From contig QPGO01000119.1 in NCBI GenBank assembly GCA_008632985.1, forward strand, positions 124,001-188,000: a stretch of 64,000 nt of DNA. Direction: 5' to 3'. This stretch comes from Psammoneis japonica (lineage: Eukaryota). Below the pieces are notes generated by a model. That model had not been told where the DNA came from. It was given only the letters and a program-made list of their open reading frames with translations, and ran no database searches. Below, piece after piece: positions 1-64,000 of the stretch. Position numbers and translations under genes: made by a program. Positions within the stretch are counted from its first letter, which is position 1. Each line of letters starts with the position of its first letter.

Positions 1-537
1 TCTCTTGCAGAGTATTTGGAGCTCATTGGCGAGAGTGTCCCCGAGCCGACTGATCCTCCGCAGGTTACTGAACCCCCGCAAGTGACGGATCCTCCTCAAG
101 TTACCGATCCTCCTCAAGTGACGGACCCCCCTCAAGTTACCGACCCTCCTCAACTTACTGATCCGCCGCAGACGACCGATCCTCCTCAAGTTACCGACCC
201 TCCTCAGGTTACTGATCCTCCTCAAGTTACTGATCCCCCTCAGGCGACCGATCCTCCTGAGACTACCGACCCCCCTCAGGCGACCGATCCTCCTGAGACT
301 ACCGACCCCCCCCAGGCGACTGATCCTCCTCAAGTGACCGATCCGCCTCAGGTAACTGATCCTCCTCAGGCAACTGACGCTCCCGAAGCTACAAATCCTC
401 CGCAAGCCACGGATCCTCCGGTTGTAGACAACGGCAACCCCTCCCAATCAGAAGAGCCTCTTGATGACTCTGGAGCCAGTCTTCGTGGGTCTGTTCTTTT
501 GTCTACATTCGTACTAGTCATGGCGACTCTTGTGTAA
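1..537 (+). CDS. 3' part (gene starts before the window) of a mucin-like surface protein with TDPPQV repeats and a hydrophobic C-terminus, probably GPI-anchored
   Basis: Frame is open from base 1 (SLAEYLELIG...). About 20 TDPPQ(V/A/T) units, then DDSGAS and a hydrophobic tail. Paralog of the gene at 2154-3276 (shared AEYLE.I, TDPP and DDSG.S motifs). Confidence 0.85.
   Translation, partial: SLAEYLELIGESVPEPTDPPQVTEPPQVTDPPQVTDPPQVTDPPQVTDPPQLTDPPQTTDPPQVTDPPQVTDPPQVTDPPQATDPPETTDPPQATDPPETTDPPQATDPPQVTDPPQVTDPPQATDAPEATNPPQATDPPVVDNGNPSQSEEPLDDSGASLRGSVLLSTFVLVMATLV
49..420 (+). repeat. 18-bp coding minisatellite (ACN GAY CCN CCN CAR GTN)
   Basis: Tandem units visible directly, e.g. gttaccgatcctcctcaa / gttactgatcctcctcaa. 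Confidence 0.95.
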
Positions 538-919
538 ACGAAAATGGGGACCTTTTTTTTTTTAAAGTGGAGTCTAGCTGTTTTCACGCTTGCATGGCTT
601 TTATTTTATACTGGTGTCGATTCAAGTGCTACGTAATGAGAAATGTTTAGGCTAAGGCTTTTTATAATGCTGTCTTCTGGACTTGTCACACTTTGAGGCA
701 AACAACGCGTACTTGCATTCACTTGTGCCCAGAATGCCGCTTCTGGCAGTAGCCATGCTTTTTTGTATGTTGTGGACCAGCCGAGGGAGATAAAGGAGAG
801 AGAGCGTCGACCTTGCGCATCCTGAACGACCTGTCGAGCGATGAACAGTTCATACAAGAGCGTCGTAACTAGGCTGTTTATTGCATTCACCCGCAATCAA
901 CCACAAAAGGACTTGATAA

Positions 920-1960
920 ACTGCCAAACAGCCTGTGTGGAAAAGAGCTCTCAAACACTGAGCAGTCCACGTCTCCTGTGCTGCTCCAAATCTGATGATT
1001 GCAGCTGCTGCTGTGACTGGAAAAAATCCCATGCTGAGAATGTGACAACAGAAAACATCATTGGCAAAGGAACCACCACCAAATTGCAAAAGAGACAAAC
1101 ATTCATTCCACTGCTGGGGCACCACCATGCAAAGCACATGCAGTTGCTCTGTTTCCTTGATGGCCCTCGTTTTGTGTTGGACCCAGCACCCACTGTTGAA
1201 CAAAGTTGTGTTGAATCTGTTGTTGGGATTGAGGTGAGGATTGGGGGGAAGCTTCAGCCTTGTGGGTGGTGATGTGGCAAAAGGGGAGACACAGTTGGCT
1301 CCAACAAGGCTTTTGCTGTTGGCATGAGTGTTCTCCACTGCCGAGTTCTTGTTGGTGGAGCCGCCGTTGCCAGATGTGTTGAAAGGCAAACACGCTTGTG
1401 CAACCACCACACCAATGCTGCTCTGCTGCTGAGTGCAACCCCACACCCACAGGGGCTTGTTGTGACATCATTGAAAAATCCCCTTCGTGCACTCAAGCTT
1501 GGTGTGCGCAGCTGGCACTTTTTGGATGTCCGCTGCCTGGGCTTGGATGTGCAGCTTTTTCCTGCCAATGTTGCAGTGGCAAAACAAGCTCTGCTGGTGC
1601 TGCCTTTGGTGACATGACATGGTGATGAAAGATTTGAGTGAACAGTTTTTCACCCAGACATTGTGACACTCATCACAACTCTTTCGAGAGGTGCCGCGCA
1701 CCCTCGCCCAATGGCAAGTGTGTCTTTTCTTTTTGTGCTGAGCTTTCCGGTGGCTCCAGTTCTCAATCTTCCTGTGAACACATCTGAGTCTAGCTCCTGT
1801 CAATTTCTTCCTTCTTTCGCATTTCTTCTTCATTGTTTTTGGCAGCATTGCATCATTGAGCCTTCGGCGCATTCGAGAGCTGGAACTGGTCAATTGTTGG
1901 TTCTTCGTCCGAATGTCCGAATGCGATGTTCCCGTCCGCGGCAAAGATTCAAGCTGAATT
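920..1960 (-). pseudogene. Degenerate TpA/CpG-depleted segment; decayed gene or TE fragment of unknown type
   Basis: Essentially no TA between ~920 and ~1790. ORFs in all frames are rich in C/H/Q/W and lack Tyr. A long frame broken by stops runs on the minus strand (1944 to 850). No family recognised. Confidence 0.5.
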
Positions 1961-2153
1961 CATTATTTTTGTCACGAATGAATTGGAATCGCGGTTTTGT
2001 TCGGCTGGGTCGTGCCAAGCAAGAACGACACAAGCCATCGCGGATTTCATGAACACAAAAAGAACGAGAGCGACCACAACTACTAAAACTACCAATTGAG
2101 TTTATCATTTTGAATCTGCTCTCCCTACTTTATTTATCAAAGGAATCATCACA

Positions 2154-3276
2154 ATGAAAAAGGTTGTTCCATTCCTTTTCTTGCTCGCCGCGTCGACAAC
2201 AACAACAACTACAAAAGCTGTCGATTTGAGTGATATCTTTGGCATTAATTGTCTCGATACAAACGACGCAGACGAGCTATTTGCTTGTCTGGACCAAACC
2301 CTCAATGAATGGCTCGACAAAATGGGCGAAATGCTCAATTTGGATTGCTTGATGGAGGCCGGTCCTGACATGGACAAGCTCCGGGTCTGCGCCGAAGAAA
2401 CCGCCGTGAATCTCATGCAAACCTTGGGTGAAATTACCGGGATTGACTGTCTTGAAAATGGCGAGGACTTGCCCGCCATGGAAAAGTGTGCTAGAGAAGA
2501 ATTGAGAGAGTTGCGCCTTGCTTTGACACGACCGATACGGATGCGGTGATTGCATGTGCCAATGGAACCATTGACAACGTGTTTGGAATTATGGAGGAAG
2601 TGCCTCCCTGTGTCGAAGAATCCCTCGAGGCCATGGCGGCCTGTGCCAAGGAGAAAGCTGAGGAATGTGCCGAATCGTGTCAAGACCTTTCGTTTGCTCC
2701 TCTACAAGAATTGTCGTATACCGAAATGACGTGCTCGGCGCTTCAGTCGGGCATTTTGACTCCCATTTGTGCCGTAGCCTCGTGTTGCTCTCCATGTGTC
2801 AAGGCAATAGAAGATGTGGCCATGTGTATGACCAATAATGTTTTGAATCTGAATGAAGGTGACTGCAACTTGTTTTGCAGTGCTAATCGTCGTCTATTAG
2901 GCGATGGCTTCTTGCTCAAGAAGAAGAATCTGGGAAGTACTAGTGCCCTCAAGCGTGCCCTATCTGAAATAACGGATGAACCGGAGACACCCATTGTTCA
3001 TTGCGGAACCGATATTAAAGGAGAACGCCGTACGCTTGAAACGGTTGAAAACTTGTTGGATTGCTCCATGGCAGAGTACTTGGAGACGATTGAGCAGAAT
3101 GCGCCTCAAGTGACGGACGCGCCTGCGGCCACAGATCCACCAGCCGAGAACCCTCAAGCAACAAGTGCTCCCGCTTCTCCCGAAGGCAGTTCAACGCGTG
3201 ATGATTCTGGATCTAGTCGGGCTTCAGGTCCGCCTTGTTAGCAGTCGTCTTGGTCATAGCGGCTTCCTTTCTTTAG
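2154..3276 (+). CDS. Secreted Cys-rich, probably GPI-anchored surface protein; two apparent frameshifts (~2505, ~3228)
   Basis: Signal peptide MKKVVPFLFLLAAS and repeated C-x(8-10)-C helical units. ORF 2154-2549 continues in the frame of ORF 2546-3241 (VAPCFDTTDTDAVIAC). The hydrophobic tail SALLAVVLVIAASFL* is out of frame with that ORF and ends at 3276. Confidence 0.75.
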
Positions 3277-3632
3277 AATAATACAAAATTTGGGGTGGCC
3301 TTTGAAGACGCATACTAGATGATGTGATACAGTATGATTTTAAGAAGGTGTGTACTTATTTTCAGATTGAAATAGTTAGTGGTAGATCCATTTTCCGTGT
3401 CCGCAACTTAAATCGTCGAACAGCTTTTGCGCCGAAGTGACCAACTCTGTGCCCTCCATATAGCAAACTCGGCGTCCAAGCCAAACGTAAACACAAGACC
3501 TAACCGCACGGTCGGGCCAGTGACTGGACCAGCTCTGTGGAAACTGTGTGCTCCTGAAAAGAAAAACAACATACCAGGTTCGGTAGGGATGCTCCTCAGT
3601 GAAACTTTTTTTTTCTTGCTGAAAGCTGCGCG

Positions 3633-5438
3633 CTACTGCTGACGAAGCTCAAACACGCGGACGTAGCCAGGGCCGAGTCCCAGCGCGCCTCCTTGATTCG
3701 CACCAACAGCAAGAACGGGAGCATTAGCAGCCAGCGACAGAGCTGCGCCAAAATCATCCAAATCCCTGTCGCCCTTCAGGACTTGTCCGACTTGCATCCA
3801 CTGCTCGCTGTCTTCGTTAACTAGCTCATACACACGAACAACCCCTGTATTCTCAGCTGCGTTGCGCGAAACGCTACCCAAGGCAAAGAGCGAGCCGTCT
3901 GCCGACAAGGACAGTTCCTCGCCAATGTTGCCTGGGAATTCGACAGTGTTGCCAATTTGCGTCCATGTGCCGGCTACGAGTCTGAAGACGCGGGCTGAAG
4001 ATACAGTTCCCGTCAAGATGGCGATAGTGTCGCCATTACCTGAAAGCGAGATAGAGTGACCAGTCCGGTCATTCGGAGTGTCTCCAATGATGTCACTGCC
4101 GATTTTGTTCCAGCTACTCCCATCAAACTGAAAAACACGGACATGTCCAGGAGGAAATCCCCCAGAAGGATTTTGTGGACACCCTACTGCCAGGACGGTC
4201 CCATCTGATGACAATGATGACGCACGACAAAGATCACCCGGCTCCTTTCCACCAATGTCGGCACCTTGTTTAATCCAGGAATTTCCCACCAGTCCATATA
4301 CTCGAACATATTTAGAAGGGGCTGTGATTGCAATCGTCGAGCCGTCACCAGACATTTTGACAATGCCGGCGTAGTTCCACTCCGCATCTCCTAGGAAGGT
4401 TTCTCCAATTTGATTCCAGGAGTTTCCCGCTAGGTCTAATCGAAAAACTTGCACAGTCCCAGTGCCACTGCCACCTCCATGTGAAGCACCAACAGCTAAC
4501 ATTGAACCATCCGCCGACAATGAAACAGATCCGCCGAAAAACTCTTGAATCTCACTCCCAATCAAATCATTGCCAAGTTTAAAGAATCCTCCGCCAGCTC
4601 GTTTGTAGACACGGACACGGCCGGATCGATCACCATTATCATCGGCCCCTGGTGCTCCGACGGCAAGCACACTTCCATCCGCGCTCAAGGAAATCGACTC
4701 TCCAAACTCGTCATCCAATATGTCTCCAAGTATGTCTGTTCCAATCTGAGAAAATAATACCGGGACAGTAGGTGGGGGCGCTGGAGAACTTGTGGTGGGT
4801 TGCAAGGTCGGAGATGGCGTAGTAGGTTGCAACGTCGGAGACGGCGTCGGAAGTATTGTGGTTGGCTGCACCGTCGGAGTCCTAGTAGGTTCCAGTGTAG
4901 TTGGTGAAGCCGTTGGAGACCTTGTCGTCGGTTGCACCGTCAAAGGCGACGTAGGCGAAAGCGTAGCAGACGGTGTGGGCGATCCGGTCACGGGAGTGGT
5001 TGTGATAGGAGATTCTGTTGGGGATAAAGTCGGGGAAGGCGTGTCTGCTGGGCTCGTTGATGATGACGAAGCCGCAGGAGAATCATCAGTGCCTGATAAG
5101 GTCACTGCAAGAGTCACAACAAGACCAATTACGACTACCAAACCACCTCCGATCAACAACATACGGTTTCGGCGCTTGGACCACCACCTTCCTCCTTGGT
5201 CTGCCGGAACCACTTCTGCTGAAACAATGTCAGGTTCTTGGACGATATGAGCCGACACTACACGATGAGGATCCTCATTAGTTGGATCACTAGTAGAAGC
5301 AGACTCTGGTGACCCCGTGAACATGGTGTTGTCATCATCATCAGCGTTCGGGCGCCCTCCTTCCCTGAATGCACCCGGACCCCCCGCTGCGTCTACCCCG
5401 CGGTAGACTCGGTCGTCGGCCGCATAAGCCGAAGTCAT
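3633..5438 (-). CDS. Type II single-pass membrane protein: cytoplasmic N-terminus, TM, Pro/Thr/Ser stalk, FG-GAP-like beta-propeller
   Basis: 601-aa ORF. TM LLIGGGLVVVIGLVVTLAVTL, PT-rich stalk, repeats of W.Q.G..I.G....D.FG.S.SLS.DG..LAVGA. May extend to ATG 5641 through a frameshift near 5440. Confidence 0.9.
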   Translation of the reverse strand: MTSAYAADDRVYRGVDAAGGPGAFREGGRPNADDDDNTMFTGSPESASTSDPTNEDPHRVVSAHIVQEPDIVSAEVVPADQGGRWWSKRRNRMLLIGGGLVVVIGLVVTLAVTLSGTDDSPAASSSSTSPADTPSPTLSPTESPITTTPVTGSPTPSATLSPTSPLTVQPTTRSPTASPTTLEPTRTPTVQPTTILPTPSPTLQPTTPSPTLQPTTSSPAPPPTVPVLFSQIGTDILGDILDDEFGESISLSADGSVLAVGAPGADDNGDRSGRVRVYKRAGGGFFKLGNDLIGSEIQEFFGGSVSLSADGSMLAVGASHGGGSGTGTVQVFRLDLAGNSWNQIGETFLGDAEWNYAGIVKMSGDGSTIAITAPSKYVRVYGLVGNSWIKQGADIGGKEPGDLCRASSLSSDGTVLAVGCPQNPSGGFPPGHVRVFQFDGSSWNKIGSDIIGDTPNDRTGHSISLSGNGDTIAILTGTVSSARVFRLVAGTWTQIGNTVEFPGNIGEELSLSADGSLFALGSVSRNAAENTGVVRVYELVNEDSEQWMQVGQVLKGDRDLDDFGAALSLAANAPVLAVGANQGGALGLGPGYVRVFELRQQ

Positions 5439-7348
5439 GGCTTCTTCTCGGCCTCTCTCGAGTCATGAGGCACTGAAAGGTCCTCACCATCATGCTTCTT
5501 CTCTGGCTTGGGAGGGACGTCAGGCGGTGTGGGAGGAACTGAATCAGGAAAAAGCATCGGTTGATCTCCATCATCATCGACAAAGTCACCCGTGGTATGA
5601 GGATTCTTGTGTCTTCCTTGGACTGACTGATGCTTCTTCATGGTTTGTCTCGAATGTCTTCTTTTGTACTGCCGGTATGTTTGGAATGGATGTATATGGA
5701 TAGATACGATACAAATGAGTTGAGTTCGGATTTTGTGATCAACGAACGCGTGTTGCACGTCTGGGTTCTCGTAGCGCGAAACTCTGATGAAGAGCTTCGT
5801 GTGTCAGTCGTGCGCCTTCAAACTGGGTCGTGGATGAATCGTGTAAGAGACGTTGCCGCGATTGCGATGCATTTGGTGCTCGCTGCCTTCAATCAACTTC
5901 CTTAACACGTCTTCAATGGTTTGTGCAGAATATCGTAAGTCTCTTTGTGATCGTATATACTTTCAGCTCCCTAATCCAGAACCTGAACAAAGAGAGAGCT
6001 TTCTTTCGGCGTACCGCATAGTCTTTAGAAGTCATAGTAAATGTCATCATAACTACCTCTGTTTCTGGAAAACGGGCGGCACAGTTTGCAGAAAGGTGGA
6101 GCGTCTGAACCACGAAACGTGACGCAATCCAAGCAAACGGGGTTGACGCAAGCCTCACAAAACGTAATGCAAGAAAGACAAAATCTCTTCGTCACGTCAC
6201 CATCATATCTGCTGGTTTGACAGACGTAGCATTCATCGATGCAACCCTCACAGCAATCCGCCGAGCCCTCTTACATGTAGTCATGCATTGAAGGCAAACG
6301 TTTGATCGTGGTACTCACATATATTGTCACTACACACGCCTCCTTCTTTCTAACCGCGTTCGAGATGTACATGCTTCGACATCACATCTGACAATTCCTT
6401 CTTTCAAGTCATGTGCAATTCGTTCCTTTTCTCTTTCGTACTTCAAACCACGCAGCTTGTCAATGTCATACCGAATCTTTTTTGTTCCTCGGCGTTATCT
6501 TGGGCAGAAATTATTGCAACCCTCGCCATGATCTTCCAATTCGTTTGATTCTTCTGACGTTCCTCCTCTTTCAGTTCCACTCTTCTACAACGGCAAGCAT
6601 CCAGGAGTAAGCGCAAATCAAACATCTTCTTTTCAAAGCCTCTGAATTCATCGTGTTCGAATGCACCCTGAATTTCGTCCGTGGCTAAGTTGAATTCACG
6701 TCTTTTGTTGCGTCGCATCGTCCGTGACGCTCTTTTCGGATACGTCCTTCTCTTTACTCGTCATTTTCTGATTCTATAGGACCTTATAAACCAAATCCAT
6801 GTATTAGCACTGTTGATAGCAAGAGCTTAAGCTTTGTAAGGAGTAAGGCGGTGGCATATAAGTCGCTTCACCTTGCTGATTGGTGTTGCGAGTGAATGCA
6901 TGGCGGATAATAGATTCTTCACCCCGTATCTTTTCTTCGTACTGAACGCCTGTTGATTTCTACGTGAAAAAGATCCAGCGCAAAATCTCGAGGAAAGATC
7001 CGCAATGCAAATGTTCAAGAACAACTGTGCACCGTACTTCGCCGATGAAGCCTCGAGCCTCGAGCCTCGAGCGCGATTATAAGCCCTACGGTATCAGAGA
7101 TACATGGATTTGGATGCTTATCTATTGCATAGGAGCGTCTCGAGATTCTTATAATGGTTTGGAATCTTGATCTCATCACACTACTACATGGACACTAAAA
7201 CTAGGGCTACATAGAGACTTTTGCACGGTAACAATGGATGGATGTGGAGGGTCTTGGCATCGCAGCTAGGTTGCGCACCAATTGGCTCTTTGTTCTCGTT
7301 CCATTTTTGTAATGTCCGTTGACGTTCTCTTGAGTTAAAATTATGGTT

Positions 7349-9639
7349 CTAGTTATTTGGTAACGAGAAGGCATATGCGGACCCTGAATTCTCACCATTA
7401 ACGTCGCGCAAAAGTGCCGTGACCCCAACGACAGTTCCATTTGCCGTAACGAAAACGGACATTCCAAACCAATCACCCGCTGCCTGTCCGTTAATTGGAT
7501 CCCCCAAGTTGCTCCATTGTTGAAAATTTGAATCATATTGATATACTGTAACTTGACCTGCTTGTTTCCGCCGGTTGACTTGGTGCCATGGACTTCCAAC
7601 GCCACAACATTTCCATTTCCGCTCAATGACACTGACCAGCCAAACCAATCCCCTTCTTGTTTTGGTCGAAGCTTTTGACCACGCCGTCTCCACTTTGCTG
7701 TGGCACGGTCATATTCAAAAACTAAGGCGTATTCTGGTTTACCCAAATGCGCACCGGCTGCCATGAACCGACCCGAGTCATCAAGAGAAACAGACCAACC
7801 AAATTCGTCTTCACTACCAAGTCCTTCAATTGGGGTCCCCATTGCTTCCCAGAGATTTTTCGACAAATTGTATTCATATACTTGCACCTGACCATCATTC
7901 TGCCCATCATTGGTTCCACGACGTGCATCATGAAATGGTGCTCCAACTGCAACAATGGATCCCTCCAAATTCAAGGAAACTGACGTACCAAATTTATCAT
8001 TGGCGGCTCCACCCAGAAGAGGTTCTCCAAGATCATCCCAAGAACGACTTTCATTATTGTACGCAAACAATCTAACTGACCCAGAATTTTCGCCAACGCT
8101 GTCATCTCCTGTTGCTCCGGCTGCAAGAATGTCTCCCGCCCCAGACAATGACACCGAAATACCAAATTCGGCGTCTGCTCCTAGTCCAAAAATATCGTTG
8201 CCACGTTGGATCCAGTCGCCGGCGGTGGAATTGTATTCAAAAACAACAACCCGGCCTGCGTTGATTTCATCACTGAAGTTTACGTCCCCGCCTATAGCTA
8301 TAATTGAACCATCAGCATTTAGCGAGACGGACGGGCCAAACGAGTGGCTGTTTACTTGCCCCACCAAATCATTCCCAACGGACACCCACTTTTCTTTGGA
8401 CGGATTGTATCTAAGTATAGAAATGAAGCCAGGCTCGAATCTTTGATGCGCTGCCACGGCCATGACAGTTCCGTCTCGCGACATGGCAAGAGACCTGCCA
8501 AGCCTATCATAGGTATCGTTCCCGTGCAGAACTTGTCCCAACGGCTGATAAGGAACATTTGGAAGCAGAGGCTCTGGAGTTGTTGGAGCTCGCGTTGGCA
8601 TTCCTGTTGTTGGGCGGAGGCTTGGAGATCGCGTTGGTATTCTTGTTGTTGTTGGGTGGGGGCTTGAACCTCGAGATGGAAGCTGAGTTGTACTGCGAGT
8701 TGGAGCTTGCGTGGGAAACGAGGAAGGACGTTGCGTATCACGGCTACCATTATCACGGGACAAAATAACAGCCATCAACGCTGCAGCAGTAGTAGCAACG
8801 GCCACCAGTACAACTCCCAGCATAACATACCATTTGCGGTGCAGGCGTTTCTTTGAACTTTCCATATCGAAGGCATCAGCGCTTTCACTACTGCTTCTGT
8901 GTAGTTCCGTAGCAACAACTTGTTCAAGCTCAGCCACCAATTCGGCCTCGAGGAGGACAGTGCTGTTGTCGTTGCGTGCCGATGGGAGATCTGTTGACTG
9001 GACGGACCCAAGATCTGAGACCACGGTCTCATTGTCGTGATTGTCCCGAGCTCGAGGAATCACCCTGCCTCCTTGGCCAACTGCGACTGCGCCAATAAAT
9101 GTTGGGGTGATATCATCTTCTTCTTGAGGCGCCTCCTCCTCTCCCTCTCCGAACCTTGGAGGATTCAGTGGTGTCGTAACATCCGCATTGGGAGGAGGAT
9201 GTGTCTGGTGGTGTTCTTCAATAGCTCCTAGTCCTGTGTGTCCTTGAGCCTTTTGTCTTTTTCTCTCATCTTTCCATTTGTCACTGTGAGAGGATAACCG
9301 AGAACGGACGTATTTATTCCCTGAACTCGAGAATCCATCATTTGCTGTCACCCTCTCATTTTTTCCGACGTGTTCTACCCTTGGTTGTCTCTTTTTTCTT
9401 TTTCCAACTTTCTTCTTTCTCTTCTCCTCGCAGCTGATGCCCGACGGTAATTTACCGACCGCTCTCACTTCTTCAGACTCTCCTTTCACGGACTCGACCA
9501 TGTTCTTGTCGACTTGGGTCTCTTGTCGATTGCAGGCGTTCGTGGCGTTGCTCCCGCCCCGTGTCGTGCGTTGCTTGTCGTCGGCCCCGACGTCGGACGT
9601 CGAGGAGGCGGCTTTCTCGTGGTTGCGGCGTTGCTTCAT
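7349..9639 (-). CDS. Type II membrane beta-propeller (FG-GAP-like) protein; one frameshift near 7600
   Basis: ORF 7207-9663 gives the N-terminus, TM (WYVMLGVVLVAVATTAAALMAVIL), stalk and propeller repeats. The last repeats (VGSPWH..AGQVTVYQYD..GDWFGMSV..AYAFSLPNN*) lie in ORF 7349-7693. Confidence 0.85.
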
Positions 9640-9977
9640 TGTGATCGAGCAAGCAAGGTTCAATGACTATGAAATAGTGCGTGAAGATCCAGAGAGAAAG
9701 AGAGCGTGAAGATCAAGATGGACGCTAACGACTGTACTTTACACCCTATCTACAGTACACGCGAATGAAATCGTGATTAAAAGATGAGATCGCGGATCGG
9801 ACAAAATCACTTATTGATTTTCAACATTTATTAGTGGTCGAAACTATGTAAAAAAATTACCATTATTTATCATACGACTTATCCAGTTCGCGCTTCCAAT
9901 GGTCCTGTCGTGAGTCCCCCCCGCCCCACTCACTTCCACAAATCAACCTCATAAAGGAAGTCGAAGAGGTTCAAGAA

Positions 9978-12566
9978 ATGAAATCGCTTGCGAAGGGAAT
10001 ACTTTTACTCCTTGCCTGTGCCTGTAGTCAAGCAAAAGGTATGAAAATTGTGAGATTCACCAAAACTGATTGCCAGCACAGTACAGAAATGTTCCACTAT
10101 TCTCATCTTCATCCTTCCGCAACATGCATCAGTAGATAGCGTGACTTCGTTATCGCAAACAAGTAAAGGAAATCGAACGTTAGTTGAAAGCCGAGGCGCC
10201 TGTTGCATGCCAAATAGCCGTAGATGCAAGTACACCAAAGCTTCAAGGTGTGAAAAGAAGTTTCGTGGAACGTTTATTGGGAATGGTGTCGGATGCGATC
10301 GAGGAACGTGCCCTCCGCCTACAGGTGCGTGTTGCATTGCCACCACAGAACAATGCATGAACAGAAGTAAGAAACGTTGTGAGAATGAAGGAGGTGTATT
10401 CAAGGGGAACGGAACACCATGTAGATCTGTCTCCTGCAGAGTGAGGAATCCAACACCCGAAAAAAGCCCACCCCGCCTAAGTAAAGGACCCGGTGCATGT
10501 TGCACCCAAGATGGACAATGCTATGAAACCAACAACGAAAAGACTTGTTTTAATAATGCTGGCTACTTCCAAGGGAACGGCAGCACATGTAAAGGCAACA
10601 GCTGCCCGGAAAAGCAGGATTATCAGCCAGTTCAACCACGAGTTTTCGTCCTCCAGAGTTTCGTTTCGCTTCTCTCCCCTTTGTCTGGAGAAGAAGTCTT
10701 GTTACAAACCGGAACACCACAGAATGATGCGCTAAATTGGTTGGTCTTTGAAGCTTTGTCAACCGCAGGAACAAGCGAGGACGAGGAAATTCCGGAGCGA
10801 TATGCTCTCGCCGTACTATTCTTTTCGACGCAAGGACAAGGCACGTTTTGGAACTCGTATCGCAACTTTCTCTCAGAAGAACATGTTTGTGATTGGGCTT
10901 ATGTGCACTGCAATGGTGGCACAATAAACAAAATCATAATCCGTAAGTGTTTTGAAATGCAATGTCTTGAGTCCGGAGATTGTTTGTCGGTTCTAACAAA
11001 GGTCATGCTTGGAAAAACATCCAACGTTCCACAGCGAACAACAATTTGCACGGCACACTCCCCAAAGAGCTCAGCATCATGTCAGACCTGAAGTCCATCG
11101 AGATGGAGTATAACTTCCTCACGGGCACTATTCCTCAAGCTTTCGGTAACCTCACAAAGCTGGTGCGGTTCGATGTCAGTTTCAACTCAATGACTGGGTC
11201 GCTTCCGCCATCCCTATTTCGAATTCAGAGTCTTAAGAAGTTGAGGCTTGACGGAAACATCTTTTCCGGGTCATTACCATCCACGTTTGGAAGGTCTATA
11301 CTCGTACTTACATGCAGCGATTGCTCGCTGAGTGGCAAGATACCAGAATCCATCGGAGACCTGAGTGGTTTGTTGCACCTTGATCTATCGTATAATCGTT
11401 TCACGGGTAAAATTCCTTCCTTTCTTCGAAGCACCAAATTGACAAAGCTGATTCTTAAAGGGAACATGCTGACAGGTTCAATCCCAAAATCTATCGCAAC
11501 CTTAACTTCCTTGGGCATTATTGACATTAGGGAGAATTTTCTTTCTGGTACGGTACCGCGATTCAGTGGCACAGAATTGCTTGAGGTCAGGGCGAACGAA
11601 AACAATCTGACAGGTTCCCTTGACGATTTTTTCGATTCGTCTTCGGAGACGATTACTTGGGTGCGTTTCGAGGATAACCAGCTATGGGGCTCTGTTCCTG
11701 AAACAATTGGCAACTTTATCCATTTGGAAGAATTGGATTTGTCTAGGAACAAGCTCGTGGGAACAATCCCGCCCTCTATTGGCAACCTTAGAAACATTTC
11801 GACATTGGATCTCCATGACAATTCTTTAAACGGCCCTTTAACTTCTGAAATTGGGAACTTGTTGGATCTGGAAGCGCTCGATGTCGGCAGAAACTTCTTG
11901 ACGGGTGTAATCCCTCCATCGGTTACGACCTTGCCCTTGTTAAGCGTCCTGTTGTTGGATGGAAATTTCTTGAATGGAGAGATTCCGTCTTTTGTTTCCA
12001 AGAAGCTAGAACGTGTCTGGCTTGGGGAAAATGAACTGGATGGGTCGCTTCCATCGGAACTTGGGCGAATGGATAATCTTCGAAGCCTTGATTTGTCAAA
12101 CAATTTGTTGACGGGGTCGGTTCCCTCGGAGCTTGGAGGACTGGAATCTCTTACCAGCTTTGATTTGTCAAACAATGCTCTCACTGGGTCATTCCCAGCT
12201 ACCACGTCCAATTTTCATTTTCTTGGTGGGTGCTTTCTGACAAGAGCGAGTCTTTCGGTGTTTCTTGTTTCTTCAACACTATATGAACTTACAACATATC
12301 CTTTTGTTTCGAATGTTTTCTCGATTCTCGTAGACGAGCTTTACCTTTATGGAAATGATTTTGAAAACGATTTTGGCGATACCTTTTGTGCGCGACCACA
12401 CAGGGACATTGATGTATTCTTCTCGAATTGTTTGGATGATGCAGTGGACTGCCCATGTTGTTCTCGCTGCTGCAATCGCTTCGGAGACGGGTGTAAAGAC
12501 AACCCCCCTTCTTCACCAACACCCGTGCCATCATACACACCTCATGGTGATGGATACTTTGATTGA
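9978..12566 (+). CDS. Secreted LRR protein with three N-terminal GACC Cys-rich repeats; introns 10039-10132, 10943-11034 and probably 12226-12333
   Basis: Exon 1 MKSLAKGILLLLACACSQAK (signal peptide) splices in phase to ORF 10141. Diatom-type LRR N-cap (PQNDALNWL..ERYALAVLFFST..W..VCDW..V.C), plant-like LxxLxLxxNxLxGxIP repeats, C-cap CPCCSRCC. Confidence 0.88.
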
Positions 12567-12699
12567 TAATAGCAAAGTTCAAAGACGTGTCCTTTTAACA
12601 AACGACTTCTCTCTAGCTACTAGAGAGTTTCCTTTTCGACTGATGTTCGACTGTTCGACGTCCCGCTTTTATCTTCGAGGTCTGTACGGTAGTCTGCAC

Positions 12700-13162
12700 C
12701 GGTGGGTCGTGCCATTTCATGCCGGATGCTGGATGCGGATATGCCGGGCAGATGCAATGCCGGGTGGAAAAAACACGAGGGTTCAACTTTTCACCTTCTC
12801 CCAATCCAAGTGTTCGCCAGCTTGGTTAACAAGCCCTACAGTGTCAGAGATGCATGGCTTTGAATGCCAAACTGTTGCATGGGAACGTCTCTAGATTCTC
12901 AGGATAGCACGGAAATTTTGTCACTCCATTTCAGACTCAAGGGAGGGCGACACTTGTCCATCACAAAGAGCAAGGCGAGCGCCTCAAACCTCAGTTCACA
13001 ATGAAAGAATCCAATGATGAAATCAGCAAATGCTGGTGGACATTGCTTGGTGAAGAGCATCATAAACCACACTCTGACAATGGTGACAAGAGTTGCAACA
13101 AACAACCCAAAAAGGCACAAAAAGCGGGGAGTGCCCCCAACGTTGTCTTGCACTGGGGTCCC
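12700..13162. other. Partly TpA/CpG-depleted degenerate sequence; left edge of the large decayed-TE block
   Basis: Few TA and excess TG/CA compared with the upstream LRR gene. No recognisable product. Confidence 0.45.
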
Positions 13163-13551
13163 GACGCGTTCCAGCCCTAGGTGGGACTCCGTGTGACATT
13201 GGGCCCGTAGAATTCTACGTGCGAGCTCCGTAGTACGAGAATTTAATTAATGTATATATTTATCTTCAACATCAAATAAACGGCCAAGTTTGTGGTACAA
13301 TTATGCCTCTTACCACTCGACGTTTTTGCAAATGCACCTGCCCTACGCGATTCTTAAGACATTATAGAATCGCGCTGTAACAAAAAATGTCAAAAGTTTT
13401 TGGACGGATCGCTCAATAAGTGTACCGTAAAATGACACAAAATGTAAAAAAATCACGTAGAATTCTACGTGCGCGACATACGACGAGATTAAAAAAACTA
13501 TCGATGTCACAGTTCAGTAGTACGAGGTCCCACCTAGACCTGGAACGCGTC
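13163..13551. mobile_element. Non-autonomous DNA transposon (MITE), 389 bp, 25-bp TIRs, 4-bp TSD TCCC
   Basis: Left end gacgcgttccagccctaggtgggac; right end gtcccacctagacctggaacgcgtc (reverse complement matches at 23/25). TCCC on both flanks (13159-13162, 13552-13555). Internal direct repeat cgtagaattctacgtgcg at ~13206 and ~13456. Confidence 0.9.
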
Positions 13552-13555
13552 TCCC

Positions 13556-14900
13556 CGCCGGTCCAACCAGACAAGCAGCCACCCATTGCACTGCCAAGAC
13601 AGCAACATTGGACCCCCACAATGGCAATCATCAAGAAGGGATGCTGGACTTCTTTGCTGCCATTGCAAGCAGTCAGTCCCGCTGCAACCCCGAGGCACTG
13701 TGCGCACGCCCAATGGGGCCACACCTCGGATCACAACATTTCAATGGCCATCGCAATGCACTGCAGAGCACAGGGCAAGCGGGAGACCCAGGATGCACTC
13801 AGGCAAGTCATTGGATTTCACTGCCCTGCTGCGGTGGTTGGAGACCCACAACCATGGGATGACAATCAGCAGTGTGGGCTGGTTGGCGAGATGCACCACC
13901 TTGCCCAGCACCAAATTGCGGCATTCCCAGACAAACAGATGAAGTCATGCAGCTCATGCCAGCAGGCACACACATGCTCCTGGGTGACAGCACCACTTTG
14001 GCCACCACACAAGCTGACCAGGAAAGTTCATTTGGCCACGTTGCCAGGGAGATCAAACAACGACATGTTCTGGAAACATTGCATTGCCTGCGGACATCCA
14101 GAATCAACCATGGTGCTTCCCCTTCTGCATCAAGGGCCAACACAACACAATTGCAGAAGCCACACTGACCACCACCATGGCAGCACTCAAGAAGAGTGCC
14201 GAGATGCATTCTTTGCTTGGGTGGAGGCCAGCTGGAAGACCAAATGGGTCTTCAGCAATGGCCCAAGTTTGGGGGCTGAGAACTGAGGCCATGATTGCCA
14301 GCTGTGTGAATGCAGCCACCCCCACCACCCCCACAGGCAGTGAGGTTTGTCAGTCAATGACCATCTCTCACCACACACATGGACAGGCTGCTCTCATTGC
14401 TTCAGCTCAGTCTGACAAATCAGGTGAGAGCATTTTGCATGATGCATCTGCACCATGTTGTCATGGCCTCAGCCATTTGTTGCATCTACATTGTCAACAA
14501 GATGACTGGGGTCCATTGGAGCAAGCACAACACCACCTGATCCAATGGATCCCAACCCAAAGGGTCACAAGCAAACACTGCTGTGGCGCACCTGCGGCCA
14601 TTGCTGGTGCACCACAGAATGCTGAGGAGCTTGACAATGGAGTCATGAGTGCCCCCCACAAGTCTGCTTGTGAGTTTGTTGATTTCCTGCATGAGGACAT
14701 GGCGGATCATGTTGATGAGGGATTTTGGGTGGCACAGTGCCCTGCTGCGGTCAAGACCATCCCTGGTTTGCACATCAGTCCTGTCAGGGTTGTCCTGCAA
14801 TGTGGCCACTGACCCAGACCAATGGTCCACTGCACTTTCCTTGGCACCAATGATGCCACGCAACCCAATGCAGCCATCAAGGCCATGCAATTTGGATGTG
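13556..14900 (+). mobile_element. Decayed tyrosine-recombinase (DIRS/Ngaro-like) retrotransposon, 5' part up to the start of RT
   Basis: PHKSACEFVDFLHEDMADHVDEGFWV..VKTIPGLHISPVRVVLQCGH*PRPMVHCTFLGTNDATQPNAAIKAMQFG matches, from recall, the diatom YR-element RT start (HKSA..FL.EEM.....GFW.VLPY..V..LPGLR.SP.GVVPQR.RRPR..VDY.F.GVN......EAMQFG) once Y->H/C and R->H/C/* changes are reversed. Confidence 0.8.
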
Positions 14901-17600
14901 TCAGCACCCCATTCTATGGATGACAGACAGACCTGGACAGATCTCTCCAAGACAAGACAGACAGATCTGCTTCTCTCATTCTTTCTCACCAGCGCACGTG
15001 TTGTCCACTGTTGCCAGTTTGCAGGGAGCTCTTTAGCTTGTTGCTTTTGCCATCGGCACTCTGTCAGGTCATGGCCTCATCAGGTTGCTTTTTCCTCTGC
15101 AGTGCAAGCCTCATCTTGATTTGCTCAGATTGTGAGCCAAACAAGCCTGCCACCATTTTTCCATCCCAAAGGTGAGATTTTTCATTGATGCGCAGGCATC
15201 ACACTGGAAAATCAGCACCAGGTTTCCACCATGCATGACCAATTTTTTGCACACTTGTGCACCATGATGGGTTGCAAGTTCAAAAAGAGCATTGTTGATG
15301 TGCTCAAAGTGATTGAGGTTGTTTTTCAGGAAAACCCTCATTTCCCTGATGACACAAAGTTCCTGAAGAAGATGACTTTTGCATGGTGACACAATTCTTG
15401 AACTTGAATCAGTTTTTGAAGACAACAAACACACCCAAGCCAAGGACGGTGTTCATGAGCTCACATGGGACCACATCCTTCACCAGTTCATCATGCCTCA
15501 CAAACAAGGGACCCCAAGGATGCAACAGCTGTTGCATCAATCTTCAGTCAAGCTCCTCTCATGGTGAAGACTTGATGTCCATGGTGGCAAATCTGTGTCT
15601 CCCCTCTCCCAACAGACACTTGAACAGAAGATCCAACTTGCTCTTCAAGAAGGCAATTGGGTGGTGTGCATTGTCATTGGTGCAGAGCATGTGCACTTCA
15701 ACTCCAATCTTCAGTGGCCCTGCACGGACTGGAACAAGTTCTGCTTGGCACCACAAACATCCAACTGAATGTTTTCATCTCCACCATCATTGGACAAAAC
15801 TCCCACATTGGTTTTAACATCCGATCCTGTCATGGTCTCATGCAAGGATGCATCAAGTCCTCCAAGGCCACACATGACACCTGGCGGGTGAAATGGAGAA
15901 CCCCTTGTGTCTTGCATGACCAAGGATGTGCTGTGCAGGACTGACCTGTCACTTGTGCCCCCTGCAGCAACAACAGCAAATCAGACATCAGCACATGTTG
16001 ATGATCTTGTTGTGATGTTGTGTGGTTCTTCCTTGGGGCCCAAATTGCCAACTGTGGCTGCCAACACATCTTCTGGAGGTCCTGCTGTGTCTGTTGAATC
16101 CATTGATTCTGATGTCACTTCCATTGCCAGGGACACTGGGAAAGTTCAAGCAGGTTGCTGTGTTCAGGTCCAAAAGAGCCTGATCGCCGCCATGCCAAGT
16201 TGCACCCCAACTCCATGGAGAGGGTGTTTTCCTTGATTGTCCCTCAGATGCCTTCAAGAACATTGCATGGCATGATCTTGAGATCCCTCAGGTCAAGATT
16301 GCCAGACCTGTGCATTTCGACAAGGACCTGTTCATCCTCCCTCATGTGAGGGATGGATGCGATCAGGGCACTTCCCGCCCTTCCAGTGACCATGATGGAG
16401 GATGCAAGAAAGCTGCTGTGTGCTTTCCACTGCATCTGTGACCCATCATTGACATCCTCATGGCTTCATGGCACATCCAAGTTGGGCCCAGTTGTTGTGT
16501 GTGCTGCTTGCAGCTCTTGCACCACTGTTGTGTCTCAAGTTTGCAGCGCACATTTGCTGTGGGTGCCATGATGGATCCCAGGAATGCTGTTTCAACAAAC
16601 ACCAAGTCTGCTGTGTCTGTTGTGAGGCCTGACAGCAGGCCATCTACAGCGATTGGTGGTGGCTCCCCAGCTGCGTTGTCCACTGATTTGGTGGAACTTC
16701 ACTTCGATGTCCAAGCCAGCTTTCTCTTGACCCCAAAGTTTTTTGGTTCTGGCAGCCCCACTGTCCCGTGCAATGGTGGTCACATTCATCTGTTGCACGG
16801 GCTGCACTGCATCACCAAGGTCACCCATGAGCTGCTTGCCACCTCTGTGATGCCATCATGTGGTGCTTGTGGATGCAGCCACAGCTCCTCTGTTGGCTGC
16901 CAACAAGTTGTTTCATCTTTGGATTTTTGGCTCAGCCGCCATCAACTCTTTTGGACACATGACACTGCCGCTCCTTCCATCATTTGAACAAGACCATTGA
17001 AAGCAGGGCGGGTGGCTGTCAAAGAGGGCCACCAAGTCTCACCACCTTCTGCTCTCCCACCTCTTTCCTCTGTTGTTGGGACCACTGGCTGTTGTGTCCA
17101 CTTGTGCTTTTTGTGGTGCTCTGGACCTGCCCGCCATCGCTGACAATGTGCAGTGTGCATGCAGACAAAAGGTTGTTTTTGTCACGCCCTTTGTGACATT
17201 TAAAGGCTGTGACACGTCGCCGTGATGCATTGGCTCTTGTTGGCAGCTGTGTGTTGCACTCCTCCCCATGTGTCACGCGTCCATGCGGCTCTTTACTAAC
17301 GTGCACTGACACTGCACGGTTTTGGCGGAACAGTGTGGGTGCGTGCGAAGGAACACACAGAACTGCACAGAGTTTTGCGTGTTCGACAGTGATCAACGTT
17401 GCTGCAGACAACTCCCACTCAGGGTTTCGAACCCCTGGCCTCCTGCCTGATGGTTGCGATGAACCACTCCGCTGTGAATTCACAGTGCAGTGTGCATGCA
17501 GACAAAAGGTTGTTTTTGTCATGCCCTTTGTGACATTTAAAGGCTGCAACACGTCGCCGTGATACATTGACTCTTGTCAGTGGCTGTGTGTTGCAAATGA
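14900..17600 (-). mobile_element. Unidentified decayed insertion nested in the YR element
   Basis: Interrupts the RT right after AMQFG, has the same TpA/CpG-depleted composition, shows broken protein-like frames on the minus strand and ends in a 111-bp direct repeat. Family not recognised; boundaries and strand approximate. Confidence 0.4.
17148..17595. repeat. 111-bp direct repeat, copies at 17148-17258 and 17485-17595
   Basis: gtgcagtgtgcatgcagacaaaaggttgtttttgtca...gctgtgtgttgca occurs twice with few substitutions. Confidence 0.95.
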
Positions 17601-17699
17601 CCCTTCATTTCCTGATCAGGGGAGGGAGCAATGTGACACAGAGGAAGCACACAAGATTGACAAGTGTGCCAAGTCTTCCAGTGGTGAGTTGTTGGGTGA

Positions 17700-19489
17700 C
17701 CAAGATTTGCACGTTGCTGAAAATTCACACCCACCAAACATTGCCCCATTTCCAACAATGAACAAGGCACTCCATGTTGCACCATGTTTGTCCAGTGAAC
17801 TTTCCAAGGATGCAGAGCAACGCAAATGCCGCGCTGCCTCTGACTGTTGCTGCGCCTCCTGGGGGGAATCTGGTTGCTCTGCACATCACCCCAGCAGGCT
17901 CCTGGGGCTTGTTTTCAGAACTCCAAGAGGCCCTCCACCACACCATGTCCAACTCACGGGTGCCGCATCTCACCACTGACATCCACACCATCTTAGATGA
18001 CTTCCGAGATTTGCACTCCACACTGGACAAGCCCCCCACACAAACTCCAGAGTTGGCGCCACTTGCACCTGCCATCCACAGCTGTCATGACACCACTGGA
18101 CATGGTGCAGGCAGAGTGTTGTCACCAACGCCAACCACCTGACCACATGCTGCCTGCTTGCAATGCAGCCCACATGCTCACAGCTGTTGACAAGATGACC
18201 TTGGCCCCAATTTGTGGCTTGTGCCTTTCCTGCAGGATGCTGCCAGTTTGTTTGCCACATGTGAACATCCCAGTGGCCCAATCCCCAGCACAGATCTGAG
18301 ACCAGTTGGATCCATCATCCAAGGTGTCACAGCTGCTCAATGTTTTGACATCCATGAGTGTGCTCACTTGCAACATGCAGACAACAGCTTGGGAACCTTG
18401 CATGTTGGCAACAAAAAAGTTTCTCTGCCACAATGAAACCCTGGTCCAAGCTCCAAGCTCCAAGCTCCTCTGCCATCAAGCCTGCCACCAGCATTGCCAT
18501 CACCAAGTTGGCCTTCATGACTGCACACACCTGGGCCCATCAACGCTGCAGCAGGCAATGCCTCCCATGTGCAATCACTCACCAACTCACAGCTCTTGTC
18601 ATGTTTCAGCACTGCTTGCCCAAAGAGCAAACTGTGGACCCCACCACCCATGCCATGTTCCTGCCTCTGATCTTGGCACTGTGCAGCACACCATTGCCAA
18701 TGCAGCTGCCCTTCAAGACCCACCACCAACAAACATTGGGGCTTGTTGACCAACTTCTTCTGGACACTGAATTGGCCATCAACCCACTGCTGCTCCAAGA
18801 ACACGATGACCCAGTCCTTTTCCTGCAAGTCTTCCTTGGCAATTTTTGCACAAGACAAATCACTCTCCACCACCACCATTGAGTCCATTGCTGCACTGCT
18901 GAAGAGATGCCCCGTGGTTGTTTGGCCATGTGCTTGCTTCAAAGGGGGCCATGGACCTGTGCCTTGCATTGCAAGGGAACATGGATTTCCGACCCATTGT
19001 TGCAAAAAAGAGGACCCACCACCAGGCCTGGTCAAACCAGTGCCAGTTGCCATCCTCCGCTGGTGGATTTTGTCAGCTGCCACAACCAGCCCACACCCAG
19101 GCACCTCAGCCACCATGGACATGATTGCTTTGACACACTTTTTCCTCACCCACCCTGGCAAATGTGCTGCCATGCCATCCAACACCACCTGACCTTCAGC
19201 ATTGTGCTGGCAGCACACATCTGCATCTTTTTGCCACTCCAGATGCCCAACTTGATGCCTCCACCTTTGCCACTCTGACACTTGCCACCCAGAAGGAGAG
19301 TGGCATCTGTGGTGAGGTCATTGGTTTGGGCTCAGGCCACCCCTGACTTTGTCCAGCTGAAGCTTGTCTCTGCCAGATCCCGGGTGAAGCACAGGTGCAC
19401 CCATGGTGCACTTCTTCCTGATGCACATCTTTCACCCCATTTCTCTGCAGAATGATGGTGCCATGTTGCCCCCACAGATGTCATGTCCA
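17700..19489 (+). mobile_element. Decayed DIRS/Ngaro-like retrotransposon, 3' part: RT end/RNase H and tyrosine recombinase
   Basis: AGSWGLFSELQEAL..DIHTILDDFRDL..PELAPLAP..HDTTGHGAGRV resembles the RNase H start DASG.GAGGV. EDPPPGLVKPVPVAIL..MDMIALTHFFLTHPGKC and STFATLTLATQKESGICGEVIGLG..LCP resemble YR motifs FFFLLRPGEY and TF.TQKNG.RGE.I. Confidence 0.8.
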
Positions 19490-21860
19490 GACACATTTCA
19501 GCCCTCTCTGTCCAGAGGTGGGTGGGTGGGACTGCGTGGTGTGACACTGGGCCCACAGAATTCCACGCGCAAGCTCCACAGCAAAGTGTGAGGCCATGAA
19601 CACATGAATGACCACCAACAGAATCCAAGCCTGCGGGGAGCATTGACCACTTGTCCTTTTTTTTGGAAAAATTCTGGAGAGAAGTGCAAAAAACATGCCA
19701 GAACGTGTGCCACTGCTGGCACGGAGTGGGTCAGGCCCTGCACACATTTTGCACCACAGTGGTGCAAGCCACTTTTGTGAAGGCTCCTGCGCATGCAAAT
19801 TGGTGTGAGCTCCACACAAAAGCCTTGGAAATTGGAGTTCTTGTGGTGCACAATCTCAGCATGCAGTGGCAAAGAACTGACAAAAATTGCTCCCCAGGTG
19901 TTGTGCCAAAATCACTGCCTTGAAACAACCATGCTGCTGCACACAGTGGAGCATGCAACACTGGTCTGTCAATGCTGCCGTTGCATTGCCACAAGCTGCA
20001 AGTCATTGTTTCACCATGGCGGAACCCCCGGATGACACAAGCTTGTTGTCAGGTGTTGACAAACACACTCATTGTGTGGTGTGTTGGTCAGACTGGTTTT
20101 GTTGGAATGGTGGCCACTGTGTCACCATCATTGAATGAGGCATCTCCAGCACAAAGCAACAATGTCACTCCATCTGCTGTGACCACTCCCTTTGCAGCTT
20201 TTGCCAATGTGAGACCCAGCATCAACAACATCACCCCGGCTGCACTTGCTCCTGCTGCTGCTCCCATGGTGGGAGACTTTTGTCATCCTCAATCCTCAAC
20301 AAGTGTGGAGCTGCAAGCTGGGAAAGGCTGATGTGTGCCGGCATGCCAAAACACAAACCTTCTGGAAACAAGAAAGCTTTTTGATGAGGTTGCCAGCAAA
20401 GAGTTTCTGATGCATGGAATGTTCAACATGGCCAAAAAGATGACTTTTTCTGGTGATTTGGTTGGACTTGGCGGTGAGAATCTCACAGCAGTTTGGAGCT
20501 CTTTTAAAAAAACAGTTCCACACACCTGTCGCAGAGAATTTGTCAATTTTTAGAAAGTCCCCATGAAGTCTCTAATGTCCTTGATGATGACCATCCTTCA
20601 AATTTGCATTGATGTGAATTGAACGGCCCAGGCTGCACTGTTCCAAAAATGATGGGGGCACACTTTCAAATGGCACAACCAAGAACCCCCACCAACCAAC
20701 TGACCCCCAGAGACACAAAAAAGTCTGTGATCACCAACCCTGACAAACTCTTTCAAATTTTAAGCACATCATTTTCAGTTTGCCTGCACATTTTTTTCGG
20801 ACATTGACCCTTCAACCACCATGGAGCAAATCTCCACAGGTGGAGATTTGCTTGATTTGAGGAATTGTGATGTGTCATGCATTTGTGTGATGACACAATG
20901 AACATGGCACAAAAATGTTGCACCATGTGCAATCTGCACAAAACACACCACAGGCATTTGCTCATTGCAGACAGAGATTGGCTCCAAGGGTTTTGCATTT
21001 GGTGCTACATTGTGACAGTGACTCATCACAAATTTCATTGTCAGAGGTTGAGATTTGGCTCTTCTCCATTCACAGATGAAGTGTGCAAAAAACCCAGTGT
21101 CAAAAGTCAACATTGAACTTTTCAAATTGCAAAAATGGTCCCCCAGAGCTTTTTGGCAAATGTGTGTTCAAAAACAAAATTGTGCAATTTGTTCACCAGC
21201 CATGTCTGAGAACAACACATTCAATGCATTTGTGACGCAAGCGAGCGCCCACCTCTCCTGCCCTCTGGAGGCTCGGCCATCTGGCTTTGGGATTTGGAAG
21301 AGGTGCGCTGCAGTGCCAGCAAAGCCATCTCCACTCCAAGCAAGTTTTGGTCCTGTGTCATCACCAGTTTTTGAATCTGGAGGCACCACTCACAGCAGAC
21401 AACAGATGCAACTTTCCAGGAAATGCCGACAATTGGCATTTGACTGGCTGTGGGAATGTCTGCAGTTGTTGCACCAAACATCATGCATGGTCACAACTGT
21501 CTCACACGCACTCTGTGGTGTCTTGCAAATGGACAAACTTTGAGCTGCCACTGAATGCATGCATTTTTCATTGCGACACATCCGGGCTTGTTGCACGAAA
21601 ATCAGGAGCTCCCGCATGAAATCGACCGCCAGCCGACCATCCATGTCACACGATTGTCAACTCAACAATGATCAGCCCCATTTGCACAGAACAGATCAAA
21701 TTCAAGCCTCTTTAGAGCTGATTCCTGAATGCCAAAAATGTTCAAAACACCACCTTGACAGCTCACTTCAGGGCGGCAAGAATCAAAACATGCTCCTCTG
21801 ACTGTCCATCACCTCACACAAACGAGCACTTTTTGTTTTGGGTGCAATTTGAATCTCTGA
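19490..21860 (+). mobile_element. Hypermutated longer relative of the 13163 MITE (left end recognisable), followed by decayed coding-like sequence
   Basis: 19490 gacacatttcagccct..ggtgggac..gtgtgacactgggcccacagaattccacgcgcaagctccacagca aligns to 13163-13235. No right TIR found, so the end coordinate is only the start of the next recognisable segment. Confidence 0.55.
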
Positions 21861-21871
21861 AGTCTGAGATT

Positions 21872-22100
21872 CTTCAGAATCCATCTTGGCAGCAGTCAGC
21901 TTGGTCACAGCAGCTTCCTTTCTTTGGAACAATGCAAAAATTGGGGCAGCCTTTGAAGATGCACGTTGGATGTGACACGTCGTGATTTTGAGAAAGTGTG
22001 TGCACTGCTCATTTTCAGATTGAAACAGTCAGTGGTAGATCCATTTTGCATGTCTGCTGCTTAAATCGTTGAACAGATTTTGCGCCCAAGTGACCAACTC
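21872..22100 (+). pseudogene. Hypermutated duplicate of 3222-3447 (3' end and downstream region of the Cys-rich GPI gene)
   Basis: Collinear match, e.g. cttggtca(t/c)agc(g/a)gcttcctttcttt(a/g)gaa(t/c)aat(a/g)caaaa and ...gtgaccaactc. Confidence 0.9.
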
Positions 22101-22160
22101 ATCATTCTTTGCTTTTGTCGTGTCCAACAAATGTGGCTCACCCGCACTGCAGGATCATTA

Positions 22161-22481
22161 CTACGAATTGCTGAACAATTGCGCGATACACGTGCCCGAA
22201 GGGTGATTGTTGCTTCGGGCACGAAATTCGAGCTTCGCGCACGTAGAGACCGTAGAAAATAATATACCAGCATTCGAGAATGTCCGATTTGTGTAGATCA
22301 CGTAGCACAGTACCACAGAGGTCATTGATGAAATTACTTCAACGACTCATGCGACTACAATTAGATTTTCAATACCATATGCTATGTAGAAAGGACATCT
22401 GCGCGAAGGAAGAATGTTGCTTCGGGCAACGATATTCGAGCTTCGGGCACGTGTATCGCGCAATTGTTTTGCAATTTGTAG
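22161..22481. mobile_element. Tc1/mariner-type MITE, 321 bp, 41-bp TIRs (CTAC...GTAG), TA TSD
   Basis: ta|ctacgaattgctgaacaattgcgcgatacacgtgcccgaag ... cttcgggcacgtgtatcgcgcaattgttttgcaatttgtag|ta, with 3 mismatches between TIRs. Subterminal repeat tgttgcttcgggca..attcgagcttcg near both ends. Confidence 0.92.
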
Positions 22482-22806
22482 TACTTTGTGCTCTCCACAA
22501 CGACTCTGATCGACTCGTTCGATTCGATCTCATTCGTGCAAGCGTCAAATTTCATGAAGTCTCTCTCTAGAGCTAGAGTAGCTGGAGAGCACAAATTGAA
22601 AACATGGTGCAGTGCATCCTCATCCGGCAAGGAACGGCAAAAAAGCATCTACTGTACGAAATGGGAACTATGTATTAAAATCTTAAATGCATGTGCAAAC
22701 AACATGAAATCGGGTGAGTCAAAAACAACAACAACAACATCTCAACAGCCATCCATCATCTTTAATCTCTGGGATGCTTGCTCTTTTTTGCCGGAGGCTT
22801 GGCGTC

Positions 22807-24582
22807 TTAAAAAGTGTAGTAAGGCTTGTAAACGACAATGTCGTTACTCTCGTCTTGGGCTCTGGCCAATACCTCTTGGTTGCATTGAACAAAGGGAGAC
22901 AAGGTTGGCTTCATCCAGCACTCGACATCTTCAAGTCCCAACTCGTTCATGCGACGGAGCCATAAGAAACGCTTGTTGAGCGTGCCTTGGCCCGCGCCCA
23001 CATATTCAGGAGGAAGGGCACCAATTTCAATCAAGAGCGTTTCGTGCTCTTCGTCGTCTTGAAGCGTCGCATCCTTGGAAGCATACCAGTGCTTGCCCTG
23101 TAGTCCAAAGTTGGAGTCTCGTACTTGAAACAACGAGTTGGCTCTGTCAAGGACCAAACCGTGAATGACAATTCCGCGAAGGACGGGTTGAAAGCTCAAC
23201 ATGTCATTTTGGGTAACACTCTGTGCCATTTTGTTTCCCTTCCAACAATTGCACACGTGGTAGACAAGTGCCAAGGCGGTCCTTCGATCTTCGTTGAGTT
23301 CTTCGGCCCACGTTTCGCCATTTTTAAGTGCTCGGGCCCACGCCTCGGCTCGTTTCTCGCGAGACGCAAGACGCTCCGTCCATGAACAAGAAGTATAGCC
23401 TTGTGGTTCACCCTTTGTGACATATTTTTGAAGGTTGGTGACGCACTTTTGAAAGGACGGATCGCGATAGATAATCTCCTGAAACTCGGTCATTCTGGAG
23501 TAGGTCTTGATTTTCATTCTCAACTCTTGATGCTTTTCGAGTGGAATCTCGGCAAATTCGTCGGCACTGTTACTGCTATTGGAGTTGGTTTCTGCACGAG
23601 CAGTAGGGTGCAACTCGTTTTCAACATTGTTCTTGGACAAGAGCTGAGAATGAAAATCGGGAACAGTGTTGGAAACGAGTTGTCCAAGAACAACGTTGGA
23701 AACGAGTTGCACCGCGTCGACGATTTTGTCACACGAATGCGAATCCTGGTGGAGCTGGTTTTCCTCGTCTTGTTGCATGGGCGGTGTATCGTGTAGGCGA
23801 AAACAATTGATGAATTTATCAATCTCCTGGCGAGACTGGTTCTTCAAGAGAGCTTCGACAATCTTATCCCAGTCATTTGGATCTGTGGCCTTGGCGTATC
23901 TAAACGAAACAGGTTGCGTCGACTTGGCCCGAGGACCTGTCACGTGGGTCTTGTCCGGGACAAGTCCCACCGTATTCGCAAACATTAGTTCGCATACACA
24001 CCACAGTCGGCCATACACATCAGTTTTCGCGTTACGAAGAACAACATACTCAGACGCTTCCTTCAGAGCCTTTACAAACGGCGCTTGTTCCAAAGGGACA
24101 TCAAGCAGGTGTTTTATCGATTCCTTGTCTCCTTGCATGATTGCAAAAGAACAGATCCAAAGGTTGGGCCTCTTTGCCTTCGTCCCAAACACTGCCACAA
24201 TCGAACGAACAAAACTTGCAAAGGGCTCGGCCCAAGCGTGGGTGATGAAAGCGTCAATCTTGAGTCCATTAGGATTGTGGACCAAGGCGTATGATCGCTT
24301 CGTACGTTGACATAACGGCGCGATCATTTCATCAACAATGTCATACATGGTTTTGCTTTCGTAGTCGTCGTTTGCAAATTTGGTGGCCGCCTTCCTCTCA
24401 AATTCCATTAGCTCATCGTACGAAATCGCCCACAATGTTGGGTCCTTCTCAGCACTCTCTGTTAGTGGGCCAAAGGTGATTCCCTCTGATAGACCCTCCG
24501 CGTCAGCAGCCTGCGGATGTTCAGTTTCTGCAGCACGAGCCCTATGGTGCATGCCGTTTCCAACCTTGTTCTTGACTGACAT
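22807..24582 (-). CDS. Protein with an N-terminal HET/TIR-like domain and an uncharacterised C-terminal domain
   Basis: Motifs DAFITHAWAEPF, LWICSFAIMQ and GRLWCVCEL resemble the SH/Y.W, LW.D..CI.Q and R.W...E signature of HET-like domains. Stops 15 codons earlier than its paralog (GAA->TAA). Confidence 0.75.
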   Translation of the reverse strand: MSVKNKVGNGMHHRARAAETEHPQAADAEGLSEGITFGPLTESAEKDPTLWAISYDELMEFERKAATKFANDDYESKTMYDIVDEMIAPLCQRTKRSYALVHNPNGLKIDAFITHAWAEPFASFVRSIVAVFGTKAKRPNLWICSFAIMQGDKESIKHLLDVPLEQAPFVKALKEASEYVVLRNAKTDVYGRLWCVCELMFANTVGLVPDKTHVTGPRAKSTQPVSFRYAKATDPNDWDKIVEALLKNQSRQEIDKFINCFRLHDTPPMQQDEENQLHQDSHSCDKIVDAVQLVSNVVLGQLVSNTVPDFHSQLLSKNNVENELHPTARAETNSNSSNSADEFAEIPLEKHQELRMKIKTYSRMTEFQEIIYRDPSFQKCVTNLQKYVTKGEPQGYTSCSWTERLASREKRAEAWARALKNGETWAEELNEDRRTALALVYHVCNCWKGNKMAQSVTQNDMLSFQPVLRGIVIHGLVLDRANSLFQVRDSNFGLQGKHWYASKDATLQDDEEHETLLIEIGALPPEYVGAGQGTLNKRFLWLRRMNELGLEDVECWMKPTLSPFVQCNQEVLARAQDESNDIVVYKPYYTF

Positions 24583-25195
24583 GACGAAAGCACGGCACAA
24601 GGCGAGGGGAACTCTCTCTAGAAGCAGAGACTAGTTCTAGGGTAGAGTAGGAATAGAATAAGTAGCTTTCTCCAGCTCTCTTTTATGATGTCGGAAAGCT
24701 GGGAAGCGACTCAATCTGTCAAATCAATTGGATTTCGCGCGGTAAATTGTAGCGCGGGGGCCGATTGGATCTGCCTCTTGCACGTCGCCTTTGAAGACGC
24801 ACACTCTCTAGAGTAGATGTGATATTCAGATTAACTAGACTCTACTAGAGAGAGCGAGTGGTAGATCCGTTTTCCTTATCTGCTACTGTAGCTCCAACTC
24901 TATTTGAAATTTTTGTGCTCTCCACAGACTCTGGTCGATTCGTTCGATTCGTTCGATTCGTCTCATTCGTGCAACGAGTGTGTCATGACAACTCTACTAC
25001 ACTACAAGCATCCCCTCAAGCACAAATTGAAAACATGGTGCAGTGCATCCTCATCCGGCAAGGAACAGCAAAAACGTCTACTGTACGAAATGGGAAGTGT
25101 GTGTTAAAATCTTAAATGCATGTGCAAACAACAACATGTAATTGGGTGATAGCAAAAAAGAACCATCTCAGCAGCATGTTCAACATCCATCATCT

Positions 25196-26155
25196 TTAAT
25201 CTCTGGGATGCTTGCTCTTTTTTGCCGGAGGCTTGGCGTCTTCCAAAGTGCAGTGAGGCTTGTAAACGACAATGTCGTTACTCTCGTCTTGGGCCCTGGC
25301 CAATACCTCTTGGTTGTATTGAATAAGCGGAGACAAGGTTGGCTTCATCCAGCACTCGACATCCTCAAGTCCCAACTCGTTCATGCGACGGAGCCACAAG
25401 AAACGCTTGTTGAGCGTGCCTTGGCCTGCTCCCGCATATTCAGGAGGAAGGGCGCCAATTTGAATCAAGAGCGTTTCGTGCTCTTCGTCGTCTTGAAGCG
25501 TCGCATCCTTGGAAGCATACCAGTGCTTGCCCTGCAGTCCAAAGTTGGAGTCTCGTACTTGAAACAACGAGTTGGCTCGGTCAAGGACCAAACCGTGAAT
25601 GACAATTCCACGAAGGACGGGTTGAAAGCTCAACATGTCATTATGAGAAACACTCTGTGCCATTTTGTTTCCCTTCCAACAGTTGCACACGTGGTACACA
25701 AGTGCCAAGACGGTCCTTCGATCTTCATTGAGTTTTTCGGCCCACGTTTCGCCATTTTTAAGTGCACGGGCCCACGCTTCGGCTCGTTTCTCGCGAGACA
25801 CGAGACGCTCCGTCCATGAACAAGAAGTATAGTCTTGTGGTTCACCCTTTGTGACATATTTTTGAAGGTTGGAGAGGCACTTTTGAAAGGACGGATCGCG
25901 ATAGATAATCTCCTGAAACTCGGTCATTTTGGAGCAGGTCTTGATTTTCATTCTCAACTCTTGATGCTTTTCGAGTGAAATCTCGGCGAATTCGTCGTCT
26001 GCACTGCTGCTTGCAGCGATGGATCCTGGAGTTTCATCCGGATGCTGCTGTTGTTCGGTTTCTGTACGAGCAGATGGGAAATCGTTTCCAACAAGAGAGC
26101 AGGGATAGTTCTTGATTCCAATGTTGTGTGGCGGCGGCAAGTGATCCGCTGTCAT
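25196..26155 (-). CDS. Tandem paralog of the preceding gene lacking the HET/TIR-like domain
   Basis: Near-identical from ADEFAEI.LEKHQELRMKIK to the end. Shares start-codon context (cacggcacaaggcga), upstream region and downstream region. Confidence 0.75.
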   Translation of the reverse strand: MTADHLPPPHNIGIKNYPCSLVGNDFPSARTETEQQQHPDETPGSIAASSSADDEFAEISLEKHQELRMKIKTCSKMTEFQEIIYRDPSFQKCLSNLQKYVTKGEPQDYTSCSWTERLVSREKRAEAWARALKNGETWAEKLNEDRRTVLALVYHVCNCWKGNKMAQSVSHNDMLSFQPVLRGIVIHGLVLDRANSLFQVRDSNFGLQGKHWYASKDATLQDDEEHETLLIQIGALPPEYAGAGQGTLNKRFLWLRRMNELGLEDVECWMKPTLSPLIQYNQEVLARAQDESNDIVVYKPHCTLEDAKPPAKKSKHPRD

Positions 26156-26586
26156 GATGAAAAACACGGCACAAGGCGATGGGAACGAATAGAAGGATTA
26201 GTAGTAGAGAGTATAAGCAGCTTTCTCCAGCTCTCTCTTTTTGGTTTGTGTCACGATCGGAACATCTTTACCGACTATCGCCTCATCAATCACGGACTTG
26301 TCGCGAAGTCGTCGTGAAAAATTGATTCGTGATTCTGCGAGCGCGCTATTTCGCGCGTTTAATTGTGGCGCGGCGTTGATTCGATCTTCCATCCACGTAG
26401 CTTCTGGTACAATCTTACGTAAAAAGATCCATGACGCGCCACACTTTCTTTTTGTTCGATAACAGAGAGCACAAAGCCGAACCTTGCTTTTGCTTCCCTT
26501 TCTAGAACCAATAACAAACAAACCTTCTGATTGTCGTTTTGTTGTGTGCTGTTTGTAGCAATCACAACCATACTCTAGTATACGGC

Positions 26587-28242
26587 ATGAAACTCTCTTT
26601 AGCATCGCGACTTGTTGTATCGCAAGGTTGCAGTTTCCGTTGTGTTGGTTCCATGTCACGGACTCTTTCAACGACGACGTCAACAGCACACGAAAACAAC
26701 AACAACGTAGATGACTTTGAACCTCATGCTCATCCCATTGTGGTGACAAAGTATTGGAAATACAATTCCGAAACGAAACGACATCAACGTCCGATTTTTG
26801 TTGCAGCCACCAAGCAACATGTTGGTAAAACAACCGTCTCGTTGGCCTTAACGTCGGGATTGCAAAAACGCTTCCCCAAAGTGGGATTCATCAAACCCGT
26901 TGGACAACAGCACGTCAATGTGCATTCCAAGAATTTAGAAAAAGAAATTCGTAAGTTTGTGTAGTGTATGAATAAAAGAGTCTGTGTGTGTATACCTCAG
27001 CGCTTTCGTGTGAAACATATTCGAGTTCTAATCAAAACTAATCTAATTTCTATTCTTCTAACTCTTACACATTCAGGAGTCGACAAGGACGTTTGTTTGG
27101 TACGAGAACGATTTCATTTGGATCATTTGGATTATCAGCACATGAGTCCCGTCATTATTCCACGCGGATACACGAAAAAGTTTGTCAAGGGCGAAATATC
27201 CTATCAACAACAGTTGCACGACATTGAAACGTCCTTTGAACAAATTTCCAATTCCAGCGACGTTGTCTTGATCGAGGGGACCGGGCATTGTGCCGTTGGT
27301 TCGATTGTCAATGTCAACAATGCCAAGGTGGCCAGTATGGTTGGAGCAGACATGGTTTTGGTGGCCAATGGCGGATTGGGATCGGCCTTTGATGAATTGG
27401 AATTGAATCGGGTCTTGTGTCAGCATTACAATGTCCGAGTCGCCGGTGTCGTGCTCAACAAGGTCATGCCTGACAAACTGGAACAAACCAAGGAACACAT
27501 GGCCATGGCACTTCATGATCGGTGGGGTATTCCTCTCTTGGCGTGTATTCCCGATCGACCCTTTTTGGGATGTCCTGCCCTGGCGGATTTGGAACGGCTC
27601 TTTCATTCCAAACTCATGACGGGAAACAAACACTCGTTTCGGCATTACAACATTTCCAACATTAATGTTGTAACCACGTCTCTTAGTCGGTAAGTGTGGC
27701 GTTGATAATATTATTGGTGCTATTGTTCCTTATGATTCTTATAACTTGATGCCTCTCTAATATATTACACCTCACCTCTTTTTCTTCTTTCCTTTTTCAG
27801 TTTCTTGGAAAATCTCCGCGAAAAGCCCAGCCGCACACTGTACATTTGCCACGTGACGCGGGATGACATTATTCTCGGTTTCCTGGGCGAGTATCAACGC
27901 CGCCACAACATGAACGACGAGAATGCTGCCTTTGAGGCTGCGTTGCTCATTTGTGGCCGCAAGGAAAAGTATACCGTCTCGAATGAGCTCATTGATATGA
28001 TTATCGGTAGCAACATTGATGCACCCATCATGGTGTGTGGTGATCCCACCAATGTGGCCGTCCAAAAGATTCATCAATTCACACCCAAACTCAACATTCA
28101 AGACACGAACCGAGTGTCGATTGCCGTGGAACACTATGAACCGTATATTGATTTTGATGAGTTGTTGAGGAGAACGACGAGTCAGGATTCGAGTTTCAAC
28201 GATCCGACCAGTGTCAGTTTTGATGAGTTGAAAAGGTTGTGA
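26587..28242 (+). CDS. BioD-like P-loop plus DRTGG protein (phosphate acetyltransferase N-terminal-like), probably mitochondrial; introns 26951-27076 and 27690-27800
   Basis: IFVAATKQHVGKTTVS, VGFIKPVGQ, VDKD, VLIEGTGH, GGLGSAFDEL, GVVLNKV, HVTRDDIIL. Both GT-AG introns join in phase. Ser/Arg/Thr-rich presequence. No PTA_PTB catalytic domain seen. Confidence 0.9.
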
Positions 28243-28927
28243 AGTAGTGTACATAGTGATATTTTGATTGTAGAAGAGGATTTGAATGATACGGTGTAGT
28301 TTTACTCTAGTTAGAGACTAGAAGTAGCTACCGGTAGAGTTAGTGTAGTGCTCGGGCGCGGAACGGAACTGGTCCTTGCATGCGCCCTGTCCTTCGTCAG
28401 ATGACTTGAGGCTGACGTGTCGACTTACAAGATTACAGCATTATATCCATAGGGGAATACAGTGTACACCATAGTATGTTGTACGTAGGTATGACTATTT
28501 TCTCATAGTGATTTCCGTTCAGATTTTGGGACGCTAATCCCTTTAATACTCCAACGGAAAAATGGCGCGCGTCAGAAACAATTACATAATTGTAAATGGA
28601 TTAAGTCATAATCAGTATCCCGGAAAAAACTTCAAAACGATAGATAGTGATTTATGATACCTACATTTCTTATAATTTATCATTCTAAGTAATGTTTTTT
28701 TAAAATTTTGCCAGCACCTCGTCACTTTCTCAACGTCGATCACGTAGAAACGGTACCAGATAAAGAACACCACTTCGTCGCCTCCTTTTACCGGTACGCA
28801 CGATCCATTTTGAGTTGCACGATATCTTCATTCATCACTCTCTCACCACCAGCAAAAGCCTTGTGTCCCTTAGTTGCAATAACGAGAGGCTCGGTGACAT
28901 TGAAGGTTGAATACGGGACACAACATC

Positions 28928-31533
28928 ATGCCGGATGTCAACAGCTTCGACCAGAGGAGAAAATGGGGCTCTTCGGCTCGTCATCGTGATTCGTCGTCCA
29001 TTAAGAAGTTCACCAACACTCCTCCCACCACTCCTGCTCGAGGTTCTTCGGCTCGTTCCCCTCCAGCCTCTCCCTTTGGTGACCGAGAGAAACATTCACC
29101 TCCACCTTCTCCGGTAGGCAGGCCTGCACCTCATACTCCGTCGGCATCTCCTGCTGGCAATCACAGAGTTTCCTCGCCTCATGGTACCCCCACCAGCACG
29201 ACTCCCACCATGAGCAACAGACTTTCCGCACCCCACCCTCCATCCGAGTCTCCAGCCAGCACTCATCAACGAATGTCTTCTCCTTCTCGTTCGCCTGTTG
29301 CATCTACGGGACGCAGTCTTCTTTCGGCACCCTCCAAGGATGGAAGAAAGTTGAGTGCTCGAGAACGTCTACTGGGAGAACTCTCCATCCCCACATCGAT
29401 TGATTCTCCAGCGGCACTTAGTACTCCTCCTAGACAGGATTTGTTGGAACAGCAAATGCAAGAACAGTGGAAATGTGCTCAGTGCAAGTATCAAAACGCG
29501 GATCCCAATGGCAAAATGTGTGCCCTCTGTGGAAGCCGAAGGACGACCGAAGTCAAAAAGACCAAGAGTAGTAGTCTCATCGCCAGCGACGGATCTGTTG
29601 CATCCGAAGCTTCATCCGAAAAGGGTTACACGTCCGAGTCTTCTGGCAAATCCGAAGGCCTTTCGGTCAAGACAATTCCAACGTCCAACAAGGATGAACA
29701 AGCAAGTGTCAACACAGACTCCATTCTCGGAGGAGGTCAAGACACGCTCGCGACAGAAGATGCCTCGGCGATTCATTGGATGGAATCGGGAGCCTTATCC
29801 ACCACTTCGGTTATTTCAATTCAGAGTGATCGTACCAACACGTCGACGAGCGATAGTTATGCAAGTGTCGATGCCAGTGGCCCCGCCGAGATTGAAGTGT
29901 GGCAAGACAAGGTGGAACCTGGCGTTGTGCCGGTTTCCACCACAACCACCAAGCCCAACAATTATCGTAGTACTACGAACGAGGAAAAGAAAAAGAAGGC
30001 TTCTTCATCTTCGTCTGCCAATGAGCCGTTCTTGTGGTGCTGTTCCAAGCGGGTTGCCATTTTGTCAGCCATTGCCTTACTCATTGCAACGATTTGTTTT
30101 GCCGTTGTGGCAATTCTAGTCGTGCCGGACAGTAATGACTCGGGTAGCGATGGAACGGAAACTATGGGCGGCGGCGGAGGAACGTTTACGGACCCTCCCA
30201 TTGTCAGTCCAGCCACGGATCCTCCCACGGCAAGACTCCTACAGTCGTTCCCCCCACCCAAGTTCTCCCACCCCGAGTCCTCCCACGGAAACCCCTCCAA
30301 CACCGGCAAGTACGCCTACAGCCGGGAGTACGCCTGTGCCTACTGTGGTTGGACCCGAAACAACGTCTCCACCAAGTGATTCGGTCCAATTGGTTCGATT
30401 GGGTGAGAGTGCCATTGATCCCGCCGGATCCAATGTTGGTCCTACGTTTGGTTCTGCCATTGCCATGTCGGACGATGGAAAAACCATTGTGGTGGGTGCA
30501 CCCCGTGCCAAACGGCAGTCTATCGATGACGACGATGACAGCCCGGGTGTCATTCAAGTGCATCGTTTTCTTCAAGGCGCTTGGAGGCAGATTGGTCAAG
30601 ATTTGTTTGGGGTTCGAAAACGAGATCAAATGGGCTTTGCCACGGCCATTTCTCCCGATGGAACAACAATTGCAGTTGGTGCACCGTTCTTTAACGATCC
30701 TCTTGTAGAGGATAATCTCGATGCTGGCCTCGTGATGATTTACAAGTACGATGAGAGGACAATATTTGGAATGTCCTTGGCGCCAATGGGATTGTTGGAA
30801 AACGCGAGATTGAGAGGGTGGGAACGAGATTGGCGATTTCACAAGACGGGACCATTGTTTCGGTTGCGTCCCATGGTTATGTTCAAGTCTTTAAGTACGA
30901 CGAGTCGACTGATGAATGGGCTGAATATGGTCAGCCTCTCGACGAAGGCTCTCGTCAACGACCAAGTTGGGAAACGGCTCTGTCTCTTGACGGCAAGACT
31001 GTTGTTGTGGGAACCCCCCGCGAAGACTTGCCCGGCAGGGCCATTGTGTATGACTACCAAGAAGACGTTGAGGATTGGGTTCCTCGCGGTAGTAACTTGG
31101 CGTCTCTTTTTGATCTTGGGACAATGACGATGCGAGTTTTACTCCGATTGTTTCCCTGTCGGGTGACGGGAATACCGTTGCCGTTCGGTTGCGGACCGAT
31201 GCGGACGTTGAGAAGACAACTATTTTCATCTTTTCGTTCGACGAAGAGGACACGGAGGACTGGGTGTTGCAAGGCGAAGCGATTTTTGAAGACGAGGAAA
31301 ATTTCGACCTTGTCCTCCCAATGACACTCTCGCTTTCTAGAGATGGACGTGCGTTGGCTGCCAATGGATTCGTCGCACCTAAATTGTTTACACTGGACAA
31401 AGAATGGAAAAACATCATTGAGGAATTTGCCGACGATGAAGAAGTTAGTGTCAACTCTGTGTCTTTGTCGGGTGATGGTGGAGTCCTTGCGGTTGGAGAT
31501 GTGGACGTGGGCGACGTTACGGTCTACGAGTGA
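28928..31533 (+). CDS. RanBP2/NZF zinc finger + TM + stalk + FG-GAP-like propeller protein; several frameshifts (~30230, ~30760-30820, ~31120-31170)
   Basis: WKCAQCKYQNADPNGKMCALCG; TM VAILSAIALLIATICFAVVAILVV. Propeller repeats are split over ORFs 30135, 30818 and 31189. Pseudogene or uncorrected indels. Confidence 0.75.
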
Positions 31534-31639
31534 AGTGAGATTCACACCGAGCAATGTGGTGGAGAATGTATGTGGTTGCGTGTTTTCATATCAAGGTTAA
31601 AATTAGTATAATTTCTTGTAGTACATTATTGTCTCTCTG

Positions 31640-32634
31640 CTATTCCGTCAAATAGTTTAGAATAGCATACGCCATTTCCTTCCACGGGTCATAGTCCTTT
31701 GGCCATGTGCCCTTGCTGTTGTTTACATTATCGGTAGGAAGTGTTGACAAAAGATTCAAGTCAAAGTACAACCGTTGTCCTTGCTCTGTGTACAAAAACT
31801 CAACAGAACCTGCGTGGGCATCGGGTAACAGTGGTAAAGCTGTTCTTGTATTTGAGCTACAACCTCATGAGGAACTTTCCATGATTCAAATCGGCTTGTG
31901 GATGGTGTTGCATTTTCCCGGGCAGAAGCAGGCCAACTGCAAACACCACCCACACATGCCGATGTGAACTCTGTAGCCTTCTTGTCAATCCTTCGCACAA
32001 CGCCACATTGTACCTTGCCATGTAAAAACCAAACTCGATAGTTCTCATCATTCTGAGGTCCAACATATTCTTGATATAATGACATTCCATCTTCATAGTC
32101 TGGCTTTTGCTTCAGATCTTCCGCGCGCTCTATTCGCAGCATGCCGTTCCCGAAACCACCTGCATTCGGTTTTATCAAGAGAGGGAAACCAACATCCTTT
32201 GCTACTCGTCTTGAAATTTCATCCTTGTCAGCATCTGCTGTATTTTACGAAAGACAATTCGAGTTTCTGGCGAACATAGTCCGGCTTGTTGAAACAACAC
32301 GTGATGCACCACTTGTTCCACACGTAGCATACGAGGCTGGTCCGTTCCATACCTTGACGTTGCAAGCCATTGCCGAATACAACACGGCCAAGCATGACTT
32401 GTACAATGGAGTAGGGGCTGCATCGGATACGCGGTTTACAAGGCCATACCAATCTTGGTATAACGTGTCTGGACAATTCTCGGCCAGCAACAATTCCAAG
32501 GAGAAAACTTGGATTTGAATTTCTCGATTCTCTGTTTCGTCAAGGACAGAATTCAATGCATTCACCAATCTTGTGATCCATAGTCCATCTCGATGGCGTT
32601 CTAGGGTAAGGATTACGAGAAGCTGTTTGCTCAT
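31640..32634 (-). CDS. ATP-grasp (RimK/glutathione-synthetase-like fold) protein, frameshifted several times
   Basis: LVNRVSDAA, VWNGPASY..NKW.HHVLFQQAGLCSPET, PLLIKPNAGGFGNG, LYQEYV, YRVWFLHGKVQCGV and DAHAGSVEFL..LYFDLNLLSTLP, distributed over three frames. Confidence 0.7.
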
Positions 32635-32764
32635 GTTGTCGCAGTTCTTGGTGCTAACTCAATTAATCGCATCACATTGAACATCCGATCATTGCGGGCG
32701 GGCCAAAAAAGAACGAGGAAGCACAGAAGCCGAAAGAGCATTGCAACTTGCACCGAGGACGAAA

Positions 32765-32892
32765 AGCTAGAGTCAAAAGTAGTTAGACTACTCTCTCTCT
32801 AGTTAGAGAGCTACTCTACTCTAGAGTCGGAGGAGCCCCGACAGCATACAGTAGACTCTCTAGAGTAGAGCGTATCTATTAGCTAGAGTAGT
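32765..32892. repeat. Intergenic TAG/CTA/AGAG micro-palindrome tract
   Basis: gactactctctctctagttagagagctactctactctagagtc..gactctctagagtagag..ttagctagagtag. Confidence 0.8.
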
Positions 32893-33713
32893 TGTTTGAC
32901 AAAGCTCGATCTTCTCCGAAACCCGTAATCATTTCCTTTCTACTGGAATGAAGGCGGAAGTGAAGGTGAAGACCGCGATATCGACCTTCATGCTTTATTC
33001 AATCTCCTTGTCGCCAGCAAGGTCTTCCGCGTCGCATTCGAGGAATGGGGGGGATGGCAAAGTCTTTACGATAATCTGTACGAAGAACTCAAGTGGAAGG
33101 TAAACCAAAGCGGGAATCTGGAATATGCCAAAGGATACAGGGTGGGACCTACAACCTACAACCGTCAGCATGCTCTTTTCGACCAGGAGAGCAAGTGATG
33201 AGTTCGTGATTAGGCTCGGGGACAGAATCACGATCTTGAGACGTCGTTGTGACTATCTAGAGCAAAAGATGCTCAGCCCAACCTTGGCGCCCTTTGATAC
33301 CAAAGATCTGTTGCTAGACCTGCTTGGCTGGGAGTGACGTGTTTTAGGCCGTGCCTCTCTTCGCGTCGAACACTCGTGTTGAGCAAAGCTGAAGGGCTCG
33401 TGACGAATGAGGCCTCAAAATAGTTATCGAGTCTAGCTAAACTGAACAAATACGATCATGTTGTGTTGTTCTCTATGCAATAAAAGACTCTTTATGAATT
33501 ATTAAGTCGATGCCTGATGGAAGGTCTTCTCTCGAATATTCAAATAATATGCATTTTTCTGTTGATAACAAAGGAGCTATGATAAGCGTTGACTCTGCTC
33601 CCGATTTCCTGACATAGACATGTAGATAACCATGAACGTGTTCGTGTAGTATGAAAAGAATCAAATATGAATGTGGGATAGCCACGATATCACCTGTGAG
33701 AGCTGAACCGTGT

Positions 33714-34817
33714 CTATTTATGAATTGCGTCACCGCTCCATTCTCGTTCTTGAGAGGCAAGGATAATATTGGTACCGAGCGGATCATCCGAGCCTTGAGG
33801 CTCTAGGAACAAGGTGGGATTGCTCGTGAGGAAAATGGGAGCCTCGAATCCGTCGGGCCACTCCCACTTCTGACGCGGCTTGTTCTTGTCGCATCGGTAA
33901 AGTCGCATTTGAACACCATGGACAATAGGTGCGCCATTGTGACCTTTAATGTTCATATATTGCAAAACAGATGTTAGTACGTTCATATAAGCCATTTCGA
34001 CAAAAAAAAACAACTGTCATTCGGACAGAAAACAAGCTGGATGCAACACGACAATCAACTTACCTGCCTGGAGACAGTACGAGTCGTCAATTCTGTTGTG
34101 AAACAGTCCATCTCCATCGAGCCTCCAGTGGGCACTGAAGCCTTTGCTACATTCATCCAAGATGATCTGCGTACCGTCGCTAGCAACACCATTCTTCACC
34201 GCAACACACTTTCCATCACCAGCATAAAGTTCGTAGAACCCGGTACGGAACACAAAATTGAATCGTCCTTGATTCTGACAATTCAGAACTTTCATCTCGT
34301 CATCATCTTCAGGAGTCGTTCCATGGTTTGCAATGCATTGGCTTGGGTTCGACTGGAGTTGGATCTGAGTTAACGTGTTGACGTCACCATACGTGAATTT
34401 CTGGTTACTGTCGTTGTCATTGCATGGGGCGAGACGAAGAAAGTCACCCGAGGCAACCATGCACGTATCCCAATCGATACGGCTATGAATCAGGCCATCC
34501 ATTGGAATCCAGAGTTGCTCGCTGGGTCCGGAGTTGAAGGCGCAAGGACGAAAGCCCACGTAGTTGTCGTCGCCAGTGGCACAGACACCTTTTGTTGCGT
34601 CGATGCACCAAGCGACGTCATTGCTTGCCCTTGAAACGATAAAAGTCGCGCCATTTTGGAGCAATCGACGATGGCCAATACCCGTCCCTTCTGGCGAGTG
34701 ATCATGAACGGACTGGCGCATCCACGTCTTCTGTTTCTTCTTACCCCCGAGCCTTGCTCCGTGGAGTGGTCCTCCGAGTAGCACGATAGCGACTATCGTT
34801 TGAGTCAAAATCTTCAT
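33714..34817 (-). CDS. Secreted ricin-B (beta-trefoil) lectin-domain protein; intron 33944-34063
   Basis: Signal peptide MKILTQTIVAIVLLGGPLHG. Repeated C-[ILMV] ... C ... QxW/QxF units (WCIDA..PC..EQLW, TCMVA..PC..NQKF, YCLQA..RC..RQKW). Confidence 0.85.
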
Positions 34818-35500
34818 TGCCTGTTGCGCGATAATGAGTCTTACAAAAGAGGTTAGTTCGTTGTAGACCATTATATGTATGCATGCCATTTCGACATCAA
34901 TTTGGCATTGGAACAGAAAGCGACATGGAAATAAACAGATACATCGCGACAATCGACAGCATCATCGCTTGCTTACCTTAAGCGTATTGTTGTTATTGCT
35001 TTTGTTTGATAAAATCTGATTGTTTTTTGTGGGACCGCTGAATGGGATTGCAAAAAGATGTCATGACGGGAATCACATCGCGAAACCGAAGAAAGTGAAA
35101 AGTGGTTGCGCGAAAATGTGATGGGAATTTGCTGCATAGATATTCAAAACCTTCAGTTATTAATTATTAATATTTTATAAATGTATTAAATAATGAAGCT
35201 TCCTATTCAGTTTTGACTTCGAAAATTTCGCGGATATCAAAAATACTCTTTAGTGCATGAATACCTGTATACATAATGTACACGCGATCTCAATTGCCCC
35301 CCGCAAAATTGATGTGGGACCAGAAGACTCTTGACGATTCTCACGTTTTTTGCTGAGGGCGGGAAATTAGCCCGGCGCTCGCGTCAGTCGTCTTGTTGGG
35401 CCCCTCAAACGATTGGTGAAAGCGAGAAAGCACTGTATCCGAAGCGAGTCAGGAAAGGCTCACAAGAGGAATTGTTGAAATCAGGTGATCGTAAAGAAAT

Positions 35501-37636
35501 ATGGATGAAGAGAAAGGCTCTAGCATCTCCAGAAGTGTGAGGTTCAAGGATGATGATGATCTGGTGCAAATACAAGACGATCCGTCGGACCAAAAAGATA
35601 CTCAGCATCTTCAAAATAAGATAACCGAAAACGGTGCACTCGCCACGAACGACGCATTCTCTCCACCCCATCGGGACAAGGAGGATGTCCCCTCAGACGG
35701 CGAATCTTGCTCCCCAAAGAATTCTCCTACCAGTGTTGCTATTACCCCTGCCGCATCATACGAGTTCTGGGCCTGCAAACGGTGCAACTACAAGAACGCA
35801 GATGTCAAGGGTCAGCTTTGCGCAAAATGTGGCGCGAATCGGTTGATTAGAAGACAAGCTAGGGCTATTCCTCGCAACTCCTTACAACTTAAAGATGTAA
35901 AGGGCGAAGAGTCCCTCTCTCCTCAGGCAGAGGAGGCTCTCTCGCCGCTTAGCCTCTGCGATGGTTCCGTGGAAAGTGACGATTCATCAGTTGAAGTGAA
36001 CTTGCATCCTCCGCAAATCTTGAGGTCTTCTTATTCTTTTGACGAGGAAGACAAAACTGTGGTGGCAGGAAATATCTCATCTTCAAAACGTACGAAACAA
36101 GTCCCCGACCCCTTGGCCAAACTTGGGCCCCATCCTACATTGAATGTCACTGATCGCGACGACAGCGAAGCTCCAGTCCAAAACCCAAAAGAGAACACTT
36201 CCAATCATTTGATCCGCCATCACGACAAACGAAGGCTGTTCTGTGGTTTTACAGCTCCCCGTTGTATCTTGATATTTGTGACGATCTTTGTTCTCTTGTG
36301 TGCCGCGGTGGTTGCGATTGCAGTCCTCTTGTTGGCAGACGACAACTCAAGCGGATCGTCACCAAAAGCAATCGGATCACCTCCAGCTACTGCCTCACCG
36401 TCAGCGCCACCATCAACATTTCCGTCCGCCCAATCACAGATGGTACCAACAGTGACACCAACCGTTGCGCCGCCGCCCGACACAGCCCAGCCGACAGAAA
36501 CACCGGCGACGCTGGTACCGGTGAATCAACCCATTCGAGGCCCGCCTCGAAGTGGCTTTGGAAGAGCCATTGATATTAGTGGCAATGGCAATGTGGTTGC
36601 TGTCGGGGCATACAACGCCCGCAATGCGGATGGAGTACGTGGAGGACTGGTGCAGTTGTTTGTTGTGTCTCCCGAAACAAAAGAATGGACACAGCTCGGG
36701 CAGCAATTATTTGGTGGAAATCCGGTCGGCATGTTTGGATCAACAGTGTCCCTTTCACTAGACGGGTCCACAGTTGCTATAGGTGGACCTGGCTATGACA
36801 CTGATTCAACAAGAAATGCCGGGTACGTCAAGGTATTTCGACTAAATGCTGAAGACAACGAGTGGATTCCGTTAGGCCCAATTTTGTACGGGGAGTCGAG
36901 GGACGAGAGGCTTGGGTCAACCATTACTCAATCAGAAAATGGTGAAACTATAGCTGTAGGATCCAGGAAAGGAATCAAGATATTCACGTTTGACACGGAA
37001 TCAAGAGAATGGATACAAATGGGTAGCGAAATAGACGACGGCGGTAGGGATGACACTGGCTGGAAAGTGTCTCTTTCAGACACAGGGCTATCGTTAGCTA
37101 CTGGTGTCCCAGCAGATGACGACTCAAGTTCAGCGACTGCACGAGTTTACTACTTTGATGATGACATTAGCGATTGGTTGTTGAGCGGACAGATAAAGGG
37201 AACTTCAATAGAAGGATCCAATGACGAGTTTGAGCGTCCCCCGTCAGTATCAATTTCAGGAGACGGAAATATTGTTGCGGTTCATGAAGTGAACAGTGAC
37301 GGAATCTCCCTGGCTGGAGCCTTTAAGTACGACAGCAATGATTCTCGCTGGTCACCAATCGGACAGGCCATCGCAAGAAACTTGCAAAGGAGGTTGGTAG
37401 AATCCGTTACTGTTGCTTCTCAGTCTGTGTCTTTGTCAAAGGACGGCCAAGTTCTTGCAGTGAATATCGCCGGGGTACCTTCTGTGTTTCGGTACGATTC
37501 AAAGGCCGACCTTTGGAGGAAGACGATTTACAATTTTCTCTTCTTTGGGAATTCAGTGCAGCTCTCTGAAGACGGAAAAATTATGGCAGTTGGGAACGAA
37601 ATGGTTGCACAGGTTGATTTCTTTCTTCTTGGATGA
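35501..37636 (+). CDS. RanBP2/NZF zinc finger + TM + stalk + FG-GAP-like propeller protein
   Basis: Intact 711-aa ORF. WACKRCNYKNADVKGQLCAKCG; TM CILIFVTIFVLLCAAVVAIAVLLL; S.S.DG..VA.G repeats. Confidence 0.9.
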   Translation: MDEEKGSSISRSVRFKDDDDLVQIQDDPSDQKDTQHLQNKITENGALATNDAFSPPHRDKEDVPSDGESCSPKNSPTSVAITPAASYEFWACKRCNYKNADVKGQLCAKCGANRLIRRQARAIPRNSLQLKDVKGEESLSPQAEEALSPLSLCDGSVESDDSSVEVNLHPPQILRSSYSFDEEDKTVVAGNISSSKRTKQVPDPLAKLGPHPTLNVTDRDDSEAPVQNPKENTSNHLIRHHDKRRLFCGFTAPRCILIFVTIFVLLCAAVVAIAVLLLADDNSSGSSPKAIGSPPATASPSAPPSTFPSAQSQMVPTVTPTVAPPPDTAQPTETPATLVPVNQPIRGPPRSGFGRAIDISGNGNVVAVGAYNARNADGVRGGLVQLFVVSPETKEWTQLGQQLFGGNPVGMFGSTVSLSLDGSTVAIGGPGYDTDSTRNAGYVKVFRLNAEDNEWIPLGPILYGESRDERLGSTITQSENGETIAVGSRKGIKIFTFDTESREWIQMGSEIDDGGRDDTGWKVSLSDTGLSLATGVPADDDSSSATARVYYFDDDISDWLLSGQIKGTSIEGSNDEFERPPSVSISGDGNIVAVHEVNSDGISLAGAFKYDSNDSRWSPIGQAIARNLQRRLVESVTVASQSVSLSKDGQVLAVNIAGVPSVFRYDSKADLWRKTIYNFLFFGNSVQLSEDGKIMAVGNEMVAQVDFFLLG

Positions 37637-37709
37637 TAAACAGTGGTCGTGGCAAGGAAAACTACTGTACTGTAGTCATAAGAAGTGGTCCTCGCGGGCT
37701 GCAATGGGG

Positions 37710-37885
37710 CCCTAGCTCTAGTAGCTACTAACTATGTAGTAGAGCTACGAGTAGCTACCTACATACTCTAATTTTTAGTAGCTACTAAGCTCTAGAGAGG
37801 AGTAATTTCTAGAGAGTAGTAGCTAGCTACTGGAGTAGAGAGTCAATCTAAGAGAGTAGGGCCCTAAGAGAGAGCTACCGGTGGT
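37710..37885. repeat. Intergenic TAG/CTA/AGAG micro-palindrome tract
   Basis: cctagctctagtagctactaactatgtagtagagctacgagtagctac..ctctagagag..tctagagagtagtagctagctac..tagggcccta..ctaccggt. Confidence 0.85.
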
Positions 37886-38280
37886 ATGGATACGTTATGC
37901 GGCACGACCAAGGACGCGCTCCAGGGGTTGAAGTTCACCGAGATCTTACTCATGTCACATTCTAATCATTATTTAAGACAGCTCATCTCCTGTACTTAAC
38001 GTTCGTGAATGAATAGACATTTTCGGAATAAGTAATACGTCCACGTCGAACGTCCGAATCCATGCAACGGAAATCAAAACGCGTTCACAAGTCTTGGATC
38101 GATGTTCGGGTCGAGGAGTTCGCCGTCTTCTGAACGCGATGCTTGATTCAGAAAAGAGAAGATAATAATGAAGATTAGGACTGAAGGTGCGGCTGCGTGT
38201 GAATTGAAACTATTGAACCATGTTACATTGCAGTAGGTGCAATTCTCACTCTTTCTGATTCTTTCTGTTTCGCGAAAAAG

Positions 38281-40737
38281 ATGAAGGCGGGAAATACAGA
38301 GAATCACCAACATGGAGACGCAGATTATGAGAACAGGAAGCGGAGGGAGGACAGTCTTAAAGATGTTGCGTTGAATGGAAGTCAGCAAGGTCCACTAGAA
38401 TGCGCTCCACCAAAGAATGGGAGGTATTCTGGAGGAATAACTGACGGCGGGATGTCTCGTCGATCCCAAGAATCATCCCGTTTCACATTACCAGCAGGAG
38501 AACCTTCGTCATCCGCCGAGTCGTGGGACTTGAGATCCTCTGCTTCGTTCACCAGTTCTGCGCACTTTGAAATAGAAGAGGATTGGCACTGCCCACAATG
38601 TTCATATCGCAATGCTGCCTATTCAGGAAGTCAGGTCTGTGCGCTGTGTGGGAGTCGCAGACCTCCCAAGACAACTCCAAGCATGAGCTCTCTCACGTCT
38701 GCGTCGGAAGATGTTCGAGAGTTCCCTACCATGTCAGAACGTCGTCCTAGACGATTAGCGGGGCGGTTTGCTGTTAGTGTCCCCTACGAGTCTAGTTCCA
38801 AACTAAGTACCAGTACTTCGAGCTTTAGCAGCAAGAGCACTGAAAAAGCGTCAAACATTCATCATAAGAAACCGGGTCGTCGTCATTCACACAACCACAA
38901 GAGCAGCATAAAGGGCCAAGCAATTCCGGAAGAACCAATGAAAGAGAGAGCTCACTCTGAAAATGATGCAAGCTTGATGATGAAACAGAAAATTCTTGAG
39001 GATGAAGCGACGAAACCACCGTCCATGCCAAGGAGACCCTCGTGGGGCTTGGCGGCTTCAACCGCACCCGAAAGCAGTAGCAGCAGAAGCAGCAACAGCT
39101 GGAAGCCGCCACCTGCTGCAGACATTGTGATCCCTATCCCTCAAGATGACAGCAGCAGTAGCAACGGGAAGCCGCCACCTGCGGCAGGTATTGTGATCCC
39201 TGTTTCTCAAGGCGGCAGTGGCAACAGCAACAGTGAAATGGGTGGGGCTGATCAACCGACTGCTCCCACGTCACGGATTGCCGTTGATACAAAGAGCACC
39301 TTGCAGGTGGAGAATGGTTCTGTTGAAAACGATATCAATCACGAGACGCCAAACTCCAAGCACTATTTCAAGCGATGTTCCAAGCGGACAGCTCTGCTTG
39401 TGATGCTTCTATTTATCGTTGCCATTGGTGGCGCTATTGCGGCTGTGTTTCTTCTGTTGATTGATAGTGATAGTGGCAATACTGAATCCAGCATTGGTGG
39501 ACAATCGGAGAAACCGGTGACGAGTTTGCCAGTCACTCCTGTTCCCACTACTGCTCCAGGAACAGGGTTGCCAGTCACTCTTGGTCCCACTGCTGCACCA
39601 GCCACACCTTATCCGACGGCACCGATCACTCCCAGCCCCACGCGAGACCCTAACGAATCGCTCTCTATTCCTCCTGGGCAATCGACGCCAGTACCTACGG
39701 TCATTACAAAGCCACCTTTACAAGAAAGTTTTGAACCTTTTGGTTCGATCCAGCCGGGCCCTGGTCTTCAAGGGTTTGGCTCCGCGTTATCCATTTCGAG
39801 GAATGGACAATTGGTAGCTGTTGCTGCAAGAAACTCAAATACTGTCCAGCTTTACCGGTACATAGCTAATGGAAGTGGGAAATGGGAGTTAACCCTACAG
39901 CAAAGATTTTCATTGCCCGTTATTTCGGTCGCTGTTTCTGGTGACGGTTCGACGCTGGCAGTTGGTACCCTCACGAGCGTGATTGTGTATCGACATGATA
40001 GTGTCCTTTGGACGCCACTTGACGAAGAAATCCCACACGCTGGGTTCTCGGTTGCCTTTTCTAACGACGGCACCTTCCTAGCCGTTGGTTCGTTCGCGGA
40101 AGTGGGGACTTTCACAATTAGAAAGGGAGGCTTAGAATGGAAGGAAATCGAATACGTTCGCCTTGGTGACCGCCACGAAGGTGGGACGACTGTGTCTGTC
40201 ACCGGAGATGGAACGCTTGTAGCCGTCGGCAGCCTACGAAAGAGAGAGCAAGGTCGAAGGCGTAACAGAGTTGCAGTCTACGATTCTCGACTCCAACTTA
40301 TTCCAAGGTCAGCGCTCCAATTCGAAGAAACTTCTCGTCCGCCTTCTATTTCCATATCGGAAGACGGAAGCCGTCTTGCTATCGGTACAAACTCGAATTT
40401 TGAAGACCCCGTGTTCGTGTATTCTTATAGTAGCATGTCGAATGGTTGGGTGTTGAGCTGGGTTTCGGGTCTACCTGCACCACCAAGGTTTTCGTTCACG
40501 GGCACGTCAGTTTCCATGTCAGACTCTGGCAATGTTCTTGCTATCGCTAGCGGAGATGACATCGCCCGTGTTTATAGATTTCAGAACTTATCACAATCAT
40601 GGGAGCCACTTGACCCTCCTCTTGACGTCGAAGACAATCTTTATGGTAGTTCAATCATGCTGTCGGGTGACGGAGGTGCTGTGGCTGTAGGCGATGTGGA
40701 ACTAAGACAAGTAAACCTTTTCAAACTTCCGGCATGA
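38281..40737 (+). CDS. RanBP2/NZF zinc finger + TM + stalk + FG-GAP-like propeller protein
   Basis: Intact 818-aa ORF. WHCPQCSYRNAAYSGSQVCALCG; TM ALLVMLLFIVAIGGAIAAVFLLLI; propeller repeats. Confidence 0.9.
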   Translation: MKAGNTENHQHGDADYENRKRREDSLKDVALNGSQQGPLECAPPKNGRYSGGITDGGMSRRSQESSRFTLPAGEPSSSAESWDLRSSASFTSSAHFEIEEDWHCPQCSYRNAAYSGSQVCALCGSRRPPKTTPSMSSLTSASEDVREFPTMSERRPRRLAGRFAVSVPYESSSKLSTSTSSFSSKSTEKASNIHHKKPGRRHSHNHKSSIKGQAIPEEPMKERAHSENDASLMMKQKILEDEATKPPSMPRRPSWGLAASTAPESSSSRSSNSWKPPPAADIVIPIPQDDSSSSNGKPPPAAGIVIPVSQGGSGNSNSEMGGADQPTAPTSRIAVDTKSTLQVENGSVENDINHETPNSKHYFKRCSKRTALLVMLLFIVAIGGAIAAVFLLLIDSDSGNTESSIGGQSEKPVTSLPVTPVPTTAPGTGLPVTLGPTAAPATPYPTAPITPSPTRDPNESLSIPPGQSTPVPTVITKPPLQESFEPFGSIQPGPGLQGFGSALSISRNGQLVAVAARNSNTVQLYRYIANGSGKWELTLQQRFSLPVISVAVSGDGSTLAVGTLTSVIVYRHDSVLWTPLDEEIPHAGFSVAFSNDGTFLAVGSFAEVGTFTIRKGGLEWKEIEYVRLGDRHEGGTTVSVTGDGTLVAVGSLRKREQGRRRNRVAVYDSRLQLIPRSALQFEETSRPPSISISEDGSRLAIGTNSNFEDPVFVYSYSSMSNGWVLSWVSGLPAPPRFSFTGTSVSMSDSGNVLAIASGDDIARVYRFQNLSQSWEPLDPPLDVEDNLYGSSIMLSGDGGAVAVGDVELRQVNLFKLPA

Positions 40738-40984
40738 TAGGGCGAGAGACGGACGACCCGTGATTACCAGATGAAGCGATTCGAGATTATTGTTTGCCAG
40801 CTGGTGAGTTTCAAGTACCCCGCATGCATAATAATAGGTAGACTAAAGCAGATGTTCTGGATTTTTGAGTATGTACAACTGGAATGTCTCTACTACTAGA
40901 TCTCACGATTTTTCTGCTGGAGAACCTTCGTCCTCCTCCGAGTCGCGGGACTTGGGATCATTATTTGTTTCAGCTAAAAGTGTT

Positions 40985-41105
40985 GCTCTAGCTACTCTAG
41001 TCTAGAGAAGCTATTCTCTATACTGCTAGCTAGAGAGTAGGGCCTAAAGTAGCTAGAGAGTACCGGTAGCGACTAGAGCTAGCTACTAGAGAGTAAAGGA
41101 GCTAC
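40985..41105. repeat. Intergenic TAG/CTA/AGAG micro-palindrome tract
   Basis: ctctagctactctagtctagagaagcta..gctagctagagagtagggcctaaagtagctagagagtaccggtagcgactagagctagctactagagagta. Confidence 0.85.
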
Positions 41106-41389
41106 AGTGAAGAAAGAAGGTCTGGCTGTGTTGCCTTTGTGCCGTCTGTGCGATGTGTGGTCATTATTTGTGTCCGTCAGTGGCTCGACGGCCGGGCGGT
41201 CATTACCACCACCGCGTCATTGAAGTGATTGAGACTCTCCGAACTTTTGACAAATACGAGAATCATTTTTTTGCGGATCAAACGGACTTTCTGACTCTTT
41301 GTTGCTGTTGTCGATCTCCTGGGAGCACTTTATCAGAGCTACCATAATACTTTATGATTGAAGCAAGGAGATGTTCGAGAGTTCCGACC

Positions 41390-43270
41390 ATGTCAGAACA
41401 TCGTCCTTCACGATTTGCGGAGCGATTTGCAGTTGGCGTCCCCTATGAGTCTAGTTCCAAACTAAGTACCAGTACCTCGAGCTTTAGCAGCAAGAGCACA
41501 GCCAAAGTGTCAAATGTTAGTCACCATAAGAAAACGGCAAATCACCATTCACACGAGCACAAGAGCATCACAGAGGGTCAAGGCATTTCGGAAGGATCAA
41601 TGAAACAGGGAGCTCAGTCTGAAACGGACGAGAGCTTGATGATGAAAGAGGAAACTCCCGAGGATGATGCGACGAAACCGTCGTCCATGGTACGGAGACC
41701 TTCGGGGGGCTTGGTTGCTACAGCACCCGAAAGCAGCAGTTGCAGCGGTATTAATGGCAGCAGTAACTGGAAGCCATCACCTGCTACAGACATTGTGATT
41801 CCTATCTCTCAAGACGACGGTAGCAACAGCGAGCGTGAAATGGATGGGGTCGCTGAACCGACTCTTTCTATGTCAATGATTGCTGTTGATAGATCTATTA
41901 CCTTGCCGGTGGTGGAGAATTGTTTAGTTCCAACCGAAATCTATCGTGAGAAACCGAATTCCAAGCACTATTGCAAGCGATGCACCAAGCGGAAAGCTCT
42001 GATTATGTTCCTTCTATTTATTGCTGCTGCTTGGGGTGCTATTACTGCTGCGGTTCTTTTATTGGCCGATAACGACAGTGAGGGTGGTAGCTCTCAGTCA
42101 ACTTCCGGTGGACAAACGGGAAACCCACTAACGAATTCACCAGTCACTCCTTTTCCAACTACTACGCCCGCCCCCTCTAATCCGATGACCAGCCCCACGC
42201 TAGCACCTAACGAATCGCTCACTTTGTCTCCTGAGCAATCGACACCGACACCCACGGTCACAACAACAACACAATCGCAGGAAAGTTTTGAAGAGTTTGG
42301 TTCGATTTCAGCCCCTCGTCTTCAAGGGTTTGGCTCTCCGTTTTCAATTTCCAGCAATGGGCGATTGATTGCAGTTATTTCCAGAAATTCGAGTGCAGTC
42401 GAGATTCACCAAACGGATGGAAGTGGAAGGTGGACGTTGCAACAAACATTGACACTGCCCGTGACGTCGATCGCTCTTTCTGGTGACGGCTTGACTATGG
42501 CGGTCGGCAGCGATGAGGTCGTTACCTTGTTTAAGTACGAAAGTGAAACCTGGAGTCGATTTGATGTGGCAATCCCGTATGCTGGGTTTTCGGTGGACCT
42601 TTCTCACGACGGCACCTTTCTGTCTGTCGGTTCGTATGCGGAAGCATCAACTTTCAGTGTTGATACAGAGAATTTGACCTGGGAGCTTATGGGATATATT
42701 GATTTAAGTGAATACAACGAGGGTGGGACTAATGTGGCTGTCGCCGCTGATGGAGAGCTTGTAGCAGTTGGGAGCATTCAAAAGGTGCAGCAAGGTTTTG
42801 AAAGGCGAATGAGAGTTGTACTATACAATGCTCAACTGAAGCGAAAGGTTTTTGGACCCTTGCGCTTGCTCCAAGGTTCGTTTGTAACGCCATCTCTTTC
42901 CCTATCTGAAAACGGATCAGTCCTTGCCATTGGTAGAAACGATGATACGATGTCTCGTGTTAGCGTGTTTCACTATGACAACGATTTAGGAGACTGGCAA
43001 GCCAGGTCGCCGTCGCTTCTACCACAGGTGTCCGCCCCGGCAGCAGTGTCTCTATCAGAATCCGGAAATACCCTAGCTGTCAACTTTGGGGATCAGTTTA
43101 CCCGTATCTATCGATTTCGGAACGAATTTCAATCATGGGAGCTAGTTGACGCTCCTCCTGACGTCGTTGACGATCTTAATGGCAGTTCGGTCATGCTCTC
43201 GGGTGACGGAAGTGTTGTGGCTATAGGCGATGCGGAACAAGAGCAAGTCAACCTTTTCAAACTTTCTTGA
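41390..43270 (+). CDS. Tandem paralog of 38281-40737 lacking the zinc-finger N-terminus
   Basis: Homology starts at gatgttcgagagttcc (PTMSE.RP.R.A.RFAV.VPYESSSKLSTSTSSFSSKST). An orphan 5' fragment at ~40915-40960 matches 38492-38538. Start could also be ATG 41354. Confidence 0.85.
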   Translation: MSEHRPSRFAERFAVGVPYESSSKLSTSTSSFSSKSTAKVSNVSHHKKTANHHSHEHKSITEGQGISEGSMKQGAQSETDESLMMKEETPEDDATKPSSMVRRPSGGLVATAPESSSCSGINGSSNWKPSPATDIVIPISQDDGSNSEREMDGVAEPTLSMSMIAVDRSITLPVVENCLVPTEIYREKPNSKHYCKRCTKRKALIMFLLFIAAAWGAITAAVLLLADNDSEGGSSQSTSGGQTGNPLTNSPVTPFPTTTPAPSNPMTSPTLAPNESLTLSPEQSTPTPTVTTTTQSQESFEEFGSISAPRLQGFGSPFSISSNGRLIAVISRNSSAVEIHQTDGSGRWTLQQTLTLPVTSIALSGDGLTMAVGSDEVVTLFKYESETWSRFDVAIPYAGFSVDLSHDGTFLSVGSYAEASTFSVDTENLTWELMGYIDLSEYNEGGTNVAVAADGELVAVGSIQKVQQGFERRMRVVLYNAQLKRKVFGPLRLLQGSFVTPSLSLSENGSVLAIGRNDDTMSRVSVFHYDNDLGDWQARSPSLLPQVSAPAAVSLSESGNTLAVNFGDQFTRIYRFRNEFQSWELVDAPPDVVDDLNGSSVMLSGDGSVVAIGDAEQEQVNLFKLS

Positions 43271-43487
43271 GGGCAAGTGTAGTGATGGAAACGACCCTTA
43301 GCTATTTCTGGATCGAGAGCGCTTGCAGAAAATCGAACATCAGAAGGTGAAGCGACCCAGGATTCTCTCATTAAATCGTGATTTCCTAACCATGTTTCCA
43401 TGCGTATTATAGTATCGGCACAACAACAACTGCATTTAAGTACATACGGTTGATGATTCGTGAACGAGGGTCTCGACACAGCAACGG

Positions 43488-44830
43488 CTAGTCTGAAATG
43501 TCCTTCTCTCTATGAAGCCTGGGTTTGTTCACAATCACATATCCCCGGTAGGCCGACTGACAATTCAGTTTCTTCATTGTCGCCGCGAAATCATCTTGTG
43601 TTTTGGGTTCGTCTTGGTTGCCATCTGGGAAATCCCACACACCACATGAATCAGTGGTTGACAGCGACTGATACAAGAGCTTGGACGGAATCCACGCGGG
43701 CGGGTACTTGTATTTTGCCACGTCCAAAATCAAAAAGGCGTTTCGTTCGTACGAGTACCCAACAAGAGGACTCCAGTGTCCACCACCCACCTGATGGACA
43801 CGGGCACGGTGATAATTCACCATGACGCGGGCATCTGCAGATGATAGAGCCGATTGAATGTCGCGTTCCATGTCCTCTTGACTTGTACGAGACGGGTCAA
43901 CGTAGTAAGCCTCCACGATCCATTCGAGTGGCAAATTGCATTCCAACAAGGCCTTGGTTTGCGCCATGCCCAAGCCTCCCGGTGCATGCAACACGCCATC
44001 CCTACCGCCTGAATTGTGAATGACATGCTTTTCCGTGCACTCGTTCCATACATCGTGTTGCGTCGCATAGTGATAAGGGTGGTAGACGCTGTCCATGGGA
44101 AGGTAAGCGGATCCGCGAAATGAGTTAAGAATGGCAACAGCTAGAAGAGAAAGAGTAAATAAAACAGAGCATGAATATGAGAGATGTGGTTGAATGAGCC
44201 GACTTGTTGTAGCAACAAAACTAGGGACCGTACAGAAAACTCACAGGAAGCAACGGCACAATACGCCTGATTTATCTGAGCATCCCATCCCATGGACGAC
44301 ACTCGAAAGAAATCCGTATTGATAGTTTCCTTTTCATTGTGCAACATCTCGTACGCCAGAGAACTGTTAAAGTACAGAACCTCATCCATATCGACCTGAG
44401 GATTGACCAAATTCTGGCGAGTTTTGTTTTTAATCCACGTTGTTTCATTGTGAAACCAATCAAGAAAACTTTCTTCCGACGTATGAAGCCTGTCTTTCCA
44501 TGCATCCCAATTCTCCAATCGCCTGTCTAACAGAGACACAACCTCAAGATTCGTTGGGACGTTTTTTTCGTTGCCGTTCTTTGGCTGAATTATTGCTGAA
44601 TGAACCAATACATTCACGATCACAACACTTGAAAAGGCCAATAGCATCCATACGGAGGGAGAAGAAGTCTTGGTTTTCAGTGATGAATCTCTGTCGCTGG
44701 TGTTGTTGAGCGGTGAGGATGATTCTTCGCTGAGATTCGCGTAGTCTTGTGTAACAACCACGGACTGGTAGCCCCCGACCGAACTCATTCGCAGCAGTGG
44801 TAGCTCGACAGCATCAACTTGCCTCTTCAT
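43488..44830 (-). CDS. PCS: Phytochelatin synthase family protein with N-terminal membrane anchor; intron 44141-44244
   Basis: AQINQAYCAVAS|SVAILNS (catalytic Cys), VMVNYHRARVHQVGGGHWSPL (His), LILDVAKYKYPPAW (Asp), YRGYV. The intron joins in phase. Confidence 0.92.
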
Positions 44831-45421
44831 ATGAATAGAAATAAGGTATGGAAGGAAGAGTCTACTTTGTGCATTGCAAGAACAGAAACACTTCCTCTCT
44901 CTAGCTAGCCTCTCTGGTAGGTACGGTATTTAATAGGTGCTGTGACTGCTGCGCTGCCTGCTTCATGCTGACAACACGAGTGCGCAAGTTTGAAACTCTG
45001 AAAGATCCGTCCAAGATCCATCACGTAGGTTTCGTACCAACGTGTACATGAGGTCTGTCGTGGTGCGGAGGCGTCAGGAATTAGTTCTTCGAGATGATCC
45101 CAGAATCCCAGCCTCGAGCATCTGCTATGTACTCTCTACTCTCCAGCTAGGTCTACTACTTCTCAAGAGAGAGAGAGAGTCTATAAATACTGCAAAAGTA
45201 TCGCCCCCTTTCTCCACAATACGCCAACAAACGCTGATCGAAGGACTTTCTTTAGAAAATGATGTAGGTCTAACAAAGGGAGGTATTCCAACACAGAAAA
45301 TAGTGTAAGCTTGCATTCCTCACCAGTGCTCGCACAGAAGAATGTCAGCATCACTCGTAGTATATCACATATCTAAAGTTACGCATCTGCAATCAAACTA
45401 AAACCCAGTGCAAATCAGTCT

Positions 45422-45937
45422 CTACCAGTCATGTTCTGGATCTTTTGCGTGGTACTTCTTCACATCATCCTGAAGCTTGTGCTTCTTTTCAATCTTCGCC
45501 TTGTCTTCATGAAGCGCAGCATCTTCAATAATGTGTTCAACTTCCAATAGCTCTTCCTTCAAGTGTCCATCCGAATCTCCGTCGGGAGCATCCACCGCAT
45601 ACGTGGCGTGCAACATCTTTTTGACGTGCGCGACTTGTGCTTCCACGTTGGCAATCTTTTCAAACATGCGATCCAACGCCTCGGCTTGGTCGGGTGTCAA
45701 CTCGCCATCATGTGCTTGATGAATTTCGGACGCCTCCTTGAGATCTGCCATGTGGCTTTCGAGCGTATCAATCTTGTCCACCATGTGAGTAAGAGTGTAC
45801 ATTTGCTCCGGTGCCAAATGCCCATCATAGGGAGGCATGGGCGCACTCGAAGAGAATCTTGCGGCAAATAACGCAGGGCCCGTCCTTTGAATCATGGCCG
45901 CACGTTTCACGAGCAAACGAATCGGTGTTCTCATCAT
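45422..45937 (-). CDS. Hypothetical coiled-coil protein with mitochondrial-type presequence
   Basis: MMRTPIRLLVKRAA..ARFSS presequence; internal repeat DG.L.P.Q...L..M..KI...E; YAVDAPDGDSDGH motif. Confidence 0.75.
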   Translation of the reverse strand: MMRTPIRLLVKRAAMIQRTGPALFAARFSSSAPMPPYDGHLAPEQMYTLTHMVDKIDTLESHMADLKEASEIHQAHDGELTPDQAEALDRMFEKIANVEAQVAHVKKMLHATYAVDAPDGDSDGHLKEELLEVEHIIEDAALHEDKAKIEKKHKLQDDVKKYHAKDPEHDW

Positions 45938-46951
45938 GGTTGTACTGTGTATGTATTCTTGTTGTGACTTGTTGCTTTTCGTTTTTTTTTTGAATGGCTG
46001 CGACGACGACACTTCTTCGTTGTTGCAAGATTGATGTTGATGTGCAAGAGATTGGGGTTCTCATTTTTTGCTTTCCCGGTTCGTTCGCTCGCGCGCGAGA
46101 AGTAACGCGCGAAACTACAGTCTGGCCTACACCCGCGCATGATAGGGTACCAGGGCCAAAGGCGACGACTTTTGTTCCCCTTCAACTTTCTATTCGTTGC
46201 TATCCTTAGTTTCTGGTTTACGAGTACAGTTTGTATTGGTAATTCACCACGTTCGTGGCGTACAAAAGACCTTTTGAACTCTCCGAAATGCCTTGGGTGA
46301 CTGATTGAGACGACGAGAGAGGGGGGCTAGATCAGTTTGCTTTTTCTTGATTCCTGATCGTAAACCACTGCAACTATTGCGTGGTAGACTCTACAGCATC
46401 TGGCTTTATGAATTCGGGATTGCTCCCCTCCCCAATACGAGAATAGATTGGTTTTGTCCTTCTTACGGGGAAGGACCAAGAAAGATGAAGTCATTGGGCT
46501 CGTTCGTGACTCCCCATTTTGACTACGGGAGTAACGCGCCCGAACGGTACTTACTGGAAGATCACTTTGCCCTGCAGAAAACAAGTCTCGAGGGTAAATT
46601 CGAGACTGGGCTAGATGCCTGCCGGGCAATATTTTGCCTTTGAATAATTATTATCAGGCCAGTCTCGTTTATCCCGGGTGACTGTCCCCAAAGTGTTTCA
46701 AATGGCAAACATTATGGGATGCCCGTTGTGTCGGTCATTTTCCCTAAATGTTTCATCGCACGAATAGTCCTTTTCTGGTGTCTAAGCTGCGTAGTATGCA
46801 TACTAGCACATACGACGAAAGAGTGGTTGGTATTCGAGGTTGTGATTGCGACAATGACCCTTTCGCCCGAACAAAGTAATACGCCCAATCAAGAATCTCA
46901 TTTGCGCAACTACACTCACACAACTAGAGACTCGCACCGTGCAATTCAACC

Positions 46952-48073
46952 ATGGGACAAACACTGCTATCTGTCGCCGCAATAATAGCCATGGCAATAT
47001 ACGCTAGAGCTGTGGACCCATGTAAAAGTGAAAGAGATACCCCGTTCAGTTCACAGGTCCAAGTCGAGTTTGGAATGGCTCACGACGAGGGACTCACAGA
47101 AGATGAAATGGAGAATTTGCAGGATGCCTTTGTAGACGCATATAACTCAAGGGCGGTTGTGAATGAATTCAATCAAGTTAACTGCGACATTGATCTGGTG
47201 AGACGCATCGACTCATGCGAGGTCGAAGCTTTAGACTCATATTTTCTCTTTGAGAATGGAAACAAAGTATATCGAAGGGTTTTTACGTTTGACTGCAAAG
47301 CACAATGTCGACTATGTGACCAAGACCAGAGCCTACTGGACAACACACCAGAGACGAGAAGAGAACTGCAAAGTATGTTTTATGAAGATGGAGAGGAAAT
47401 TGAACGGGAGCTGCTATTTGTTCCTCCAGAAGACGCAGGAGGCTTTTGCACGTGCCACGAAGACGCTGAAATTCGGGGACCTAGTCAACAGGAAATGAAA
47501 GATGCGCTAAAAGTTGAAATCAGCAATAAGAAGGAACAAAATCAGCTTCATGCTGTCAAGAGCGTATTCCATGTTGTTCAAATGGAGCAAGTTCCATGTA
47601 GTGCAGACGAAGATGATTTTGACACTGTTGTGGTTGTCAAACTCAGCGGGGATCCCGCTCCGCTGGATAAGTACGCAATGGCAAACGGCTTATTGGATTC
47701 TTTCAACGAGGCATCAATCGGCTACTGTGACGCCTATCATCGTAGAATTACAGGGGTCACTGTAAAGGACACAGGCTCGAGAAGAAGACTGCGAAGAAAG
47801 AAAACCGGTGGCAAGAGAAAATGGCGTCTGAGGATTAGCGGACGATGTCGAGGTTGCCCAAGGAAGGCAAGACTGTTCGACGACTTGATCGCTAGACGGC
47901 TCAATGGGACTGAGGAAACTACAGACGAGAACAGTTGGACGGATAGTTGCTATTGTCCCAAATATCCACTTGCGAGAAGACCTGTCAATGAGTCCGAGTT
48001 CAAACCGCTATACAGTCGTTCAGTTGAACAAACAAATGACGTTCGTGTTAACAGCGTTGACGAAGTGGGATAA
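46952..48073 (+). CDS. Secreted Cys-containing protein with two related domains separated by RREL/RRL sites
   Basis: Intact 373-aa ORF with signal peptide. Duplicated pattern D(A/S)(Y/F)N...CD...RRI...CR.C....L.D...RR.L...C.C. Confidence 0.8.
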   Translation: MGQTLLSVAAIIAMAIYARAVDPCKSERDTPFSSQVQVEFGMAHDEGLTEDEMENLQDAFVDAYNSRAVVNEFNQVNCDIDLVRRIDSCEVEALDSYFLFENGNKVYRRVFTFDCKAQCRLCDQDQSLLDNTPETRRELQSMFYEDGEEIERELLFVPPEDAGGFCTCHEDAEIRGPSQQEMKDALKVEISNKKEQNQLHAVKSVFHVVQMEQVPCSADEDDFDTVVVVKLSGDPAPLDKYAMANGLLDSFNEASIGYCDAYHRRITGVTVKDTGSRRRLRRKKTGGKRKWRLRISGRCRGCPRKARLFDDLIARRLNGTEETTDENSWTDSCYCPKYPLARRPVNESEFKPLYSRSVEQTNDVRVNSVDEVG

Positions 48074-49655
48074 TTATCGCAATTCCTAACAACTCAAGAA
48101 CTTCAAGCAATACCAGAGTTTATGAAAACCATAGAAACGCTTTCCCAGCTCTTGCTTTGTTTTGCTCTAGTTTATCGGTACACTATTCAATTTTAACACG
48201 AACTTGTACCATACTATCTTAGACATGAAAGCCCCAGAACACACACCATAGCAGAATACAGAACTGCTTGTTTGACTTCTATCGGTCCATTATCGGTTGA
48301 CTGTTTGGATGCTATTGCATTCTTCTTTCTTGGTCCTCAGCTACGACTACTCGTCTTCGTAACCCGGCAATATTGTGATCGGAAGGATCAGTACCGTTTT
48401 ATGTCCTATGCTTTAAGTAAAAACGACAAGACAAAAATGTCCACCTTAAAATGACAAAGCAAACGTCGGCACGCTAAAGGCCGGTTAAACAAATGATTTT
48501 GTCATACAGTATCGATTAAGTAAAGTGTCGCATGATTTGTGACAGAACGATTCATCAAACGGTTCACGGTTCCTCCCTCACATTTTCCCGAATTGCGACT
48601 GCGTGTGCCTGCACAACACTACTGTATGCTGTGTAGAGCAAAACAATTGTCGACAAATAATTACCCCATCTGCAAGACGAGACTGCCGGACGGCATTGAA
48701 GATCGCAGACCTCCGATGGCGTTTCTCAGCATGGTCGTTGTTCGGCAGTGACTGCCTCTTGAAGTGATACAGGCGAATAAAAGACATGTGCAGCAGTGTG
48801 ACGCTTCATAAAAGAGACTCAGAATCTAGAGCTCCATAAAAGAGCCACAGCACAACAGTCTCTTGCCTTTCCACTCCCACCTCTACAAACACTGCTTTTG
48901 AGGAACGTCCGTCACGACTTCGATCGCCTCTTTCTGTGTATTTCAATCGCCAATCGCACACAATAGCAGTGGTGATGGAAGTTTCTACTTGCGCAACATT
49001 AAGTGAACAAGTGGGTTTTTGCGATTGGAAGAAACTGCGTATGTTGGAGTATAAACCTTGTCTCACGGGGTCTTCGTCTTAGTGTGAATTTCTTGTCGTC
49101 GCAAGGGGGCATGTTGTGACTGTGCTTGGTCTCACGCTGTCGCGTCCTTGTCGAGGACAAAATCGATCGAATTTCTTGGATGATGCAGGACGTTCATAAC
49201 TAGGTGGCTTTATTTTATGTTGTATTCACATCATTGAATTTTGAGCTGTGCCGCCCGGGGTCTCATTTTCAATAGAATGCACCCGAAGAAAGGATAGCGC
49301 GAAGTTGAATGTTGAAAGTTTGCAGACGAAATTACACATGCTTGTACCGGATCGTCGGCGATGTTTGGCAGATTTCGAGGTGGACTTTCCATCCCAATTC
49401 TCTGAACGAGACAAGTACTGTGCTCGTTTCATGCGATGAGCTAGTCTTGTTCCGGTTAATTCTTCGTTTCATGCCCGCCTACAGTGTCGGCGACGGACTA
49501 GCTCTACATCGGCCTCAATAATGAATCTTTCTAAGCCTTCACTTCGATTTCGGTTGAGGGAATAAAGGACTTTATAGTTTCTCTCTAAAACTAGCGCAGC
49601 TTAGACAATCTAGGTTCTCTGGCTCAAGCCTCTCGAATATGCGAGTATCAGCATT

Positions 49656-49997
49656 CTAAATCATGCCAATGCGACCCGCTGCCAGTCGCTGCTTTGTTTC
49701 GGCGGCTATCCTGGCGGCTTCTTTTTCTTCGGCAATCTTGCGTTTTGCGGCCTCTTTTACTCGTCTTGCCGCCTCCTTGTTACTTTCTTGTGCGTTTCCC
49801 GGATCAATATCAATAGAATTCGACGGCTCCTTCAAAGCATCCGCTACAACTAGGCCAATCGCTCCGGCGGTGCTTTTCTCCATAAAAGCTCTTCTCGAAA
49901 ACGATGGGACTCTGCCATGGCTCCAGGCTTCCGTCCTGGAAAGTAGTACAAGCACAGCCACAAGTAATGAAAAGGAAGACAGTTTCAATGGATGCAT
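49656..49997 (-). CDS. Small plastid (possibly thylakoid-lumen) protein
   Basis: Signal peptide ending TEA-W (ASAF-like), then SRRAF twin-arginine plus hydrophobic stretch, then a short helical domain. Confidence 0.7.
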   Translation of the reverse strand: MHPLKLSSFSLLVAVLVLLSRTEAWSHGRVPSFSRRAFMEKSTAGAIGLVVADALKEPSNSIDIDPGNAQESNKEAARRVKEAAKRKIAEEKEAARIAAETKQRLAAGRIGMI

Positions 49998-50197
49998 GTT
50001 GCGCCAAATCTGGTTTTATGAGCAACTTTTGTTCCCTGAAGCGCCATCACCTTAGACTTTCTCCGCGCGGAGTTTCTGTTTCTCCGACTTCGCACACGAC
50101 CCGCGACCGAAAGCAACCGGGATTCATACGACTCATACGATTCCCGCCACAATCATTTCAAGCCGCTGGCACCCGCCATTTTCGAATGCCAACACTT

Positions 50198-52591
50198 CTA
50201 CTGACATGTAGAACAGCACGTGCAATTGACTGAACAGTCCACAACAAAGGTTTCTAGTGAACCGTATGGCTCTCGTAATTGACAAAGCTCCGTTGGAACA
50301 GATCCAGAAAGACTGTTCAGAGACAGCACAAGTGCCTCTGGAAACAGAAACAAGGATGAAACGCAAATGAGTGTTGGATATTTGCAACAAAGCAAAATTT
50401 CTGGTTATCTGACGACGCAAGAAAAGCAAATCGTACCAAGATTTGACAAATTGCTCATTTCAGGCGGGATTTTCCCCGTGACTCCAGTCGATGTCAAAAC
50501 GAGTTCTTCTGTAGTACGTCACGAAGAGACAGCAGGTGGTAAGAACAAGCAAAAAGACAAAAACGATCACGAAGAGCTTCTCTACATACCTAAGGTCACG
50601 ACAAGTCCAATCTCGGACGGGATGGTCGACGACAGCAAGTCGTTACGTTCCAGGTTAAGAATTTCGAGTCTCTGCAGCAAACCTATCTCGGTTGGAATGG
50701 AGCCAACAAAATTGTTTCTCGACACGTCTAGTCTAACCAATTGCGTGAGGCTGGCAAGCATGTCGGTTAAATTCCCTTCAAACTCATTTGATGCGATACC
50801 CAAAAATTGAACAGAAGCAAGAGATTCAATGGGAAATGGCCCACTGAAGGAATTGAAATTGAGTTTTAGGATCTCAAGATTGGACAGCTTTGAAATCTCG
50901 TTTGAAATGCTCCCAGAAAAAGAATTTCCACCGAAGTCTACCACCTCTAGCGAAGAAATCTCGTAGAGAACTGTCGGAAAAGTGCCGTTAAAGTCGTTTT
51001 CGTTCAGATACAATCTGACAAGATTAGTGAGACTAGCAAATTCGTCCGGGAGTGACGAGATTGTGTTTCTTGATAGCGACATGGACTCTTTCAAAGAGCA
51101 AGAATCAGTAAGGAGCGCATTTAGTAAAGAAAATGAAGCAAAGCAACAAAGGGACGGAAATTCAGCAATATACATACCCATGGACGACAACAATCCAATT
51201 TCAGGGGGGATAGCGCCAGTTACGCCATTACCATCGGTCCCAGTATCAATCGACACCACGTCTCCATCACTGTCGCAATTAACATACTGCCATATGCACT
51301 CGTCCACGTCGACCCGCAACCAGTCGCTAGTAATGATCCACTCATCGTCGTTGCCACCTGTGGCATAGAAAAACACTGCCAGGGCGTAGCGTTGCAGCAT
51401 CGTCGAAATGCTTGTGGCAAGTTGGTCATCATTCAACAGAGGCGACATTTCATCCTGTACTATCCATGCAAGTGCACGATTCTGAGGAGAGCCTGTTTGA
51501 GCCAACACCGAGGGATCCGAAACGAGGGAGACAATCGTTTCGACAACTTCTTTTCTCGAGGTCTCGTCGACTACGTTGCGCGCACCCGAAGGAGAAGGAG
51601 AAGACTTTGCGGTCAGGGGAATCGTTACGGCCAGAATAATGGCAATCAATAGCAAGAGAATCACGACAAGTTGCTTGAATCTATTTTGGTACCACTTTGG
51701 AACCTTGAAGCTTTCTTCCTTGACAGGATGAGACTCGTTGCTTTCGCCGTGTTCCAGATCATCACAACTGGTTACATTGTTTGTTGAAAATTCCCGTGGA
51801 TTTTCTTGTGGTATATTAGCTTCTTGCAATATCGTGAGTCGCCCCTTTTGCAAATGCTCTTGTTGACTGGAGGACGTGACAGCCACGGCTCCGGGCGAGC
51901 TTTCCATTCGTGCCGCTGGAGGTTCTTCTACATCACCTTCCCATACCTCGGTAGGTGACGACCAGGATTCCTCGGCAGCGTCCAACGCCGGATATTCCCA
52001 CAAGGCATTACTAGTCGCAGTTTCCACTTGCTTTCCATTCTTTCGCTTCGTCCTGGCGTCGAGTGCCATGGGCGACATGGCGAATGCTCCGGGAGTTGAT
52101 GATCCAGACGTATTCGAGTGTGCTGGAGACTTAGCATTCGATTTCGCCACCTTGCCGGTGTGTTTTTGTACGAGCCGAGGTGAACTTTTGGAAGAAGAAT
52201 CATGCGTTGAAGAACGCCGATGTGATGCTCTGGCGTATGCTCCGGGTGTGGATGTAGGGGTATTCGCAATTTTCGTTCGGTGAGTCGCCGAGGAAGATGG
52301 CGATTTGCTACTCTCTTTTGCCAACTTATCAGCATATCGATGATCAAACCGAGGAGAAGCTTGTGTAGAGATATTATTGTGAACTGAAGAGCCGCGACGT
52401 GGAGGTGGTGTCATGGAGGGTAAAGGCTCGCAGGTTCGTCTTGAAGTATGCTGGCTCGGTCTTGGTCGTCGATGAGACGGCATTGAGGAGTCTGGTTCTT
52501 CTTGCTTCGGGTCATCAATTTCTGGCGTGTATTGACCTTTTATCCTCTCTTTAGGGACATCAACTTTCTGATTCTCCTTCTTGCGCGTCAT
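50198..52591 (-). CDS. Type II membrane LRR receptor-like protein; introns 51088-51177, 50509-50589, 50338-50436
   Basis: Disordered N-terminus with PGA motifs, TM LVVILLLLIAIILAVTIPL, N-cap SPQNRALAWI..QRYALAVFFYATGG..W..W..ECIW..V.C, LRRs, C-cap VDCSVNCTCCSTC. Introns join in phase. Confidence 0.9.
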
Positions 52592-53013
52592 GGTTGTTTT
52601 CAGTTGCCGATGAAAGATCGCAACGTTAGAGAATAGGAGTAGTACACTGCACACGCACACAGCGCCGCCCGCATCAAGGATTTGGCGAATTTTTTTGATT
52701 TTTTGGGATCGACAAAAAATTGGTTCACGAATGTCGAATGTCTTTTCTACATGGTTATTCTGGTAGTCATGTACACACGCAAGACTGCATCCGCGGATGT
52801 CAGTCGTACAACTTCAAGTCCCGGGTCGCATCCAAAATCAGTCACGATCTTCAATCTTCAACCTCCCCATGAGCAGATGGAGAGCATGACGAGAAGAAGA
52901 TCATGATGATTATGCGACGCATCCGTTCCGTCGATTGCAACACCTTTGTTACTAGGCCCTAGTGACTTACTTTGCCTGAACGCAGAACACAACAGCTTGA
53001 GCTTGACAGAAAA

Positions 53014-54363
53014 ATGAAGCTTCTCCAACGCCAGTGGCTCGTGTTGCTCCTACTGCTGCTTCTAAGCACTGCAACATCCCTACGAGGACCGTCGAAGCAA
53101 GTACCTGCCGCTCCATCTCAAAAGGAAGTTCCTTCTAAAGAAGCCGACTTGGATGAATTGCAACAAGAAGAAAAACTCGTGGCTCGTAAGGAAGAACGCA
53201 TGGATCAATTCGTGACACTCATTGGAGTTGCCACGACCTTTGCCACCACGCTTTATGGGTGTGTCTTGCTCGTGATGCACAATCATTTTAGACGCCAAAT
53301 CTTTGTCATGACTGTCGTACGTGCTGCAGGCTTTATTGAATTGGAACGAGCCGCGTGGGAGCTGAGACGCAACATTCGTCGTTCCATTCGTACTGCCGTC
53401 CTGAACGCTCCTTCTCTCCTGTTAATGAGGCGAGCTTTACGGGATTTGCAACGACGAAAGTCACATGCCAAGAAAATCCTCCATCAAACCCAATTGGCAG
53501 AAGCGGATGGGGTGGTGACACGGAGAGAAGCACGAAAAATTAGAAAAATGCAAAGAAAACAAGTCCAGCGGATTCGACAAGACATTCGACGACTCAGGCG
53601 TGGGTCGTCGACGATTGCCAAACTATGGCGAAAGCTGGATCTAAAGCATGCATCAGAAATTATCAGGCGGTTGATATTCATGGTGGCGGCTGTTTTGGCC
53701 AGTGGGCATTCCATTTCGACGGTTGGAAAGGTGATTTCGGGGTATTGTCGCTTCTGGTCCCTGGGACAATTCTTGATGGAAACCAACTATCGGCTCGGCA
53801 TGCCGCTTTCCAAGTTCATTATCAAACGCACGATTGATCCCATGTCCATGACCATATCTGACGAAGACCCAAGTATTGTGCGCGTGGCCTTGGGAGTGAG
53901 CCTCATGTATGCCTTGTCAGCCTTGATAGTTCTATTTCGCTTCAATTTTGGGCTACGGCTCAATGCATCCTTTTTGTCAGCATCCTTGATTCTACGAGGC
54001 CTAACGGGCGTTCTAGCGGTGTTGGATGAGATAGTACAACGAAAGGAACGAAAAGATGACAGCGATGAAGATGACGACAAGGATAGGAAAAAGGACAACG
54101 ACAAAAACAAAGACAAGAACAAGGATAAGAAAGATAAGAAGCCGGAAGATGTTTCTTCAAGGGTAAAGGTTTATGCGATACCTGGAATGAAGCGAAAAGT
54201 TGTTGTGCCAGAGTTTTTTATTGGTATTTCCACTCTGCTCTTGGTCGCTTCATCCATGTATTGCTCCTACAAACTGGAAACCACCCCACCGCCTTGGTTG
54301 GATCCGTTGGTTGCAGTGGAGGAGGTTATTGGAAAACTAGTCGTCTTGGCGGACAAAATGTAA
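53014..54363 (+). CDS. Multi-pass membrane protein of unknown function
   Basis: Long intact ORF with signal peptide, several hydrophobic segments, an Arg-rich coiled region and a D/K-rich loop. Confidence 0.8.
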   Translation: MKLLQRQWLVLLLLLLLSTATSLRGPSKQVPAAPSQKEVPSKEADLDELQQEEKLVARKEERMDQFVTLIGVATTFATTLYGCVLLVMHNHFRRQIFVMTVVRAAGFIELERAAWELRRNIRRSIRTAVLNAPSLLLMRRALRDLQRRKSHAKKILHQTQLAEADGVVTRREARKIRKMQRKQVQRIRQDIRRLRRGSSTIAKLWRKLDLKHASEIIRRLIFMVAAVLASGHSISTVGKVISGYCRFWSLGQFLMETNYRLGMPLSKFIIKRTIDPMSMTISDEDPSIVRVALGVSLMYALSALIVLFRFNFGLRLNASFLSASLILRGLTGVLAVLDEIVQRKERKDDSDEDDDKDRKKDNDKNKDKNKDKKDKKPEDVSSRVKVYAIPGMKRKVVVPEFFIGISTLLLVASSMYCSYKLETTPPPWLDPLVAVEEVIGKLVVLADKM

Positions 54364-55240
54364 TTACAGTAGGTGGTGATTGACTTTGCTTCGTACGCTT
54401 CGCGGCAAACTTAACGTTGTTGCAAGGTTAGATGTGGTTGACTTGGCCTCGCTATGACTCTAAAGAGTGTTATTCTTAACAATAATAGCTTCTGAGTTTC
54501 AGAAAAAGTTGGTGAGATGAGGCCCCGTTGCTCTGCCTCCCGCCATTTGTTTGGAGCTCCTATGGCCCCGACGCGGCACAGGCTGTAGGCCCGAACAGCT
54601 GCTCGTGTTGCTTGTGGTACCGGTACTAGCAGCCAAGCTGATCGTCTGGGCAACAGTTGACAAGAGCACTCTACTCTCTCTCTACTCTCTACGGTAGCTC
54701 TAGCTACGTACTACATAGTAGGAGCTAAAGTTAGATTGCTTGAAGGAAAAGGCTACGGTGTGTACTGTACTTAGGCCTGCTTCACCAATCAGAACGATCT
54801 TCCAATCAAAATGTGGGAGGTTCGCGCCCGTTGAACTTCTGATGCCACGATTTAGTATCGCGGAAAGAGTTGTTTCAAAATTCCGCATTTCTTAAGGCTG
54901 GCATTTGTGACGTCATCTGCGAAGATTTTGGCGCCAAAACTGATCTTTGACAACCATAATTCTGAAGATGAAGAATTCAGATCTCTGTTTATGCCCCTTT
55001 GACACCTCGCCTCTTGATTGGCTGAATTTGTTCGGTACGCAATCACATCATACAGGTGCTCCAATACATTTTCTACGATATAGCCTCCGATCATCCTTAC
55101 GTAGAATTGTACGGAGTACGTACTTGTGTGCTTTGCGACATCGTTTTTGTTCGTGCAACCGCTTGACGCGATTTCCTCACACTTTTTCCGTGAAAGGCGG
55201 ATCTTGAACGGGACAGTGCTCTTTGGAACAAGAATTTCGA

Positions 55241-55805
55241 ATGACAATGGCCGAACCAATCAACCTTGCCCGCCGTCTCTCGGTCCGCAACGAACCAGAC
55301 TTACTCCGTAAGTAGTCTGTCAAGTGTAGAGAGTGACTGCCGCGTTTGCAGCTCGAAAACTCACAAAGATACCGTTTGCTTTCTCATTTTTCTTTCGAAA
55401 TCTTTCCGACCTGACACCAATGCGAATTCAGAGGAGAACTTTATCGATGGTAAGTTCTACGACTGGAAGCAGCACGCAATGGCTCTACATCTCTGCATAC
55501 TCACACGATCATCCCCTTTCTTCTCTTGATTTGCAGACGATGATAACACGGTTTTCACGGAAAGTCACTGCAAGACCCTGGCCGATAAGCTCTGCGCTCA
55601 CGAGACGCTTCCTACAGAATGTATGCAATTCCCCAAGATTGTCAGCAACATTCAGCGCAAGAACTCTAACAAGCATGACCAAGCCAAGGCCTTTGCGGGG
55701 ATGAGTCCTCGCGAGATGGCAAACGCCATGCGTGCCCGTGAGACTGGCAAGTTGAACCACGCTCAAATCCAGCGCCGTCTCACCGATCGCCGCCGCAAGT
55801 GGTAA
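55241..55805 (+). CDS. Small hypothetical protein; exons 55241-55307, 55432-55449, 55537-55805
   Basis: Two gtaagt donors and cag acceptors join in phase: MTMAEPINLARRLSVRNEPDLLQENFIDDDDNTVF...RRLTDRRRKW*. Confidence 0.7.
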
Positions 55806-56412
55806 AAAGAGCACGAATCAGGCGCCTCCCAGGAGTATGGGTATTGTATGTTCACACTGTTGATATATCATATTACGTACTGCGTCGTGTGGGCTCAAGC
55901 CTTGAGGTTGGTGGCAGATAGAAGACCGAGATCACCAAGTCTTTTGTTCTTTCGCAAGACTTGGATCTGTCACCAAGTATGTGATTGACGATTCCATATC
56001 ATATATTTCTTGCATTTGATTTATACCTACGAGTCCCACGTTTGTATTCTCCGAGATGAGACTTTATCTTTCTCACACAAGGACCGAATTCGTGTTATGG
56101 AGGAAGAAAGCTGGAGTCACGAATCTTTCACACATTCCCAGAGTACATGTTCAAGCTTAGCTGAGTTAGAGTTTATCGTTAGGTTTTGAATTTTGTTTAT
56201 TCTATAGAAAATCCGACAGTCTTTATCGTGTTTCTCCATTGAGTCGTAGTACAACTGCTGGTACTGCTTTTTAGAGGGAGGTGGGGCGGGCATAGCTCTC
56301 CCTAGAGTAGAGACGCAAACGCATCTAACTTTACATGCCTATTTTCTTTGCTTGCTCTTATGATTAGAAGAGACCGTTACAAGTTTTAGTTTTTAGGTAC
56401 CATCCACAATTC

Positions 56413-57114
56413 CTAGCTTCTCGCGGCATCTTCTCTTAAAAGGTCTTGAAAGATCTTTCTCTGCACTCGCAGCAAGTTGCGGTGCTTTTCATTGGAACAC
56501 TCATCAATTGATTTCTTTTGTTTGGAGCGATGGCTCGTAGAGCTTCGCAGTAAATGGCTGACTTTTTCACGACAAAAGTCCTTGTCGGCTTGCAAATAAA
56601 TGCCGCTTTCGGGGTCGATGCGAAGAAACCTACCTCCTCGAGACGAAACGGTCTTGACTATTCGCAATGATATTTCTGTCTTCTGTGTTTTGGAACTCTC
56701 TTTGTATATCGCTCGATATGTTTTCACAAGTCCGTGTAGATATCGATTGCCCGCATGCTGTAACACAGATCGTCCTTTCCCGCATAATATGTCTTCTTCT
56801 CGAGGGATCAGCTCGTGTGTTTCTGTGTTCGTGCTTGCTATTATTCCTGAGCACCTTTCTTCTCGAGGGACCAGCTCATCATGTGTCTCTGAGTTCTTGC
56901 GTGCTGCTGTTTCGGAGCAGTTTGCGCCATCGATTTGAAGTAGAGGGGAGTCTTTGGCTTCGCCCATCTTGTCACTTGACGCTTTGTTTTCGCTGTGTTG
57001 GAAATCCATTTTCAAAAATTGTGAGCTTGTGTTTTGTTGTTTTCTGGCGCGTTTCTTAGATCGTGCCTGCTCTTGGTCGTGACGCGGTGGTGATCGCACA
57101 TCCTCAAAAAACAT
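56413..57114 (-). CDS. DUF6824-domain protein (family expanded in diatoms)
   Basis: P.EEDILCGKG...HAGNRYL..LV....Y....K..KT.I...IV..V..RGGRFL....REKVSHLLR. Confidence 0.88.
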   Translation of the reverse strand: MFFEDVRSPPRHDQEQARSKKRARKQQNTSSQFLKMDFQHSENKASSDKMGEAKDSPLLQIDGANCSETAARKNSETHDELVPREERCSGIIASTNTETHELIPREEDILCGKGRSVLQHAGNRYLHGLVKTYRAIYKESSKTQKTEISLRIVKTVSSRGGRFLRIDPESGIYLQADKDFCREKVSHLLRSSTSHRSKQKKSIDECSNEKHRNLLRVQRKIFQDLLREDAARS

Positions 57115-57523
57115 TGATTTAACTCAGCTTTGAATACAGTTTAATGCTTTTCTGATCGCGCCGTCAGACGTGTTTCGCGAATTGGAATCAGCTTGAGCAT
57201 TACCATCTGCTCGTTAGTAGTACTCTCTATCTGGCAGTAGAGAGTAGGGCCCCTACAGTTGAGGAACAGAGGATAGCATTGAAGTCATTGGTCCCATGTT
57301 CAGACGATGTCAACAACTCCTTTGTCGGTGCAATGTGTGGACACGACAGATTTGTGGGAAGACTTCTGCAAGGCTGCAATTGCCACGGCAACCCCGATTA
57401 GGAAATAAAAGGAAGTGACAACGCATTAAAATAGATGAATTCCATCAACTATAATCTATGTTTTGGGCAACTTCCAAACAGAGCACTGAAGAGTCCGTAT
57501 GCAACGACAATGTGGATAATCGT

Positions 57524-59522
57524 TCAACCGAACATTGCCCTTAACAGCCTAGAGCCACTGGTGAAAAGATTGAGGAAAGACTTGCAAAGCATGGACCATA
57601 TCTTCATAAGCAAAAGCACCACTACATCGAGTAGTCCCCTGGATGTTGATGGTGCGCAAGTCATAACATGCAATGCATCAAACAGAATAGGAGGAGGTTT
57701 TGTCGCAAGATCAAATACGGGCTTTGTTTCAAGTGGCGGCCCGCGTACCACCGTCTTGGCTGGGTCCGCAATGTCGTGGAAATTTCCAATGACACCGTGA
57801 CCAGATTGCCTCGTCGTATCATTCGGGTGCGCACCCCACACTGCACCCTGAAGCGCCCCAGAATAGCCAACAGCCGACCAAGAATTTATGGCAATCGTAC
57901 CATAGTTGGTGAGCGCCACGGCGCGTTCAATAGACACAGCATCGCACTCCTTGGACGCCAACAATGAACAGCTGAGGCTGCCATATAGTTCGTTCTTGTT
58001 GTTGATAAATGGAATAGCAACATCTGGGAGAAACTCATCGTGTCTAGAAAGCTCAACAAGCGCAAGCACCGGCCCAAATGCCTCCATCTCTAGTGCCGCA
58101 CCGTTGTAACCACGTTCCCCAGGTGTACCGCATTCAACCAACACCACATTGTCTTCTGGGTTGTCCTTCTCGACAATGCTTGATGCTTCTACAACGATTG
58201 GCCTAAACTGGCCCTCTTCTTCATAAGCTTTTAGGAGACTAGCTCTCTTTTCTCTTGATCCGGGGTAGTAGCATGGGTGATTCGGCTGGCGTTTCAATTC
58301 ACCAAGCAACGCTACTTTGAATTCCGCCTTTTGGGCCCAGTCCTTGGACATAATCACGGCTTGAGCGCACAAACAGTTGCAACCTCCATTTATTTTCTTG
58401 GAAAAGGCAATCAACCTTGCCGCATGTCGTAATTCAGTCTCGGAATAGTTCCCCGGCATCACTATCCATGGAGTGACACACCCAAGCTCAGATGTCACCA
58501 TGTCCTCAATCTGAGACGCGCTAAGGTTTGGCCGGGACTTGGAAATGGTATCCCGAACTGCTTTGTCGGTAGCAAGTGATCCCGTTAGGTGCACATGACC
58601 AACAGACGGGTTCGACAAGATCTCGATCGTCTTGGGCACACCCTGGTCGATAACATGGCGCACGTAGCCTCGCTTGATTAGAGGTTCCTTGAAACAAAGA
58701 GACAAACAACATGAGAAAAACTGTTCAATAGGATATCCGAGTTCCAACGCTTCAGATGAATTGGCATACCAATATAATCTCATATGGGGCAGCGAGATGC
58801 GGACGCAGAGGATGATGCTTCAACAGAACCACCTCTCGACGAACAAAGACACAGTGGAGTGTATCCGTAAGAGCCAGGTAGGGCTGATTCCCCGCCCCCA
58901 GAACAACAGCCACAGACTCTTCCGAAGAAGATTCCCACGGCTTCCGATTACTCGTTTGGTTCTTATCTTTTGTGCCGCTGTCCTTCATTTTAGGAAGAGT
59001 CCATAGTTCAAATTCTTGTCCGGGCATGCTAGGTCCAAACGAAACGGGTCCGTAGGCAGTAAACTGTTTGTCCTCCTGTTCCATGCTCACCACTCTCGAA
59101 TGCTGCAATAGCGCCGGAGTCTTGGCGTTTTTGTTATCTAACCGATACTCGAGTCCTTCCTTGATTGTCTCTAGAAACGTCATGACAACTGCACCAAAGA
59201 TAAACCGGTCTTCAGAAACTCGAGCCTGCGCTGTATTCTCGTCCACTCCCCAAACGCGTCCTTCTTCGACTAACCACGAACCCGCTTCTGACCAAACATC
59301 GGAATGTTGCTTGAAAGCATCAATGACTTCTTGGCATAACTTCAAGAGCTCTCGAGTAGACAGAGAAGAACATTCTGTAGACTTGGAAGCGAGGTCGCGA
59401 ATGATGCTTCCGTAGTCGTTGTCGTCTCTGTGGTCCTCGGGTGCGACCTGTTTTACTCCGTACACTTGTGAGGTCCTCCGCCATGCCTGCAAAAAAGAAG
59501 CCCTGTCATCGTAAGAAACCAT
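57524..59522 (-). CDS. NAD(P)-dependent aldehyde dehydrogenase family protein; intron 58688-58769
   Basis: VVLGAGNQ, VVLLKHHP, HVHLTGS, SELGCVTPWIV (catalytic Glu), NGGCNCLCAQ (catalytic Cys), EAFGPVLA, GSLSCSL, YGTIAIN. Confidence 0.9.
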
Positions 59523-60101
59523 TGTCAATTGGGCTCTCGTTATTATCCAAACACTCGTATTAGCGGGGTGTATCGTGACAACTCTGTTCTGACGAACCTT
59601 TTGTTCTGCTCTTCAACTCGGGAACACAAAAGATCCGTGCTGTGCACGCACGCACACACGACTGCGGCCGCGGCGGCGCAGTCTCTCGCTCGCTCTCTCT
59701 CTCTCTCTTGCAAAGAGCCCTAATGAAACAAATCATGTCACACCGTCGCATGGAGCATTGCCTTGCGATCTCTTCAAAGTCACCGCCATTGTAATTGCAA
59801 GCACAACGCACAACGCAACACTGAAGATCTCGTCGTCTGGTCATCGTTTCTTCCCGCCATTCTATGCGAGATCCAAACACGACTCAATCGCGATCAAAAT
59901 CAGCACGTGATGTATAGAGCCGGCGGAGACCGTACTGGCATTATTTTTTGTAATCCTCTCTCTAGAGAGGGCTTTCGGTTCCCTCTATGTACTCTAGGTA
60001 AATTATTCTGTTAGAATATTTGTACCACTACTCCTACTAAATCATCACTGAGCACCCTCACTTTTCAACATGAGATGTCCGCGTGGAAAACAAACACCCA
60101 A

Positions 60102-61949
60102 TCATAGGATTCCTCGCCAATGAACGAGGTCGAAGAATCTCTGCCGATTGCTGTGGACCAACAAGATCATCAACATGAGTCCCAGAACCAACAAGAACCA
60201 CTTGGTATTATCAACTTGTTCTTCTTCTTCTCTTTCGCGGCGGCTTTGCACTACATTTGGAAGCTCTGTTGGACCGGGAGGGACCAGTCCGCAACACACT
60301 ACACAAGTTCCGTAGCAAGAAGAACAAGGCTGTCCAGGGCGACATTCAGGACAAATTTGGCAGCCACATCGCCCATCATGCGGAAACGGTTCTTGAACAA
60401 GATTCTCAATAATCCCAGCATTCTTGCAGAATGTCGACCAATACCCACCGGGGCATCGGCATCTCGCCCGAAGCCCACGATCTCGCCTGTTTTCTCGTTC
60501 TGTGGCTCCACACGCAAAACACCAGTGGATGTGGCAATTGGCGCATCCACCGTCGGGTCGAATATGATGACATTCGTGCCCATGAAAGTGACTGGTCCGC
60601 GCACCACAACCGGGACACGGCTTGGTAGTAGCTTCAATGTATGCCAATGTTTGAGTATCACTACTCGACGATGATTCTTGGTGTTGATGCTGCTCGCACG
60701 TCAAGCCGTGATGATAGAGTACGCGGCAGCGAATGCAGATTTCAACATTGCAATAGGGGCAATGTTTTGGAGATGTAGTCTCTTCATCATCTCTTTCGCC
60801 AATCCAAAATCGTTTACCACACTCGGGTCTTGGACACTCTCTTACACAATCCGACGATAGAGCGGCTGCAACATTTGCATCCGCGACAAACTTTAGTAGA
60901 CGCTGCAACTGGTCCTCGGAAAGGGCATCCTCATGGAACTGTTGATTGGAAACGCGGTGCAACTGTTCAAAGTACGCTTCGTCAAGAAAGGCGGTACAAC
61001 CACCAACCGATGAGGGGTAGTTGACGCATCGAATGCCTTGCGGGTGAATCTGGCTCGCCGAGTCACCGAGTGCATTCCGTACGATACCCAAAGCACAGCT
61101 CAAGCAAAGATTATGCCCATTTCCACAGCCCATGCGCGCTTGTAAGTTTGCAATGTCGTCGGTGCATACCTGACAGGTTCGGCTTGCCATGTATTCATCC
61201 TTGCTGCGAAAGTTGAGTGCTATAAACTCTAGATAGTCCTTCTTGTCGTCAAAGCCTAGACGTCGGTATTCATATTCAATGACAAGAGCTATCCAAACTC
61301 TCTTGATTGGTGGGGCCACAACAAGAAGGAAAAGAGCAAGCGCAAACACTGCAAGAAACGGGTGTCGAGCGAGTTGCTGCGTGACAGATGGGTGTTGGGT
61401 CGACGCTGTCGTCCCATTGTCTCCCAATCTCGATTGACCCGAGTCGGTACAATTCAGCAAACGCGAGTTGGAGCAAACTTGATGCCATGCAGTGCAAACT
61501 GAGCTGGACGAACAATTGGGCGCTGCGGAGAGGTTCGCAGTCTCGTCAAAGATGCAAGATGATCCCCGAGTCAAAAAAGTCGCATTCTTGTAGGTCTCAT
61601 GATGGTCGCCCATGCATAGTTCTGCAGAAATATCGTAGCGAGTATCATACTGATTCAGGCATTGGTCAGTAAAATGAGCTCGTTGCGACTCGGCCGTGAT
61701 TATTGAGGATTCGGAAAAGCACGTTTGAGTTTGTTCTGCACAGCAATACGGAGACCATTCTTCCCATTCTCTCCACAGCCGGGAACCGGTCTTATGTGGT
61801 TCCAACGGCCTGCCACTGGTCTCAGCACACATGTCGAGAAACACGGTGGGTTCCAATGGACAAGCAGAAATCAAACACGATTGTGACAAGAAATGATCGT
61901 TGGTCCAGAACGGCGTTGTTTCAACGTTTCTGCTCAAGCCCTCCATCAT
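60102..61949 (-). CDS. RBR (RING1-IBR-RING2) E3 ubiquitin ligase flanked by two hydrophobic segments
   Basis: CQVC..CGNGHNLCLSC..C..C; CPRPEC..CPYC..CIRC..HHGLTC; TTKPCPGC..HGHECHHI..GCANCHIHWCFAC. Start uncertain (frame is open to 62186). Confidence 0.88.
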   Translation of the reverse strand: MMEGLSRNVETTPFWTNDHFLSQSCLISACPLEPTVFLDMCAETSGRPLEPHKTGSRLWREWEEWSPYCCAEQTQTCFSESSIITAESQRAHFTDQCLNQYDTRYDISAELCMGDHHETYKNATFLTRGSSCIFDETANLSAAPNCSSSSVCTAWHQVCSNSRLLNCTDSGQSRLGDNGTTASTQHPSVTQQLARHPFLAVFALALFLLVVAPPIKRVWIALVIEYEYRRLGFDDKKDYLEFIALNFRSKDEYMASRTCQVCTDDIANLQARMGCGNGHNLCLSCALGIVRNALGDSASQIHPQGIRCVNYPSSVGGCTAFLDEAYFEQLHRVSNQQFHEDALSEDQLQRLLKFVADANVAAALSSDCVRECPRPECGKRFWIGERDDEETTSPKHCPYCNVEICIRCRVLYHHGLTCEQHQHQESSSSSDTQTLAYIEATTKPCPGCGARTSHFHGHECHHIRPDGGCANCHIHWCFACGATERENRRDRGLRARCRCPGGYWSTFCKNAGIIENLVQEPFPHDGRCGCQICPECRPGQPCSSCYGTCVVCCGLVPPGPTELPNVVQSRREREEEEQVDNTKWFLLVLGLMLMILLVHSNRQRFFDLVHWRGIL

Positions 61950-62209
61950 TATGCACAATCGCCGTCGTAGTTTGCCAAGGGCACTCTCCAGAGTTGTCTC
62001 TGAGTTCCCTCTATAAGTGATGTAAGAAAACAACAGCGCTAATGGGGAGCTTCCTCGATCTACAGTGTTTCTGTTGTGCAACAAAGACAATCGCCTTTTC
62101 AGTTGAAGTTTTGCTCTCCTTTTCTCGGTTTTTCGGTGTTTCGCATGTTTTTGGTTTGGGCGGTAAAACTCTCTACTGTCTGTCACGCGTCCGTCTCACG
62201 AGTAGCAAG

Positions 62210-62960
62210 ACCGGACCGCAAGGGGCCCGCCTTCAGAAAATGTCATGAGAGATGCCACACATCGACATGGACAATCATCTCCCGGCTCCACCACCTCTGG
62301 ACAGCACTTTACCAGCATTTTCAGGTCTTGGAGCATCTTGGCATCGTCAATGCATCGCCTGCAAGCAACATCCAGAGGGTGCAGACCTGCCCCATTTCTT
62401 TTGTTGAGCGCGGCCGGTCCGGCCTTTGCAAATGCTTTGACAACTTCAGATGGCAGACACTTCCCAAGAGCACAGTGAATGGGAAAATCACGTCATTGAA
62501 GGAAACGATGGTTTTGTGTGGGAGTCACAAGGTCCTGTTGAAAACGGCGGGTCAGCATTCGAAGAACATGGGGAGATGGACATGCAAGACCCTCATGGCA
62601 TTCCAAGTGCACATGCAAAGGACTCTGACACCATGCTCCATTGGTCATGCAAGGCATCCTTTTGGCAAGAAAGAGAATGATGTCAGTGCTGCAGTCATGA
62701 ACGATTGCTGTGTGCAACGGAAGGCATTGTTCAAATCGAACTGTCAGACTGGCCACTCGACGGAAATGCTTTGTTGCTTCAGGACAAATTCGAGCCAAAG
62801 ACTGGACTCTCTCCAGAGAAGCTTCATCATCTTTGTTCAGCTCTTCATGGAGTGCATCAGACATTTGCTGCAGGTCTTCTGGACGACGGTTTTGCATCGA
62901 CACTGCCATGGTGAAGGCTGTGATGAATGCAAAAAATTTGAGCATGTTTTGAATGCGGAC
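62210..62960 (-). pseudogene. Hypermutated ankyrin-like (LPLH-repeat) pseudogene
   Basis: SLERVQSLARICPEA..CLPLHTAIVHDCSTDIILFLAKRMP..SPLHVHL and, after a frameshift, AALNKRNGAGLHPLDVAC..LKMLVKCCPE. TpA essentially absent. Confidence 0.55.
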
Positions 62961-64000
62961 AGACTGTGGAGCGACGATGAAAAAGCAGAGCAGAGACCTT
63001 TGAAAGCAACTGGTGATCAAGTCTCGTGCCGACAAGAGCAACAAGAAATGACAAGCTGGTGGAGAGCAATGCTTCACACAACAGAGTGTTTCTAGATGTT
63101 GCAAGAGAAGCAGAGCTGGTCTCTGCTGCACTTCAAACTGCGACAGCAAAAGCACCACCACAGCAAGCCCATCAGCACCAGCCAAAAGATGTTGTGTCGT
63201 CCATCAGAAGACAGAGTTTCAGCCACGAGTGATGCAGAGAAATCAGCCACACAAGATGGGAAGAGCAGATCTCCAGTCATGAGATTGCATTTGAAAAAGG
63301 CGTTGGGCATCTCCTGCCATGGAGAGAGACAGAGAAGAGAGACAGGTGGCTGCAGCTTCATTTTGTGTGCTCTCCCCCAGCTCTCTCAACTGCTGTCTGT
63401 CTCTGGCGCAAGGGAGAGAGAAGTGCTCAAATGCAGCACTTCTTTTTGACAGCAGCTCCATCAAAGAAATGAAGTGCAACAATTTGGCAATTTTGCACAA
63501 AAGAAAGTTCTCTGGGTTCCTGCAGCAAACAAAAGACCAGTGCAAATTGAGCCCCCTGAGTGCAGCCCAAATTCACACTCCTTTTTTTTTAGAGAATTCT
63601 CACAGAACATCAGCTCAACCCAGAGTGCAGTGCACACAATGCACAGTGTCATCATCAGCTGCACCAGTGACATGATGACAAAGGCACTCACTTGTGCTCA
63701 GCTGGGGCTGCAAAGAACCTTTGTGTTTTGAGCACTTTGCACCAGGAGGCTGTCAGTGTGCAACTCTCAGCAGACAAGCATGGTCCTGGAGGGGTTGGGC
63801 TGTGGTTGGTGGAAAAGTCATGGACAGCGATGCTCACCAGCTGAGACTGGAGTTGGTGGATGGACTTTTGAGTTCTTGCAGACAGCTGGTTGCACCTCAA
63901 TGTGCTTTGGGAATGATGCACACACCAAACAATGGGGCCCCTTTGTCATGTTGTGGGGTTGGTGGCAGGCTGCTGGCGCACATGTGCTGCAGCAGAGGCG
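62960..64000. other. TpA/CpG-depleted degenerate sequence continuing beyond the window
   Basis: Only two TA seen by eye (tctaga ~63093, tttaga ~63590), very few CG, saturated in TG/CA. Confidence 0.75.

Follow-up and report, generated by a model that had tools for sequence, protein, structure and literature searches.

The 389-bp element at positions 13163 to 13551 of the 64,000-nucleotide window (the whole stretch of DNA that was analyzed) is probably one copy of a very abundant, noncoding cut-and-paste transposon (MITE), and this copy appears to have inserted after the block around it had been stripped by a TpA-to-TpG/CpA hypermutation accompanied by a slower decay of CpG. The copy would keep its TA and CG steps between stripped flanks because its insertion followed the stripping. 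The conversions are present in older family members, which indicates that the family is not immune to the process.

Anatomy and noncoding nature of the element

The sequence-only reading had described an element of 389 bp with 25-bp inverted ends (TIRs) and a TCCC target duplication (TSD). Both the coordinates and the anatomy proved to be right (Table 1), the two TIRs agreeing at 23 of their 25 positions. The presence of TCCC on both sides amounts to four matching letters, or a 1-in-256 event by chance, and was read in a single copy. When the TIR was searched for as a degenerate pattern, with any pyrimidine-purine step allowed at the places of TA and CG, the window gave two matches, both of them the ends of the element itself, whereas 100 shuffles gave none. 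Neither of the two TIR mismatches was variable among the family copies at a level of at least 10%, and the left-hand version of the TIR is also present in the fragment at 19490. The subterminal palindrome, searched for in its YR-degenerate form, gave three matches in the window versus 0.06 expected, and further subterminal words of the element are repeated as well.

No ORF is confined to the element, and all ORFs of at least 60 amino acids that touch it extend into the flank. A search of positions 12900 to 13800 against Rfam at E values of up to 1 gave no matches. Shortness, the absence of coding capacity, TIRs, a TSD, and a very high copy number are traits that the element has in common with MITEs such as Stowaway and Tourist.

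Table 1. Positions of the element, its parts, and related features in the window
Feature	Position	Strand	Remarks
Probable MITE	13163..13551	+	389-bp noncoding TIR element; 32 TA, 28 CG
Left TSD copy, TCCC	13159..13162	.	Identical to 13552-13555; one copy only
Right TSD copy, TCCC	13552..13555	.	Read directly
Left TIR, 25 bp	13163..13187	+	23/25 versus reverse complement of right end
Right TIR, 25 bp	13527..13551	-	24/25 match to the TIR of metagenome contig L001
Left subterminal 14-bp palindrome	13206..13219	.	CG and TA steps around GAATTC
Right subterminal palindrome	13456..13469	.	Exact second copy of 13206-13219
TA-erased, CG-poor host block	12906..22030	.	From dinucleotide profiles; borders approximate
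Duplicate inside the block, first copy	17148..17258	+	Partner 17485-17595, 92% identical
Old converted 5' fragment, same or sister family	19490..19583	+	Aligns to element positions 1-73
Converted repeat copy	21872..22100	+	Unconverted copy 3222-3447, 79% identical

A relative of the ends was found in a metagenome contig (L001), which has the TIR at 24 of 25 positions, carries the palindrome as well (about 190 bp further in), and is otherwise unlike the element. The match (positions 1 to 218, minus strand) lies in an AT-rich contig with an unrelated interior, and the contig ends inside the element. Since only the TIR and the palindrome are shared, these two are predicted to be the conserved working parts; both are composed of those same steps that conversion destroys. 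Searches with the degenerate TIR found nothing in the window beyond the element, one truncated match among the metagenome contigs (that in L001), and none among the viral and prokaryote genome contigs; no autonomous partner came to light in these collections.

Four-base-pair TSDs are made by Sola, Ginger1, Chapaev, and Academ transposons. The length of the TSD seen here fits Sola, being a length that several superfamilies share. Neither Tc1/mariner (TA as the TSD) nor PIF/Harbinger (3 bp) fits a 4-bp TSD together with GAC ends. The rule applied in Repbase assigns an element to a superfamily when its first 11 terminal letters match those of a classified element (PMC4455052).

TA and CG content of the element and its host block

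The element had been described from its sequence as full of TA and CG, and this was borne out by the o/e values of 1.0 for its 32 TA steps and 1.61 for its 28 CG steps, both of which exceed the values of the gene-rich background of the window (0.58 and 0.99, respectively). In the right flank (700 bp; 13556-14255), no TA was present versus 27.9 expected from the gene-rich background (P = 8e-13), and 16 CG were present versus 39.0 expected. The left flank (253 bp; 12906-13158) contained 1 TA versus 10.1 expected (P = 5e-4) and 6 CG versus 14.1 expected. The sharp borders that had been reported against depleted flanks thus hold for TA, but not for CG, whose depletion in the vicinity of the element is only partial. 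Similarly, the element does lie inside the mutated block, as had been stated, but not deep inside it, the left edge being only about 100 to 257 bp away.

For positions 13556 to 22030 of the block, the o/e values were 0.03 for TA, 0.22 for CG, 1.83 for CA, and 1.95 for TG, compared to 0.58, 0.99, 1.16, and 1.13, respectively, in the background; the G+C content was 0.51 in the block and 0.48 in the background. The stripped zone begins 12 bp past the TAG stop codon of the ORF at 12334-12894, and the element begins 269 bp past the same stop codon. Two further stripped blocks are present in the window, at approximately 1000-2000 and 62300-64000, with CG o/e values of 0.45 and 0.32, respectively. 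The three blocks are sharply bordered regions with a TA o/e of 0.03 versus 0.53 to 0.58 elsewhere in the window.

Little could be recognized in the block itself. None of the 93 block ORFs scanned reached the Pfam cutoff, and no viral or transposon protein domain was found among them; a single ORF gave a subthreshold zinc-binding match (20.6 bits versus a cutoff of 27). The longest ORF of the block (317 amino acids) had no relatives at E values of up to 0.001. The contents that were identified are two repeat fragments, at 19490-19583 and 21872-22100.

Other features of the window were also noted. An island within the block, at 17130-17600, retains many CG steps (14 per 250 bp) and 5 TA steps and includes both members of the 111-bp duplicate pair listed in Table 1. 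At the right border of the block, positions 22159 to 22483 hold a second intact TA- and CG-rich element, which has inverted ends of about 43 bp (93% alike) and seemingly TA on both sides (Tc1/mariner-like). Just to the right of the block, a 1.1-kb direct duplication (22485-23569 and 24912-26006) has 90% identity. Two neighboring WD40/beta-propeller ORFs (38709-40728 and 41369-43264) have a DNA likeness of 68%. The window opens with a tandem array (39-420) whose diverged units are 72 to 75% alike. The domains encoded by the ORFs of the window include IBR, WD40, LRR, and FG-GAP and point to a eukaryote.

Converted copies within the window

The left end of the element had been reported to recur in converted form at 19490-19583. 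All three of the conversions quoted in that report were recovered, but the match is limited to the initial 73 bp of the element, in an alignment that is interrupted by extra stretches of 18 bp and 3 bp. Nonsignificance of this similarity had been set beforehand as grounds for giving up the relationship; the core of the match had a blastn E value of 1e-6, and a transition-tolerant local alignment scored 83 versus a maximum of 41 in 20 shuffles. For the right part of the element, nothing comparable was found around 19490 (scores of 21 to 30, the null level), and the window thus contains one full copy and this one fragment. Since nothing beyond position 73 matches, the sequence at 19490 is either a fragment or part of a sister family that shares the end.

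Between the element and this fragment there are 14 differences, of which 13 are transitions and 10 fall on TA or CG (P = 0.002). All five TA sites and five of six CG sites are converted, nine to CA and one to TG, and the palindrome is still recognizable in converted form at 19554. With 10 of 11 aligned TA and CG sites converted, the earlier proposal that one family exists in two states is upheld within the window. The fragment is also CG depleted, unlike most of the family, which indicates that it is much older. The excess of CA among its conversions (9 of 10) has a P value of 0.02. Strand-coordinated patches were considered for the block as a whole and rejected, a runs test on its 1,997 CA/TG steps having given a z value of +0.38 with no strand clustering.

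Two further pairs of sequences allowed converted and unconverted states to be compared. The duplicated segments at 17148-17258 and 17485-17595, both inside the block, differ at three sites where one has TG and the other CA, at one site with TA versus TG, and at one site with CG versus TG. These differences are best explained by independent conversion of ancestral TA or CG steps after the duplication. The occurrence of TG and CA at the same sites of the duplicates points to conversion in place, after insertion or duplication. The second pair consists of a repeat at 3222-3447, which lies outside any block and has 19 TA and 11 CG steps, and its copy at 21872-22100, inside the block, in which 2 TA and 6 CG steps are left; transitions account for 39 of the 60 differences between the two.

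These pairs also bear on whether the TA- and CG-free block is mutated DNA at all or is instead DNA of a natively odd composition or a sequencing artifact. There is no ancestor of the whole block with which to compare it and no protein homology, which would be compatible with a native or artifactual origin. On the other hand, in three independent pairs, one copy has TA or CG where the other has CA or TG. Furthermore, the flanks recur in contigs built from a public run, which differ at 0 of 463 and 1 of 449 flank bases, an agreement that would not be independent if, as is possible, the run holds the same data as the assembly. We therefore regard a native or artifactual origin as scarcely credible. 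The base at 13868 is G in the public-run contig and A in the window (full depth, 61.4), which may reflect an error of the assembly or data sets that differ.

Copy number and variation across the family

Contigs of one public sample were aligned to positions 12700 to 14000 of the window (1,301 bases) at 80% likeness. In the main run (X1), 2,846 records fell on this region; only 2 of them overran its ends, and nearly all lay on the element alone. Summed word depth, which is not a copy number, was 4.8e4 to 5.6e5 in bins of the element versus 58 to 113 in the flanks. The same sample includes three further runs, all very small, and in these the covered bins (9 of 30) were all on the element. Twenty-nine contigs had unlike sequence before 13163 (agreement, 0.36), and these unlike flanks fix the left border of the element at 13163. 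Likeness to the window copy was at least 99% for 425 records, 95 to 99% for 808, 90 to 95% for 1,101, and below 90% for 512; the MITE family thus comprises copies of many ages.

A place was counted as variable when at least 10% of the depth had another letter, and 33 such rows were listed within the element. Of these, 24 were A>G or T>C, and 23 of the 24 fell on a TA of the window copy, compared to a chance expectation of 64/224 A/T letters (P = 5e-12), so that the two states of the family are also seen genome-wide in one sample. In all, 20 of the 32 TA sites of the element vary among copies, with shares of 12 to 80%. At 13255-13258 and 13296-13297, the TA, CA, and TG forms all occur; since CA and TG forms are found at one and the same TA site, conversion must have taken place independently in different copies. 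Together with the TG-versus-CA duplicate pair inside the block, these three-state sites support the earlier proposal that depletion is acquired after insertion. In contrast to TA, none of the 28 CG sites varied at the level of at least 10%, and no C>T or G>A change was listed. TA loss and CG loss are therefore not one step, since no family CG varies whereas the block and the fragment at 19490 have lost most of theirs.

The copy in the window is not a fresh image of the majority of the family, and this was counted against the late-insertion reading. At 13253, 13399, 13463, and 13491, between 88 and 99.9% of the family depth has a letter unlike that of the window copy, and at 13500 and 13522, G accounts for 75 to 80% of the family depth. 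The copy itself may have undergone a TA>TG change at 13444 and a CG>CA change at 13336.

The rare letters are also relevant to the possibility that the copy was converted along with its surroundings and was then restored by ectopic gene conversion from an intact copy. Donors would be plentiful in a family of high copy number, and templated repair would stop at the limits of homology, that is, at the ends of the TIRs. However, the copy has letters that are rare in the family, with the A at 13491 at a depth of 121 (approximately twice single copy) and the T at 13253 at a depth of 648, and a common donor is not expected to supply such letters. In addition, a single tract would need to bring back all 32 TA and 28 CG steps. 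Restoration by gene conversion is thus very unlikely, and insertion into stripped DNA remains our preferred reading.

No contig joining 13162 to 13552, as expected of an empty site, was listed in the one sample. The two records that overran the aligned region are the flank contigs; they continue across the junctions unbroken but end 27 and 25 letters inside the element, short of the 31-letter bar for bridging. They therefore hint no more than weakly at an insertion that is supported by reads and not heterozygous.

Order of insertion and conversion

Because both flanks are stripped, the family is convertible, and the copy is intact to its ends, insertion after conversion is the simplest order of events. 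A different order would apply if the copy predated the conversion and had been shielded from it, either by open chromatin at the 3' end of a gene or by bound proteins. The location of the element, 269 bp past the stop codon of the ORF at 12334-12894 and 100 to 257 bp inside the block edge, is in keeping with such shielding. However, the intervening 253 bp, from ORF to element, are stripped too (1 TA versus 10.1 expected), so that a shield would need to begin and end exactly at the TIRs, and the family as such is open to conversion (20 of 32 TA sites vary among copies). We consider shielding improbable. A shifted block border beside the ORF, 100 to 257 bp away, could also spare the element. With respect to timing, the sequence-only reading offered two options, arrival after a wave or a copy that is still too young, and these frame the question correctly.

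In the history that we propose, a transposase encoded elsewhere would recognize the inverted ends of 25 bp and, in all probability, the subterminal palindrome too, and transposition would generate the 4-bp target duplication. A region-confined process would turn TpA into TpG or CpA (A-to-G on either strand), with a slower parallel loss of CpG to TpG or CpA, and the copy at 13163-13551 would have landed in DNA that was already stripped, an order that is deduced from the state of the copy and its flanks. Three stages would then be represented: intact (13163-13551); TA lost and CG kept (much of the family); and both lost (the fragment at 19490 and the block). The enzyme would be an adenine deaminase acting on DNA. 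The loss of CG lags behind that of TA at the block edges, in the blocks at approximately 1000-2000 and 62300-64000, and in the family, where none was seen, and we infer that it is a separate, slower process, probably methylcytosine decay. Conversion is predicted to disable the element by destroying the binding motifs that are built of TA and CG.

Sequence context of the converted adenines

The 32 TA steps of the element offer 64 adenines, one per strand, of which 34 are followed by a pyrimidine and 30 by a purine. Common A>G changes in the family affected 21 of the 34 adenines before a pyrimidine versus 2 of the 30 before a purine (odds ratio = 22.6; Fisher P = 4e-6), so that 21 of the 23 converted adenines precede a pyrimidine. 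The two converted adenines before a purine had the lowest shares (12% and 14%). In the stripped DNA of the window (1000-2000, 12906-13158, 13556-22030, and 62300-64000), 23 TA steps survive, and 21 of these are preceded by a pyrimidine. The form pyrimidine-TA-purine accounts for 14 of the 23 survivors versus 19.7% in the background (P = 2e-5). Since this form puts a purine after the A on both strands, its excess among the survivors indicates a refractory context.

A T-A-pyrimidine rule predicts that purine-TA-purine goes to CA, and the matching tetranucleotide class is present at 26.3 per kb versus 19.5 per kb for its mirror class, a small excess that hinges on the ancestral composition of saturated DNA. 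Where an intact partner shows the direction of the change (aligned pairs, read by eye), five sites fit T-A-pyrimidine and two do not. The T-A-pyrimidine context is that of the edited base in the tRNA anticodon loop, as in the substrates of TadA and ADAT2.

A tentative extension of these observations, which we find conceivable but on the whole doubtful, is that TA is erased by a TadA/ADAT2-type deaminase acting on DNA adenines, which targets T-A-pyrimidine, disarms motifs, and works in bouts that spare later insertions, so that MITE copies could serve as its clock. Under this bout reading, a silent block would be stripped to completion and the process would then stop, and noncoding transposons would be disarmed via their binding motifs and not via broken genes. 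Candidate deaminases could be put to a concrete biochemical test by asking whether they favor an A that precedes a pyrimidine. Moreover, an abundant and still intact MITE family would supply thousands of dated probes for the rate and the bouts of the process, and copies inside versus outside blocks can reveal both the marks of the target and the sequence context of the enzyme.

Comparison with known systems

Repeat-induced point mutation (RIP), as it occurs in Neurospora and other ascomycetes (RIPCAL, PMC2621366) resembles the process considered here in that transitions in a dinucleotide context ruin repeats and mobile DNA. It also leaves blocks of skewed composition next to untouched genes. 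RIP differs, however, in that its C-to-T changes, mostly at CpA, create TpA and enrich the DNA in AT, whereas the window has lost TpA and its G+C content has risen. RIP was rejected as a candidate on these grounds, TA having been lost, CA and TG gained, and the G+C content being 0.51 versus 0.48 in the background. Deamination of 5-methylcytosine in methylated transposons converts CG to TG or CA in silent repeats. Such decay fits the slower CG loss in the window but leaves the TA loss unexplained.

In the literature on diatom MITEs and on TpA loss in diatom transposons, no prior report was found, and the sole published parallel that we found is a preprint on Bigelowiella natans (Mettrop et al., bioRxiv, 10.64898/2026.01.13.699255). 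According to the accessible text of that preprint, integrated giant-virus and virophage DNA that is silent in B. natans undergoes A:T>G:C hypermutation on TpA only. The process was active in 11 of 15 mutation accumulation lines, with a regional rate of approximately 6e-7 per site per generation, all of it on TA (3.3% of the steps), and an adenine deaminase of the ADAT2/TadA kind was proposed (10.64898/2026.01.13.699255). By our own arithmetic, 32 TA sites would at that rate take their first conversion within a few thousand generations. As regards the neighbor preference, the words trinucleotide, context, and downstream have no occurrences in the accessible text of the preprint, and no neighbor beyond the T is mentioned there.

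B. natans and the window are alike in the change itself, A:T>G:C on TpA to give TpG or CpA, and in its confinement to regions with normal DNA alongside, these regions being silent in B. natans. The activity in only some of the B. natans lines, moreover, fits a process that comes in bouts. The two cases differ in extent, with a TA o/e of 0.03 in the window blocks, which is near saturation, versus 0.45 in the viral region of B. natans, and in CG, which is also lost in the window blocks (o/e = 0.22) whereas the accessible text of the B. natans preprint is without CpG. They differ as well in the target, which is viral DNA in B. natans, whereas transposon fragments and no recognizable viral protein domain (93 ORFs) are seen in the window, the hosts being unrelated eukaryotes, and in the kind of evidence, which is comparative for the window and comes from mutation accumulation lines for B. 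natans. As a defense against mobile DNA, the targeted editing of A to G in genomic DNA has one report to date (2026), on that unrelated alga; with the window, the signature would extend to a second lineage of eukaryotes, in which it is saturated and accompanied by a loss of CpG.

Follow-up and report, generated by a model that had tools for sequence, protein, structure and literature searches.

Erasure of TpA and CpG across an old mobile-DNA island in the diatom Psammoneis japonica, with a footprint resembling TpA hypermutation in Bigelowiella natans

The closest described counterpart of the locus examined here comes from the chlorarachniophyte Bigelowiella natans, for which the main text of a preprint describes two viral regions where A>G or T>C changes made up 230 of the 231 mutations that had arisen de novo (Mettrop et al., bioRxiv 10.64898/2026.01.13.699255). 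According to the same text, the GC-biased mutations all fell on TpA, and 124 clusters depleted of TpA and enriched in CpA+TpG were enriched for TE domains (RT, DDE). In our literature search, a TpA-specific mutator footprint was found only once, in this 2026 preprint, and none was found for diatoms.

We analyzed a stretch of 64,000 nucleotides (the window) from the diatom Psammoneis japonica (contig QPGO01000119.1, positions 124,001 to 188,000), in which three sharp-bordered blocks are depleted of TA and CG dinucleotides:

918-2080, no strand assigned: block A, second erased block (2 TA against 44.8 expected; 35 CG against 64.6 expected)
13567-22158, no strand assigned: block B, a mosaic of decayed mobile DNA erased of TA and CG (from dinucleotide counts, sharp borders and contigs of read sample X1)
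62311-64000, no strand assigned: block C, third erased block, continuing past the window end (2 TA against 65.1 expected; 33 CG against 93.8 expected)

Block B resembles the B. natans loci, as the preprint's main text describes them, in that transitions at TpA lead to TpG/CpA, are restricted to particular loci and strike foreign or mobile DNA, and in that the long-term footprint combines TpA depletion with CpA+TpG enrichment. The initial annotation had proposed an undescribed genome-defence mutator; the word "undescribed" has to be given up, since TpA>TpG/CpA hypermutation is already reported in that preprint (bioRxiv 10.64898/2026.01.13.699255). The two cases differ in lineage (a chlorarachniophyte there, a diatom here) and in target, which in the preprint's main text is an NCLDV or virophage insert and here is a DIRS-like retroelement island. 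De novo events were seen in B. natans, whereas here the footprint is read from sequence alone.

Other known systems share some of these features. Fungal RIP is likewise a dinucleotide-specific transition hypermutation that acts in place, inactivates mobile DNA and leaves a sharp-bordered footprint, but its chemistry is the opposite, as CpA->TpA creates the TpA that is destroyed here. Neither C>T change at CpA nor an AT-rich product was found in block B, where TpA O/E is 0.04 and GC is about 0.46-0.53 per 1-kb window. The repeat dependence of RIP is not evident either: judged by present-day copy number, the block is mostly single-copy in depth (at least 90% identity), and the highest-copy elements, the MITEs at its borders, are unmutated. 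Decay of methylated CpG resembles the CG>TG/CA change confined to the repeat blocks; it would account for the CG half only and cannot remove TpA. In diatoms, repeats carry CpG methylation in blocks that reach 30 kb (PMC5124317). ADAR A-to-I and APOBEC C-to-U editing are also enzymatic, context-biased transition hypermutation of selfish elements, but their substrates are RNA or single-stranded cDNA and their signature falls on one strand, whereas here both strands of resident DNA are affected, and non-retroelement sequence too. Finally, 5hmU in dinoflagellates is a thymine mark of a SAR lineage, tied to TE silencing and with a TA/TC preference; it is a modification and not a mutation, and the available text of the source reports no TpA erasure (PMC11572971).

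Dinucleotide counts bore out the composition described in the initial annotation, namely about twenty TA where a few hundred would be expected, a strong but less complete loss of CG, and saturation with TG/CA. Positions 13556-22150 contain 19 TA (O/E 0.04), 122 CG (O/E 0.22), 1064 CA (O/E 1.83) and 959 TG (O/E 1.95), with normal values for AT (0.94) and GC (1.14). Taking the normal part of the window as reference (TA 0.0385/bp, CG 0.0555/bp), the expectation for block B as delimited above is 331 TA and 477 CG, and the counts are 19 (binomial P 3e-116) and 120 (P 2e-88); CA+TG comes to 2024 against 1232, a surplus of about 790, in a mass balance that presupposes an ancestral block composition equal to that of the window's normal part. 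CA and TG counts are about equal along the block. The saturation exceeds that of the B. natans NCLDV region, for which the preprint's main text gives a Rho of 0.45. The loss of CpG is coupled to that of TpA here, and the term "CpG" is absent from the B. natans main text. On the left, TA is dense until 13535 and next occurs only at 14487; one TA-free run within the block spans 2511 nt (17994-20505); and TA density is back to normal from 22159. The surroundings are normal, as had been stated: no count below 18 TA or 38 CG occurs in the 499 normal 1-kb windows, and the neighboring genes show a CG O/E of about 1.0. The earlier description of six-frame ORFs as poor in Tyr and rich in His, Cys, Gln and Trp also agrees with the counts, six-frame translation giving 0.05% Tyr in the block vs 2.09% in normal sequence and enrichment of about 1.5-1.8-fold for each of the other four.

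A single sample, X1, contains the stretch, and it is probably the assembly's own sample, so that its reads do not lend independent support. The X1 contigs show 0-1 differences each from block B, at a k-mer depth of about 58-65 that is the same as in the flank, and end at the border MITEs without bridging to the unique flanks.

Remnants of a retroelement were recognized in the block with an HMM built from 41 metagenomic relatives:

14351-14896, plus strand: ORF2 remnant, N-terminal part leading into the reverse transcriptase (HMM positions 51-227, iE 8.8e-26)
17873-18886, plus strand: ORF2 remnant, RNase H-like C-terminal part (HMM positions 490-807, iE 1.9e-31)
18995-19379, plus strand: ORF3 remnant (tyrosine recombinase) in two frames (HMM positions 136-199, iE 1.5e-14; positions 205-267, iE 3.3e-11)

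A HMMER search of 1.84e9 representative proteins with the first remnant gave 282 matches (best 9.2e-30), in concurrence with tblastn, by which 23 homologues also match 17801-18904. The HMM search did not find the RT core (positions 228-489) between the two ORF2 remnants, nor the catalytic C-terminal part of ORF3 in the window, where ORF3 positions 136-267 survive; no terminal repeats of the window copy were found in nucleotide or purine/pyrimidine space. For the intact relatives, the predicted ORF3 model (pLDDT 84.7) has a Cre recombinase-like fold (Foldseek E 5.4e-7, TM 0.55-0.70) with 34 PDB matches at E<=1e-3, and Phage_integrase matches 9 of 25 ORF3 members weakly. Their consensus contains YVDD, which we take to be the RT catalytic motif; RVT_1 scored below threshold in 11 of 23 homologues scanned, and the relatives' profile matched HIV-1 RT at E 3.5e-4. 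These sequence and model comparisons support assignment of the element as a remnant of a DIRS-like tyrosine-recombinase retroelement (RT, RNase H, tyrosine recombinase), in keeping with the decayed YR retroelement that had been proposed. Pfam detected no TE domain in the block, either at E<=0.1 among the 104 ORFs with a length of 70 aa or more or at E<=1 in six read-through frames, and standard TE annotation would therefore miss such erased elements; unless the comparison is made in purine/pyrimidine space or with computationally "de-mutated" sequences, estimates of repeat content may come out too low.

The relatives allow the depletion to be set against the composition of intact copies. TA O/E was 0.30-0.87 at all 78 of the metagenomic relatives' loci, which as best matches are biased to intact copies; none of their 1,673 windows of 800 nt had fewer than 5 TA, and the median Tyr content of 150 protein homologues was 2.2%. 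No natively TpA-free copy, of the kind that the initial annotation had named as a possible objection, was found among these loci. Of the strongly conserved columns in ORF2 and ORF3, 363 in all, the window copy matches 170 and departs from 193; one TA>CA/TG or CG>TG/CA step explains 46 of the mismatches, another transition 18 and a transversion 60, and the remaining 69 need at least two changes. The TA/CG type makes up 46 of the 64 single-transition mismatches, more than its null share of 0.50 (P 3e-4), in a classification that favors the TA/CG class when several single changes fit and thereby inflates it somewhat. No conserved Tyr column is kept (0/8) and five are now H or C, while the 33 conserved Arg columns include 18 that have turned into H, C, Q, W or stop and 5 that still read Arg, which fits the earlier recovery of YR motifs by reversing Y->H/C and R->H/C/W/stop. 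These mismatches mark the element as old.

Repeats inside and beside the block provide references closer than the relatives:

3226-3459, no strand assigned: unmutated paralogue of 21877-22112, an internal reference that sits in normal sequence
21877-22112, no strand assigned: erased copy of a short dispersed repeat (79% nucleotide identity to 3226-3459; 92.5% in purine/pyrimidine space)
17103-17764, no strand assigned: high-copy insert, erased less completely, with direct repeats 17148-17258 and 17485-17595 (from depth and TA/CG density)
13148-13566, no strand assigned: left-border MITE-like element of very high copy number, un-erased (inverted arms of 45 nt; summed depth about 190,000; TA density normal)
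22159-22483, no strand assigned: right-border MITE-like element, un-erased (inverted arms of 43 nt, 93% complementary, each ending in TA; summed depth about 3,600)

The 18 TA sites of the reference 3226-3459 correspond in the block copy to CA (7), TG (5), CG (2), TA (2) and others (2), so that 14 of 18 are now CA, TG or CG, as T:A>C:G change at TpA of the B. natans type would give; both TA->CG sites are RTAY. Its 10 CG sites became CA (4), TG (3), CG (2) and another dinucleotide (1), i.e. 7 of 10 are TG/CA. The transition/transversion ratio of this pair is 4.1, vs 1.59 and 1.12 in two paralogue pairs from normal sequence. The insert at 17103-17764, with a summed depth of about 44,000-88,000 vs about 60 for single-copy sequence, retains 7.6 TA and 36 CG per kb, compared with 0-2.4 TA and 7-18 CG in other block parts longer than 500 nt. 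Its 111-nt duplicate (17148-17258 and 17485-17595) differs by 9 transitions and 0 transversions, with CA<->TG alternation at 3 sites, implying that each arose in one step from a TA or CG ancestor. All 12 listed variants between 17285-17492 and other genomic copies are transitions, and where the window has TG or CA, other insert copies have TA at 5 sites, CG at 1 and the opposite CA/TG at 3 dinucleotide sites. Among copies of the left-border MITE, 4 of 8 listed variants are transversions.

Taken together, the unmutated paralogue, the other repeat copies, the 363 protein columns and the ordinary TA content of the relatives indicate that the TA/CG loss is mutation and not native composition. Four independent comparisons, namely the paralogue, the in-block duplicate, the other repeat copies and the protein columns, support the core of the initial annotation, in which CpG>TpG/CpA decay is joined by a T:A>C:G process that acts at TpA and is restricted to the locus. 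Different repeats within the block are all erased, and the outside copy of one of them (3226-3459) is intact; with both strands hit, unrelated inner repeats affected alike and the border MITEs untouched, the process appears to have acted on DNA in place and at the level of the locus. For a rate deserving the prefix "hyper", the evidence consists of the 111-nt duplicate and the repeat-copy variants, which hint at it indirectly.

Among the TAs that survive, YTAR accounts for 15 of 23, vs a 19.3% share in normal sequence (P 1.9e-6), and for 12 of 18 when the younger insert is left out (P 1.5e-5). The TpA process favored R-T-A-Y over Y-T-A-R roughly 2.7-fold. At RTAR and YTAY sites the direction of change divided 6 vs 6, which does not separate the -2 from the +1 base. 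The YTAR excess suggests a putative enzyme with a flank preference. The main text on B. natans gives no context beyond the dinucleotide, and CpG co-erasure and flank preference are additions to TpA hypermutation of the B. natans type.

Our favored reading, to which we assign a probability of roughly 0.62, is that an old mobile-DNA island was rewritten in place by two transition processes ending in TpG/CpA, one of them probably due to an enzyme of silenced chromatin, likeliest of TadA/ADAT2 type, in a defence like that of B. natans. Block B would be such an island in the diatom nuclear genome, composed of the DIRS-like element and several other repeats. The first process, CpG>TpG/CpA, would be the loss expected of methylated CpG where diatom repeats are silenced; the second and more thorough one would convert TpA to TpG/CpA, by A>G at TpA on either strand, in the same domains. 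Its agent may be an enzyme recruited to silenced chromatin, the likeliest candidate being a DNA-acting adenine deaminase of the TadA/ADAT2 type. The tRNA substrate of TadA/ADAT2 always presents U33-A34, which would account for the 5'-T requirement of such a candidate. The defence may be of the same kind as that acting in real time in B. natans. Direction, dinucleotide specificity, two-strandedness, restriction to a locus and not to a repeat family, and flank bias emerge directly from the comparisons above; adenine deamination, thymine oxidation and biased repair would leave the same end product.

The strongest alternative, which we nevertheless consider unlikely, is thymine modification, in which a TET/JBP-type dioxygenase would oxidize T at TpA in silenced DNA to 5hmU/5fU, and mispairing with G at replication would give T>C, which appears as TpA>CpA or as TpG according to strand. 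Because A>G and T>C are complementary, sequence does not separate it from adenine deamination, and the flank bias is compatible with any sequence-selective enzyme. Since 5hmU mostly behaves as T in pairing, further oxidation would be required for heavy mutagenesis. A dinoflagellate TET/JBP enzyme does make TE-silencing 5hmU, and earlier work cited in the available text of that source has 5hmU preferentially replacing T in TA and TC (PMC11572971); against this, erasure in the block is confined to TA, with TC only somewhat lower (O/E 0.87 in the block vs 1.11 over the whole window).

Placed second among the alternatives, and likewise improbable, is a slow drain to TG/CA alongside CpG with no dedicated mutator, either because no non-CpG step is more mutable than TpA in chromatin that is compact, methylated and poorly repaired, or through biased mismatch repair. 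The element is ancient, a transversion or more than one change being required for 129 of its 193 mismatches, so that a context bias acting slowly over a long time could lead to an identical end state; TA is already below expectation in the normal sequence of the window (O/E about 0.5-0.7) and, in one pair of normal paralogues, is the site class conserved least (18 of 32 retained). However, TA O/E lies far under that of CG in the same DNA, which implies that TA loss outpaces methylated-CpG decay, and the in-block duplicate has transitions only. The YTAR bias of the survivors argues for sequence-selective recognition, and the B. natans signature, in the text of the preprint, is 1000-fold over background and occurs in some lines only (bioRxiv 10.64898/2026.01.13.699255).

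RNA-level editing before integration, i.e. ADAR-like A-to-I hyperediting of retroelement dsRNA fixed by reverse transcription, is disfavored and very improbable. A retroelement is present in the block, and ADARs prefer a 5' U, according to the discussion of the preprint (bioRxiv 10.64898/2026.01.13.699255). Sense RNA would yield TA>TG alone, whereas 15 conserved-column mismatches on the element's sense strand imply TA>CA at 7 sites and TA>TG at 8, and the near equality of CA and TG likewise departs from sense-only A>G. ADARs favor a 3' G, against which 16 of the 23 surviving TAs are TAR. Moreover, erasure extends across unrelated repeats and the entire composite block to common sharp borders, and the outside copy of one repeat is intact. 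Least probable of all is native composition, foreign origin or a sequencing/assembly artefact (the last also raised in the initial annotation), for although the stretch was found in one sample only, the relatives have normal TA content, TA is retained in the paralogue and other repeat copies, and depth and contigs agree with the assembly, probably from that same sample.

If an enzyme is behind the TpA erasure, as in our favored reading, chromosomal DNA would have a naturally occurring A:T>G:C editor; the adenine base editors now employed are, to our knowledge, TadA variants evolved in the laboratory. The occurrence of the footprint in both a diatom and a rhizarian suggests that SAR algae have a genome defence which is widespread but overlooked, and which would complement DNA methylation and mirror fungal RIP. 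More tentatively, as a possibility that we hold with some doubt, diatoms and chlorarachniophytes may share an enzymatic "reverse RIP", in which a natural deaminase acting on dsDNA, or on DNA opened in silenced chromatin, would attack the adenines of TpA, preferring those in R-T-A-Y. Brought to mobile or foreign DNA that is silenced, and working alongside CpG methylation, it would drive invaders to a TG/CA-only, Tyr-less, Arg-poor sink hidden from homology annotation.

Blocks A and C were not part of the finding in the initial annotation. Protein-family searches of block A (Pfam on ORFs; the element HMMs) gave no match, and they assigned no content to block C either. Block C begins about 115 nt beyond the 5' end of an IBR-domain ORF (60102-62195, minus strand).

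Dinucleotide counts agreed with the composition that the initial annotation had estimated by eye. Within 13556–22150, 19 TA (observed/expected, O/E, 0.04) and 122 CG (0.22) remained, CA (n = 1064, O/E 1.83) and TG (n = 959, O/E 1.95) were in excess, and the remaining self-complementary dinucleotides were at normal levels (AT O/E 0.94, GC 1.14). Relative to the normal remainder of the window, block B (13567–22158), the main erased stretch, contained 19 TA with 331 expected (P = 3e-116), 120 CG with 477 expected (P = 2e-88), and 2024 CA and TG with 1232 expected; the loss of TA and CG (~669) and the gain of CA and TG (~792) were of the same order. The edges of the block were abrupt, its longest TA-free run extended over 2511 nt, and each of 499 normal 1-kb windows held at least 18 TA. 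The same signature was present beyond the originally marked block, at 918–2080 (block A) and from 62311 to the window end (block C), and TA was more fully lost than CG in each of blocks A, B, and C and in every 1-kb bin of block B. As had also been described, six-frame translations of the block were nearly devoid of Tyr (0.05%, compared with 2.09% in normal sequence) and enriched in His, Cys, Gln, and Trp. Just upstream of block A, window 1–419 was self-similar at offsets of ~54, 108, and 163 nt in a BLAST comparison in purine/pyrimidine space, and looks like a tandem repeat with a unit of roughly 54 nt.

Read support was sought in one public sequencing run, X1, in which 92% of the words sampled from the stretch occur; no RNA data set was listed for it. 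Contigs built from X1 k-mers, interrupted at high-copy elements on both borders of block B, spanned 13527–22186 except for ~16837–17565, in the high-copy insert, a part with no long contig among those listed. Each contig differed from the window at 0–1 positions, with a depth of ~58–76 compared with 58 in the unique flank, although this support is non-independent, X1 being probably the sample behind the assembly. The agreement and the flank-like depth argue against an assembly or contamination artefact. In the single-copy part, two of three differences between the window and X1 were CG in the reads and CA or TG in the window (CA and TG at positions 13868 and 16657); these two may be allelic or may reflect recent CpG decay within the block.

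The direction of change was examined using a 235-nt repeat with one copy in normal sequence (3226–3459) and one in block B (21877–22112), whose identity was 79% at the nucleotide level and 92.5% in purine/pyrimidine space. The 18 TA of the normal copy corresponded in the block copy to CA (7), TG (5), CG (2), TA (2), and other dinucleotides (2), and its 10 CG to CA (4), TG (3), CG (2), and other (1), with CA retained at 8/12 and TG at 14/17 sites. The transition/transversion ratio of this pair was 4.1, compared with 1.59 and 1.12 for two control pairs of tandem genes in normal sequence (22587–23577/25018–26011, of no known family, and 38203–40734/41348–43267, WD40/beta-propeller). In the first of these gene pairs, TA was the least conserved dinucleotide class, with 18 of 32 kept. 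The 111-nt duplicate inside block B (17148–17258 and 17485–17595) differed by nine transitions and no transversions, and at three sites the copies alternated between CA and TG, as expected from a TA or CG ancestor changed on opposite strands. Among the variants listed for copies of the inserted repeat elsewhere in the genome, 12/12 were transitions; at sites that are TG or CA in the window, these copies carried TA (five sites) or CG (one site), and at three dinucleotide sites they carried the opposite CA/TG partner. Among those listed for copies of the MITE-like element at the left border of block B, 4/8 were transversions, and 16 further variants exist beyond the ones listed.

We then asked what block B had encoded. 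Pfam detected no transposable-element (TE) domain in 104 block ORFs (minimum length 70 aa), nor in six read-through frames with X at stops. A purine-periodicity scan, which is insensitive to transitions, flagged a plus frame at ~14018–14800, and a HMMER search with its read-through translation against 1.84 billion representative proteins returned 282 matches (best E 9.2e-30), which locate to window 14393–14920 and 17801–18904. The homologues showed a sub-threshold RVT_1 match in 11 of 23 scanned, their profile matched HIV-1 reverse transcriptase (RT; E 3.5e-4), and in their consensus YVDD, taken here as the catalytic motif of RT, is accompanied by stretches that on visual inspection look like RNase H motifs. 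When the family alignment was used to scan metagenome contigs, 510 of 612 pattern matches were confirmed, and the best 80 yielded 78 related loci. Each of two loci inspected (L003 and L038) contains three ORFs (~690, 870, and 390 aa), of which ORF2 and ORF3 overlap. An AlphaFold model of the relatives' ORF3 (mean pLDDT 84.7) matched Cre recombinase in Foldseek (E 5.4e-7, TM 0.55–0.70) among 34 PDB chains at E <= 1e-3, and Phage_integrase matched weakly in 9 of 25 ORF3 members; by its predicted fold, ORF3 of the relatives is a tyrosine recombinase. PDB sequence searches with the ORF3 profile or with one homologue alone (P0198) gave zero matches. HMMs built from the relatives placed the following remnants in the window:

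Retroelement remnants in block B
14351–14896: ORF2 remnant, HMM positions 51–227
17873–18886: ORF2 remnant, HMM positions 490–807
18995–19379: ORF3 remnant, HMM positions 136–267

With these HMMs, no RT core, ORF1, or recombinase C-terminus was found in the window, and a homologous-protein search with the read-through frame 19612–20916, possibly coding by purine periodicity, was empty. Block B thus carries a broken DIRS-like retroelement, split by a roughly 3-kb stretch that includes a very-many-copy repeat. The earlier description as decayed tyrosine-recombinase transposons therefore holds for block B, with its RT/RNase H homologues and remnants of the predicted recombinase ORF3.

The remnants allowed comparison with conserved protein columns of ORF2 and ORF3 (n = 363), of which 170 were identical and 193 mismatched.

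Nucleotide changes accounting for the 193 mismatched columns
Single TA>CA/TG or CG>TG/CA step: 46
Transition of any other kind: 18
Transversion: 60
At least two changes: 69

TA/CG-type steps thus made up 46 of 64 single-transition mismatches, where a share of 0.50 is expected under the null (P = 3e-4), under a classification that gives ties to the TA/CG classes and so favours them. None of eight conserved Tyr columns was kept, with five now His or Cys, and at 18 of 33 conserved Arg columns the window has His, Cys, Gln, Trp, or a stop. An earlier run of this test with representative proteins gave the same picture. Native composition was checked in the 78 related loci, which had a TA O/E of 0.30–0.87 (median 0.64) and so no TA poverty, though as best matches they have little bearing on erased copies elsewhere; none of their 1,673 800-nt windows had fewer than five TA. 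Across 150 protein homologues the median Tyr content was 2.2%, and one was Tyr-free. This protein (P0158; 146 aa, His + Cys + Gln + Trp 18.5%, Arg 2.7%) may be encoded by a copy erased at TA and CG that belongs to a different data set. We conclude that the block B signature is the product of mutation; the paralogue, the in-block duplicate, the repeat copies, and the conserved columns all bear out the TA-to-CA/TG direction proposed initially.

Unrelated repeats inside block B, several segments of which occur at a few to tens of copies, were erased without exception up to the same sharp borders, and the outside copy of one was intact; targeting is therefore by locus and not by repeat family. MITE-like elements are positioned exactly on both borders:

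Elements bordering block B
13148–13566 (left border): MITE-like element, 45-nt inverted arms, summed k-mer depth ~190,000 compared with ~58 in unique sequence, TA normal
22159–22483 (right border): MITE-like element, 43-nt inverted arms, 93% complementary, each arm ending TA, summed depth ~3,600, unerased

Their summed depths are the highest or among the highest, and both are untouched; the high-copy insert (17103–17764; summed depth up to ~88,000, compared with ~60 for single-copy sequence) is only partly erased (TA 7.6/kb, CG 36/kb). Copy number alone therefore does not appear to act as a trigger, and the weaker erasure of these elements may reflect a younger age. Within the insert, 17254–17500 forms the core of a repeat with very many copies, flanked by the 111-nt direct repeats spaced 337 nt apart, an arrangement that suggests a tandem or SINE-like unit. 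A purine/pyrimidine-degenerate pattern of the insert had zero matches in metagenome contigs, and a tRNA T-arm-like motif spotted in it by eye was unsupported, ARAGORN and Rfam having found nothing across the window. Because the genes adjoining the two short-repeat copies are not paralogous, a spread of erasure into the 3'-flanking DNA of host genes, considered at first, was dropped.

Surviving TAs revealed a flank preference. The 23 survivors of blocks A, B, and C comprised 15 YTAR, one RTAY, and seven RTAR or YTAY (R, purine; Y, pyrimidine), and YTAR makes up 19.3% of TA in normal sequence (P = 1.9e-6); without the insert, which may be younger, YTAR accounted for 12 of 18 (P = 1.5e-5). Newly arisen TAs would not show this bias; YCAR and YTGR together (summed counts) make up ~22% of block CA and TG sites. 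Survival ratios were 0.01 for RTAY, ~0.03 for RTAR/YTAY, and 0.18 for YTAR, which by arithmetic places the rates in the best (R-T-A-Y) and worst (Y-T-A-R) own-strand contexts ~2.7-fold apart; both paralogue TA>CG double changes were at RTAY. Informative sites divided 6 vs 6 between the -2 and +1 bases, and a provisional reading of +1 = Y was rejected on this split. A process that is TpA-specific and locus-restricted is well supported by these data.

The initial annotation had considered the process undescribed, a view overtaken by a 2026 preprint on the chlorarachniophyte Bigelowiella natans (Mettrop et al., bioRxiv 10.64898/2026.01.13.699255), whose TpA hypermutation is the closest match to the block signature. 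There, two integrated viral regions accounted for 231 of 302 de novo mutations; A>G or T>C changes made up 230 of the 231, with the GC-biased ones all on TpA according to the text, and rates were ~1000x background in some lines only; 124 clusters were TpA-depleted, CpA- and TpG-enriched, and enriched in TE domains. Neither "CpG" nor "diatom" appears in the main text of the preprint, which gives context as the dinucleotide only. Full-text literature searches on TpA depletion, hypermutation, or diatom TEs yielded no report of the signature in diatoms. The process is of this very recently described kind, here in a different major lineage, and near-complete erasure, coupling to CpG decay, and the flank preference are added. 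Fungal RIP is a functional analogue of opposite direction, since it creates TpA.

Diatom methylation is mostly CpG and lies on blocks of repeats that reach 30 kb (PMC5124317). Loss of CG would follow from methyl-CpG deamination, with methylation of this locus presumed from diatom repeats. The loss of TA goes beyond methyl-CpG deamination and so needs a second process, in which adenine at TpA would probably be deaminated, on either strand, by an enzyme drawn to these same silenced regions. An adenine-deaminating enzyme is the most likely TpA agent, and a TadA/ADAT2-like one is attractive because the tRNA substrate of this type presents U33-A34. An ADAT2 homologue is the candidate named by the B. 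natans authors (bioRxiv 10.64898/2026.01.13.699255). Oxidation of thymine at TpA by a TET/JBP enzyme would have the same sequence outcome and is an unlikely alternative, given some weight by a dinoflagellate TET/JBP enzyme that silences TEs and by 5hmU reportedly favouring TA and TC (PMC11572971). We regard a slow context bias acting without a dedicated enzyme, with which the age of the retroelement would fit, as slightly less probable still. Editing of sense RNA before reverse transcription is very improbable, as it predicts TA>TG alone, but inferred changes on the sense strand of the retroelement include both TA>CA (7) and TA>TG (8), and CA and TG are roughly balanced along block B.

With genes in long uninterrupted ORFs and a phytochelatin-synthase ORF whose organism-named homologues are diatoms, the window is diatom-like, in line with the initial annotation, and does not come from B. 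natans. Its ORFs include:

Neighbouring ORFs
43491–44240, minus strand: phytochelatin-synthase ORF, 64 homologues (best 54% identity), 4/4 organism-named ones diatoms
56416–57123, minus strand: DUF6824 ORF

A homologous-protein search with an IBR ORF (60102–62195, minus strand) was empty. Block B is surrounded by FG-GAP-repeat and leucine-rich-repeat ORFs (3633–12566, 30120–31127, 35495–37636, and 50582–52813).

Follow-up and report, generated by a model that had tools for sequence, protein, structure and literature searches.

Why has one copy of a duplicated segment lost nearly all of its TpA and most of its CpG dinucleotides, while its twin has kept them? The window analyzed here, the whole of a 64-kb stretch of Psammoneis japonica DNA, raises this question through its segments at 21872-22100 and 3222-3447 (both plus strand). 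A sequence-only reading of the window had taken these to be duplicates, and the relationship was borne out by blastn (79.3% identity over 232 columns, E ~1e-52). A global alignment of the two gave 184 matches, 39 substitutions (30 transitions and 9 transversions) and 9 gap columns in three indels. All 14 changes listed in that reading, 10 at TpA and 4 at CpG, were found again in this alignment. For tgtact>tgcact, at 3353-3354, whether the outcome is CA or TG hinges on the placement of a 5-nt gap.

The substitutions were classified by dinucleotide context, as had been proposed, and showed a strong bias toward TA and CG. In the 21.9-kb copy, 13 of the 15 alignable TpA of the 3.2-kb copy were altered (7 to CA, 4 to TG and 2 to CG), as were 8 of its 10 CpG (4 to CA, 3 to TG and 1 to CC; 7 of the 10 by transition), compared with 45 of 194 other dinucleotides (Fisher P = 1.3e-6 for TA and 3.9e-4 for CG). 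Counted per site, the copies differ at 15 of 31 TA positions, without exception by a transition, at 8 of 20 CG positions (7 transitions) and at 16 of 172 positions outside both (8 transitions and 8 transversions). The 21.9-kb copy has two TpA, both of which are also TpA in the twin, which makes the direction of change 13 to 0 (reverse change in 0 of 2). When TA and CG are taken as ancestral, 18 of the 30 transitions are A:T>G:C, and 15 of these 18 fall in the twin's TpA. Both strands are struck, with T>C (10) and A>G (8) interleaved along the segment.

As a negative control for context bias, two tandem units outside the depleted tract described below were aligned (1098 columns, 90% identity). 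Unit 1 (22485-24630, minus strand) holds a 607-aa minus-strand ORF and its downstream region, with the converted copy as its outer end; unit 2 (24912-26197, minus strand) serves as the control for ordinary divergence. Change between the units is symmetric: TA sites differ at 12 of 60 and 9 of 51, CG sites at 9 of 119 and 8 of 116, and other sites at 52 of 883 and 56 of 895. TA sites are still about three times as changeable as other sites in this control, which counts in favor of the gradual decay considered below.

A pairwise comparison by itself cannot polarize these changes. The ancestor could have been rich in CA and TG, with the 3.2-kb copy gaining its TpA and CpG, for example by a RIP-like CpA>TpA process. 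Composition speaks against this, because the 3.2-kb copy (O/E: TA 0.85, CG 1.04, CA 1.02, TG 0.95) is ordinary by comparison with background non-ORF DNA (TA 0.73, CG 1.05, CA 1.07, TG 1.08) and has no TpA excess. It is the converted copy that is unusual (TA 0.12, CG 0.43, CA 1.89, TG 1.54); its composition is that of the tract, and the twin's is that of the genome. The TA-free state is shared by ~9 kb around the 21.9-kb copy, and a gain of CpG from CpA or TpG would require a second, opposite process.

Stop codons point the same way. The sequence-only reading had stated that the gene's TAG stop reads TGG in the 21.9-kb copy; a TAG does read TGG there, but the wrong one was named. The stop of the ORF in the assembly, TAG at 3239-3241, aligns to CAG. 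The TAG that became TGG lies at 3274-3276, where the hydrophobic tail, read in another frame, has its family-type stop. A third, partial copy was also reported, at 24788-24885. It exists, at 24784-24887 (plus strand, rearranged, within tandem unit 2), and it keeps its TpA, but it is a sister of the 21.9-kb copy through the tandem duplication and not an outgroup. Changes specific to the 21.9-kb lineage when compared with this sister include CG>TG at 3309, TA>CA at 3328 and TA>TG at 3406 (3.2-kb coordinates). At 3313, 3402 and 3405 the twin differs from both sister copies, and the copy's sites are therefore only partially polarized; the differences at 3313 and 3402 lend some weight to the reverse direction, and at 3313-3315 parsimony favors CA>CG in the converted copy, contrary to the trend. 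A search for outgroups to the segment returned 69 metagenome loci sharing a 17-mer, every one a chance seed of 19-34 bases. Composition, the stop at 3274-3276, the sister copy and the retroelement's protein relatives, described below, all support the earlier claim that TA, and likewise CG, is the ancestral state and that the copy within the block is the derived one. A reversed polarity, to which stop codon, sister copy and protein outgroups are all opposed, is scarcely credible.

The twin appears to be host sequence. It would comprise the last codons, encoding a hydrophobic tail, and the 3' UTR of a secreted-protein gene (2100-3241, plus strand), and it sits between this gene and a convergent FG-GAP gene (3636-5462, minus strand). 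The host derivation is supported by the C-terminal tail codons followed by the 3' UTR, and by a neighboring paralog with a like ending. In the host-gene reading, the first 55 bases of the segment encode a short hydrophobic tail whose frame is shifted relative to the upstream ORF. A word-based search with 2495-3238 of the host gene found no homologs, and its C-terminus was compared with the neighboring paralog only. Some likeness of the twin past 3447 to sequence from 22485 onward was seen by eye; blastn did not find it significant and it was set aside. The proposal that ordinary host sequence was converted in or beside a transposable-element block, and its twin spared, thus agrees with the tail and paralog, with the pol remnants of the block, and with the ordinary TA and CG composition of 3222-3447.

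How far does the conversion extend? The copy is the right margin of a depleted tract at 12906-22035 (~9.1 kb including later insertions), in which O/E is 0.03-0.04 for TpA, 0.2 for CpG and 1.8-1.95 for CpA and TpG; CG outside the tract is 0.94-1.05. Between 13567 and 22158 there are 19 TpA and 120 CpG next to 1065 CpA and 959 TpG, and AT, GC, AC and GT are normal (O/E 0.93-1.14). The left flank, 12906-13147, holds 1 TpA against 11 expected (P = 2e-4). CpA and TpG counts along the tract are not over-dispersed (chi2 48.0, df 41, P = 0.21) and form no strand runs, unlike two genic controls, which are over-dispersed. Surviving TpA have an enzyme-like flank preference, with YTAR at 11 of 16 compared with 19% of 2000 control TpA (P = 2e-5). 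Surviving CpG are enriched in G+C-rich flanks, CpG loss is graded toward the tract margins, and the tract edges are fairly sharp. The flanks of the CpA and TpG products (RCA versus YCA and so on) followed no clear rule.

A second depleted tract begins at 62311, with the start of an IBR-domain gene ~115 bp away, and continues past the window end at 64000 (O/E: TA 0.02, CG 0.32, CA 1.82, TG 1.66). The two tracts are dissimilar, and neither blastn nor tblastx found another twin of tract 1 in the 64-kb window. At ≥80% likeness, most of tract 1 occurs as a single copy. The window gave 0 matches in Rfam and tRNA scans. The evidence base is thus one duplicated segment and two tracts within 64 kb.

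The core of tract 1 appears to be a degenerate retroelement, in agreement with the earlier claim that the block derives from a transposable element. Two pol remnants, both on the plus strand, were recognized: one at 14288-14920, which covers sequence N-terminal to the reverse transcriptase, extends into it and is interrupted by stops, and one at 17864-18637, C-terminal to the reverse transcriptase. The ORF at 14018-14809 has 69 unmutated protein relatives (best E 5e-16). RVT_1 was matched in 7 of 14 scanned relatives (E ≤0.001) and in 6 of 7 long ones (E ≤0.1), all of these at 13.7-26.5 bits and below the Pfam cut-off of 29.6; relative P0001 has a YVDD motif. At columns conserved among the relatives, one-transition mismatches were of the TA/CG>CA/TG type in 11 of 12 cases (segment 1) and 12 of 16 (segment 2), against baselines of 0.50 and 0.45 (P = 0.0035 and 0.015). 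Among them are Y>H, Y>C, I>M, R>H, R>W and R>stop, and the first pol remnant shows changes of the types Y>H/C, R>H/stop and I>M.

Direct searches of the window gave less. Pfam found no credible family for 118 ORFs (34 of ≥100 aa and 84 tract ORFs of 45-99 aa) or for 2 ORFs of tract 2; matches to SPRTN_ZBD and Salp15 were sub-threshold and not credible. A 317-aa tract ORF had no homologs by word-based search, and a motif search for reverse transcriptase, integrase and protease returned one HVDD at 15994, uninformative alone. The ends of the retroelement were not found, and flank and element are told apart by the tandem-unit argument alone.

That argument bears on where the conversion happened. 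The retroelement could have been hypermutated before integration, as RNA or cDNA and by an APOBEC- or ADAR-like activity, with the 229-bp segment carried along as transduced sequence; the retroelement core and the fairly sharp edges of the tract fit such an origin. The converted copy is, however, colinear with tandem unit 2, where spacings of 2826-2838 become ~2430 once a 384-bp insertion is subtracted, and because of this colinearity the segment is taken to have been resident. The conversion also ends within the segment and not at its end. All 13 converted TpA lie in 21872-22030, which is fully converted, and 22031-22100 is a fading margin, which retains two TpA (22036 and 22062) and two CpG (22067 and 22083) and has the last converted CpG at 22050, 22055 and 22070. 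Conversion therefore reaches the copy from the side of the retroelement and extends ~160 bp into it. In addition, the two strands are struck equally and in an interleaved manner, in the copy pair as in the CpA and TpG counts of the tract, without strand-coordinated runs. An origin before integration is improbable on these grounds.

The timing of the process can be read from insertions that keep their TA and CG. Inside the tract, a MITE-like inverted-repeat element at 13148-13566 is unconverted (O/E: TA 1.0, CG 1.51) and very high-copy in the genome (depth 4e4 to 3e5 compared with ~60). A SINE-like island at ~17130-17600, with 111-bp direct repeats at 17148-17258 and 17485-17595, is likewise unconverted and high-copy. 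Just right of the copy, a further MITE-like element, also unconverted and bearing 43-bp terminal inverted repeats, lies at 22159-22483; tandem unit 2 lacks both it and 22101-22158, which together count as an insertion. Because the insertions within the tract keep TA and CG, either the process was episodic or the MITE and SINE-like insertions are very young. The idea that targeting is positional holds in part: conversion follows position and stops inside the copy, but a lasting property of the place is hard to reconcile with the spared insertions, unless these are very young.

The CpG part of the pattern behaves differently. Within the tract the public run and the window differ at three places, and at two of them the run has CG where the window has CA or TG; at least part of the CpG decay is therefore gradual and still under way, not a burst. 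This raises the possibility that no dedicated hypermutation took place and that old, methylated, silent chromatin decayed by CpG deamination together with a slow context-dependent bias at TpA. Besides the changeable TA sites of the control duplicate, the graded CpG loss fits such a decay, as does the place of the surviving CpG, since melting-dependent deamination predicts survivors in G+C-rich flanks. It does not fit the loss of 13 of 15 TpA when the two lineages together have changed at 16 of the 172 sites that are neither TA nor CG. Nor does it fit changes that are all one-directional, insertions that are untouched, or a sister copy that retains TpA at two polarizable sites; because of the latter, TpA loss is confined to a short span. 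We know of no ordinary mutational bias that takes TpA down to an O/E of 0.03. Gradual decay as the whole explanation is thus unlikely, though it is the strongest of the alternatives to hypermutation.

Modified bases of silent chromatin might instead have been consistently misread as CA or TG in sequencing or assembly. No record gives the sequencing chemistry behind the assembly or the public run, and the best-matching run may be from the same sample the window was assembled from. Contigs of that run nevertheless reproduce the tract with 0-1 differing letters each (13527-15027, 15417-16836 and 17566-19654) at a depth of 58-66, equal to the flanks, and one contig (6352-13189) runs from host genes into the converted left flank. 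Copy and twin are also set apart by 9 transversions and 3 indels, the codon changes relative to the retroelement relatives are coherent, and insertions that look unmodified lie within the tract. We consider such an artefact very improbable. Among public sequencing runs, the stretch was found in one study, with no RNA run among them. Coverage by run X2 falls on genic parts of 3000-12337, with none over most of the tract, and was not taken as evidence on expression.

The best explanation, to which we give a probability of about 60%, is an episodic, regional hypermutation of DNA on both strands that was directed at the retroelement and leaked into its host flank. Spectrum, polarity, regional extent, use of both strands and the untouched insertions in the tract are what the locus itself displays. 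The segment at 21872-22100 would be a diverged paralog of the 3' end of a host gene, resident at the right margin of the ~9-kb tract. The process would drive the self-complementary pyrimidine-purine dinucleotides TpA and CpG to CpA and TpG by transitions on both strands, near completion for TpA and to ~80% for CpG, with other dinucleotides unaffected. It would have struck the retroelement and spilled over into its host flank for a few hundred bases, ~160 bp of them within the copy, sparing the unlinked twin at 3222-3447, and it would have been over before the MITE and the SINE-like element inserted in the tract.

The chemistry of this hypermutation can be proposed in two parts. A published study (PMC9998398) reports that diatom transposons are cytosine-methylated via DNMT5a and that a RID-related DNMT4, with its function given as unknown, occurs in many diatoms. 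The CpG half could be deamination of 5-methylcytosine in a methylated retroelement, arising spontaneously or with the aid of a RID-like DNMT4. For the TpA half, a separate or coupled activity would have to give A:T>G:C transitions at 5'-TA; adenine deamination with a preference for a 5' T, or thymine oxidation followed by mispairing with G, are conjectural candidates. Taken as a whole, the process would probably defend the genome by killing the element.

A more specific version, which we put forward tentatively and hold to be somewhat less probable than its opposite, is a mirror image of RIP: a defence mutator, in this diatom at least, that acts regionally around a retroelement and turns TpA and (methyl)CpG into CpA and TpG on both strands. 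Both halves could then share one chemistry. TpA (T/T) and CpG (5mC/5mC) each present a symmetric pair of 5-methyl pyrimidines and CpA/TpG presents only one, so a reader or enzyme that recognizes the methyl pair would act on TpA and CpG and stop at CpA/TpG. Candidate effectors would be a TET/JBP-like oxidase with mispairing products or a deaminase brought by a methyl-pair reader. If true, this would be the first natural eukaryotic system of A:T>G:C DNA hypermutation, and it would remove every TAA and TAG, turn CGA into TGA and alter Tyr, Ile and Arg codons.

To our knowledge, the point-mutation defences against mobile DNA, such as fungal RIP and APOBEC action on retroelements, are all cytosine deaminations. 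The host segment and its untouched twin offer a before/after view of a process whose changes include A:T>G:C, confined strictly to TpA; it affects both strands of chromosomal DNA and extends from a retroelement into the flank. Neither TpA>CpA/TpG hypermutation nor TpA-free transposons in diatoms or algae are described in the open-access and bioRxiv literature searched. If the process is general in diatoms, it would give a testable role to the RID-like DNMT4 or to another adenine- or thymine-modifying enzyme, and would point to a natural TA-specific A>G mutator of DNA. It would also explain retroelements that domain searches do not recognize, as with the 118 tract ORFs lacking a Pfam match, and a TpA O/E near 0 with CpA/TpG near 2 would be a simple signature for annotating dead elements. 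Genes and promoters that adjoin such elements could be collateral targets, as the position of tract 2 beside the IBR-domain gene suggests.

Several known systems resemble parts of this picture. RIP, which is triggered by repeats in a premeiotic cell and depends on RID or DIM-2 in Neurospora crassa and other fungi, is also a both-strand, transition-only hypermutation of DNA that favors certain dinucleotides. Mobile elements are inactivated by it along kilobases, and unique sequence next to them can be affected as well. RIP makes only C:G>T:A changes, mainly CpA>TpA, so that TpA is enriched. At this locus A:T>G:C changes have removed TpA, cytosines are targeted in CpG, and the mutated tract ends up poor in TpA and rich in CpA and TpG, the opposite of a RIP product. 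The sequence-only reading had also set the locus against RIP's rule that both copies of a repeat are mutated. The twin is indeed unmutated and conversion ends inside the duplicate, but the contrast is a weak test: RIP leaks, and an already diverged twin of 226 bp is shorter and more diverged than the thresholds for RIP-type pairing allow and would not be expected to trigger it. The process may still be repeat-triggered and aimed at the retroelement.

Methylation-driven CpG decay, as in vertebrates, plants and methylated diatom transposons, resembles this locus in turning CpG into TpG and CpA within a silent element and its margins, in its graded loss and ongoing CpG polymorphism, and in its survivors in G+C-rich flanks. 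TpA is lost more completely than CpG here, and such decay explains the CpG half only. A-to-I editing with a 5' U preference is found in ADAR acting on double-stranded RNA, in fungal mRNA editing by TAD2/TAD3 and in TadA/ADAT acting on U33-A34 of tRNA. It shares A>G changes after T or U, including stop loss by TAG>TGG, but it acts on one strand of RNA, and the changes here are in chromosomal DNA, equally on both strands, over ~9 kb and a non-transcribed flank. APOBEC3-type editing of retroelement cDNA likewise produces clustered transitions that create stops in a retroelement. It is strand-asymmetric (G>A on the plus strand), uses other contexts and is limited to the element, whereas the changes described here are symmetric, fall at TpA and CpG, and reach into the resident host flank.

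In a tract of about 9 kb (~12906-22035) around what appears to be a degenerate retroelement, TpA and CpG, and nothing else, have been turned into CpA and TpG by transitions on both strands, and the change leaks into the host flank. Across 13567-22158 there are 19 TpA, 120 CpG, 1065 CpA and 959 TpG, giving observed/expected ratios (O/E) of 0.04, 0.22, 1.83 and 1.95, with ApT, GpC, ApC and GpT normal (0.93-1.14). The missing TA and CG are about equal in size to the surplus of CA and TG. Outside the tracts, O/E is 0.48 for TA, 0.94 for CG and 1.19 for CA/TG in long ORFs, and 0.73, 1.05 and 1.07-1.08 in non-ORF DNA. The tract extends to the left of an inserted element, since 12906-13147 holds 1 TpA versus 11 expected (P 2e-4), with a CG O/E of 0.45. 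At its margins, TpA loss is complete to the edge and CpG loss is weaker over the outer few hundred bases. The genes flanking it encode FG-GAP, LRR, ricin-lectin, WD40 and IBR domains; these genes and the closest protein clusters indicate a diatom. A second depleted tract, in which no similarity to the first was found, occupies 62311-64000 and continues past the window end (O/E TA 0.02, CG 0.32, CA 1.82, TG 1.66). About 115 bp separate it from the start of the IBR-domain ORF 60105-62195(-); TpA loss is abrupt at 62311, and CpG loss deepens only past ~63000.

A host segment present inside and outside the tract provides a direct comparison. The copies at 3222-3447(+), probably the 3' end of a + strand gene (the 3.2-kb copy), and at 21872-22100(+) (the 21.9-kb copy) are true duplicates, with 79.3% identity over 232 columns by blastn (E ~1e-52; repeat families D12 and D14). 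The 3.2-kb copy resembles the non-ORF background (O/E TA 0.85, CG 1.04, CA 1.02, TG 0.95) and the 21.9-kb copy resembles the tract (0.12, 0.43, 1.89, 1.54). Globally aligned, the copies match at 184 columns and differ by 39 substitutions (30 transitions, 9 transversions), while 3 indels account for 9 gap columns. Read from the 3.2-kb to the 21.9-kb copy, the transitions were T>C 10, A>G 8, G>A 7 and C>T 5. Among alignable dinucleotides in the 3.2-kb copy, 13 of 15 TpA (7 CA, 4 TG, 2 CG) and 8 of 10 CpG (4 CA, 3 TG, 1 CC) were altered, compared to 45 of 194 other dinucleotides (Fisher P 1.3e-6 for TA, 3.9e-4 for CG). Per site, 15/31 TA sites differ, every one by a transition; 8/20 CG sites differ, 7 by transitions; and the remaining sites differ at 16/172, by 8 transitions and 8 transversions. 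The bias is one-way: the 21.9-kb copy holds only 2 TpA, both found in its twin too. Alignment and dinucleotide classification confirm the sequence-only reading, which had reported TA and CG changing to CA/TG in the 21.9-kb copy, and every change it listed is present.

A tandem pair lying immediately beyond the tract (22485-23560 against 24912-25995, 1098 columns, 90% identity) served as a control. Here change was symmetric, at 12/60 and 9/51 TA sites, 9/119 and 8/116 CG sites, and 52/883 and 56/895 others. The window has another tandem gene duplication besides these 22.5-26.2 kb units: the WD40/beta-propeller ORFs at 38203-40734 and 41348-43267 lie next to each other as tandem paralogs, sharing 74-86% identity across many blocks with a spacing of ~2540-2660.

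No Pfam family was found in the 34 window ORFs and 84 tract ORFs scanned, and a word-based homolog search with the longest tract ORF gave no match. A full HMMER search with ORF 14018-14809 returned 69 relatives (best E 5e-16), one of which has a YVDD motif. RVT_1 was found in 7 of 14 scanned relatives at E <=0.001 and in 6 of the 7 long ones at E <=0.1, just behind the stretch matching the window; all these matches are weak (13.7-26.5 bits, under the Pfam cut-off of 29.6). By tblastn, the relatives map to two collinear + strand pieces, 14288-14920 and 17864-18637. The relatives, the weak RVT_1 matches and the collinear pieces together indicate that the tract core is most probably a degenerate retroelement, which justifies the earlier term "TE block". 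Judged by contig depth in a public run, most of the tract is single-copy (likeness >=80%), with small elements of very high copy number in between.

The direction of change was first argued from a stop codon, and this argument depends on which one is meant. The ORF at the 3.2-kb locus ends in ...DDSGSSRASGPPC-stop, with TAG at 3239-3241, which aligns to CAG. The adjacent frame gives SGFRSALLAVVLVIAASFL-stop, with TAG at 3274-3276; in the 21.9-kb copy this reads ...ILAAVSLVTAASFLW with TGG replacing the TAG, so the argument holds for this codon. The product of the upstream paralog of the + strand gene at 2100-3241 ends in ...DDSGASLRGSVLLSTFVLVMATLV-stop, and the SGFRSALLAVVLVIAASFL tail is hydrophobic like it, equal in length, and also behind a DDSG motif. 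Because of this match, the first ~55 bases of the segment are likely family tail codons, reached via a frameshift in the assembly, and the remainder 3' UTR, a reading that rests on a short, low-complexity tail. The UTR part separates two convergent genes. The gene end at 3190-3276 is a frame-shifted form of the family's hydrophobic C-terminal tail; this may reflect a genuine truncating allele, a pseudogene or an indel in the assembly. A search for homologs of the 2100-3241 gene found none. The upstream paralog carries an 18-bp tandem coding repeat at 13-462 (~25 units, PPQVTD-type hexapeptides), and a lone related unit lies at 3099-3141, within the gene at 2495-3241.

A third copy of the segment, at 24784-24887, also bears on polarity. 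The tandem units (unit 1, 22485-24630(-); unit 2, 24912-26197(-)) are spaced ~2430 apart (D3, D17, D19), and the segment copies 2826-2838, of which 384 bp is an insertion at 22101-22484. The third copy, belonging to unit 2, is therefore sister to the 21.9-kb copy, with the 3.2-kb copy as outgroup. In well-aligned three-copy columns, the 21.9-kb lineage has 6 specific changes, 5 of them transitions, including CG>TG at 3309 and TA>TG at 3406; better gap placement adds TA>CA at 3328. Three sites (3313, 3402, 3405) are not polarisable with this copy. The retroelement relatives were used as further outgroups, counting only columns conserved among them and only mismatches explainable by one transition. 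Such mismatches were of the TA/CG>CA/TG type in 11/12 cases in the first piece (baseline 0.50, P 0.0035) and 12/16 in the second (baseline 0.45, P 0.015). Mismatches to the relatives include Y>H, Y>C, I>M, V>A, L>P, R>H, R>Q, R>W and R>stop. Composition, stop codon, third copy and retroelement outgroups all oppose the reverse polarity, in which the 3.2-kb copy would have gained TpA by a RIP-like process. Since these four lines agree, that reading is very unlikely, and TA and CG appear to be ancestral.

The 21.9-kb copy belongs to a resident tandem unit, and TpA is retained in the sister of that unit, so the copy was probably converted where it lies. All 13 converted TpA are at or left of 22030, and at the right end of the copy TpA at 22036 and 22062 survive, as do two CpG (22067, 22083). 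Conversion thus seems to have entered from the retroelement side and faded ~160-200 bp inside. That it does not stop where homology ends speaks against a guiding role for pairing between the copies. T>C and A>G changes are intermingled in the copy, and the CpA:TpG ratio along the tract is not over-dispersed (chi2 48.0, df 41, P 0.21), in contrast to two genic controls, which are. This both-strand pattern would not be expected had a single RNA or cDNA strand been edited.

Several insertions are unconverted. A MITE-like inverted-repeat element in the tract (13148-13566; arms 13148-13192 and 13522-13566) has a TA O/E of 1.0, a CG O/E of 1.51 and 32 TpA. Its contig depth of 4e4 to 3e5 in the public run, compared to ~60 for single-copy DNA, implies thousands of copies. 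A SINE-like, high-copy island at ~17130-17600 keeps TA and dense CpG; 111-bp direct repeats (17148-17258 and 17485-17595, 92% identical) occur in it alongside a T-arm motif like that of a tRNA, and ARAGORN and Rfam gave no match. Beside the tract, an unconverted 325-bp MITE-like element at 22159-22483 has 43-bp terminal inverted repeats (93% complementary) and ~25-140 copies by depth; compared with unit 2, this element and 22101-22158 together form an insertion. Either the process was over before these elements inserted, or the insertions would have to be very young. The targeting, earlier called positional, is therefore better described as regional while the event lasted, since the unconverted insertions do not fit a lasting property. 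Some CpG decay appears to continue: of the three positions inside the tract where the public run and the window disagree, two are CG versus CA or TG.

If modified bases had been miscalled as CA/TG, the tract could be an artifact. The evidence speaks against this: the copies also differ by transversions and indels, and the codon changes are coherent. Public-run contigs match 13527-15027, 15417-16836 and 17566-19654 with 0-1 differing letters. The run is possibly the assembly's own sample, so not fully independent, although it does show several differences from the window. Contigs over the tract have a word depth of 58-66, equal to the flanks, and one (6352-13189) links the converted left flank with the host LRR gene. 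Another run from this sample (X2; library type not on record) gave contigs only over genic stretches of 3000-12337 and almost none over 13672-21675. One of its contigs, 3229-4297, has an end <=7 bases from where the duplicated segment starts on the left.

The CpG half of the process could be explained by 5-methylcytosine deamination. Diatom transposons are methylated through DNMT5a, and a RID-related DNMT4, its function not known, is present in 31 of 60 surveyed diatom species (PMC9998398). The TpA half would need A:T>G:C transitions, and our literature search found no description of a process making these in a TpA-directed manner. One candidate chemistry is adenine deamination after a 5' T. 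TadA/ADAT enzymes and fungal A-to-I editing act on adenine in this context. Another would be thymine oxidation, giving 5-hydroxymethyl- or 5-formyluracil, a base that mispairs with G. The outcome itself offers a hint, as TpA and methyl-CpG have a symmetric 5-methyl-pyrimidine pair and CpA/TpG has only one such base. Surviving TpA (13567-22158 and 62311-64000) are YTAR in 11/16 cases versus 19% of 2000 control TpA (P 2e-5), which looks like an enzyme-like flank preference. Among surviving CpG in both tracts, GCGC, GCGG and CCGC are enriched.

The interpretation first offered was largely right, with qualifications on "positional", the choice of stop codon and the contrast with RIP. In outline the process is like RIP: dinucleotide-specific transitions at the DNA level, a mobile element killed, and leakage into the flank. 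However, three defining features of RIP have no counterpart here, namely only C:G>T:A changes, TpA enrichment and mutation of both copies. Ordinary methylation decay has the CpG half in common with the tract. Adenosine deaminases share the TA>TG context but not their RNA, single-strand nature. We file the process as a putative, previously undescribed variant of TE-directed hypermutation, known from one locus.
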